In this document: positions 1-64,000 of the stretch, in pieces
Layout of the letters: each line of letters begins with the position of its first letter
How positions within the stretch are numbered: the stretch's first letter is position 1
Source of the DNA: Botryllus schlosseri
Taxonomy: Eukaryota
Reading direction: 5' to 3'
Assembly: GCA_051294905.1 (NCBI GenBank)
Contig: CM119372.1
Coordinates: forward strand, 40,426,001 to 40,490,000
Length of the DNA: 64,000 nucleotides
The notes under the pieces: model-generated
The model's database searches: none
What the model was told of the DNA's origin: nothing
Seen by the model: the letters and a program-made list of their open reading frames with translations, nothing else
Position numbers and translations under genes: made by a program

Positions 1-2353
1 TTGCTCGAGGAAGAATGCGTTTTTGCTCTCCCAATTCATCTACTTCAGCCTTCCAAATAAGGATTTATCACTCTAATTAGTTTACATGGCAAGCATTTGA
101 AGTCTACCTTCCATAACATCAGATCCTGGACAAATTCCTTGAGGAAGTTGATCCTGTGATCCTCCATGCTGCGTACAGGATTCCTGACTCCGCAGTTAGT
201 CACTTCAAACCAACTGTAAGACAATATAACAATTTTGGTTTTGCTCACATAAATAAATTTGAGAAAAAAACTATTGCACCTGTTTATAAGGAGAATGAAG
301 TCAGAGGTACCCTTTGCTCCATCCATCGTTGATAAATTTTTCCCCACTTCCCAGCTTAGAATATCCGTCGACAAGTTCACTTTCATCTACATGTCAATTG
401 TAAGGCTTGTGATAATATTGAACAGTAGACTGAAATGGAAAATGTACGTTGGAATATGGATTCAATCGAATATGGATTAAATCGAATATGGGCTTCTGTG
501 AGCCTGGTCCGTCTGAGCATGAGGCTGTATTTTTCATTTTCGTAGAGTTTTATAGTATGTCATTCCCATCTTTGTTCATGTATTTTGTTCCACTTGATTT
601 CGACGAGTAAAGAGCATTCCTCATGGTCTGCAAGATAAGAAATAATAAAATAATGATGAGGTAGGAGTATATAGCTACATACAATACCTTGAGAAGAGAA
701 GAAGAGGTGTATCGGAAAAGATAAGTATCTGTCTATCACGACAATATGGATTGGGGGCGGAGAAGGAGCAGTTTAGAGGAATTTCTTGGCTTCCAGCCAG
801 AACTTTGAAAAATTGTCTATTTGTAGACATGCCATGCCGTCAGCAATAACGGCATGAACTTGAATGCCCTTTATCTCACATTCACGAAGTAAGTGACAAA
901 ATTTTAAAGCCAGACCCCCCATGAGTGACAGTTGTAGGATACCACGCAATGGGGAGCGAGATTTCTCCTTTGACAGTGCGCAGGTAAAATACTGGAAAAT
1001 AATCAAATACTGTAATCCCAGTTCGCGACCTTATTGAAAACAAACCCACCAAGAATATGTGCAGCCAGCTTGCACTCAGTAGAAAAGTTTGCATCAACAA
1101 AGCCCACCAATTTTCCTTCAGACATCACCAAATTTTCTCTGACTAATAAAATAATAACGAAATTAATTTACATTAATATATATCGAAACGTACATCTTAT
1201 TACTTTTCATTTCATCGAGAGTGATGAAGGCAGGGAGGTGGTCATGCTGCATCATTACTCTCTCAATTTCTTTGAATGCCAGATTGTTAATGCCTGGTTG
1301 AGGCTTCACAAAGTTCCTGTGAATGGAAGCATTACAATTACATCACAACATTACTACGCCTCAGATGACAAAAGACATTTACCTGTATCTTTGCAATGTT
1401 TTAAAGTAATAATATGCTGATATGTAGCAGGTGAGCGACAGTATAATTCCAGAGCCCATCTGATGACATCAGGATGATATCTCCTTCCCGCGGTGTCAAG
1501 TTCTGCATTTTCAATTTGATTGGAAATGAAAACTCTTTGCCAGTCATTCACTCCTTCGCCAATCTTGTCCTGGGATGTCTAAATACAGGCATGGCAGCTT
1601 CTGAGCCATCATAAAGGTAAAAACTGACTACAGTAGCTCATCTACTGAACAAAGTACAGAGAAATCTCATAGCCAGGCTGACGTCTGTACTACCTTGCTA
1701 ACATTACTAATTAATCATTCAATCTGATTACTTCAGTCGATATATTGCATTCTTCATCCAGATGCATCGTCAACTCAGATGAGGCTTCTACCTTCTTACA
1801 AAATATGCACTGTGAAGAACTATCCTTACAATCTCCAGCCATGATGAGAAATAGTACTCAAGTCTCAACCAAACAGCTATATTTTTGAACATGCACTTCA
1901 CCAATGATCAGACAATCAGCAGATCTCCTAATATCTTGGGATGACACCTTGGTACCATCCCAAATAGGAATTGGGTGAATGTTGATATTGCATGCTGAGA
2001 CTGAATTCGGTACACCACAACAAATTTTCAGCTCATCCATATCACCTGTAAATCAAGTTTTCTTGAAAACAACAATAAAATTGATGTAATGGTACAGCTA
2101 AACTACGACGTCCACTGCAGTAAAAATTATGATCTACAGCACAATACTAGCCTACAATACCAATCATACAACTAATAATTCTCTCTCATATTGCACTTTA
2201 CCACTAGCAGTTCTACATATCCTGGTAAAGAAGCTTTGGAATATTGAACTTACTCAAAAATGAATGTAAGGTTTGGAATCTCAAGTTAGGCAGGGCGGTA
2301 CTTTCAATGGGGACATTCCAACAATAAAAAGAAGCACAAATCTGCTTAATATC

Positions 2354-2596
2354 TGTAGCCGTTCCCTCGCTCATCCAACACTGTAGCAGAAGAGGATGAC
2401 TATTCCTTTCAGGTTCTTCCCTGGATACACAGACTGCACCGATTGGAGCGGATATATCATGTATTCACCAAAACGCACAGGGCACAAGCCCCTGCAAAGC
2501 GCCACGCTCTCGACAACACAACTCAGAAGGCCTTTTTTCCCTTGCTGCATGCCTGAGTGGTCTTGCCGCGCAGAGGTCATAGGTCAGGCGGTTACA
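2354..2596 (-). repeat. 3' LTR (243 bp) of the TRIM-like element
   Basis: Matches 3425-3666 with 3 substitutions and one 1-bp indel seen by eye. Confidence 0.92.
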
Positions 2597-2769
2597 CTTC
2601 CCCCTCCATAGTTTGAGTGATCCAGAGCTGACACAGGATCACTCACAAGCGACAAGACATCAAGACGCAGCAAGGAAAACACATGTAAAAAAACAAAAGA
2701 ACATGTACAAGAGATATGTTACACACACTCATAATGATCATGAGACCACCACAACAATGTTTTCAAAAA

Positions 2770-3180
2770 CTCAATGTCAATGTCGAAAGACAAACCCCAC
2801 AATATCAACAAAACTTCAATGTTAAGTCTCAAGATAAAACCAACAATATCATCAAAACATCAATGCCAACGTCTTCAGACGAATCCAACAAAACAATACC
2901 ATCAAGATCAATGCTGACGTCTTCAGACGAACCCCACAATACAATCAACTTCAATGCCAACGTCTCAGGACGAACCCCACAAAACAATACCATCAAGTTC
3001 AATGCCAACGTCTTAAGACGAACCCCACAATACAATCAACTTCAATGCCAACGTCTTAAGACGAACCCCACAATACAATCAACTTCAATATGCCAACGTC
3101 TATAGACGAATCCAACAAAACAATACCATCAAGTTCAATGCCAGCGTCTTAAGACGAACCCCAGAATGTCTTCAATGCTC
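2770..3180. repeat. Internal minisatellite, about 43-45 bp unit
   Basis: Repeats of aacttcaatgccaacgtcttaagacgaaccccacaatacaatc, e.g. gacgaacccc at 3017 and 3060. Confidence 0.85.
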
Positions 3181-3424
3181 CAATACCAGCGTCGCGGCTC
3201 TCGCGTAGAATGTGAACTTCCTGGCTTGGAGCAGCAACTTGGTGATGCAGACGAAGCACTACCTTGTGCAATTCGGGTGTTCTGATCACAGCTTCCCGAT
3301 GTATATCTGCAACGTTCACCAAATCTCTTGCTATTCGATTAAATACATCGGGTCCTTCGTGACAGTCTCCGTTCTCCATCATCGCATGCCTGCCATATCC
3401 AGGATTGGACTGCGTGCTCGCCAT

Positions 3425-3666
3425 TGTAGCCGTTCCCTCGCTCATCTAACACTGTAGCAGAAGAGGATGACTATTCCTTTCAGGTTCTTCCCTGGATACA
3501 CAGACTGCACCGATTGGAGCGGATATATCATGTATTCACCAAAACGCACAGGGCACAAGCCCCTGCAAGCGCCACGCTCTCGACAACACGACTCAGAAGG
3601 CCTTTTTTCCCTTGCTGCATGCCTGAGTGGTCTTACCGCGCAGAGGTCATAGGTCAGGCGGTTACA
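3425..3666 (-). repeat. 5' LTR (242 bp) of the TRIM-like element
   Basis: Matches 2354-2596; adjacent to the PBS. Confidence 0.92.
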
Positions 3667-4079
3667 TATCCTGTGCAAACTCCAACCTGAATGAAAAGTC
3701 CTGTTAGTTCTTGGGGCTAGAGACTGCCACTAAACTCTTCCAAATTCGTGGTTTGAGTTAGGCCTATATACCGTATTTGAGGAACAATAGCACCATTCCT
3801 TCGTAGCTCCATGACTAGCATCTCTTTTCTAGAGTATAAGACCCAATTGCCTGCCAACGAACACAAAGTATTAACCTGTTGCACATATAAACAGAAAATG
3901 CATGGTCCAAAGAGCGGCATGGAATTCAGTATCAAGCAATGTCCTTCTTCCAATAAGAATATATTATTCGATTATAGGCTAGTATATCAGAGCTGTACAT
4001 AAAACAGGATTACTTTGATGAAATGTTCCCAGGGTTAAGAATACACTCATTTGTTCTTGCAAACTGAAATACATTGACA

Positions 4080-4869
4080 TTACGAAGCTGTATCACCTCG
4101 TAATGTCAAAGACATGCTATTACTTGAACGCCAAATATCCTTCTGATCTGAATGCCTGATTTTGTTAGGTTGAACTTTTCGCACAGCTGGCAGTATGCGT
4201 GGCACACAAACATTTTGAGGTTTTGGTGAGTGATGTTTTGGTAGAGCGCCAATCCTCAACTTTCTCATTCCTTTGAAAGGGATGATGTCATCATCATCGA
4301 AATGCACATCACAAATACGAGCACTGAAAAACAATTTCTACGGATGAAGTTTGCGTCAGAAGTTATTATGTCTCAATATCACAGTAGTTCGCTGCAACTA
4401 TTAATCTGATGAGAGAAACAATTTTAAATTACATCTGCTTCAGATTCTTCCGCGACAATATTACTTGCTACAGACTCCAGTGCTTCCTGACTGAAAGGAA
4501 AACATTACGGTATCGAATGTTCTAAAATGCTAAAACTCTGATTTGAAGGAAGATGGTTTATATGGGTAGAAACCGCGAGGTTATCAAGTCAGTGCCACTA
4601 TATTTCCTCTCCACGTTATTCCTGAGTTGCCTATTACGAAGCTATCTCCAATCTTACGTTTCCTTGTGACGCTGGTGCATGATATTGTCATTCCTGTGTG
4701 AGGCATTTCGCAGCGACAAAATAATTCCTGGCAACGTCTCCCTGTGAATCTTCTGTTCTTCACTTTTTGCTAAATCTGGTCGCAATATGGCAAAGAAAGT
4801 ACGACCTGTACCTGTCTTGTTCGATTTGACAGAAGACCAGTTACATCCAGGAACACAGCAGTAACTCAT
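4080..4869 (-). CDS. THAP zinc-finger coding exons 1-2 of the transposase (exon 1 4869-4658, GT-AG intron 4657-4324, exon 2 from 4323; exon 2 end uncertain)
   Basis: Donor AC|GTAAGA and acceptor TTTTTCAG|T join in frame to give ...HKET-ARICDVHF..., completing the C2CH THAP signature. Confidence 0.8.
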
Positions 4870-5523
4870 ATTACAATATGTGCGTCGGCAGTTAGTCTGT
4901 TTGAATGGCAACTGTTGCTGATTGCAAGAGTGATTCCATAGCGAAATTAATGCCTTAATCATTAAAGTGACGACCTTGAAACATGGCACAGTGCTAAATA
5001 CCATCATCAAGCTACACCATACGTAATCCTGTCCCCAATCTCGATATAGAACACCTTGGAAATCAACAAAGACTAATACCGGCCGAGCGCACCCGGCGCA
5101 TTTTGTATTTCAACCCACCTTAACACAATCAATATGTAAGGTGATTGTATTACGGGCGCTTAAGTAGTTCGTGAGTCGTATGTACATTCGCTGGACACGG
5201 CGCAATCTTCGGAAGCCAGCAATCGAACCAATCTTATCTACAGACCCTGAACAAACCATCATTGGCCAGCTGATAACACCGTATTTTTAGGTCGGCTCTT
5301 GCGTAATGTGAAAAATCGAATCACGATGCAGGCCAAAACTCACATATTATTTCTCAAAATTATCTAGCAAGCTCGGCTACTTGGAAGCCTGCTTATCAGG
5401 TACGACTAATTGAAAATCCGAGCGCACTCGGAGCATTTTGTAATGCGGACTCACCTTAACACAATCAATATGTAAGGTGATTGTATTAAGGGCGCTTAAG
5501 TAGTTCCTGAGTCGTATGTACAT

Positions 5524-7257
5524 CAGACATGGGGTGATTACTTCATGAATGTAATCGATTGCGATTACGATTACTTATGCATCACGCGATTACGATTACG
5601 ATTACGATTACAGCAAAATCCGCGAGTAGTCGATTACGATTACGATTACTTTGGAAAAGTAATCACGATTACTCACGATTACATTCATTTAGCTTCTGAG
5701 AAGTTATCTTTGGAAGACAACAATGCGATGAAAAGGCCTCATGAGAGAAGTTCTTTATTTTTAAATGAGACATAATGACGTCATTTCCTGTGTATGACAT
5801 AATATACCATGGCATGATTCACACAAGGCATTTCGGTGCCAGCCAATACCGCGCCGCAAAACACCAAGACATGTTACATTGCCCGAAACATTGTGTATAT
5901 GTCCATTGTCCATAGCCGCGCTGGATGGTCGCGAAGAATAGTCTTCTCAATCTAAGCCCCACAATACAAATGCCACCGGGGGCACTCACTGCGGAAAATG
6001 ATGAACCACGTGCTTAAATGACAATTTGTGGTGCGTCTCACGAAAGTTTTTCGTTTAGTTTTCTTTTCGTCCGCTACGTTTGGGCGACTCCAATATCTGC
6101 TGACTATATAGCAGACACGTGACAGAGGTCACGAGTTAACAACATACAATAAAGTTATAGTCGTAAATTATGTGCCTAAATATTCGCGGTTGGCGCGACT
6201 TGACAGCAAATTCACAGCGAAGCCCGGCCTTTAAGGGGGGTCTGGGGGACTTCGCCCGCCACAAGCTTTATTGATCGCCTTATGGGGAGCACCAGATCAC
6301 CATTTGTGAGAATGGCGGTGGTGAAGTGCTGTTTCGGTACTGATTCTAGCTGAAATCCACGCTAACACGGCGTGTAAGCGGATGGCTAGTGGCATATCCG
6401 AATGATGAGTATAAAATTGCGAAAGAACAATAGTTGCCCGTTTTAAGTAGGGCCGTATGAGAATATGATGAGGTAAACATCAACTTCTGACTGCAATCCA
6501 CTTAATACATATATTTCGATCTGCCGTTATACGAGTAACGGAGAATAACGGCTCGGTTATGATTTTCTTATCAGCAGCCTGGTTTTTAATGCTTCGATGT
6601 AGAAATTGTCATGTTTAATTTGACGGGTACAAAATTTCAAATCGTTGTCCATTGTATACGTAAATAGGCCTACCGCTCGCCAATCAGGTACGGTCAGATT
6701 GCGTTTACCCAAGCATAACAAAACATCTATACATCGTACAATGTACAATTTGTACACATACGTTACTATTCGAAACTAGGTCGAGTGGTGATTATTATCC
6801 TGCTGCCAGGTAGTGGCGTGTGCAGTGTAATGATCAGTGCAGTGACATAATCCACAGCGGGTGTTCTTACAGTCACAGTACTACATTATTTACATCGAAT
6901 ATCTATTTACTACGTGCGGATAATTCGTTACGCAATCAAGAACCAAGCTAATACTTGTGACGCAATAATGAGATAGAGGCGTTTGAAAACCCGACATTTC
7001 TGCTATCCAAAACCTGTTTTAAATCACACTCTTCGTTGCCCATGAATGTTCATAGTTCAGTTTATGTCATGGGTATTGCACTAATGAAAAGTAATCGTTC
7101 TTTCACAAAGAAATCGATTAGATATGTGAAGTAGTCGATTACGATTACGATTACTTCGGATTTTTTTCGAATGTAATCGATTGCGATTACGATTACTTGG
7201 AAATGCTGTAATCGTCGTAATCGATTACGATTACTAATCACGATTACCCCATGTCTG
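5524..7257. mobile_element. Non-autonomous hAT-superfamily DNA transposon, 1734 bp
   Basis: TIR CAGACATGGGGT / ACCCCATGTCTG; perfect 8-bp TSD ATGTACAT (5516-5523, 7258-7265); subterminal (CGATTA)n arrays at both ends; satellite resumes in phase; no transposase ORF. Confidence 0.93.
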
Positions 7258-8044
7258 ATGTACATTCGCTGGACACGGCGCAATCATCGGAAGCCAGCAA
7301 TCGAACCAATCTTATCTACAGACCCTGAACAAACTATCATTGGCCAGCTGATAATGCCGTCTGTTTAGGTCCGTTCTTGCGTAATGTGAAATATCGAATC
7401 ACGATGCAGGCAAAAACTCAGATATTATTTCTCAAAATTATCTAGCAAGCTCGGCTACTAGGAAGCCTGCTTATCAGATACGACTGATTGAAAAATCCGA
7501 GCGCACTCGGAGCATTTTGTAATGCGGACTCTCCTTAACACAATTAATATGTAAGGTGATTGTATTAAGGACGCTTCAGTAGTTCGTGAGTCCTATGTCC
7601 TTTTACTGGACAGGGCGCAATCTTCGGCAGCCAGCAATCGATCCAATGCTAGATCATATCTACAGAAGCTTGACATCATTGGCCAGCTGATAATCAACTC
7701 TGTTTAGGGCGACTCTTTTCGAAATTTGGAAATCGAATCACGATACAGGCTAAAACTCACATATTATTTCTCAAAATTATCTAGCAAGATCGGCTACTAG
7801 GAAGCCTGCTTATCAGATACGACTAATTGAAAAATCCGAGCGCACTCGGAGCATGTTGTATTGCGGACTCACCTTAACACAATCAATATGTAAGGTGATT
7901 GTATTACGGGCGCTTAAGTAGTTCGTGAGTCGTATGTACATTCGCTGGACACGGCGCAATCTTCGGAAGCCAGCAATCGAACCAATCTTATCTACAGACC
8001 CTGAACAAACTATCATTGGCCAGCTGATAATACCGTCTGTTTAG

Positions 8045-9269
8045 CAGGGCATGGTATGGTATGGAACGAGAATTTTCCATACTCCATACTTACCTTACTC
8101 TCTCCATACCATACTTGCAATTTTCCATACCATACCAACATTGTTCCATACCATACTTGATACATATTCCATACTTTCAAATACTTCAATATCATAAGTA
8201 TAGTACCTTTTCTAGCACCTATATTATTGATATTTCGGATGTCGTTATAGCTTAAACTAGCCATCATGCGAATCTAACTCCTGGTAATAGTTTTACATAG
8301 TCTGTTTTGGTGAGGTTTAGTTCACAGTGGTGAGGTGCCGAGTACCTCTACTCGACAGCTTCCGCGAGCAAAATGAGATAGTCAGCAGATTGTTAACTAG
8401 GAATGTCCACAAAATGGACTGGCAATATACGGCCCGCAAAGAGATTTTGTCCGCCCCGCGGACAGTTTCCCGTCTTACATGATCATGTGGCCCGCGGCCC
8501 CAATCTGCCGAGATTCCCCACTACTTGCCTAAACATCAAATTTTAGTGACTGCATGTTATTATATAGGTCTGTGCACTGCGCGAGAGTGGAGCTTAGGGG
8601 TAAGTCCTTCGAAGCGGGAAGACTTGCATTATCGGCTTATACGATGTACTCAACCCTAATGAATTGATATCTTGGTACATTTTGGGTAGAGGGGCTTATC
8701 AAACGCTTTGAAATCTTAATTGAGGATTGCACAGTGAGTTAGTTGATCAGAGAGAAGCAGACATGGCGGCGCCTGTATGACAATGCTGTTCTCAAATCCA
8801 CATTGTATTTTCATTATTGGCGAGAAATGGCTTTGAAGTGACATTTCTGTCGATAAAATACAATCAATAAATACGATTTATTCCTTGTATATATAGGCGA
8901 GTAATTTATCCATTCAGCAATCCGGCCCGCCAAGTACCTAATTTTCCTATACCCGGCCCGCCGACTAGAGAAGTTGCACGCCCCTGCTCCATAAGATATC
9001 ATCGCATTTCCGGTTCATTGGCATGAGGCACATGCAAGTTTGAAGTAAATTAAATACTCGCAGAATAATTTATATTATAGGTGCACCCATAAAATACCCC
9101 AGCTGCAGGCGATCAATACTGCAGCGACCTGCGTGATAATTAGTACAGTATTTGGTTGGGGTTAGTGTGGCGAGAATTTCAAACTAGATCTACCCCACTC
9201 CCTGATCTATAATCCTAATGCGAGAGTGTTGAAATATGACCAATAAGATAGCTCGGTATGTAGTATAAA
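8045..9269. mobile_element. Truncated hAT-like insertion (left end only) with subterminal (CCATA)n repeats
   Basis: Starts CAGGGCATGGTATGGTATGG directly after satellite ctgtttag; no right TIR or TSD; satellite resumes out of phase at about 9270. Confidence 0.65.
8424..8986. mobile_element. Nested partial hAT (Charlie-like) MITE
   Basis: Right end AAGTTGCACGCCCCTG at 8986; several CGGCCCGC subterminal motifs near both ends; left TIR not recognisable, so the left boundary is approximate. Confidence 0.5.
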
Positions 9270-12200
9270 TGAGTCCTATGTCCTTTTACTGGACACGGCG
9301 CAATCTTCGAAAGCCAGCAATCGATCCAATGCTAGATCATATCTACAGAAGCTTGACATCATTGGCCAGCTGATAATCACATCTGTTTAGGGCGGCTCTT
9401 TTCGAAATGTGGAAATCGAATCACGATGCAGGCCAAAACTAACATATTATTTCTCAAAATTATCTAGCAAGCTCGGCTACTAGGAAGCCTGCTTATCAGA
9501 TACGACTAATTGAAAAATCCGAGCGCACTCGGAGCATTTTGTAATGCGGACTCACCTTAACACAATCAATATGTAATATGATTGTATTACGGGCGCTTAA
9601 GTAGTTTGTGAGTCGTATGTACATTCGCTGGACACGGCGCAATCTTCGGAAGCCAGCAATCGAACCAATCTTATCTACAGACCCTGAACAAACTATCATT
9701 GGCCAGCTAATAATAGCGTCTGTTTAGGTCCGTTCCTGCGTAATGTGAAATATCGAATCACGATGCAGGCCAAAACTCACATATTATTTCTCAAAATTAT
9801 CTAGCAAGCTCGGCTTCTAGGAAGCCTGCTTATCAGATACGACTAATTGAAAAATCCGAGCGCACTCGGAGCATTTTGTAATGCGGACTCACCTTAAGAC
9901 AATCAATATGTAAGGTGATTGTTTTACGGGCGCTTGATTAGTTCTTGAGTCGTAGGTCCTTTTACTGGACACGGCGCAATCTTCGGAAGCCAGCAATCGA
10001 ACCAATCTTATCTAGAGACCGTGAACAAACCATCATTGGCCAGCTGATAATACCGTCTGTTTAGGTCAGTTTCTGCGTAATGTGAAATATCGAATCACGA
10101 TGCAGGCCAAAACTCACATATTATTTCTCAATATTATCTAGCAAGCTCGGCTACTAGGAAGCCTGCTTATCAGATACGACTAATTGAAAAATCCGAGCGC
10201 ACTCGGAGCATTTTGTAATGCGGACTCACCTTAACACAATCAATATGTAATATGATTGTATTACGGGCGCTTAAGTAGTTTGTGAGTCGTATGTACATTC
10301 GCTGGACACGGCGCAATCTTCGGAAGCCAGCAATCGAACCAATCTTATCTACAGACCCTGAACAAACTATCATTGGCCAGCTGATAATACCGTTTGTTTA
10401 GATCGGTTCTTGCGTAATGTGAAAAATCGAATCACGATGCAGGCCAAAACTCACATATTATTTCTCAAAATTATCTAGCAAGCTCGGCTACTAGGAAGCC
10501 TGCTTATCAGATACGACTAATTGAAAAATCCGAGCGCACTCGGAGCATTTTGTAATGCAGACTCACCTTAACACAATCAATGTGTAAGATGATTGTATTA
10601 CGGGCGATTAAGTAGTTCGTGAGTCGTATCTACATTCGCTGGACATGGCGCAATCTTCGGAAGCCAGCAATCGAACCAATCTTATCTACAGACCATGAAC
10701 AAACTATCATTGGCCAGCTGATAATACCGTCTGTTTAGGTCCGTTCCTGCGTAATGTGAAATATCGAATCACGATGCAGGCCAAAACTCACATATTGTTT
10801 CTCAAAATTATCTAGCATGCTCGGCTCCTAGGAAGCCTGCTTATCAGGTACGACAAATTGAAAAATCCGAGCGCACCAGGAGCATTTTGTAATGCGGACT
10901 CACCTTAACACAATCAATACGTAAGGTGATTGTATTACGGGCGCTTAAGTAGTTCGTGAGTCGTATGTACATTCGCTGGACACGGCGCAATCTTCTAAAG
11001 CCAGCAATCGATCCAATCTTATCTACAGACCCTGAACAAACTATCATTGGCCAGCTGATAATACCGTCTGTTTAGGTCCGTTCTTGCGTAATGTGAAAAA
11101 TCGAATCACGATGCAGGCCAAAACTCACATATTATTTCTCAATATTATCTAGCAAGCTCGGCTACTAGGAAGCCTGCTCATCAGATACGACTAATTTAAA
11201 AATCCGAGCGCAATCGGAGCATTTTGTAATGCGGACTCACCTTGACACAATCAATATGTAAGGTGATTGTATTACGGGCGCTTAACTATTTCGTGAGTCC
11301 TATGTCCTTTTACTGGACACGGCGCAATCTGCGGAAGCCAGCAGTCGATCCAATGCTAGATCATATCTACAGAAGCTTGACATCATTGGCCAGCTGATAA
11401 TCACATCTGTTTAGGGCGGCTCTTTTCGAAATGTGGAAATCGAATCACGATGCAGGCCAAAACTAACATATTATTTCTCAAAATTATCTAGCAAGCTCGG
11501 CTACTAGGAAGCCTGCTTATCAGATACGACTAATTGAAAAATCCGAGCGCACTCGGAGCATTTTGTAATGCGGACTCACCTTAACACAATCAATATGTAA
11601 TATGATTGTATTACGGGCGCTTAAGTAGTTTGTGAGTCGTATGTACATTCGCTGGACACGGCGCAATCTTCGGAAGCCAGCAATCGAACCAATCTTATCT
11701 ACAGACCCTGAACAAACTATCATTGGCCAGCTAATAATACCGTCTGTTTAGGTCCGTTCCTGCGTAATGTGAAATATCGAATCACGATGCAGGCCAAAAC
11801 TCACATATTATTTCTCAAAATTATCTAGCAAGCTCGGCTTCTAGGAAGCCTGCTTATCAGATACGACTAATTGAAAAATCCGAGCGCACTCGGAGCATTT
11901 TGTAATGCGGACTCACCTTAAGACAATCAATATGTAAGGTGATTGTTTTACGGGCGCTTGATTAGTTCTTGAGTCGTAGGTCCTTTTACTGGACACGGCG
12001 CAATCTTCGGAAGCCAGCAATCGAACCAATCTTATCTAGAGACCGTGAACAAACCATCATTGGCCAGCTGATAATACCGTCTGTTTAGGTCAGTTTCTGC
12101 GTAATGTGAAATATCGAATCACGATGCAGGCCAAAACTCACATATTATTTCTCAATATTATCTAGCAAGCTCGGCTACTAGGAAGCCTGCTTATCAGATA

Positions 12201-15200
12201 CGATTAATTGAAAAATCCGAGCGCACTCGGAGCATTTTGTAATGCGGACTCACCTTAACACAATCAATATGTAATATGATTGTATTACGGGCGCTTAAGT
12301 AGTTTGTGAGTCGTATGTACATTCGCTGGACACGGCGCAATCTTCGGAAGCCAGCAATCGAACCAATCTTATCTACAGACCCTGAACAAACTATCATTGG
12401 CCAGCTGATAATACCGTCTGTTTAGATCGGTTCTTGCGTAATGTGAAAAATCGAATCACGATGCAGGCCAAAACTCACATATTATTTCTCAAAATTATCT
12501 AGCAAGCTCGGCTACTAGGAAGCCTGCTTATCAGATACGACTAATTGAAAAATCCGAGCGCACTCGGAGCATTTTGTAATGCAGACTCACCTTAACACAA
12601 TCAATGTGTAAGATGATTGTATTACGGGCGATTAAGTAGTTCGTGAGTCGTATCTACATTCGCTGGACATGGCGCAATCTTCGGAAGCCAGCAATCGAAC
12701 CAATCTTATCTACAGACCATGAACAAACTATCATTGGCCAGCTGATAATACCGTCTGTTTAGGTCCGTTCCTGCGTAATGTGAAATATCGAATCACGATG
12801 CAGGCCAAAACTCACATATTGTTTCTCAAAATTATCTAGCATGCTCGGCTCCTAGGAAGCCTGCTTATCAGGTACGACAAATTGAAAAATCCGAGCGCAC
12901 CAGGAGCATTTTGTAATGCGGACTCACCTTAACACAATCAATATGTAAGGTGATTGTATTACGGGCGCTTAAGTAGTTCGTGAGTCGTATGTACATTCGC
13001 TGGACACGGCGCAATCTTCTAAAGCCAGCAATCGATCCAATCTTATCTACAGACCCTGAACAAACTATCATTGGCCAGCTGATAATACCGTCTGTTTAGG
13101 TCCGTTCTTGCGTAATGTGAAAAATCTAATCACGATGCAGGCCAAAACTCACATATTATTTCTCAATATTATCTAGCAAGCTCGGCTACTAGGAAGCCTG
13201 CTCATCAGATACGACTAATTTAAAAATCCGAGCGCAATCGGAGCATTTTGTAATGCGGACTCACCTTGACACAATCAATATGTAAGGTGATTGTATTACG
13301 GGCGCTTAACTATTTCGTGAGTCCTATGTCCTTTTACTGGACACGGCGCAATCTGCGGAAGCCAGCAGTCGATCCAATGCTAGATCATATCTACAGAAGC
13401 TTGACATCATTGGCCAGCTGATAATCACATCTGTTTAGGGCGGCTCTTTTCGAAATGTGGAAATGGAATCACGATGCAGGCTAAAACTCACATGTTATTT
13501 CTCAAAATTATCTAGCAAGCTCGGCTACTAGGAAGCCCGCTTATCAGATACGAGTAATTGAAAAATCCGAGCGCACTCGGAGCATTTTGTAATGCGGACT
13601 CACCTTAACACAATCAAGATGTAAGATGATTGTATTACGGGCGCTTAAGTAGTTCGTGAGTCGTATGTACATTCGCTGGACACGGCGCAATCTTCGGAAG
13701 CCAGCAATCGAACCAATCTTATCTACAGACCCTGAACAAACTATCATTGGCCAGCTGATAATACCGTCTGTTTAGGTCCGTTCCTGCGTAATGTGAAATA
13801 TCGAATCACGATTCAGGCCAAAACTCACATATTATTTCTCAAAATTATCTAGCAAGCTCGGCTACTAGGAAGCCTGCTTATCAGATACGACTAATTGAAA
13901 AATCCGAGCGCACTCGGAGCATTTTGTAATGCGGACTCACCTTAAGACAATCAATATGTAAGGTGATTGTTTTACGGGCGCTTGATTAGTTCTTGAGTCG
14001 TAGGTCCTTTTACTGGACACGGCGCAATCTTCGGAAGCCAGCAATCGAACCAATCTTATCTAGAGACCGTGAACAAACCATCATTGGCCAGCTGATAATA
14101 CCGTCTGTTTAGGTCAGTTCCTGCGTAATGTGAAATATCAAATCACGATGCAGGCCAAAACTCACATATTATTTCTCAATATTATCTAGCAAGCTCGGCT
14201 ACTAGGAAGCCTGCTTATCAGATACGACTAATTGAAAAATCCGAGCGCACTCGGAGCATTTTGTAATGCGGACTCACCTTAACACAATCAATATGTAAGG
14301 TGATTGTATTACGGGCGCTTGATTAGTACTTGAGTCGTATGTCCTTTTACTGGACACGGCGCAATCTTCGGAAGCCAGCAATCGAACCAATCTTATCTAG
14401 AGTCCGTGAACAAACCATCATTGGCCAGCTGATAAGACCGTCTGTTTAGGTCCGTTCCTGCGTAATGTGAAATATCGAATCACGATGCAGGATATAACTC
14501 ACATATTATTTCTCAAAATTATCTAGCAAGCTCGGCTACTAGGAAGCCTGCTTATCAAATACGACTAATCGAAAAATCCGAGCGCACTCGGAGCATTTTG
14601 TAATGCGGACTCACCTTAACACAATCAATATGTAAGATGATTGCATTACGGGCGCTTAAGTAGTTCGTGAGTCGTATGTACATTCGCTGGACACGGCGCA
14701 ATCTTCGGAAGCCAGCAATCGAACCAATCTTATCTACAGACCCTGAACAAACTATCATTGGCCAGCTGATAATACCGTCTGTTTAGGTCCGTTCCTGCGT
14801 AATGTGAAATATCGAATCACGATGCAAGCCAAAACTCACATATTATTTCTCAAAATTATCTAGCATGCTCGGCTCCTAGGAAGCCTGCTTATCAGGTACG
14901 ACTAATTGAAAAATCCGAGCGCACCAGGAGCATTTTGTAATGCGGACTCACCTTAACACAATCAATATGTAAGATGATTGTATTACGGGCGCTTCAGTAG
15001 TTTGTGAGTCGTATGTACATATGCTGGACACGGCGCAATCTTCGGAAGCCAGCAATCGAACCAATCTTATCTACAGACCCTGAACAATTTATCATTGGCC
15101 AGCTGATAATACCGTCTGTTTCGGTCCGTTCCTGCGTAATGTGAAATATCGAATCACGATGCAGGCCAAAACTCACATATAATTTCTCAAAATTATCTGG

Positions 15201-18200
15201 CATGCTCGGCTCCTAGGAAGCCTGCTTATCAGGTACGACAAATTGAAAAATCCGAGCGCACTCGGAGCATTTTGTAATGCGGACTCACCTTAACACAATC
15301 AATATGTAAGATGATTGTATTACGGGCGCTTGATTAGTTCGTGAGTCGTATGTACATTCGCTGGACACGGCGCAATCTTCGAAAGCCAGAAATCGATCCA
15401 ATCTAATCTACAGAACCTGAACAAACCATCATTGGCCAGCTGATAATACCGTCTGTTTAGATCGGTTCTTGCGTAATGTGAAAAATCGAATCACGATGCA
15501 GGCCAAAACTCACATATTATTTCTCAAAATTATCTAGCAAGCTCGGCCACTGGGAAGCCTGCTTATCAGATACGAATAATTGAAAAATCCGAGCGCACTC
15601 TGAGCATTTTGTAATGCGGACTCACCTTAACACAATCAATATGTAAGATGATTGTATTACGGGCGCTTAAGTAGTTCGTGAGTCGTATGTACATTCGCTG
15701 GACACGGCGCAATCTTCGGAAGCCAGCAATCGAACCAATCTTATCTACAGACCCTGAACAAACTATGCTTGGCCAGCTGATAATACCGTCTGTTTAGTTC
15801 CGTTCCTGCGTAATGTGAAATATCGAATCACGATGCAGGCCAAAACTCACAGATTATTTCTCAAAATTATCTAGCAAGCTCGGCTACTAGGAAGCCTGCT
15901 TATCAGATACGACTAATTGAAAAATCCGAGCGCACTCGGAGCATTTTGTAATGCGGACTCACCTGAACACAATCAATATGTAAGGTGATTGTATTACGGG
16001 CGCTTGATTAGTACTTGAGTCGTATGTCCTTTTACTGGACACGGCACAATCTTCGGAAGCCAGCAATCGAACCAATCTTATCTAGAGTCCGTGAACAAAC
16101 CATCAATGGCCAGATGATAAGACCGTCTGTTTAGGTCCGTTCCTGCGTAATGTGAAATATCGAATCACGATGCAGGCCATAACTCACATATTATTTCTCA
16201 AAATTATCTAGGAAGCTCGGCTACTAGGAAGCCTGCTTATCAAATACGACTAATCGAAAAATCCGAGCGCACTCGGAGCATTTTGTAATGCGGACTCACC
16301 TTAACACAATCAATATGTAAGATGATTGCAGTACGGGCGCTTAAGTAGTTCGTGAGTCGTATGTACATTCGCTGGACACGGCGCAATCTTCGGAAGCCAG
16401 CAATCGAACCAATCTTATCTACAGACCCTGAACAAACTATCATTGGCCAGCTGATAATACCGTCTGTTTAGGTCCGTTCCTGCGTAATGTGAAATATCGA
16501 ATCACGATGCAGGCCAAAACTCACATATTATTTCTCAAAATTATCTAGCATGCTCGGCTCCTAGGAAGCCTGCTTATCAGGTACGACTAATTGAAAAATC
16601 CGAGCGCACCAGGAGCATTTTGTAATGAGGACTCACCTTAACACAATCAATATGTAAGGTGATTGTATTACGGGCACTTAAGTAGTTCGTGAGTCGTATG
16701 TCCTTTTACTGGACACGGCGCAATCTTCGGAAGCCAGCAATCGAACCAATCTTATCTACAGACCCTGAACAAACCATCATTGGCCAGCTGATAATACCGT
16801 CTGTTTAGATCGGTTCTTGCGTAATGTGAAAAATCGAATCACGATGCAGGCCAAAACTCACATTTTATTTCTCAAAATTATCTAGCAAGCTCGGCTACTA
16901 GGAAGCCTGTTTATCGGATACGACTAATTGAAAAATCCGAGCGCACTTGGAGCATTTTGTAATGCGGACTTACCTTAACACAATCAATATGTAAGATGAT
17001 TGTATTACGGGCGCTTGATTAGTTCGTGAGTCGTATGTACATTCGCTGGACACGGCGCAATCGTCGAAAGCCAGAAATCGATCCAATCTAATCTACAGAA
17101 CCTGAACAAACCATCATTGGCCAGCTGATAATACTGTCCGTTTAGATCGGTTCTTGCGTAATGTGAAAAATCGAATCACGATGCAGGCCAAAACTCACAT
17201 ATTATTTCTCAAAATTATCTAGCAAGCTCGGCTACTAGGAAGCCTGCTTATCAGATACGACTAATTGAAAAATCCGAGCGCACTCGGAGCATTTTGTAAT
17301 GCAGACTCACCTTAACACAATCAATGTGTAAGATGATTGTATTACGGGCGATTAAGTAGTTCGTGAGTCGTATCTACATTCGCTGGACATGGCGCAATCT
17401 TCGGAAGCCAGCAATCGAACCAATCTTATCTACAGACCATGAACAAACTATCATTGGCCAGCTGATAATACCGTCTGTTTAGGTCCGTTCCTGCGTAATG
17501 TGAAATATCGAATCACGATGCAGGCCAAAACTCACATATTGTTTCTCAAAATTATCTAGCATGCTCGGCTCCTAGGAAGCCTGCTTATCAGGTACGACAA
17601 ATTGAAAAATCCGAGCGCACCAGGAGCATTTTGTAATGCGGACTCACCTTAACACAATCAATATGTAAGGTGATTGTATTACGGGCGCTTAAGTAGTTCG
17701 TGAGTCGTATGTACATTCGCTGGACACGGCGCAATCTTCTAAAGCCAGCAATCGATCCAATCTTATCTACAGACCCTGAACAAACTATCATTGGCCAGCT
17801 GATAATACCGTCTGTTTAGGTCCGTTCTTGCGTAATGTGAAAAATCTAATCACGATGCAGGCCAAAACTCACATATTATTTCTCAATATTATCTAGCAAG
17901 CTCGGCTACTAGGAAGCCTGCTCATCAGATACGACTAATTTAAAAATCCGAGCGCAATCGGAGCATTTTGTAATGCGGACTCACCTTGACACAATCAATA
18001 TGTAAGGTGATTGTATTACGGGCGCTTAACTATTTCGTGAGTCCTATGTCCTTTTACTGGACACGGCGCAATCTGCGGAAGCCAGCAGTCGATCCAATGC
18101 TAGATCATATCTACAGAAGCTTGACATCATTGGCCAGCTGATAATCACATCTGTTTAGGGCGGCTCTTTTCGAAATGTGGAAATGGAATCACGATGCAGG

Positions 18201-21200
18201 CTAAAACTCACATGTTATTTCTCAAAATTATCTAGCAAGCTCGGCTACTAGGAAGCCCGCTTATCAGATACGAGTAATTGAAAAATCCGAGCGCACTCGG
18301 AGCATTTTGTAATGCGGACTCACCTTAACACAAACAAGATGTAAGATGATTGTATTACGGGCGCTTAAGTAGTTCGTGAGTCGTATGTACATTCGCTGGA
18401 CACGGCGCAATCTTCGGAAGCCAGCAATCGAACCAATCTTATCTACAGACCCTGAACAAACTATCATTGGCCAGCTGATAATACCGTCTGTTTAGGTCCG
18501 TTCCTGCGTAATGTGAAATATCGAATCACGATTCAGGCCAAAACTCACATATTATTTCTCAAAATTATCTAGCAAGCTCGGCTACTAGGAAGCCTGCTTA
18601 TCAGATACGACTAATTGAAAAATCCGAGCGCACTCGGAGCATTTTGTAATGCGGACTCACCTTAAGACAATCAATATGTAAGGTGATTGTTTTACGGGCG
18701 CTTGATTAGTTCTTGAGTCGTAGGTCCTTTTACTGGACACGGCGCAATCTTCGGAAGCCAGCAATCGAACCAATCTTATCTAGAGACCGTGAACAAACCA
18801 TCATTGGCCAGCTGATAATACCGTCTGTTTAGGTCAGTTCCTGCGTAATGTGAAATATCAAATCACGATGCAGGCCAAAACTCACATATTATTTCTCAAT
18901 ATTATCTAGCAAGCTCGGCTACTAGGAAGCCTGCTTATCAGATACGACTAATTGAAAAATCCGAGCGCACTCGGAGCATTTTGTAATGCGGACTCACCTT
19001 AACACAATCAATATGTAAGGTGATTGTATTACGGGCGCTTGATTAGTACTTGAGTCGTATGTCCTTTTACTGGACACGGCGCAATCTTCGGAAGCCAGCA
19101 ATCGAACCAATCTTATCTAGAGTCCGTGAACAAACCATCATTGGCCAGCTGATAAGACCGTCTGTTTAGGTCCGTTCCTGCGTAATGTGAAATATCGAAT
19201 CACGATGCAGGATATAACTCACATATTATTTCTCAAAATTATCTAGCAAGCTCGGCTACTAGGAAGCCTGCTTATCAAATACGACTAATCGAAAAATCCG
19301 AGCGCACTCGGAGCATTTTGTAATGCGGACTCACCTTAACACAATCAATATGTAAGATGATTGCATTACGGGCGCTTAAGTAGTTCGTGAGTCGTATGTA
19401 CATTCGCTGGACACGGCGCAATCTTCGGAAGCCAGCAATCGAACCAATCTTATCTACAGACCCTGAACAAACTATCATTGGCCAGCTGATAATACCGTCT
19501 GTTTAGGTCCGTTCCTGCGTAATGTGAAATATCGAATCACGATGCAAGCCAAAACTCACATATTATTTCTCAAAATTATCTAGCATGCTCGGCTCCTAGG
19601 AAGCCTGCTTATCAGGTACGACTAATTGAAAAATCCGAGCGCACCAGGAGCATTTTGTAATGCGGACTCACCTTAACACAATCAATATGTAAGATGATTG
19701 TATTACGGGCGCTTCAGTAGTTTGTGAGTCGTATGTACATATGCTGGACACGGCGCAATCTTCGGAAGCCAGCAATCGAACCAATCTTATCTACAGACCC
19801 TGAACAATTTATCATTGGCCAGCTGATAATACCGTCTGTTTCGGTCCGTTCCTGCGTAATGTGAAATATCGAATCACGATGCAGGCCAAAACTCACATAT
19901 AATTTCTCAAAATTATCTGGCATGCTCGGCTCCTAGGAAGCCTGCTTATCAGGTACGACAAATTGAAAAATCCGAGCGCACTCGGAGCATTTTGTAATGC
20001 GGACTCTCCTTAACACAATCAATATGTAAGATGATTGTATTACGGGCGCTTGATTAGTTCGTGAGTCGTATGTACATTCGCTGGACACGGCGCAATCTTC
20101 GAAAGCCAGAAATCGATCCAATCTAATCTACAGAACCTGAACAAACCATCATTGGCCAGCTGATAATACCGTCTGTTTAGATCGGTTCTTGCGTAATGTG
20201 AAAAATCGAATCACGATGCAGGCCAAAACTCACATATTATTTCTCAAAATTATCTAGCAAGCTCGGCCACTGGGAAGCCTGCTTATCAGATACGAATAAT
20301 TGAAAAATCCGAGCGCACTCTGAGCATTTTGTAATGCGTACTCACCTTAACACAATCAATATGTAAGATGATTGTATTACGGGCGCTTAAGTAGTTCGTG
20401 AGTCGTATGTACATTCGCTGGACACGGCGCAATCTTCGGAAGCCAGCAATCGAACCAATCTTATCTACAGACCCTGAACAAACTATGCTTGGCCAGCTGA
20501 TAATACCGTCTGTTTAGTTCCGTTCCTGCGTAATGTGAAATATCGAATCACGATGCAGGCCAAAACTCACAGATTATTTCTCAAAATTATCTAGCAAGCT
20601 CGGCTACTAGGAAGCCTGCTTATCAGATACGACTAATTGAAAAATCCGAGCGCACTCGGAGCATTTTGTAATGCGGACTCACCTGAACACAATCAATATG
20701 TAAGGTGATTGTATTACGGGCGATTGATTAGTACTTGAGTCGTATGTCCTTTTACTGGACACGGCACAATCTTCGGAAGCCAGCAATCGAACCAATCTTA
20801 TCTAGAGTCCGTGAACAAACCATCAATGGCCAGATGATAAGACCGTCTGTTTAGGTCCGTTCCTGCGTAATGTGAAATATCGAATCACGATGCAGGCCAT
20901 AACTCACATATTATTTCTCAAAATTATCTAGGAAGCTCGGCTACTAGGAAGCCTGCTTATCAAATACGACTAATCGAAAAATCCGAGCGCACTCGGAGCA
21001 TTTTGTAATGCGGACTCACCTTAACACAATCAATATGTAAGATGATTGCAGTACGGGCGCTTAAGTAGTTCGTGAGTCGTATGTACATTCGCTGGACACG
21101 GCGCAATCTTCGGAAGCCAGCAATCGAACCAATCTTATCTACAGACCCTGAACAAACTATCATTGGCCAGCTGATAATACCGTCTGTTTAGGTCCGTTCC

Positions 21201-24200
21201 TGCGTAATGTGAAATATCGAATCACGATGCAAGCCAAAACTCACATATTATTTCTCAAAATTATCTAGCATGCTCGGCTCCTAGGAAGCCTGCTTATCAG
21301 GTACGACTAATTGAAAAATCCGAGCGCACCAGGAGCATTTTGTAATGCGGACTCACCTTAACACAATCAATATGTAAGATGATTGTATTACGGGCGCTTC
21401 AGTAGTTTGTGAGTCGTATGTACATATGCTGGACACGGCGCAATCTTCGGAAGCCAGCAATCGAACCAATCTTATCTACAGATCCTGAACAATTTATCAT
21501 TGGCCAGCTGATAATACCGTCTGTTTCGGTCCGTTCCTGCGTAATGTGAAATATCGAATCACGATGCAGGCCAAAACTCACATATAATTTCTCAAAATTA
21601 TCTGGCATGCTCGGCTCCTAGGAAGCCTGCTTATCAGGTACGACAAATTGAAAAATCCGAGCGCACTCGGAGCATTTTGTAATGCGGACTCACCTTAACA
21701 CAATCAATATGTAAGATGATTGTATTACGGGCGCTTGATTAGTTCGTGAGTCGTATGTACATTCGCTGGACACGGCGCAATCTTCGAAAGCCAGAAATCG
21801 ATCCAATCTAATCTACAGAACCTGAATAAACCATCATTGGCCAGCTGATAATACCGTCTGTTTAGATCGGTTCTTGCGTAATGTGAAAAATCGAATCACG
21901 ATGCAGGCCAAAACTCACATATTATTTCTCAAAATTATCTAGCAAGCTCGGCCACTGGGAAGCCTGCTTATCAGATACGAATAATTGAAAAATCCGAGCG
22001 CACTCTGAGCATTTTGTAATGCGTACTCACCTTAACACAATCAATATGTAAGATGATTGTATTACGGGCGCTTAAGTAGTTCGTGAGTCGTATGTACATT
22101 CGCTGGACACGGCGCAATCTTCGGAAGCCAGCAATCGAACCAATCTTATCTACAGACCCTGAACAAACTATGCTTGGCCAGCTGATAATACCGTCTGTTT
22201 AGTTCCGTTCCTGCGTAATGTGAAATATCGAATCACGATGCAGGCCAAAACTCACAGATTATTTCTCAAAATTATCTAGCAAGCTCGGCTACTAGGAAGC
22301 CTGCTTATCAGATACGACTAATTGAAAAATCCGAGCGCACTCGGAGCATTTTGTAATGCGGACTCACCTGAACACAATCAATATGTAAGGTGATTGTATT
22401 ACGGGCGATTGATTAGTACTTGAGTCGTATGTCCTTTTACTGGACACGGCACAATCTTCGGAAGCCAGCAATCGAACCAATCTTATCTAGAGTCCGTGAA
22501 CAAACCATCAATGGCCAGATGATAAGACCGTCTGTTTAGGTCCGTTCCTGCGTAATGTGAAATATCGAATCACGATGCAGGCCATAACTCACATATTATT
22601 TCTCAAAATTATCTAGGAAGCTCGGCTACTAGGAAGCCTGCTTATCAAATACGACTAATCGAAAAATCCGAGCGCACTCGGAGCATTTTGTAATGCGGAC
22701 TCACCTTAACACAATCAATATGTAAGATGATTGCAGTACGGGCGCTTAAGTAGTTCGTGAGTCGTATGTACATTCGCTGGACACGGCGCAATCTTCGGAA
22801 GCCAGCAATCGAACCAATCTTATCTACAGACCCTGAACAAACTATCATTGGCCAGCTGATAATACCGTCTGTTTAGGTCCGTTCCTGCGTAATGTGAAAT
22901 ATCGAATCACGATGCAGGCCAAAACTCACAGATTATTTCTCAAAATTATCTAGCAAGCTCGGCTACTAGGAAGCCTGCTTATCAGATACGACTAATTGAA
23001 AAATCCGAGCGCACTCGGAGCATTTTGTAATGCGGACTCACCTGAACACAATCAATATGTAAGGTGATTGTATTACGGGCGCTTGATTAGTACTTGAGTC
23101 GTATGTCCTTTTACTGGACAAGGCACAATCTTCGGATGCCAGCAATCGAACCAATCTTATCTAGAGTCCGTGAACAAACCATCATTGGCCAGCTGATAAG
23201 ACCGTCTGTTTAGGTCCGTTCCTGCGTAATGTGAAATATCGAATCACGATGCAGGCCAAAACTCACATTTTATTTCTCAAAATTATCTAGCAAGCTCGGC
23301 TACTAGGAAGCCTGTTTATCGGATACGACTAATTGAAAAATCCGAGCGCACTTGGAGCATTTTGTAATGCGGACTCACCTTAACACAATCAATATGTAAG
23401 ATGATTGTATTACGGGCGCTTGATTAGTTCGTGAGTCGTATGTACATTCGCTGGACACGGCGCAATCGTCGAAAGCCAGAAATCGATCCAATCTAATCTA
23501 CAGAACCTGAACAAATCATCATTGGCCAGCTGATAATACCGTCCGTTTAGATCGGTTCTTGCGTAATGTGAAAAATCGAATCACGATGCAGGCCAAAACT
23601 CACATATTATTTCTCAAAATTATCTAGCAAGCTCGGCCACTGGGAAGCCTGCTTATCAGATACGAATAATTGAAAAATCCGAGCGCACTCGGAGCATTTT
23701 GTAATGCGGACTCACCTTAACACAATCAATATGTAAGATGATTGTATTACGGGCGCTTAAGTAGTTCGTGAGTCGTATGTACATTCGCTGGACACGGCGC
23801 AATCTTCGGAAGCCAGCAATCGAACCAATCTTATCTACAGACCCTGAACAAACTATGCTTGGCCAGCTGATAATACCGTCTGTTTAGTTCCGTTCCTGCG
23901 TAATGTGAAATATCGAATCACGATGCAGGCCAAAACTCACAGATTATTTCTCAAAATTATCTAGCAAGCTCGGCTACTAGGAAGCCTGCTTATCAGATAC
24001 GACTAATTGTAAAATCCGAGCGCACTCGGAGCATTTTGTAATGCGGACTCACCTGAACACAATCAATATGTAAGGTGATTGTATTACGGGCGCTTGATTA
24101 GTTCTTGAGTCGTATGTCCTTTTACTGGACACGGCGCAATCTTCGAAAGCCAGCAATCGAACCAATCTCATCTACAGACCGTGAACAAACCATCATTGGC

Positions 24201-26003
24201 CAGCTGATAATACCGTCTGTTTAGATCGGTTCTTGCGTAATGTGAAATATCGAATCACGATGCAGTCCAAAACTCACATATTATTTCTCAAAATTATCTA
24301 GCAAGCTCGGCTCCTAGGAAGCCTGCTTATCAGGTACGACAAATTGAAAAATCCGAGGGCACCAGGAGCATTTTGTAATGCGGACTCGCCTTAAGACAAT
24401 CAATATGTAAGGTGATTGTATTACGGGCGCTTAAGTAGTTCGTGAGTCGTATGTACATTCGCTGGACACGGCGCAATCTTCGAAAGCCAGCAATCGAACC
24501 AATCTTATCTACAGAACCTGAACAAACCATCATTGGCCAGCTGAAAACACCGTATTTTAGGTCGGTTCTTGCGTAATGTTAAAAATCGAATCACGTTGCA
24601 GGCCAAAACTCACATATTATTTCTCAAAATTATCTAGCAAGCTCGGCTACTAGGAAGCCTGCTTATCAGATACGACTAATTGAAAAATCCGAGCGCACTC
24701 GGAGCATTTTGTAATGCGGACTCACCTTAAGACAATGAATATGTAAGGTGATTGTATTACGGGCGCTTGATTAGTTCTTGAGTCGTATGTCCTTTTACTG
24801 GACACGGCGCAATCTTCGGAAGCCAGCAATCGAACCAATCTCATCTACAGACCGTGAACAAACCATCATTGGCCAGCTGATAATACCGTCTGTTTAGGTC
24901 CGTTCCTGCGTAATGTGAAATATCGCATCACGATGCAGGCCAAAACTCACATATTATTTCTCAAAATTATCTAGCATGCTCGGCTCCTAGGAAGCCTGCT
25001 TATCAGGTACGACTAATTGAAAAATCCGAGCGCACCAGGAGCATTTTGTAATGCGGACTCACCTTAACACAATCAATATGTAAGGTGATTGTATTACGGG
25101 CACTTAAGTAGTTCGTGAGTCGTATGTCCTTTTACTGGACACGGCGCAATCTTCGGAAGCCAGCAATCGAACCAATCTTATCTACAGACCCTGAACAATT
25201 TATCATTGGCCAGCTGATAATACCGTCTGTTTCGGTCCGTTCCTGCGTAATGTGAAATATCGAATCACGATGCAGGCCAAAACTCACATATAATTTCTCA
25301 AAATTATCCAGCATGCTCGGCTCCTAGGAAGCCTGCTTATCAGGTACGACAAATTGAAAAATCCGAGCGCACTCGGAGCATTTTGTAATGCGGACTCACC
25401 TTAACACAATCAATATGTAAGATGATTGTATTACGGGCACTTGATTAGTTCGTGAGTCGTATGTACATTCGCTGGACACGGCGCAATCTTCGAAAGCCAG
25501 AAATCGATCCAATCTAATCTACAGAACCTGAACAAACCATCATTGGCCAGCTGATAATACCGTCTGTTTAGATCGGTTCTTGCGTAATGTGAAAAATCGA
25601 ATCACGATGCAGGCCAAAACTCACATATTATTTCTCAAAATTATCTAGCAAGCTAGGCTCCTACACTGTAAAAACTGTGGCCACCTTACAGAGGTGTTTC
25701 AAAAATCACCCAAAGGAGGTGGTATTTTCTCCACCCTTAAAGGGTGGTGGACTCCCCCACCTATTTTAGGTGGAAAATTTCCCTCCCCTATGCTATCGGT
25801 AAACCACCTCATCAGCCTATCCACATACCACCTCATCCTATCCGGATGTCTTCGTCAAACGACGTAGATGCGCACAACATCCGAATTAAATCTTCATAAT
25901 TCACGTTGACATAAATCACAACATGGCCATTATTCCAAAACTTTATTTTTAAATTAGTCACAGATTTTACCAAGTTTGGTGCGAACAGCAGAACTCATCT
26001 CTT

Positions 26004-28653
26004 TCAACAGTGTGCTAGAACTGATATGAAAGTGAGGGAATTTCTGATGTTTGTCGAAAACTGTATGTCGAATATCCAGTAGACTGAAAGCATCACTGCA
26101 AATCCCTCATGGAAGCTGTTGATATCTCGGACTGTCTCCTTATCAAAGTAGATGGCCCACTCCTTCTTTTCCACAGCAGAACAAATTGTAAGGTAGGCTG
26201 ATCTGGGCATCTGAAGAAAGGTTTGGTATTGTGAAACAGGTTAAACATACATATTGGCAGCGTATTATAACTATTCAAAAATACATGCTCACTTGAGTAG
26301 TATCAAAAGACTGTCAAACTACGTCTACTTGTAGCTGGTTTACAACATAACTCGTACCGAATAAAATTATGTCTTCCTACTTCTACTTCAGTATAGCCTT
26401 GTTAACTGCGTTTAACGCCACTGGCTCGGGCATATGAACATTAGATGGACTTGACAACCAGGTGTTAGTCAGCAGTTCACGCTGACACCAACTTTTTGTC
26501 GTCACCATGCCGACCTCTTTTTGACCGTCCAGTCCTGCGGGCTGGACACCCTCAAAAGTTTTTGAATTTGTAACTCTGTTTTACTGCAACTGTCATGTTA
26601 TTACTCATATTGAGTAAGTTGCGAATATGCATCTATCGAGTTGAAAAGTGGCCACCTTCGAAATACAGCTAAAATTATGCGTTTAGTTCTACTTTTTGAA
26701 AAAGCTGTACTACTCAAGATGTCCACTTGAAGTATATAACACTAACATGGCTTGCAGATCACCACTTATATACTTGTAATCGCCTAAATATACGGCGTGA
26801 TGATCTGAATCAGGGCCTAAAAATTAGGTTATCATTCATGTTGCCAATTGAGTGTGTGGACACCCAGAAATTGCTTTGCGAAACGCCATTTGTACACCAC
26901 TGCTTCACTGCGACTGCGATGAAAAGGGTGCACGGGCTTGTCAACAGCAGGGCGTTTGAGAAGGAGTAAATATTCAAATGCCCTTATCTGATCTTATTTC
27001 ATCGGTTGCAGCTATAAAAAAACATGACTGCTCTGTTGTCGAATTTCCAGCCAAATGATTAGTTATGAAAAACTGCCAGACTAAAAACGATTTAATAGCA
27101 ATGGGATGTATACCGTTGAAAAAATGTGTTTAAACTACAATTACATAGTTGCTATAAAATGCAAAGTTCGACTAGGACTGTCGAATCGTTCTGACAGTCC
27201 CGAATTATGTATACTTCAAATCAAACAACTGCTTGATAATATCGATAAATATTCGTACCTGATCAGACAGGAAGAAGTTTATTTTTGAGGAAAATGGCAG
27301 ATCCAGTCCAGATCGTCAGATTCTGTAATACAAAATACAACTAACTTACAGAGCATAAGTGTGTTGTTTGCTATGGAGGCATTGGTGTAGATCAGGGTTG
27401 ACCAACCTTTTTGCTATTCACGGCCTGATTTCCTAATATTAAAACAGCACGCGGCCGCATTCCAGCGCACAGTCCTAATGCACCAACTGGAAGTCAAATA
27501 TCCGCATTAAATTGTCGATTATGTCCATTTATTTTATACTCCGAGCTCACCTATTTATTCATATCGGCTTCTAAGGCTACAGGTTGACCCCCCTGGCATA
27601 GATCAAAAACGGCACAAAAACTCATGGCAAGTCCTGATGTTGATTGCTGTACAATTGAACATGACTAATGAGCACATATGGCAAATAATGGATCACAATT
27701 AAATACTTGATTGCATAATTGACGAGATCGTAAGTTCTGTTAAAACCAACAGCTCAGTTCAAAATTTACTATAACTCACCAGAACTGTCGTTTCCGTCAT
27801 GAGTACCTGGCGTCAAATTGAGGGCGATTTCCGACAGCACATCCAATGGATCATTCATTTTCTCGGCAATGCAATATTTACCTGGGTAAAGAGAAGTGTA
27901 CTTATGGGATCAAGGAATACTGACGGAACCAAAATTGGCTTTGCAGCATTGCCTTTCAAACTGTGAGATGGCATGCACTTGTGTGGATATACAATATGCA
28001 ATATGCATATACTTTACTTTTGCGGGCGTGGAATAATTCGAATTAACTTGATAGGACATTCAGTACAGTGACACCGAAACTTAGTCTTCATGAAGCATTT
28101 TTGAAAGCTGTTGGACGTGCGACACACCACCAATCGTAGTTCTTAAACACAACAATGTTTTCTCGCACCAGCAAGAGTCAATGTACTATCAATATTACGC
28201 AATCAAAGGCAGGTATATGAGCAGACCAGGTGTGGCATCACAAAACAAGGAGTGTACTGCAGAATTCGGTCCTACAAAACATGTATACCGACGGGCCGCG
28301 GCTACCAGTGAATTATACGCTGGATAAATTCGACAATAGAAATGTAACGCCTATCGCACCAGAATTGGACAACTAAAAAATGTTCAGCTAGCAGCAAGTA
28401 AATGATGTGAATTCAGTGTGTGCTTACTTACAATTACTTGACATATTGCAATGTCCTCTTTGAAGACGTCATCATCTCCGACATCCGCATACTCCAGATC
28501 TAGATACTGGCCTAATCTTCTGCCATAACACTGGATTTTGAAGTCACGGTCATGGAGTTCACCTTTGTGTATTTCCGAAACCTCTCTTATCTCAGAAGCG
28601 TCGTCGACAGTAATCAGCGGACAATAATTTGATAGCTTAACTAACAATTTCAT
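26004..28653 (-). pseudogene. Multi-exon accessory-gene remnant inside the EnSpm element (SAMD3-like C-terminus); intactness unknown
   Basis: Likely first exon MKLLVKLSNY...FKIQCY...QYLDL (from 28653); candidate exon 27881-27780 with AG/GT boundaries; terminal exon from 26210 after a TTTCTTCAG acceptor encoding FHEGFAVMLSVYWIFDIQFSTNIRNSLTFI, resembling the Y[YW]xFNxxYP...LxF motif I recall from SAMD3-like proteins. Confidence 0.55.
27393..27595. mobile_element. Old hAT MITE (203 bp) nested in the EnSpm element
   Basis: Degenerate TIRs CAGGGTTGACCAACCT / AGGTTGACCCCCCTG; flanking 8-mers GTGTAGAT and GCATAGAT (6/8 match). Confidence 0.65.
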
Positions 28654-31600
28654 GGCTACCTAAACAGACAGATTGATTAGCAAATGTTCATGAATATCTG
28701 GCCTGCACCGTCATGTGTTGAGAATCTAAATGGCATCTGTAGCTGTTGCATGCCGTGGCAATGTGATTGCACGATCCAATTTCACAGCCGAAGACTTGAC
28801 AGGCTGGGCAAGTATGTCCAACACGACAACGCATTTCTAATACAAGCATGACAACGCCAATCCATAATCCAAAGCCAACTATCTCCCTCTCGTATACTCC
28901 ATGGACTCAAAAAAACTCGCTTCTCTTACTACAAAATTTGTCGCAGACAACTGTGTTGTCGGCGCCATCTTTTTACCACACGAACTTTTTAGTGATACAA
29001 CAACCAATCAGAAGCAGGCATCAGTCTGACGATTTCACAGACTCAGTAACTCGCACCGTAACAATGGCAACAACAAACTTCTAACTATATACGGTAACGG
29101 CATATAACTAATATACGTAGTAACTTATATAGTAACGGACGAACTACTAGTACAGCGGACGACCAACGGACGATTGAATAATTTTTGATTCCAACACTTT
29201 CAAACTGAACATTGAACAAATATCTGCTCCCCGCAATGAAGATAGAGATTTTCATTCAATGATTGTGCACGATTGCGCGATGGCTTATAACTATTATCTC
29301 GCTGTCTCTGTGTACCGATATGAGGGTCACATATTACATACCAATGTCCTTCCGGCCTTCATATGTGTGTTTAACCAGCCACCTTGGGCACACGCATTAA
29401 ATTTCGCGACAACAACCCCGTATGCGCACCTCACGCGTAAAGGCAGATTCATCATCCACAGTCAAATAGGGGTGGAAAGAAGGATATCACCTTTCAGGAG
29501 GTGTATTATAGTCACCCTCCTTTGATCATGGGCGGAAACAATATTTCCACCCTAATTCCACCCTAAAATCCACCTTTATTTTTTACAGTGTAGGAAGCCT
29601 GCTTATCAGGTACGACAAATTGAAAAATCCGAGGGCACCAGGAGCATTTTGTAATAATGCGGACTCGCCTTAAGACAATCAATATGTAAGGTGATTGTAT
29701 TACGGGCGCTTGATTAGTTCTTGAGTCGTATGTCCTTTTACTGGACACGGCGCAATCTTCGGAAGCCAGCAATCGAACCAATCTCATCTACAGACCGTGA
29801 ACAAACCATCATTGGCCAGCTGATAATAAAGTCTGTTTAGATCGGTTCTTGCGTAATGTGAAATATCGAATCACGATGCAGTCCAAAACTCACATATTAT
29901 TTCTCAAAATTATCTAGCAAGCTCGGCTCCTAGGAAGCCTGCTTATCAGGTACGACAAATTGAAAAATCCGAGGGCACCAGGAGCATTTTGTAATGCGGA
30001 CTCGCCTTAAGACAATCAATATGTAAGGTGATTGTATTACGGGCGCTTAAGTAGTTCGTGAGTCGTATGTACATTCGCTGGACACGGCGCAATCTTCGAA
30101 AGCCAGCAATCGAACCAATCTTATCTACAGAACCTGAACAAACCATCATTGGCCAGCTGAAAACACCGTATTTTAGGTCGGTTCTTGCGTAATGTTAAAA
30201 ATCGAATCACGTTGCAGGCCAAAACTCACATATTATTTCTCAAAATTATCTAGCAAGCTCGGCTACTAGGAAGCCTGCTTATCAGATACGACTAATTGAA
30301 AAATCCGAGCGCACTCGGAGCATTTTGTAATGCGGACTCACCTTAACACAATCAATATGTAAGGTGATTGTATTACGGGCGCTTGATTAGTACTTGAGTC
30401 GTATGTCCTTTTACTGCACACGGCGCAATCTTCGGAAGCCAGCAATCGAACCAATCTTATCTAGAGTCCGTGAACAAACCTTCATTGGCCAGCTGATAAT
30501 ACCGTCTGTTTAGGTCCGTTCCTGCGTAATGTGAAATATCGAATCACGATGCAGGCCATAACTCACATATTATTTCTCAAAATTATCTAGCAAGCTCGGC
30601 TACTAGGAAGCCTGCTTATCAAATACGACTAATTGAAAAATCCGAGCGCACTCGGAGCATTTTGTAATGCGGACTCACCTTAACACAATCAATATGTAAG
30701 GTGATTGTATTACGGGCGCTTGATTAGTACTTGAGTCGTATGTCCTTTTACTGGACACGGCGCAATCTTCGGAAGCCAGCAATCGAACCAATCTTATCTA
30801 CAGACCCTGAACAAACTATGCTTGGCCAGCTGATAATACCGTCTGTTTAGTTCCGTTCCTGCGTAATGTGAAATATCGAATCACGATGCAGGCCAAAACT
30901 CACAGATTATTTCTCAAAATTATCTAGCAAGCTCGGCTACTAGGAAGCCTGCTTATCAGATACGACTAATTGAAAAATCCGAGCGCACTCGGAGCATTTT
31001 GTAATGCGGACTCACCTTAAGACAATCAATATGTAAGGTGATTGTATTACGGGCGCTTGATTAGTTCTTGAGTCGTATGTCCTTTTACTGGACACGGCGC
31101 AATCTTCGGAAGCCAGCAATCGAACCAATCTCATCTACAGACCCTGAACAAACTATGCTTGGCCAGCTGATAATACCGTCTGTTTAGTTCCGTTCCTGCG
31201 TAATGTGAAATATCGAATCACGATGCAGGCCAAAACTCACAGATTATTTCTCAAAATTATCTAGCAAGCTCGGCTACTAGGAAGCCTGCTTATCAAATAC
31301 GACAAATTGAAAAATCCGAGGGCACCAGGAGCATTTTGTAATAATGCGGACTCACCTTAATACAATCAATATGTAAGATGATTGCATTACGGGCGCTTGA
31401 TTAATTCGTGAGTCGTATGTACATTCGCTGGACACGGCGCAATCGTCGAAAGCCAGAAATCGATCCAATCTAATCTACAGAACCTGAACAAACCATCATT
31501 GGCCAGCTGATAATACTGTCCGTTTAGATCGGTTCTTGCGTAATGTGAAAAATCGAATCACGATGCAGGCCAAAACTCACATATTATTTCTCAAAATTAT

Positions 31601-34600
31601 CTAGCAAGCTCGGCCACTGGGAAGCCTGCTTATCAGATACGAATAATTGAAAAATCCGAGCGCACTCGGAGCATTTTGTAATGCGGACTCACCTTAACAC
31701 AATCAATATGTAAGATGATTGTATTACGGGCGCTTAAGTAGTTCGTGAGTCGTATGTACATTCGCTGGACACGGCGCAATCTTCGGAAGCCAGCAATCGA
31801 ACCAATCTTATCTACAGACCCTGAACAAACTATGCTTGGCCAGCTGATAATACCGTCTGTTTAGTTCCGTTCCTGCGTAATGTGAAATATCGAATCACGA
31901 TGCAGGCCAAAACTCACAGATTATTTCTCAAAATTATCTAGCAAGCTCGGCTACTAGGAAGCCTGCTTATCAGATACGACTAATTGAAAAATCCGAGCGC
32001 ACTCGGAGCATTTTGTAATGCGGACTCACCTGAACACAATCAATATGTAAGGTGATTGTATTACGGGCGCTTGATTAGTACTTGAGTCGTATGTCCTTTT
32101 ACTGGACAAGGCACAATCTTCGGATGCCAGCAATCGAACCAATCTTATCTAGAGTCCGTGAACAAACCATCATTGGCCAGCTGATAAGACCGTCTGTTTA
32201 GGTCCGTTCCTGCGTAATGTGAAATATCGAATCACGATGCAGGCCAAAACTCACATTTTATTTCTCAAAATTATCTAGCAAGCTCGGCTACTAGGAAGCC
32301 TGTCTATCGGATACGACTAATTGAAAAATCCGAGCGCACTTGGAGCATTTTGTAATGCGGACTCACCTTAACACAATCAATATGTAAGATGATTGTATTA
32401 CGGGCGCTTGATTAGTTCGTGAGTCGTATGTACATTCGCTGGACACGGCGCAATCGTCGAAAGCCAGAAATCGATCCAATCTAATCTACAGAACCTGAAC
32501 AAACCATCATTGGCCAGCTGATAATACCGTCCGTTTAGATCGGTTCTTGCGTAATGTGAAAAATCGAATCACGATGCAGGCCAAAACTCACATATTATTT
32601 CTCAAAATTATCTAGCAAGCTCGGCCACTGGGAAGCCTGCTTATCAGATACGAATAATTGAAAAATCCGAGCGCACTCGGAGCATTTTGTAATGCGGACT
32701 CACCTTAACACAATCAATATGTAAGATGATTGTATTACGGGCGCTTAAGTAGTTCGTGAGTCGTATGTACATTCGCTGGACACGGCGCAATCTTCGGAAG
32801 CCAGCAATCGAACCAATCTTATCTACAGACCCTGAACAAACTATGCTTGGCCAGCTGATAATACCGTCTGTTTAGTTCCGTTCCTGCGTAATGTGAAATA
32901 TCGAATCACGATGCAGGCCAAAACTCACAGATTATTTCTCAAAATTATCTAGCAAGCTCGGCTACTAGGAAGCCTGCTTATCAGATACGACTAATTGAAA
33001 AATCCGAGCGCACTCGGAGCATTTTGTAATGCGGACTCACCTGAACACAATCAATATGTAAGGTGATTGTATTACGGGCGCTTGATTAGTTCTTGAGTCG
33101 TATGTCCTTTTACTGGACACGGCGCAATCTTCGGAAGCCAGCAATCGAACCAATCTCATCTACAGACCCTGAACAAACTATGCTTGGCCAGCTGATAATA
33201 CCGTCTGTTTAGTTCCGTTCCTGCGTAATGTGAAATATCGAATCACGATGCAGGCCAAAACTCACAGATTATTTCTCAAAATTATCTAGCAAGCTCGGCT
33301 ACTAGGAAGCCTGCTTATCAAATACGACAAATTGAAAAATCCGAGGGCACCAGGAGCATTTTGTAATAATGCGGACTCACCTTAACACAATCAATATGTA
33401 AGATGATTGTATTACGGGCGCTTGATTAATTCGTGAGTCGTATGTACATTCGCTGGACACGGCGCAATCGTCGAAAGCCAGAAATCGATCCAATCTAATC
33501 TACAGAACCTGAACAAACCATCATTGGCCAGCTGATAATACTGTCCGTTTAGATCGGTTCTTGCGTAATGTGAAAAATCGAATCACCATGCAGGCCAAAA
33601 CTCACATATTATTTCTCAAAATTATCTAGCAAGCTCGGCCACTGGGAAGCCTGCTTATCAGATACGAATAATTGAAAAATCCGAGCGCACTCGGAGCATT
33701 TTGTAATGCGGACTCACCTTAACACAATCAATATGTAAGATGATTGTATTACGGGCGCTTAAGTAGTTCGTGAGTCGTATGTACATTCGCTGGACACGGC
33801 GCAATCTTCGGAAGCCAGCAATCGAACCAATCTTATCTACAGACCCTGAACAAACTATGCTTGGCCAGCTGATAATACCGTCTGTTTAGTTCCGTTCCTG
33901 CGTAATGTGAAATATCGAATCACGATGCAGGCCAAAACTCACAGATTATTTCTCAAAATTATCTAGCAAGCTCGGCTACTAGGAAGCCTGCTTATCAGAT
34001 ACGACTAATTGAAAAATCCGAGCGCACTCGGAGCATTTTGTAATGCGGACTCACCTGAACACAATCAATATGTAAGGTGATTGTATTACGGGCGCTTGAT
34101 TAGTACTTGAGTCGTATGTCCTTTTACTGGACAAGGCACAATCTTCGGATGCCAGCAATCGAACCAATCTTATCTAGAGTCCGTGAACAAACCATCATTG
34201 GCCAGCTGATAAGACCGTCTGTTTAGGTCCGTTCCTGCGTAATGTGAAATATCGAATCACGATGCAGGCCAAAACTCACATATTATTTCTCAAAATTATC
34301 TAGCAAGCTCGGCTACTAGGAAGCCTGTTTATCGGATACGACTAATTGAAAAATCCGAGCGCACTTGGAGCATTTTGTAATGCGGACTCACCTTAACACA
34401 ATCAATATGTAAGATGATTGTATTACGGGCGCTTGATTAGTTCGTGAGTCGTATGTACATTCGCTGGACACGGCGCAATCGTCGAAAGCCAGAAATCGAT
34501 CCAATCTAATCTACAGAACCTGAACAAACCATCATTGGCCAGCTGATAATACCGTCCGTTTAGATCGGTTCTTGCGTAATGTGAAAAATCGAATCACGAT

Positions 34601-37600
34601 GCAGGCCAAAACTCACATATTATTTCTCAAAATTATCTAGCAAGCTCGGCCACTGGGAAGCCTGCTTATCAGATACGAATAATTGAAAAATCCGAGCGCA
34701 CTCGGAGCATTTTGTAATGCGTACTCAGCTTAACACAATCAATATGTAAGATGATTGTATTACGGGCGCTTAAGTAGTTCGTGAGTCGTATGTACATTCG
34801 CTGGACACGGCGCAATCTTCGGAAGCCAGCAATCGAACCAATCTTATCTACAGACCCTGAACAAACTATGCTTGGCCAGCTGATAATACCGTCTGTTTAG
34901 TTCCGTTCCTGCGTAATGTGAAATATCGAATCACGATGCAGGCCAAAACTCACAGATTATTTCTCAAAATTATCTAGCAAGCTCGGCTACTAGGAAGCCT
35001 GCTTATCAGATACGACTAATTGAAAAATCCGAGCGCACTCGGAGCATTTTGTAATGCGGACTCACCTGAACACAATCAATATGTAAGGTGATTGTATTAC
35101 GGGCGCTTGATTAGTTCTTGAGTCGTATGTCCTTTTACTGGACACGGCGCAATCTTCGAAAGCCAGCAATCGAACCAATCTCATCTACAGACCGTGAACA
35201 AACCATCATTGGCCAGCTGATAATACCGTCTGTTTAGATCGGTTCTTGCGTAATGTGAAATATCGAATCACGATGCAGTCCAAAACTCACATATTATTTC
35301 TCAAAATTATCTAGCAAGCTCGGCTCCTAGGAAGCCTGCTTATCAGGTACGACAAATTGAAAAATCCGAGGGCACCAGGAGCATTTTGTAATGCGGACTC
35401 GCCTTAAGACAATCAATATGTAAGGTGATTGTATTACGGGCGCTTAAGTAGTTCGTGAGTCGTATGTACATTCGCTGGACACGGCGCAATCTTCGAAAGC
35501 CAGCAATCGAACCAATCTTATCTACAGAACCTGAACAAACCATCATTGGCCAGCTGAAAACACCGTATTTTAGGTCGGTTCTTGCGTAATGTTAAAAATC
35601 GAATCACGTTGCAGGCCAAAACTCACATATTATTTCTCAAAATTATCTAGCAAGCTCGGCTACTAGGAAGCCTGCTTATCAGGTACGACTAATTGAAAAA
35701 TCCGAGCGCACTCGGAGCATTTTGTAATGCGGACTCACCTTAACACAATCAATATGTAAGGTGATTGTATTACGGGCGCTTGATTAGTACTTGAGTCGTA
35801 TGTCCTTTTACTGGACACGGCGCAATCTTCGGAAGCCAGCAATCGAACCAATCTTATCTACAGACCCTGAACAAACTATGCTTGGCCAGCTGATAATACC
35901 GTCTGTTTAGTTCCGTTCCTGCGTAATGTGAAATATCGAATCACGATGCAGGCCAAAACTCACAGATTATTTCTCAAAATTATCTAGCAAGCTCGGCTAC
36001 TAGGAAGCCTGCTTATCAGATACGACTAATTGAAAAATCCGAGCGCACTCGGAGCATTTTGTAATGCGGACTCACCTTAAGACAATGAATATGTAAGGTG
36101 ATTGTATTACGGGCGCTTGATTAGTTCTTGAGTCGTATGTCCTTTTACTGGACACGGCGCAATCTTCGGAAGCCAGCAATCGAACCAATCTCATCTACAG
36201 ACCGTGAACAAACCATCATTGGCCAGCTGATAATACCGTCTGTTTAGGTCCGTTCCTGCGTAATGTGAAATATCGCATCACGATGCAGGCCAAAACTCAC
36301 ATATTATTTCTCAAAATTATCTAGCATGCTCGGCTCCTAGGAAGCCTGCTTATCAGGTACGACTAATTGAAAAATCCGAGCGCACCAGGAGCATTTTGTA
36401 ATGCGGACTCATCTTAACACAATCAATATGTAAGGTGATTGTATTACGGGCACTTAAGTAGTTCGTGAGTCGTATGTCCTTTTACTGGACACGGCGCAAT
36501 CTTCGGAAGCCAGCAATCGAACCAATCTTATCTACAGACCCTGAACAATTTATCATTGGCCAGCTGATAATACCGTCTGTTTCGGTCCGTTCCTGCGTAA
36601 TGTGAAATATCGAATCACGATGCAGGCCAAAACTCACATATAATTTCTCAAAATTATCTAGCATGCTCGGCTCCTAGGAAGCCTGCTTATCAGGTACGAC
36701 AAATTGAAAAATCCGAGCGCACTCGGAGCATTTTGTAATGCGGACTCACCTTAACACAATCAATATGTAAGATGATTGTATTACGGGCACTTGATTAGTT
36801 CGTGAGTCGTATGTACATTCGCTGGACACGGCGCAATCTTCGAAAGCCAGAAATCGATCCAATCTAATCTACAGAACCTGAACAAACCATCATTGGCCAG
36901 CTGATAATACCGTCTGTTTAGATCGGTTCTTGCGTAATGTGAAAAATCGAATCACGATGCAGGCCAAAACTCACATATTATTTCTCAAAATTATCTAGCA
37001 AGCTCGGCTCCTAGGAAGCCTGCTTATCAGGTACGACAAATTGAAAAATCCGAGGGCACCAGGAGCATTTTGTAATAATGCGGACTCGCCTTAAGACAAT
37101 CAATATGTAAGGTGATTGTATTACGGGCGCTTGATTAGTTCTTGAGTCGTATGTCCTTTTACTGGACACGGCGCAATCTTCGGAAGCCAGCAATCGAACC
37201 AATCTCATCTACAGACCGTGAACAAACCATCATTGGCCAGCTGATAATAAAGTCTGTTTAGATCGGTTCTTGCGTAATGTGAAATATCGAATCACGATGC
37301 AGTCCAAAACTCACATATTATTTCTCAAAATTATCTAGCAAGCTCGGCTCCTAGGAAGCCTGCTTATCAGGTACGACAAATTGAAAAATCCGAGGGCACC
37401 AGGAGCATTTTGTAATGCGGACTCGCCTTAAGACAATCAATATGTAAGGTGATTGTATTACGGGCGCTTAAGTAGTTCGTGAGTCGTATGTACATTCGCT
37501 GGACACGGCGCAATCTTCGAAAGCCAGCAATCGAACCAATCTTATCTACAGAACCTGAACAAACCATCATTGGCCAGCTGAAAACACCGTATTTTAGGTC

Positions 37601-40600
37601 GGTTCTTGCGTAATGTTAAAAATCGAATCACGTTGCAGGCCAAAACTCACATATTATTTCTCAAAATTATCTAGCAAGCTCGGCTACTAGGAAGCCTGCT
37701 TATCAGATACGACTAATTGAAAAATCCGAGCGCACTCGGAGCATTTTGTAATGCGGACTCACCTTAACACAATCAATATGTAAGGTGATTGTATTACGGG
37801 CGCTTGATTAGTACTTGAGTCGTATGTCCTTTTACTGGACACGGCGCAATCTTCGGAAGCCAGCAATCGAACCAATCTTATCTAGAGTCCGTGAACAAAC
37901 CTTCATTGGCCAGCTGATAATACCGTCTGTTTAGGTCCGTTCCTGCGTAATGTGAAATATCGAATCACGATGCAGGCCATAACTCACATATTATTTCTCA
38001 AAATTATCTAGCAAGCTCGGCTACTAGGAAGCCTGCTTATCAAATACGACTAATTGAAAAATCCGAGCGCACTCGGAGCATTTTGTAATGCGGACTCACC
38101 TTAACACAATCAATATGTAAGGTGATTGTATTACGGGCGCTTGATTAGTACTTGAGTCGTATGTCCTTTTACTGGACACGGCGCAATCTTCGGAAGCCAG
38201 CAATCGAACCAATCTTATCTACAGACCCTGAACAAACTATGCTTGGCCAGCTGATAATACCGTCTGTTTAGTTCCGTTCCTGCGTAATGTGAAATATCGA
38301 ATCACGATGCAGGTCAAAACTCACAGATTATTTCTCAAAATTATCTAGCAAGCTCGGCTACTAGGAAGCCTGCTTATCAGATACGACTAATTGAAAAATC
38401 CGAGCGCACTCGGAGCATTTTGTAATGCGGACTCACCTTAAGACAATCAATATGTAAGGTGATTGTATTACGGGCGCTTGATTAGTTCTTGAGTCGTATG
38501 TCCTTTTACTGGACACGGCGCAATCTTCGGAAGCCAGCAATCGAACCAATCTCATCTACAGACCGTGAACAAACCATCATTGGCCAGCTGATAATACCGT
38601 CTGTTTAGGTCCGTTCCTGCGTAATGTGAAATATCGAATCACGATGCAGGCCAAAACTCACATATTATTTCTCAAAATTATCTAGCATGCTCGGCTCCTA
38701 GGAAGCCTGCTTATCAGGTACGACTAATTGAAAAATCCGAGCGCACCAGGAGCATTTTGTAATGCGGACTCACCTTAACACAATCAATATGTAAGGTGAT
38801 TGTATTACGGGCACTTAAGTAGTTCGTGAGTCGTATGTCCTTTTACTGGACACGGCGCAATCTTCGGAAGCCAGCAATCGAACCAATCTTATCTACAGAC
38901 CCTGAACAATTTATCATTGGCCAGCTGATAATACCGTCTGTTTCGGTCCGTTCCTGCGTAATGTGAAATATCGAATCACGATGCAGGCCAAAACTCGCAT
39001 ATAATTTCTCAAAATTATCTAGCATGCTCGGCTCCTAGGAAGCCTGCTTATCAGGTACGACAAATTGAAAAATCCGAGCGCACTCGGAGCATTTTGTAAT
39101 GCGGACTCACCTTAACACAATCAATATGTAAGATGATTGTATTACGGGCACTTGATTAGTTCGTGAGTCGTATGTACATTCGCTGGACACGGCGCAATCT
39201 TCGAAAGCCAGAAATCGATCCAATCTAATCTACAGAACCTGAACAAACCATCATTGGCCAGCTGATAATACCGTCTGTTTAGATCGGTTCTTGCGTAATG
39301 TGAAAAATCGAATCACGATGCAGGCCAAAACTCACATATTATTTCTCAAAATTATCTAGCAAGCTCGGCCACTGGGAAGCCTGCTTATCAGATACGAATA
39401 ATTGAAAAATCCGAGCGCACTCGGAGCATTTTGTAATGCGGACTCACCTTAACACAATCAATATGTAAGATGATTGTATTACGGGCGCTTAAGTAGTTCG
39501 TGAGTCGTATGTACATTCGCTGGACACGGCGCAATCTTCGGAAGCCAGCAATCGAACCAATCTTATCTACAGACCCCGAACAAACTATGCTTGGCCAGCT
39601 GATAATATCGTCTGTTTAGTTCCGTTCCTGCGTAATGTGAAATATCGAATCACGATGCAGGCCAAAACTCACAGATTATTTCTCAAAATTATCTAGCAAG
39701 CTCGGCTACTAGGAAGCCTGCTTATCAGATACGACTAATTGAAAAATCCGAGCGCACTCGGAGCATTTTGTAATGCGGACTCACCTTAAGACAATCAATA
39801 TGTAAGGTGATTGTATTACGGGCGCTTGATTAGTTCTTGAGTCGTATGTCCTTTTACTGGACACGGCGCAATCTTCGGAAGCCAGCAATCGAACCAATCT
39901 CATCTACAGACCGTGAACAAACCATCATTGGCCAGCTGATAATACCGTCTGTTTAGATCGGTTCTTGCGTAATGTGAAATATCGAATCACGATGCAGTCC
40001 AAAACTCACATATTGTTTCTCAAAATTATCTAGCAAGCTCGGCTCCTAGGAAGCCTGCTTATCAGGTACGACAAATTGAAAAATCCGAGGGCACCAGGAG
40101 CATTTTGTAATGCGGACTCGCCTTAAGACAATCAATATGTAAGGTGATTGTATTACGGGCGCTTAAGTAGTTCGTGAGTCGTATGTACATTCGCTGGACA
40201 CGGCGCAATCTTCGAAAGCCAGCAATCGAACCAATCTTATCTACAGAACCTGAACAAACCATCATTGGCCAGCTGAAAACACCGTATTTTAGGTCGGTTC
40301 TTGCGTAATGTTAAAAATCGAATCACGTTGCAGGCCAAAACTCACATATTATTTCTCAAAATTATCTAGCAAGCTCGGCTACTAGGAAGCCTGCTTATCA
40401 GATACGACTAATTGAAAAATCCGAGCGCACTCGGAGCATTTTGTAATGCGGACTCACCTTAACACAATCAATATGTAAGGTGATTGTATTACGGGCGCTT
40501 GATTAGTACTTGAGTCGTATGTCCTTTTACTGGACACGGCGCAATCTTCGGAAGCCAGCAATCGAACCAATCTTATCTAGAGTCCGTGAACAAACCTTCA

Positions 40601-43600
40601 TTGGCCAGCTGATAATACCGTCTGTTTAGGTCCGTTCCTGCGTAATGTGAAATATCGAATCACGATGCAGGCCATAACTCACATATTATTTCTCAAAATT
40701 ATCTAGCAAGCTCGGCTACTAGGAAGCCTGCTTATCAAATACGACTAATTGAAAAATCAGAGCGCACTCGGAGCATTTTGTAATGCGGACTCACCTTAAC
40801 ACAATCAATATGTAGGGTGATTGTATTACGGCGCTTGATTAGTACTTGAGTCGTATGTCCTTTTACTGGACACGGCGCAATCTTCGGAAGCCAGCAATCG
40901 AACCAATCTTATCTACAGACCCTGAACAAACTATGCTTGGCCAGCTGATAATACCGTCTGTTTAGTTCCGTTCCTGCGTAATGTGAAATATCGAATCACG
41001 ATGCAGGCCAAAACTCACAGATTATTTCTCAAAATTATCTAGCAAGCTCGGCTACTAGGAAGCCTGCTTATCAGATACGACTAATTGAAAAATCCGAGCG
41101 CACTCGGAGCATTTTGTAATGCGGACTCACCTTAAGACAATCAATATGTAAGGTGATTGTATTACGGGCGCTTGATTAGTTCTTGAGTCGTATGTCCTTT
41201 TACTGGACACGGCGCAATCTTCGGAAGCCAGCAATCGAACCAATCTCATCTACAGACCGTGAACAAACCATCATTGGCCAGCTGATAATACCGTCTGTTT
41301 AGGTCCGTTCCTGCGTAATGTGAAATATCGCATCACGATGCAGGCCAAAACTCACATATTATTTCTCAAAATTATCTAGCATGCTCGGCTCCTAGGAAGC
41401 CTGCTTATCAGGTACGACTAATTGAAAAATCCGAGCGCACCAGGAGCATTTTGTAATGCGGACTCACCTTAACACAATCAATATGTAAGGTGATTGTATT
41501 ACGGGCACTTAAGTAGTTCGTGAGTCGTATTTCCTTTTACTGGACACGGCGCAATCTTCGGAAGCCAGCAATCGAACCAATCTTATCTACAGACCCTGAA
41601 CAAACTATCATTGGCCAGCAGATAATACCGTCTGTTTCTGTCCGTTCCTGCGTAATGTGAAATATCGAATCACGATGCAGGCCAAAACTCACATATAATT
41701 TCTCAAAATTATCTAGCATGCTCGGCTCCTAGGAAGCCTGCTTATCAGGTACGACAAATTGAAAAATCCGAGCGCACTCGGAGCATTTTGTAATGCGGAC
41801 TCACCTTAACACAATCAATATGTAAGATGATTGTATTACGGGCGCTTGATTAGTTCGTGAGTCGTATGTACATTCGCTGGACACGGCGCAATCTTCGAAA
41901 GCCAGAAATCGATCCAATCTAATCTACAGAACCTGAACAAACCATCATTGGCCAGCTGATAATACCGATTGTTTAGATCGGTTCTTGCGTAATGTGAAAA
42001 ATCGAATCACGATGCAGGCCAAAACTCACATATTATTTCTCAAAATTATCTAGCAAGCTCGGCCACTTGGAAGCCTGCTTATCAGATACGAATAATTGAA
42101 AAATCCGAGCGCACTCGGAGCATTTTGTAATGCGGACTCACCTTAACACAATCAATATGTAAGATGATTGTATTACGGGCGCTTAAGTAGTTCGTGAGTC
42201 GTATGTACATTCGCTGGACACGGCGCAATCTTCGGAAGCCAGCAATCGAACCAATCTTATCTACAGACCCTGAACAAACTATCATTGGCCAGCTGATAAT
42301 ACCGTCTGTTTAGTTCCGTTCCTGCGTAATGTGAAATATCGAATCACGATGCAGGCCAAAACTCACAGATTATTTCTCAAAATTATCTAGCAAGCTCGGC
42401 TACTAGGAAGCCTGCTTATCAGATACGACTAATTGAAAAATCCGAGCGCACTCGGAGCATTTTGTAATGCGGACTCACCTTAACACAATCAATATGTAAG
42501 ATGACTGTATTACGGGCGCTTAAGTAGTTTGTGAGTCGTATGTACATTTGCTGGACACGGCGCAATCTTCGGAAGCCAGCAATCGAACCAATCTTATCTA
42601 CAGACCCTGAACAAACTATCATTGGCCAGCAGATAATACCGTCTGTTTCGGTCCGTTCCTGCGTAATGTGAAATATCGAATCACGATGCAGGCCAAAACT
42701 CACATATAATTTCTCAAAATTAACTAGCATGCTCGGCTCCTAGGAAGCCTGCTTATCAGATACGAATAATTGAAAAATCCGAGCGCACTCGGAGCATTTT
42801 GTAATGCGGACTCACCTTAACACAATCAATATGTAAGATGATTGTATTACGGGCGCTTGATTAGTTCGTGAGTCGTATGTACATTCGCTGGACACGGCGC
42901 AATCTTCGAAAGCCAGAAATCGATCCAATCTAATCTACAGAACCTGAACAAACCATCATTGGCCAGCTGATAATACCGTTTGTTTAGATCGGTTCTTGCG
43001 TAATGTGATAAATCGAATCACGATGCAGGCCAAAACTCACTTATTATTTCTCAAAATTATCTAGCAAGCTCGGCCACTAGGAAGCCTGCTTATCAGATAC
43101 GAATAATTGAAAAATCCGAGCGCACTCGGAGCATTTTGTAATGCGGACTCACCTTAACACAATCAATATGTAAGATGATTGTATTACGGGCGCTTAAGTA
43201 GTTCGTGAGTCGTATGTACATTCGCTGGACACGGCGCAATCTTCGGAAGCCAGCAATCGAACCAATCTTATCTACAGACCCTGAACAAACTATCATTGGC
43301 CAGCTGATAATACCGTCTGTTTAGTTCCGTTCCTGCGTAATGTGAAATATCGAATCACGATGCAGGCCAAAACTCACAGATTATTTCTCAAAATTATCTA
43401 GCAAGCTCGGCTACTAGGAAGCCTGCTTATCAGATACGACTAATTGAAAAATCCGAGCGCACTCGGAGCATTTTGTAATGCGGACTCACCTTAACACAAT
43501 CAATATGTAAGATGATTGTATTACGGGCGCTTAAGTAGTTTGTGAGTCGTATGTACATTTGCTGGACACGGCGCAATCTTCGGAAGCCAGCAATCGAACC

Positions 43601-46600
43601 AATCTTATCTACAGACCCTGAACAAACTATCATTGGCCAGCAGATAATACCGTCTGTTTCGGTCCGTTCCTGCGTAATGTGAAATATCGAATAACGATGC
43701 AGGCCAAAACTCACATATAATTTCTCAAAATTATCTAGCATGCTCGGCTCCTAGGAAGCCTGCTTATCAGGTACGACAAATTGAAAAATCCGAGCGCACT
43801 CGGAGCATTTTGTAATGCGGACTCACCTTAACACAATCAATATGTAAGATGATTGTATTACGGGCGCTTGATTAGTTCGTGAGTCGTATGTACATTCGCT
43901 GGACACGGCGCAATCTTCGAAAGCCAGAAATCGATCCAATCTAATCTACAGAACCTGAACAAACCATCATTGGCCAGCTGATAATACCGTTTGTTTAGAT
44001 CGGTTATTGCGTAATGTGAAAAATCGAATCACGATGCAGGCCAAAACTCACATATTATTTCTCAAAATTATCTAGCAAGCTCGGCCACTAGGAAGCCTGC
44101 TTATCAGATACGAATAATTGAAAAATCCGAGCGCACTCGGAGCATTTTGTAATGCGGACTCACCTTAACACAATCAATATGTAAGATGATTGTATTACGG
44201 GCGCTTAAGTAGTTCGTGAGTCGTATGTACATTCGCTGGACACGGCGCAATCTTCGGAAGCCAGCAATCGAACCAATCTTATCTACATACCCTGAACAAA
44301 CTATCATTGACCAGCTGATAATACCGTCTGTTTAGTTCCGTTCCTGCGTAATGTGAAATATCGAATCACGATGCAGGCCAAAACTCACAGATTATTTCTC
44401 AAAATTATCTAGCAAGCTCGGCTACTAGGAAGCCTGCTTATCAGATACGACTAATTGAAAAATCCGAGCGCACTCGGAGCATTTTGTAATGCGGACTCAC
44501 CTTAAGACAATCAATATGTAAGATGATTGTATTACGGGCGCTTGATTAGTTCTTGAGTCGTATGTCCTTTTACTGGACACGGCGCAATCTTCGGAAGCCA
44601 GCAATCGAACCAATCTTATCTACAGACCGTGAACAAACCATCATTGGCCAGCTGATAATACCGTCTGTTTAGATCGGTTCTTGCGTAATGTGAAATATCG
44701 AATCACGATGCAGGCCAAAACTCACATATTATTTCTCAAAATTATCTAGCAAGCTCGGCTCCTAGGAAGCCTGCTTATCAGGTACGACAAATTGAAAAAT
44801 CCGAGGGCACCAGGAGCATTTTGTAATGCGGACTCGTCTTAAGACAATCAATATGTAAGGTGATTGTATTACGGGCGCTTAAGTAGTTCGTGAGTCGTAT
44901 GTACATTCGCTGGACACGGCGCAATCTTCGAAAGCCAGCAATCGAACCAATCTTATCTACAGAACCTGAACAAACCATCATTGGCCAGCTGAAAACACCG
45001 TATTTTAGGTCGGTTCTTGCGTAATGTTAAAAATCGAATCACGTTGCAGGCCAAAACTCACATATTATTTCTCAAAATTATCTAGCAAGCTCGGCTACTA
45101 GGAAGCCTGCATATCAGATACGACTAATTGAAAAATCCGAGCGCACTCGGAGCATTTTGTAATGCGGACTCACCTTAACACAATCAATATGTAAGGTGAT
45201 TGTATTACGGGCGCTTGATTAGTACTTGAGTCGTATGTCCTTTTACTGGACACGGCGCAATCTTCGGAAGCCAGCAATCGAACCAATCTTATCTAGAGTC
45301 CGTGAACAAACCTTCATTGGCCAGCTGATAATACCGTCTGTTTAGGTCCGTTCCTGCGTAATGTGAAATATCGAATCACGATGCAGGCCATAACTCACAT
45401 ATTATTTCTCAAAATTATCTAGCAAGCTCGGCTACTAGGAAGCCTGCTTATCAAATACGACTAATTGAAAAATCCGAGCGCACTCGGAGCATTTTTTAAT
45501 GCGGACTCACCTTAACACAATCAATATGTAAGATGATTGCATTACGGGCGCTTAAGTAGTTCGTGAGTCGTACGTACATTCGCTGGACACGGCGCAATCT
45601 TCGGAAGCCAGCAATCGAACCAATCTTATCTACAGACCCTGAACAAACTATCATTGGCCAGCTGATAATACCGTCTGCTTAGTTCCGTTCCTGCGTAATG
45701 TGAAATATCGAATCACGATGCAGGCCAAAACTCACAGATTATTTCTCAAAATTATCTAGCAAGCTCGGCTACTAGGAAGCCTGCTTATCAGATACGACTA
45801 ATTGAAAAATCCGAGCGCACTCGGAGCATTTTGTAATGCGGACTCACCTTAACACAATCAATATGTAAGATGATTGTATTAAGGGCGCTTAAGTAGTTTG
45901 TGAGTCGTATGTACATTTGCTGGACACGGCGCAATCTTCGGAAGCCATCAATCGAACCAATCTTATCTACAGACCCTGAACAAACTATCATTGGCCAGCA
46001 GATAATACCGTCTGTTTCGGTCCGTTCCTGCGTAATGTGAAATATCGAATCACGATGCAGGCCAAAACTCACATATAATTTCTCAAAATTATCTAGCATG
46101 CTCGGCTCCTAGGAAGCCTGCTTATCACGTACGACAAATTGAAAAATCCGAGCGCACTCGGAGCATTTTGTAATGCGGACTCACCTTAACACAATCAATA
46201 TGTAAGATGATTGTATTACGGGCGCTTGATTAGTTCGTGAGTCGTATGTACATTCGCTGGACACGGCGCAATCTTCGAAAGCCAGAAATCGATCCAATCT
46301 AATCTACAGAACCTGAACAAACCATCATTGGCCAGCTGATAATACCGTTTGTTTAGATCGGTTATTGCGTAATGTGAAAAATCGAATCACGATGCAGGCC
46401 AAAACTCACATATTATTTCTCAAAATTATCTAGCAAGCTCGGCCACTAGGAAGCCTGCTTATCAGATACGAATAATTGAAAAATCCGAGCGCACTCGGAG
46501 CATTTTGTAATGCGGACTCACCTTAAGACAATCAATATGTAAGATGATTGTATTACGGGCGCTTGATTAGTTCTTGAGTCGTATGTCCTTTTACTGGACA

Positions 46601-47023
46601 CGGCGCAATCTTCGGAAGCCAGCAATCGAACCAATCTTATCTACAGACCGTGAACAAACCATCATTGGCCAGCTGATAATACCGTCTGTTTAGATCGGTT
46701 CTTGCGTAATGTGAAATATCGAATCACGATGCAGGCCAAAACTCACAGATTATTTCTCAAAATTATCTAGCAAGCTCGGCTACTAGGAAGCCTGCTTATC
46801 AGATACGACTAATTGAAAAATCCGAGCGCACTCGGAGCATTTTGTAATGCGGACTCACCTTAACACAATCAATATGTAAGATGATTGTATTACGGGCGCT
46901 TGATTAGTTCGTGAGTCGTATGTACATTCGCTGGACACGGCGCAATCTTCGGAAGCCAGCAATCGAACCAATCTTATCTACAGACCGTGAACAAACCATC
47001 ATTGGCCAGCTGATAATACCGTC

Positions 47024-47399
47024 TGTTCGCGCTTGCGCATTTTATTTGTTAATCCTGATTTTAGTAATCATTTGTAATCAAGCCTTTTCAGATAGGCTGT
47101 TCTTACCGCTATATAAAGCGTCTGCGGACCACCATTTGTTGGTTATTTACGTTGACGCAAAATTAATTGTAAATCTTACATTAGTTACGTTTATCTTGAT
47201 TCTGTTACGTTCGCCGGCTGTATGTTGCTGTTGCTGTGCTAAGTATGAGCTATCATCATCAAGTTGGGCGTGCTATTGTGTTATTAAAGTCATGGATCAC
47301 GTGTATGAATTACAACGATTAGCATCCGTAGATAACCCAATAGACAGGCTTCTGCGCCTATAATCGGCAGCGCATGATTCAGACTGCCGCGCAGAAACA
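47024..47399 (+). repeat. 5' LTR (376 bp)
   Basis: Direct repeat of 48632-49007. Confidence 0.95.
47110..47117 (+). promoter_or_regulatory. Putative LTR TATA box
   Basis: TATATAAA about 86 bp into the LTR, in the orientation implied by the PPT. Confidence 0.6.
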
Positions 47400-47414
47400 A
47401 TTTACAATTAATTT
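47400..47414 (+). promoter_or_regulatory. Putative self-complementary primer-binding site
   Basis: ATTTACAATTAATTT is the exact reverse complement of LTR bases 47160-47174 (AAATTAATTGTAAAT). Confidence 0.65.
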
Positions 47415-48257
47415 GCAATCTACAATCAATTCGCCGATGGAAGATTTACTTTCGAATGCTCTCTACATTGAAGAGTGCGTTTTCTCTTGGACGGAGCGGA
47501 CGATTGCGATGTTTCCATATTCTATGTTCATCGTTCACCGTCTCGCCAATCAAGAGTTCGGTTTCATTCCGTCAGTTCAGTTTTCGTATTCCAACAACGC
47601 GTTGATCTTGTTTACAGCATTCTCCCTCCGTTTGTCTGAAAGTCGCATCGATTGCATGGCTTCCACATTCAGGATCATTGCAAAGATGGCAGCGCAACTG
47701 CATGGAGAGTATATTATCTCTCCAGATGATATCACCAGGGACCATATTCACTCGGGTGCTTGAGTCACAGTTGCCGACAGAAATGCACAAACGTTGGATG
47801 CGGAAGATTGAAACGGCCTCTTGGAGATGATCGAGAACTGCACCTGACGATGACGCGGATTGGCATTCAAGGCAGCAGAGGGTCGAGACGGTACAATTTC
47901 TCTGCACATACATTCATTCCTCTGCGCAGTCCCTTCAGTTTCGCCCCTGCTACCGTTGCCTCATTGTATTGACGCTCACCGTCTGTTAGATTTGTGTCAG
48001 GCACCTCGCATCGAAACGAGAATTCGGCTATTTGAAGAATTTCTACCGAGCAATGCCGGAAATATTGTTATGATTCCGGAATATTCATTTCGAGCTATTG
48101 CACGTTGCGGGGACGCCTCTAAGATTATTTCGACTTTTCCGAAGGTGACGAATTTTCCAGAGTGAGATACGATTCATCCGACATCGAGAGTCATCATCAC
48201 GCGCCTAAGTGAAACTGTCCAAGTTGAGTCGCGTTCGATTGTCTGCGTTCATTCATA

Positions 48258-48478
48258 GTGATTTATTCTCGTCGCTTGTAGACATGCTGAACGCCTCGTT
48301 ACCAATTCAAAGTGATCTATTATCATCGCTTGTGTAGTTGCTGACTGCTTCCATATTTATTCCAAATAATTTATTCTTCTCGCCTGTAGAGAGTCGAACG
48401 CCACCCTACCATTTAAAAAGTGATTCATTCTCATCGCTTGTAGAGCTGGTGAACGCCTTTCTACTATTTAGGGTGATA
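48258..48478. repeat. Four degenerate 54-bp tandem units inside the LTR element
   Basis: gtgatttattctcatcgcttgtaga-like motif at 48258, 48312, 48366 and 48420. Confidence 0.8.
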
Positions 48479-48631
48479 TATATATATTGTATTTTGGATC
48501 GGAGGTTCAGCAGCTCTTTGTATGTTGGTCATTGTACAATCTCACTTTGCCTATGTGGATGATGATTCGAGTGATTCGGACCGTGTATTACATTGATAAT
48601 TCTGTTGACTGGGATCAGTCAAATGGAGGAG

Positions 48632-49007
48632 TGTTCGCGCTTGCGCATTTTATTTGTTAATCCTGATTTTAGTAATCATTTGTAATCAAGCCTTTTCAGA
48701 TAGGCTGTTCTTACCGCTATATAAAGCGTCTGCGGACCACCATTTGTTGGTTATTTACGTTGACGCAAAATTAATTGTAAATCTTACATTAGTTACGTTT
48801 ATCTTGATTCTGTTACGTTCGCCGGCTGTATGTTGCTGTTGCTGTGCTAAGTATGAGCTATCATCATCAAGTTGGGCGTGCTATTGTGTTATTAAAGTCA
48901 TGGATCACGTGTATGAATTACAACGATTAGCATCCGTAGATAACCCAATAGACAGGCTTCTGCGCCTATAATCGGCAGCGCATGATTCAGACTGCCGCGC
49001 AGAAACA
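48632..49007 (+). repeat. 3' LTR (376 bp)
   Basis: Direct repeat of 47024-47399, preceded by the PPT. Confidence 0.95.
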
Positions 49008-52000
49008 CCGTCTGTTTAGATCGGTTCTTGCGTAATGTGAAATATCGAATCACGATGCAGGCCAAAACTCACATATTATTTCTCAAAATTATCTAGCAAG
49101 CTCGGCTCCTAGGAAGCCTGCTTATCAGGTACGACTAATTGAAAAATCCGAGCGCACTCGGAGCATTTTGTAATGCGGACTCACCTTAACACAATCAATA
49201 TGTAAGATGATTGTATTACGGGCGCTTAAGTAGTTCGTGAGTCGTATGTACATTCGCTGGACACGGCGCAATCTTCGAAAGCCAGCAATCGAACCAATCT
49301 TATCTACAGAACCTGAACAAACCATCATTATCCAGCTGAAAACACCGTATTTTAGGTCGGTTCTTGCGTAATGTTAAAAATCGAATCACGTTGCAGGCCA
49401 AAACTCACATATTATTTCTCAAAATTATCTAGCAAGCTCGGCTACTAGGAAGCCTGCATATCAGATACGACTAATTGAAAAATCCGAGCGCACTCGGAGC
49501 ATTTTGTAATGCGGACTCACCTTAACACAATCAATATGTAAGGTGATTGTATTACGGGCGCTTGATTAGTACTTGAGTCGTATGTCCTTTTACTGGACAC
49601 GGCGCAATCTTCGGAACCAGCGATCGAACCAATCTTATCTAGAGTCCGTGAACAAACCTTCATTGGCCAGCTGATAATACCGTCTGTTTAGGTCCGTTCC
49701 TGCGTAATGTGAAATATCGAATCACGATGCAGGCCATAACTCACATATTATTTCTCAAAATTATCTAGCAAGCTCGGCTACTAGGAAGCCTGCTTATCAA
49801 ATACGACTAATTGAAAAATCCGAGCGCACTCGGAGCATTTTTTAATGCGGACTCACCTTAACACAATCAATATGTAAGATGATTGCATTACGGGCGCTTA
49901 AGTAGTTCGTGAGTCGTACGTACATTCGCTGGACACGGCGCAATCTTCGGAAGCCAGCAATCGAACCAATCTTATCTACAGACCCTGAACAAACTATCAT
50001 TGGCCAGCTGATAATACCGTCTGTTTAGGTCCGTTCCTGCGTAATGTGAAATATCGAATCACGATGCAGGCCAAAACTCACGTATTATTTCTCAAAATTA
50101 TCTAGCATGCTCGGCTCCTAGGAAGCCTGCTTATCAGGTACGACAAATTGAGAAATCCGAGCGCACCAGGAGCATTTTGTATTGCGGACTAACCTTAACA
50201 CAATCAATATGTAAGGTGATTGTATTACGGGCACTTGAGTAGTTCGTGAGTCGTATGTCCTTTTACTGGACACGGCGCAATCTTAGGAAGCCAGCAATCG
50301 AACCAATCTTATCTACAGACCCTGAACAAACCATCATTGGCCAGCTGATAACACCGTCTGTTTAGATCGGTTCTTGCGTAATGTGAAAAATCGAATCACG
50401 ATGCAGGCCAAAACTCACATTTTATTTCTCAAAATTATCTAGCAAGCTCGGCTACTAGGAAGCCTGTTTATCAGATACGACTAATTGAAAAATCCGAGCG
50501 CACTCGGAGCATTTTGTAATGCGGACTCACCTTAACACAATCAATATGTAAGATGATTGTATTACGGGCGCTTAAGTAGTTTGTGAGTCGTATGTACATT
50601 TGCTGGACACGGTGCAATCTTCGGAAGCCAGCAATCGAACCAATCTTATCTACAGACCCTGAACAAACTGTCATTGGCCAGCTGATAATACCGTCTGTTT
50701 CGGTCCGTTCCTGCGTAATGTGAAATATCGAATCACGATGCAGGCCAAAACTCACATTTTATTTCTCAAAATTATCTAGCAAGCTCGGCTACTAGGAAGC
50801 CTGTTTATCAGATACGACTAATTGAAAAATCCGAGCGCACTCGGAGCATTTTGTAATGCGGACTCACCTTAACACAATCAATATGTAAGATGATTGTATT
50901 ACGGGCGCTTAAGTAGTTTGTGAGTCGTATGTACATTTGCTGGACACGGCGCAATCTTCGGAAGCCAGCAATCGAACCAATCTTATCTACAGACCCTGAA
51001 CAAACTATCATTGGCCAGCTGATAATACCGTCTGTTTCGGTCCGTTTCTGCGTAATGTGAAATATCGAATCACGATGCAGGCCAAAACTCAGATATAATT
51101 TCTCAAAATTATCTAGCATGCTCGGCTCCTAGGAAGCCTGCTTATCAGGTACGACAAATTGAAAAATCCGAGCGCACTCGGAGCATTTTGTAATGCGGAC
51201 TCACCTTAACACAATCAATATGTAAGATGATTGTATTACGGGCGCTTAAGTAGTTCGTGAGTCGTATGTACATTCGCTGGACACGGCGCAATCTTCGGAA
51301 GCCAGCAATCGAACCAATCTTATCTACAGACCCTGAACAAACTATCATTGGCCAGCTGATAATACCGTCTGTTTAGTTCCGTTCCTGCGTAATGTGAAAT
51401 ATCGAATCACGATGCAGGCCAAAACTCACAGATTATTTCTCAAAATTATCTAGCAAGCTCGGCTACTAGGAAGCCTGCTTATCAGATACGACTAATTGAA
51501 AAATCCGAGCGCACTCGGAGCATTTTGTAATGCGGACTCACCTTAAGACAATCAATATGTAAGATGATTGTATTACGGGCGCTTGATTAGTTCTTGAGTC
51601 GTATGTCCTTTTACTGGACACGGCGCAATCTTCGGAAGCCAGCAATCGAACCAATCTTATCTACAGACCGTGAACAAACCATCATTGGCCAGCTGATAAT
51701 ACCGTCTGTTTAGATCGGTTCTTGCGTAATGTGAAATATCGAATCACGATGCAGGCCAAAACTCACATATTATTTCTCAAAATTATCTAGCAAGCTCGGC
51801 TCCTAGGAAGCCTGCTTATCAGGTACGACAAATTGAAAAATCCGAGGGCACCAGGAGCATTTTGTAATGCGGACTCGTCTTAAGACAATCAATATGTAAG
51901 GTGATTGTATTACGGGCGCTTAAGTAGTTCGTGAGTCGTATGTACATTCGCTGGACACGGCGCAATCTTCGAAAGCCAGCAATCGAACCAATCTTATCTA

Positions 52001-55000
52001 CAGAACCTGAACAAACCATCATTGGCCAGCTGAAAACACCGTATTTTAGGTCGGTTCTTGCGTAATGTTAAAAATCGAATCACGTTGCAGGCCAAAACTC
52101 ACATATTATTTCTCAAAATTATCTAGCAAGCTCGGCTACTAGGAAGCCTGCATATCAGATACGACTAATTGAAAAATCCGAGCGCACTCGGAGCATTTTT
52201 TAATGCGGACTCACCTTAACACAATCAGTATGTAAGATGATTGCATTACGGGCGCTTAAGTAGTTCGTGAGTCGTACGTACATTCGCTGGACACGGCGCA
52301 ATCTTCGGAAGCCAGCAATCGAACCAATCTTATCTACAGACCCTGAACAAACTATCATTGGCCAGCTGATAATACCGTCGGTTTAGGTCCGTTCCTGCGT
52401 AATGTGAAATATCGAATCACGATGCAGGCCAAAACTCACATATTATTTCTCAAAATTATCTAGCATGCTCGGCTCCTAGGAAGCCTGCTTATCAGGTACG
52501 ACAAATTGAGAAATCCGAGCGCACCAGGAGCATTTTGTATTGCGGACTCACCTTAACACAATCAATATGTAAGGTGATTGTATTACGGGCACTTGAGTAG
52601 TTCGTGAGTCGTATGTCCTTTTACTGGACACGGCGCAATCTTAGGAAGCCAGCAATCGAACCAATCTTATCTACAGACCCTGAACAAACCATCATTGGCC
52701 AGCTGATAACACCGTCTGTTTAGATCGGTTCTTGCGTAATGTGAAAAATCGAATCACGATGCAGGCCAAAACTCACATTTTATTTCTCAAAATTATCTAG
52801 CAAGCTCGGCTACTAGGAAGCCTGTTTATCAGATACGACTAATTGAAAAATCCGAGCGCACTCGGAGCATTTTGTAATGCGGACTCACCTTAACACAATC
52901 AATATGTAAGATGATTGTATTACGGGCGCTTAAGTAGTTTGTGAGTCGTATGTACATTTGCTGGACACGGCGCAATCTTCGGAAGCCAGCAATCGAACCA
53001 ATCTTATCTACAGACCCTGAACAAACTATCATTGGCCAGCTGATAATACCGTCTGTTTCGGTCCGTTCCTGCGTAATGTGAAATATCGAATCACGATGCA
53101 GGCCAAAACTCACATTTTATTTCTCAAAATTATCTAGCAAGCTCGGCTACTAGGAAGCCTGTTTATCAGATACGACTAATTGAAAAATCCGAGCGCCTTC
53201 GGAGCATTTTGTAATGCGGACTCACCTTAACACAATCAATATGTAAGATGATTGTATTACGGGCGCTTAAGTAGTTTGTGAGTCGTATGTACATTTGCTG
53301 GACACGGCGCAATCTTCGGAAGCCAGCAATCGAACCAATCTTATCTACAGACCCTGAACAAACTATCATTGGCCAGCTGATAATACCGTCTGTTTCGGTC
53401 CGTTTCTGCGTAATGTGAAATATCGAATCACGATGCAGGCCAAAACTCACATATAATTTCTCAAAATTATCTAGCATGCTCGGCTCCTAGGAAGCCTGCT
53501 TATCAGGTACGACAAATTGAAAAATCCGAGCGCACTCGGAGCATTTTGTAATGCGGACTCACCTTAACACAATCAATATGTAAGATGATTGTATTACGGG
53601 CGCTTGATTAGTTCGTGAGTCGTATGTACATTCGCTGGACACGGCGCAATCTTCGAAAGCCAGAAATCGATCCAATCTAATCTACAGAACCTGAACAAAC
53701 CATCATTGGCCAGCTGATGATACCGTCTGTTTAGATCGGTTCTTGCGTAATGTGAAAAATCTAATCACGATGCAGGCCAAAACTCACATATTATGTCTCG
53801 AAATTATCTAGCAAGCTCAGCCACTAGGAAGCCTGCTTATCAGATACGAATAATTGAAAAATCCGAGCGCACTCGGAGCATTTTGTAATGCGGACTCACC
53901 TTAACACAATCAATATGTAAGATGATTGTATTACGGGTGCTTAAGTAGTTCGTGAGTCGTATGTACATTCGCTGGACACGGCGCAATCTTCGGAAGCCAG
54001 CAATCGAACCAATCTTATCTACAGACCCTGAACAAACTATCATTGGCCAGCTGATAATACCGTCTGTTTAGTTCCGTTCCTGCGTAATGTGAAATATCGA
54101 ATCACGATGCAGGCCAAAACTCACATATTATTTCTCAAAATTATCTAGCAAGCTCGGCTACTAGGAAGCCTGCTTTTCAGATACGACTAATTGAAAAATC
54201 CGAGCGCACTCGGAGCATTTTGTAATGCGGACTCACCTTAAGACAATCAATATGTAAGGTGATTGTATTACGGGCGCTTGATCAGTTCTTGAGTCGTATG
54301 TCCTTTTACTGGACACGACGCAATCTTCGGAAGCCAGCAATCGAACCAATCTTATCTAGAGTCCGTGAACAAACCATCATTGGCCAGCTGATAATACCGT
54401 CTGTTTAGGTCCGTTCCTGCGTAATGTGAAATATCGAATCACGATGCAGGCCAAAACTCACATATTATTTCTCAAAATTATCTAGCAAGCTCGGCTACTA
54501 GGAAGCCTGCTTATCAAATACGAGTAATTGAAAAATCCGAGCGCACTCGGAACATTTTGTAATGCGGACTCACCTTAACACAATCAATATGTAGGATGAT
54601 TGTATTACGGGCGCTTAAGTAGTTCGTGAGTCGTATGTACATTCGCTGGACACGGCGCAATCTTCGGAAGCCAGCAATCGAACAAATCTTATCTACAGAC
54701 CCTGAACAAACTATCATTGGCCAGCTGATAATACCGTCTGTTTAGGTCCGTTCCTGCGTAATGTGAAATATCGAATCACGATGCAGGCCAAAACTCACAT
54801 ATTATTTCTCAAAATTATCTAGCATGCTCGGCTCCTAGGAAGCCTGCTTATCAGGTACGACAAATTGAAAAATCCGAGCGCACCAGGAGCATTTTGTAAT
54901 GCGGACTCACCTTAACACAATCAATATGTAAGATGATTGTATTACGGGCGCTTGATTAGTTCGTGAGTCGTATGTACATTCGCTGGACACGGCGCAATCT

Positions 55001-58000
55001 TCGAAAGCCAGAAATCGATCCAATCTAATCTACAGAACCTGAACAAATCATCATTGGCCAGCTGATAATACCGTCTGTTTAGATCGGTTCTTGCGTAATG
55101 TGAAAAATCGAATCACGATGCAGGCCAAAACTCACATATTATGTCTCAAAATTATCTAGCAAGCTCAGCCACTAGGAAGCCTGCTTATCAGATACGAATA
55201 ATTGAAAAATCCGAGCGCACTCGAAGCATTTTGTAATGCGGACTCACCTTAACACAATCAATATGTAAGATGATTGTATTACGGGCGCTTAAGTAGTTTG
55301 TGAGTCGTATGTACATTCGCTGGACACGGCGCAATCTTCGGAAGCCAGCAATCGAACCAATCTTATCTACAGACCCTGAACAAACTATCATTGGCCAGCT
55401 GATAATACCGTCTGTTTAGGTCCGTTCCTGCGTAATGTGAAATATCGAATCACGATGCAGGCCAAAACTCACATATAATTTCTCAAAATTATCTAGCATG
55501 CTCGGCTCCTAGGAAGCCTGCTTATCAGGTACGACAAATTGAAAAATCCGAGCGCACCAGGAGCATTTTGTAATGCGGACTCACTTTAACACAATCAATA
55601 TGTAAGGTGATTGTATTACGGGCGCTTAAGTAGTTCGTGAGTCGTATGTACACTCGCTGGACACGGCGCAATCTTCTAAAGCCAGCAATCGATCCAATCT
55701 TATCTACAGACCCTGAACAAACTATCATTGGCCAGCTGATAATACCGTCTGTTTAGGTCCGTTCTTGCGTAATGTGAAAAATCTAATCACGATGCAGGCC
55801 AAAACTCACATATTATTTCTCAATATTATCTAGCAAGCTCGGCTACTAGGAAGCCTGCTTATCAGATACGACTAATTGAAAAATCCGAGTGCACTCGGAG
55901 CATTTTGTAATGCGGACTCACCTTAACACAATCAATATGTAAGATGATTGTATTACGGGCGCTTAAGTAGTTTATGAGTCGTATGTACATTTGCTAGACA
56001 CGGCGCGATCTTCGGAAGCCAGCAATCGAACCAATCTTATCTAGAGTCCGTGAACAAACCTTCATTGGCCCGCTGATAATACCGTCTGTTTAGGTCAGTT
56101 CCTTCGTAATGTGAAATATCGAATCACGATGCAGGCCATAACTCACATATTATTTCTCAAAATTATCTAGCAAGCTCGGCTACTAGGAAGCCTGCTTATC
56201 AAATACGACTAATTGAAAAATCCGAGCGCACTCGGAGCATTTTGTAATGCGGACTCACCTTAACACAATCAATATGTAAGATGATTGCATTACGGGCGCT
56301 TAAGTAGTTCGTGAGTCGTATGTACATTCGCTGGACACGGCGCAATCTTCGAAAGCCAGCAATCGAACCAATCTTATCTACAGACCCTGAACAAACTATC
56401 ATTGGCCCGCTGATAATACCGTCTGTTTAGGTCCGTTCCTGCGTAATGTGAAATATCGAATCACGATGCAGGCCATAACTCACATATTATTTCTCAAAAT
56501 TATCTAGCATGCTCGGCTCCTAGGAAGCCTGCTTATCAGGTACGACAAATTGAAAAATCCGAGCGCACTCGGAGCATTTTGTAATGCGGACTCACCTTAA
56601 CACAATCAATATGTAAGATGATTGTATTACGGGCGCTTGATTAGTTCGTGAGTCGTATGTACATTCGCTGGACACGGCGCAATCTTCGAAAGCCAGAAAT
56701 CGATCCAATCTAATCTACAGAACCTGAACAAACCATCATTGGCCAGCTGATAATACCGTCTGTTTAGATCGGTTCTTGCGTAATGTGAAAAATCGAATCA
56801 CGATGCAGGCCAAAACTCACATATTATGTCTCAAAATTATCTAGCAAGCTCAGCCACTAGGAAGCCTGCTTATCAGATACGAATAATTGAAAAATCCGAG
56901 CGCACTCGAAGCATTTTGTAATGCGGACTCACCTTAACACAATCAATATGTAAGATGATTGTATTACGGGCGCTTAAGTAGTTTGTGAGTCGTATGTACA
57001 TTCGCTGGACACGGCGCAATCTTCGGAAGCCAGCAATCGAACCAATCTTATCTACAGACCCTGAACAAACTATCATTGGCCAGCTGATAATACCGTCTGT
57101 TTAGGTCCGTTCCTGCGTAATGTGAAATATCGAATCACGATGCAGGCCAAAACTCACATATAATTTCTCAAAATTATCTAGCATGCTCGGCTCCTAGGAA
57201 GCCTGCTTATCAGGTACGACAAATTGAAAAATCCGAGCGCACCAGGAGCATTTTGTAATGCGGACTCACTTTAACACAATCAATATGTAAGGTGATTGTA
57301 TTACGGGCGCTTAAGTAGTTCGTGAGTCGTATGTACACTCGCTGGACACGGCGCAATCTTCTAAAGCCAGCAATCGATCCAATCTTATCTACAGACCCTG
57401 AACAAACTATCATTGGCCAGCTGATAATACCGTCTGTTTAGGTCCGTTCTTGCGTAATGTGAAAAATCTAATCACGATGCAGGCCAAAACTCACATATTA
57501 TTTCTCAATATTATCTAGCAAGCTCGGCTACTAGGAAGCCTGCTTCTCAGATACGACTAATTGAAAAATCCGAGCGCACTCGGAGTATTTTGTAATGCGG
57601 ACTCACCTTAACACAATCAATATGTAAGATGATTGTATTACGGGCGCTTAAGTAGTTCGTGAGTCGTATGTCCTTTTACTGGACACGGCGCAATCGTCGT
57701 AAGCTAGCAATCGAACCAATCTTATCTACAGACCCTGAACAAGCCATCATTGGCCAGCTGATAATACCGTCTGTTTAGATCGGTTCTTGCGTAATGTGAA
57801 ATATCGAATCACGATGCAGGCCAAAACTCACATTTTATTTCTCAAAATTATCTAGCAAGCTCGGCTAATAGGAAGCCTGCTTATCAGATACGACTAATTG
57901 AAAAATCCGAGCGCACTCGGAGCATTTTGTAATGCGGACTCACCTTAACACAATCAATATGTCAAATGATTGTATTACGGGCGCTTAAGTAGTTTGTGAG

Positions 58001-61000
58001 TCGTATGTACATTTGCTGGACACGGCGCAATCTTCGGAAGCCAGCAATCGAACCAATCTTATCTAGAGTCCGTGAACAAACCTTCATTGGCCCGCTGATA
58101 ATACCGTCTGTTTAGGTCCGTTCCTGCGTAATGTGAAATATCGAATCACGATGCAGGCCATAACTCACATATTATGTCTCAAAATTATCTAGCAAGCTCA
58201 GCCACTAGGAAGCCTGTTTATCAGATACCAATAATTGAAAAATCCGAGAGCACTCGGAGCATTTTGTAATGCGGACTCACCTTAACACAATCAATATGTA
58301 AGATGATTATATTACGGGCGCTTAAGTAGTTCGTGAGTCGTATGTACATTCGCTGGACACGGCGCAATCTTCGGAAGCCAGCAATCGAACCAATCTTATC
58401 TACAGACCCTGAACAAACTATCATTGGCCAGCTGATAATACCGTCTGTTTAGTTCCGTTCCTGCGTAATGTGAAATATCGAATCACGATGCAGGCCAAAA
58501 CTCACATATTATTTCTCAAAATTATCTAGCAAGCTCGGCTACTAGGAAGCCTGCTTTTCAGATACGACTAATTGAAAAATCCGAGCGCACTCGGAGCATT
58601 TTGTAATGCGGACTCACTTTAAGACAATCAATATGTAAGGTGATTGTATTACGGGCGCTTGATTAGTTCTTGAGTCGTATGTCCTTTTACTGGACACGAC
58701 GCAATCTTCGGAAGCCAGCAATCGAACCAATCTTATCTACAGACCGTGAACAAACCATCATTGGCCAGCTGATAATACCGTCTGTTTAGATCGGTTCTTG
58801 CGTAATGTGAAATATCGAATCACGATGCAGGCCAAAACTCACATATTATTTCTCAAAATTATCTAGCAAGCTCGGCCACTAGGAAGCCTGCTTATCAGAT
58901 ACGAATAATTGAAAAATCCGAGCGCACTCGGAGCATTTTGTAATGCGGACTCACCTTAACACAATCAATATGTAAGATGATTGTATTACGGGCGCTTAAG
59001 TAGTTTGTGAGTCGTATGTACATTCGCTGGACACGGCGCAATCTTGGGAAGCCAGCAATCGAACCAATCTTATCTACAGACCCTTAACAAACTATCATTG
59101 GCCAGCTGATAATACCGTCTGTTTAGTTCCGTTCCTGCGTAATGTGAAATATCGAATCACGATGCAGGCCAAAACTCACAGATTATTTCTCAAAATTATC
59201 TAGCAAGCTCGGCTACTAGGAAGCCTGCTTATCAAATACGACTAATTGAAAAATCCGAGCGCACTCGGAGCATTTTGTAATGCGGACTCACCTTAACACA
59301 ATCAATATGTAAGATGATTGCATTACGGGCTCTTAAGTAGTTCGTGAGTCGTATGTACATTCGCTGGACACGGCGCAATCTTCGAAAGCCAGCAATCGAA
59401 CCAATCTTATCTACAGACCCTGAACAAACTATCATTGGCCAGCTGATAATACCGTCTGTTTCGGTCCGTTCCTGCGTAATGTGAAATATCGAATCACGAT
59501 GCAGGCCAAAACTCACATTTTATTTCTCAAAATTATTTAGCAAGCTCGGCTACTAGGAAGCCTGTTTATCAGATACGACTAACTGAAAAATCCGAGCGCA
59601 CTCGGAGCATTTTGTAATGCGGACTCACCTTAACACAATCAATATGTAAGATGATTGTATTACGGGCGCTTAAGTAGTTCGTGAGTCGTATGTACATTCG
59701 CTGGACACGGCGCAATCTTCGGAAGCCAGCAATCGAACCAATCTTATCTACAGACCCTGAACAAACTATCATTGGCCAGCTGAAAATACCGTCTGTTTAG
59801 TTCCGTTCCTGCGTAATGTGAAATATCGAATCACGATGCAGGCCAAAACTCACATATTATTTCTCAAAATTATCTAGCAAGCTCGGCTACTAGGAAGCCT
59901 GCTTTTCAGATACGAATAATTGAAAAATCCGAGCGCACTCGGAGCATTTTGTAATGCGGACTCACCTTAAGACAATCAATATGTAAGGTGATTGTATTAC
60001 GGGCGCTTGATTAGTTCTTGAGTCGTATGTCCTTTTACTGGACACGACGCAATCTTCGGAAGCCAGCAATCGAACCAATCTTATCTACAGACCGTGAACA
60101 AACCATCATTGGCCAGCTGATAATACCGTCTGTTTAGATCGGTTCTTGCGTAATGTGAAATATCGAATCACGATGCAGGCCAAAACTCACATATTATTTT
60201 TCAAAATTATCTAGCAAGCTCGGCTCCTAGGAAGCATGCTTATCAGGTACGACAAATTGAAAAATCCGAGGGCACCAGGAGCATTTTGTAATGCGGACTC
60301 GCCTTAAGACAATCAATATGTAAGGTGATTGTATTACGGGCGCTTAAGTAGTTCGTGAGTCGTATGTACATTCGCTGGACACGGCGCAATCTTCGAAAGC
60401 CAGCAATCGAACCAATCTTATCTACAGAACCTGAACAAACCATCATTGGCCAGCTGAAAACACCGTATTTTAGGTCGGTTCTTGCGTAATGTTAAAAATC
60501 GAATCACGTTGCAGGCCAAAACTCACATATTATTTCTCAAAATTATCTAGCAAGCTCGGCTACTAGGAAGCCTGCTTATCAGATACGACTAATTGAAAAA
60601 TCCGAGCGCACTCGGAGCATTTTGTAATGTGGACTCACCTTAACACAATCAATATGTAAGGTGATTGTATTACGGGCGCTTGATTAGTACTTGAGTCGTA
60701 TGTCCTTTTACTGGACACGGCGCAATCTTCGGAAGCCAGCAATCGAACCAATCTTATCTAGAGTCCGTGAACAAACCATCATTGGCCAGCTGATAATACC
60801 GTCTGTTTAGGTCCGTTCCTGCGTAATGTGAAATATCGAATCACGATGCAGGCCAAAACTCACATATTATTTCTCAAATTTATCTAGCAAGCTCGGCTAC
60901 TAGGAAGCCTGCTTATCAAATACGACTAATTCAAAAATCCGAGCGCACTCGGAGCATTTTGTAATGCGGACTCACCTTAACACAATCAATATGTAGGATG

Positions 61001-64000
61001 ATTGTATTACGGGCGCTTAAGTAGTTCGTGAGTCGTATGTACATTCGCTGGACACGGCGCAATCTTCGGAAGCCAGCAATCGAACAAATCTTATCTACAG
61101 AGCCTGAACAAACTATCATAGGCCAGCTGATAATACCGTCTGTTTAGGTCCGTTCCTGCGTAATGTGAAATATCGAATCACGATGCAGGCCAAAACTCAC
61201 ATATTATTTCTTAAAATTATCTAGCATGCTCGGCTCCTAGGAAGCCTGCTTATCAGGTACGACAAATTGAAAAATCCGAGCGCACCAGGAGCATTTTGTA
61301 ATGCGGACTCACCTTAACACAATCAATATGTAAGGTGTTGTATTACGGGCGCTTAAGTAGTTCGTGAGTCGTATGTACATTTGCTGGACACGGCGCAATC
61401 TTCGAAAGCCAGAAATCGATCCAATCTAATCTACAGAACCTGAACAAACCATCATTGGCCAGCTGATAATACCGTCTGTTTAGATCGGTTCTTGCGTAAT
61501 GTGAAAAATCGAATCACGATGCAGGCCAAAACTAACATTTTATTTCTCAAAATTATCTAGCAAGCTCGGCTACTAGGAAGCCTGCTTATCAGATACGACT
61601 AATTGAAAAATCCGAGTGCACTCGGAGCATTTTGTAATGCGGACTCACCTTAACACAATCAATATGTAAGATGATTGTATTACGGGCGCTTAAGTAGTTT
61701 GTGAGTCGTATGTACATTTGCTGGACACGGCGCAATCTTCGAAAGCCAGAAATCGATCCAATCTAATCTACAGAACCTGAACAAACCATCATTGGCCAGC
61801 TGATAATACCGTCTGTTTAGATCGGTTCTTGCGTAATGTGAAAAATCGAATCACGATGCAGGCCAAAACTCACATATTATGTCTCAAAATTATCTAGCAA
61901 GCTCAGCCACTAGGAAGCCTGTTTATCAGATACGAATAATTGAAAAATCCGAGCGCACTCGGAGCATTTTGTAATGCGGACTCACCTTAACACAATCAAT
62001 ATGTAAGATGATTGTATTACGGGCGCTTAAGTAGTTCGTGAGTCGTATGTACATTCGCTGGACACGGCGCAATCTTCGGAAGCCAGCAATCGAACCAATC
62101 TTATCTACAGACCCTGAACAAACTATCATTGGCCAGCTGATAATACCGTCTGTTTAGTTCCGTTCCTGCGTAATGTGAAATATCGAATCACGATGCAGGC
62201 CAAAACTCACATATTATTTCTCAAAATTATCTAGCAAGCTCGGCTACTAGGAAGCCTGCTTATCAAATACGACTAATTGAAAAATCCGAGCGCACTCGGA
62301 GCATTTTGTAATGCGGACTCACCTTAACACAATCAATATGTAAGATGATTGTATTACGGGCGCTTAAGTAGTTTGTGAGTCGTATGTACATTTGCTGGAC
62401 ACGGCGCAATCTTCGAAAGCCAGCAATCGAACCAATCTTATCTACAGACCCTGAACAAACCATCATTGGCCAGCTGATAATACCGTCTGTTTCGGTCCGT
62501 TCCTGCGTAATGTGAAATATCGAATCACGATGCAGGCCAAAACTCACATTTTATTTCTCAAAATTATCTAGCAAGCTCGGCTACAAGGAAGCCTGTTTAT
62601 CAGATACGACTAATTGAAAAATCCGAGCGCACTCGGAGCATTTTGTAATGCGGACTCACCTTAACACAATCAATATGTAAGATGATTGTATTACGGGCGC
62701 TTAAGTAGTTTGTGAGTCGTATGTACATTTGCTGGACACGGCGCAATCTTCGAAAGCCAGAAATCGATCCAATCTAATCTACAGAACCTGAACAAACCAT
62801 CATTGGCCAGCTGATAATACCGTCTGTTTAGATCGGTTCTTGCGTAATGTGAAAAATCGAATCACGATGCAGGCCAAAACTAACATTTTATTTCTCAAAA
62901 TTATCTAGCAAGCTCGGCTACTAGGAAGCCTGCTTATCAGATACGACTAATTGAAAAATCCGAGTGCACTCGGAGCATTTTGTAATGCGGACTCACCTTA
63001 ACACAATCAATATGTAAGATGATGGTATCACGGGCGCTTAAGTAGTTTGTGAGTCGTATGTACATTTGCTGGACACGGCGCAATCTTCGGAAGCCAGCAA
63101 TCGAACCAATCTTATCTACAGAACCTGAACAAACCATCATTGGCCAGCTGAAAACACCGTATTTTAGGTCGGTTCTTGCGTAATGTGAAATATCGAATCA
63201 CGATGCAGGCCAAAACTCACATATTATTTCTCAAAATTATCTAGCAAGCTCGGCCACTAGGAAGCCTGCTTATCAGATACGAATAATTGAAAAATCCGAG
63301 CGCACTCGGAACATTTTGTAATGCGGACTCACCTTAACACAATCAATATGTAAGATGATTGTATTACGGGCGCTTAAGTAGTTCGTGAGTCGTATGTACA
63401 TTCGCTGGACACGGCGCAATCTTCGGAAGCCAGCAATCGAACCAATCTTATCTACAGACCCTTAACAAACTATCATTGGCCAGCTGATAATACCGTCTGT
63501 TTAGTTCCGTTCCTGCGTAATGTGAAATATCGAATCACGATGCAGGCCAAAACTCACATATTATTTCTCAAATTTATCTAGCATGCTCGGCTCCTAGGAA
63601 GCCTGCTTATCAGGTACGACAAATTGAGAAATCCGAGCGCACCAGGAGCATTTTGTATTGCGGACTCACCTTAACACAATCAATATGTAAGGTGATTGTA
63701 TTACGGGCACTTGAGTAGTTCGTGAGTCGTATGTCCTTTTACTGGACACGGCGCAATCTTAGGAAGCCAGCAATCGAACCAATCTTATCTACAGACCCTG
63801 AACAAACCATCATTGGCCAGCTGATAACACCGTCTGTTTAGATCGGTTCTTGCGTAATGTGAAAAATCGAATCACGATGCAGGCCAAAACTCACATTTTA
63901 TTTCTCAAAATTATCTAGCAAGCTCGGCTACTAGGAAGCCTGTTTATCAGATACGACTAATTGAAAAATCCGAGCGCACTCGGAGCATTTTGTAATGCGG

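Follow-up and report, generated by a model that had tools for sequence, protein, structure and literature searches.

A non-coding LTR retrotransposon family of Botryllus schlosseri with a primer binding site complementary to its own LTR: a candidate case of self-priming

The window analysed here is a 64,000 bp stretch of the Botryllus schlosseri genome (assembly GCA_051294905.1, contig CM119372.1, positions 40,426,001 to 40,490,000), and the coordinates below count from its first base. Most of the window is a satellite with a 337-bp unit (9270-25663, 29591-47027 and 49007-64000), and inserted in this satellite is an LTR element of 1984 bp on the forward strand (47024-49007), which we call the mini element. 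The same five nucleotides, CCGTC, lie at both of its ends (47019-47023 and 49008-49012), with the satellite unit running on across both copies of this target-site duplication. The element consists of a 5' LTR of 376 bp (47024-47399, TGTT...AACA), a non-coding internal region of 1232 bp (47400-48631), and a 3' LTR of 376 bp (48632-49007) that is identical to the 5' LTR (0/376 differences). A polypurine tract-like sequence, AAATGGAGGAG (48621-48631), abuts the 3' LTR, and comparable G-rich tracts also precede the 3' LTRs of autonomous families in the same genome. With its TG...CA repeats, a target-site duplication in the range of 4-6 bp, a polypurine tract and a primer site, the mini element has the structure of an LTR retrotransposon. 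We consider the insertion to be recent because no substitution yet separates the two LTRs; an earlier note on this DNA, made from the sequence alone, had called the element recently mobile, and the identical LTRs and the intact 5-bp duplication bear this out. As far as the window itself is concerned, this is an ordinary transposon recently inserted in satellite DNA.

Two short motifs in the LTR may be transcription signals. A candidate TATA box, TATATAAA (47110-47117), is kept in all 12 aligned copies of the family and may serve as a promoter element, and a candidate polyadenylation signal, ATTAAA, is found at 47283-47288 (AATAAA in 3 of the 12 aligned copies).

The primer binding site, which directly follows the 5' LTR (47400-47417, core 47400-47414), is not of the TGG type expected for a tRNA primer, but is complementary to the element's own LTR. 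No TGG occurs until position 47438, 38 nt downstream. A repeat finder reports two arms of 15 nt, 47160-47174 (AAATTAATTGTAAAT) in the LTR and 47400-47414 (ATTTACAATTAATTT) just past it, which are 100% complementary and 225 nt apart, and in RNAduplex the duplex gains two more G-C pairs, G47157-C47158 with G47415-C47416, beyond one bulged A (47159). With this extension the proposed self-primer arm covers 47157-47174 (core 47160-47174). The first base after the LTR-terminal CA, A47400, pairs with U47174, which is the polarity needed by a primer. All four of these observations (the missing TGG site, the perfect reverse complement, the GC extension with one bulge, and the priming polarity beside the terminal CA) had been made in the earlier note, and each of them holds. 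The LTR arm recurs in the 3' LTR at 48768-48782.

As a control, we asked how long a stretch perfectly complementary to the LTR could be found in any one window of 24 nt. The window that directly follows the 5' LTR of the mini element holds a stretch of 15 nt. Elsewhere in the internal region the longest in 198 windows is 9 nt, and 500 shuffles give at most 11 nt, and thus 15 nt is reached by 0/198 windows and 0/500 shuffles. The complementarity in the mini element is real, and chance is excluded as its source. There is no match to an Rfam family within the mini element, and tRNA genes were found neither in the window nor in the 355 kb of host DNA that were searched (0 in both).

The mini element belongs to a family with many copies. 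Searching the genome (495 Mb in 219 contigs) with the LTR plus primer site gave at least 42 scored matches (40 of 252 first-look candidates were scored). The 22-nt junction between the LTR end and the primer site occurs at 24 places with up to two mismatches; 17 of these are exact and 4 have one mismatch, and the remaining three, with two mismatches each, turned out to be unrelated DNA. The earlier note had raised the possibility that other copies have a normal TGG site, this one being a deletion product, and here the answer is clear: the self-complementary, non-TGG site is carried by 21/21 family junctions, and a TGG site by none. The 18-nt LTR arm has 113 genomic matches at up to one mismatch, not every one of which was inspected, compared to 2 for the reversed control, and we therefore take solo LTRs of this family to be common. 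The copies that could be read are all of the ~2-kb type or carry nested insertions. In an alignment of 12 5' ends, which are 86-100% identical, the 15-nt arm is exact in 9/12, the site in 10/12, and both in 7/12. Five of the 12 copies have a one-sided change in an arm, and a compensatory double change is found in none of the 12, so the case for covariation rests on the comparison between families described below. A metagenome scan for relatives outside this genome gave 28 loci at 25-58% identity, only one of which has an LTR pair (partial, 90%), and none of the reading frames in the 8 loci that were checked is longer than 348 aa.

The mini element has no detectable coding capacity. None of the 4 ORFs compared matches a Pfam family, and tblastn with the polyproteins of three Gypsy families of this genome (A, B and C, see below) gave no match to it; the earlier description of the element as non-coding agrees with both results. 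The longest ORF (47374-47763) encodes a protein that is 66% identical to that of the C14 copy, while the DNA is 87% identical, and 66% is about what is expected from three independent codon positions without selection. In other copies of the family this ORF is split between frames or interrupted by stops.

The earlier note had also suggested that an autonomous partner be sought with BLAST, and in this case the search came back empty. The junction pattern, at up to two mismatches, led only to the mini family and the three unrelated sites. When the internal region served as a DNA query, 40 of the 75 candidates were scored, and all 40 are family members. A protein search with the longest ORF matched only the mini family, and tblastn and blastn against the sampled Gypsy families gave nothing. 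No autonomous element was found that has the LTR, primer site or internal sequence of the mini element in common with it. Two larger copies looked like possible partners and were rejected: the 6.3-kb copy on C15 belongs to the family and carries a nested insertion of the hAT type, which holds a hAT dimerisation domain on the opposite strand, and the C12 copy is likewise an interrupted family member.

To place the primer site in the context of other LTR families of the same genome, we searched for integrase domains, which gave 1389 candidates, 150 of which were scored. LTR ends were read for 12 further elements, picked by open-frame length and strand, and with the mini element the sample comprises 13 LTR elements in 11 families. 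Eight of the 11 families have a perfect complement of 12-18 nt to their own LTR, starting 0-2 nt past the 5' LTR. In addition to the mini element (no ORF, LTR of 376 bp, 15 nt), these are family A (ORF of 1206 aa, LTR of 210 bp, 16 nt), family D (1238 aa, 203 bp, 16 nt plus a G-U), family E (1246 aa, LTR not fixed as its 5' end is unclear, 12 nt plus a G-U plus 4), family F (1261 aa, 215 bp by BLAST, 12 nt), family I (1264 aa, 184 bp, 13 nt), family E2/E3 (ORFs of 1224 and 1210 aa, 260 bp, 13 nt in copy E3), and family H (1279 aa, 18 nt, with only 92 nt of the LTR read). For family F, the LTR end was set 6 nt past the BLAST end, accepting two mismatches between the LTRs. Copy E2 has one mismatch in the complement, which is present in both of its LTRs, and copy E4 has a complement with a one-base bulge. 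Among the families sampled, E2/E3 comes nearest to the mini element with respect to LTR ends of the TGTT...AACA kind. Shuffled sequences reached the observed length in 0/500 cases for the mini element, A, D, E, F, I and H, and in 1/500 for E3, and none of the other windows in these self-complementary families reaches the observed lengths. The earlier note had supposed that the primer might be longer than the 11 nt of Tf1, and at 12-18 nt in this genome it would be.

The other three families behave differently. In family B the complement is only 9 nt, a length reached by 3/627 windows and 5/500 shuffles. Family C, with an ORF of 1401 aa that is 25% identical to that of A, has TTTGGCGACGAGG after its LTR, which is a TGG-type site, and family J, with an ORF of 1389 aa, has TGGTGACCCCGACGTGAT, also of the TGG type and presumably a tRNA-Trp primer site. 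The longest self-complement is 4 nt in C and 7 nt in J. Because C and J have TGG-type sites, we regard the self-complementary site as specific to particular lineages, and not as something that this genome shows throughout or that our procedure generates.

The pairs of primer and site comprise six unrelated sequences: that of the mini element, one found in A, F, H and B, and one each in D, E, I and E2/E3. Within the second group, A and H share the proximal part (GTTAATAAAA/TTTTATTAAC), while the distal parts differ on both strands (TTTTCA/TGAAAA in A, TTCATTTA/TAAATGAA in H), a difference that we read from these sequences as compensatory change. The earlier note had made conservation of the complementarity among relatives a test of its proposal. 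Between families the complementarity is kept, in 8/11 and with differing sequences, but within the mini family the double change that would reinforce it is missing. In family D, for which we looked at 18 junctions and 80 arms, five transitions affect only one side of the duplex, and in four of these a G-U pair is retained; they are too few to weigh.

The autonomous families are Ty3/Gypsy elements. Families A and B, which are 52% identical to each other, each encode a gag-like domain, an aspartic protease, a reverse transcriptase, an RNase H and an integrase in one ORF, and the best solved relative of both is Ty3 Gag-Pol (E = 4e-65). A KHW motif in the gag N-termini of A and B is also present in D, E, E2, F and I. 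We found no Chromo match in A and B at E-values up to 0.01, and the Chromo domain (PF00385) is present in 0/120 of the relatives listed. Proteins of Ciona ('K02A2.6'), Mytilus, Trichuris and a psyllid are the named relatives at 52-58% identity. The placement we obtained is Ty3/Gypsy in general, and single-ORF elements of ~4 kb with such names belong, we assume, to the Mag lineage. The LTR start TGTGGTG of A, D and I suggested the CsRn1 clade, for which this LTR-end motif is tabulated (PMC3601003 Table 3). We rejected this assignment in view of the self-complementary sites and 5-bp duplications of these three families, as CsRn1 has a tRNA-Trp primer site and a 4-bp target duplication (PMC2582038). 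The earlier note had spoken of a Tf1/sushi-type element. The likeness of mechanism is supported, but the chromodomain that goes with that type has no match in the sister families A and B. Since the autonomous look-alikes are without a detected chromodomain, we use the comparison for likeness of mechanism and not for clade membership.

Predicted folds are consistent with pairing between the arms. In minimum-energy structures the arms pair in the mini element, A and D, with mean pair probabilities of 0.83-0.98; for the mini copy, 12-15 of the 15 pairs are present, with a mean probability of 0.83-0.96. The fold predicted for the leader of the mini element has a z-score of -2.33, and 1/200 shuffles is as stable. 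In this prediction the pairing of the arms closes a domain that ends in a G+C-rich U5 hairpin (47350-47396), which has -18.8 kcal/mol when folded alone, is present in both the minimum-energy and the centroid structure, and ends 3 nt before the primer site. By prediction, then, the mini element has a U5 stem-loop beside its primer site that resembles a U5-IR.

Few RNA reads cover the element, only 24 from bulk RNA and 71 from single-cell RNA, plus contigs of two older runs. These few reads have no pile-up of starts or ends, they also cover U3 and run past the LTR into other flanks, and their depth is zero over the 5' internal region. From the sequence, the TATA box at 47110 predicts a start at ~47140, which would place the arm ~20 nt inside the RNA, and the primer may therefore not be the very 5' end of the transcript. 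If the TATA-like boxes set a start ~30 nt downstream, the arm of the mini element would begin near +20, that of H near +14 and that of A near +50, and the primer might carry a 5' tail. Alternatively, transcripts could start at the arm itself: an initiator-like motif, TCAGTT, lies inside the arm of A and F, and CA precedes the arm in the mini element.

The anatomy of the mini element, its conservation in the family, and the recurrence of the same architecture with different sequences in seven autonomous Ty3/Gypsy families are plain observations. Based on them, the best reading, which we consider probable, is that the mini element is a young copy of a non-autonomous LTR family of ~2 kb that uses self-priming of the Tf1 type. 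Priming by the element's own RNA is probable because the primer site matches the element's own LTR and because full-size Ty3/Gypsy elements have the same arrangement with other sequences. The earlier note had proposed self-priming from the one copy, and the comparative evidence from 8/11 families supports this interpretation, though it does not amount to proof.

Self-priming could work as follows. Transcription would begin in the 5' LTR, either at 47159-47160 or further upstream. The segment 47160-47174 would fold back over R-U5 and pair with 47400-47414, closing the structured domain that ends in the U5 hairpin. A Ty3/Gypsy reverse transcriptase would then provide, in trans, the RNase H that cuts after U47174, and the freed 3' OH would be extended from the neighbour of A47400 into U5. 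In this scheme the LTR would end exactly at the first paired base because primer extension begins there. Extension would copy 47399 back to 47175, giving a product of ~225 nt, which could pair with the R region at the 3' end, given the ATTAAA at 47283-47288. Later strand transfers would proceed as in any LTR element, the primer site would be rebuilt from the primer, and the proteins would have to come from another element. We infer the transcript start, the cut and the source of the proteins, and the pairing may take place within one RNA or between two.

A different role for the same stem deserves to be weighed, namely that it is a leader structure that takes no part in priming, but hides the 5' poly(A) signal or closes a packaging or dimerisation domain, with some other primer acting. 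We find this unlikely. In its favour, the arm contains AATAAA in A, B, E, F and H, and ATTAAA in I, and pairing would therefore mask the signal in the 5' copy only, as the partner sequence is present only after the 5' LTR and would distinguish the 5' from the 3' LTR. The arms also close a stable R-U5 domain in the predicted folds. However, the arm misses the poly(A) signal in the mini element, where the signal lies 110 nt downstream, as well as in D and E2/E3, and masking can therefore not be the general explanation. A leader structure also leaves unexplained why, across all of the families, pairing begins at a distance of 0-2 nt from the LTR end, and why these families are without a TGG site when C and J have one. 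Masking of the poly(A) signal and priming could coexist, in which case masking may be an added function of the stem.

Another possibility is that a host RNA primes at 47400-47414, whether a tRNA half, a tRNA of the mitochondrion or some other small RNA, and that the match to the LTR is incidental or derived from that RNA. In our view this is very unlikely. There is precedent in that some copia-type elements use internal tRNA halves (PMC6317226). However, the site in the mini element is without TGG and has 13% G+C over 15 nt, and each of the six unrelated primer sequences matches the LTR of its own family. A host primer cannot explain these pairs, because each family would need its own host RNA, which would also have been copied into its LTR. 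The 113 genomic matches to the 18-mer arm, as far as they were inspected, are as expected from LTR copies when set against the 2 of the reversed control. We find it scarcely credible that the two arms match by chance, or that they go back to a single inverted duplication which the family has since carried with it. Both arms are A+T-rich, which makes chance matches more frequent, and compensatory change is absent within the mini family, but neither windows nor shuffles reach 15 nt, and the feature recurs at the same position in 7 further families with other sequences.

Self-priming thus remains our preferred reading, and its model is Tf1, whose primer is the first 11 nt of its RNA, freed by an RNase H cut, and whose insertions are flanked by 5-bp duplications. 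To our knowledge, self-priming has been proven only for fission-yeast elements. The other cases, which are chromoviruses in fungi, vertebrates and mosses together with a single copia group in plants, have been inferred. As published, the mRNA folds so that a segment from its 5' part meets the region just past the LTR and, after a cut, primes reverse transcription (PMC4600332, PMC5006619). Such priming is described for Tf1, Tf2 and Tj1, with an inferred extension to 'hosts from fungi to vertebrates' (PMC4600332), and further for plant Tcn1 chromoviruses and TAR copia elements (PMC6317226). Outside the yeast elements, these accounts draw the inference from the same sequence signature that we describe here (PMC6934838, PMC6317226, PMC4600332).

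The mini element resembles Tf1 and Tf2 of Schizosaccharomyces pombe and Tj1 of S. japonicus in that there is no tRNA site and the sequence after the LTR complements the element's own LTR transcript. Like Tf1, it has a 5-bp target duplication and a stem-loop beside the primer site (predicted in the mini element), and its autonomous look-alikes in this genome have a single gag-pol ORF. It differs in the length of the complement, which is 15 nt in the mini element and 12-18 nt in the sister families compared to 11 in Tf1, and possibly in its position, as the TATA-based guesses would place the arm 14-50 nt inside the RNA, while the Tf1 primer begins at the first base. The mini element is also non-coding, and its autonomous sister families A and B are without a detected chromodomain. 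The other inferred self-primers come from fungi, vertebrates or plants, and those that belong to Gypsy are chromoviruses, whereas the nearest named relatives of our autonomous families are from invertebrates.

The mini element can also be compared to TRIM and LARD elements, with which it has in common two LTRs, a primer site, a polypurine tract, the absence of gag and pol, multiple copies and the need for proteins provided in trans. Its 1984 bp and LTRs of 376 bp, however, exceed the limits for TRIMs, which are defined as being under 1000 bp with repeats of 100-250 bp (PMC6934838). TRIMs also differ in that they have been described with tRNA sites, or with none identified, while the site of the mini element is self-complementary. 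We conclude that the mini element is a self-priming-type LTR retrotransposon in non-autonomous form, an assignment which the sequence evidence supports and does not prove.

Our literature search found nothing linking self-priming to invertebrate or Mag-type Gypsy elements; several older papers were outside this search, so an earlier description is possible. We tentatively put forward a broader proposal, about which we are more doubtful than confident: a whole lineage of Ty3/Gypsy elements without chromodomains, in an invertebrate-type genome, may have given up tRNA priming for self-priming. It would include at least seven autonomous families, with relatives at 53-64% identity named from tunicates, molluscs, nematodes and insects, and their primers of 12-18 nt would often include the poly(A) signal, so that a single stem might serve twice, by hiding the 5' poly(A) site and by providing the primer. 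The protein-less 2-kb element would be exploiting the same trick.

The signature of self-priming is present in a non-coding element and in many Gypsy families without chromodomains in one genome, in which the tRNA-primed families serve as internal controls. If confirmed, self-priming in these elements would widen the known range of tRNA-independent priming and would explain why standard LTR annotation returns 'no PBS' for elements of this kind. Annotators would gain a simple test, which is to compare the 20 nt after the LTR with the LTR itself, and the families, as a series of naturally varied primers and matching sites, would lend themselves to studies of how RNase H selects its cut. The wider point, which we believe is worth following, is the possibility of a self-priming metazoan Gypsy lineage without chromodomains. 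If this is true, self-priming reaches beyond the Tf1/sushi chromovirus clade into a major group of metazoan Gypsy elements.

Most of the window is occupied by a satellite with a 337-bp unit, which forms three long arrays with 92-93% matches, at 9270-25663 (~49 units), 29591-47027 (~52 units) and 49007-64000 (~45 units), and we noted a diverged 339-bp relative of this satellite at 7258-8044. Besides the protein-less LTR retrotransposon (the mini element) that lies between the second and third arrays, the satellite is interrupted at 25664-29590 by a 3.9-kb insertion with terminal inverted repeats (CACTGTAAAAA...TTTTTACAGTG) and an apparent TA duplication. No ORF in this insertion reaches 120 aa, and we regard it as a probable non-autonomous DNA transposon.

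The internal region of the mini element contains, in its 3' half, weak direct repeats of 40-74 nt with 78-88% identity (window 48257-48458), which are present in most copies of the family and were not detected by TRF. Elsewhere in the genome (G000), a copy at G000:C15:8552000-8559300 (locus L031) carries a nested insertion of ~4.3 kb at ~1680-5900 of the locus; an open frame of 190 aa on the insertion's minus strand matches the hAT dimerisation domain (E = 9e-8). At G000:C1:24482556-24485984 (loci L015, L022 and L023), the mini family forms a tandem array in which three LTRs are separated by two internal regions, and there is an inverted 44-nt LTR fragment at one junction; this tandem may be the product of recombination between elements.

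Ordinary TGG-type primer sites are found in two other Gypsy families of the genome, sampled at G000:C11:1341300-1349299 (L049) and G000:C3:24009766-24010966 (L096). One of the TGG-type families (family C) has a single ORF of 1401 aa and 160-bp LTRs, and the other (family J) has 331-bp LTRs and a primer site that we take to be of the tRNA-Trp type, which is also used by the CsRn1 clade. Family D (L052), one of the autonomous look-alikes with a self-complementary site, looks very young: genome-wide, 15/18 junctions and 42/80 LTR arms match the reference copy exactly, and in the copy examined the two LTRs are 100% identical.

Within the mini family, two copies, L007 (G000:C9:27767566) and L035 (G000:C1:22568955, 22570652), depart from the rest, and both do so at one shared base pair in the duplex between the primer site and its complementary LTR arm. 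One copy of the pair has a T>C change in the site with both arms unaltered; in the other the site is unaltered and each of the LTR arms has an A>G change. Such a pattern is what would result if the primer is the source of the inherited site and the 3' R that of the arm, but it may be a coincidence.
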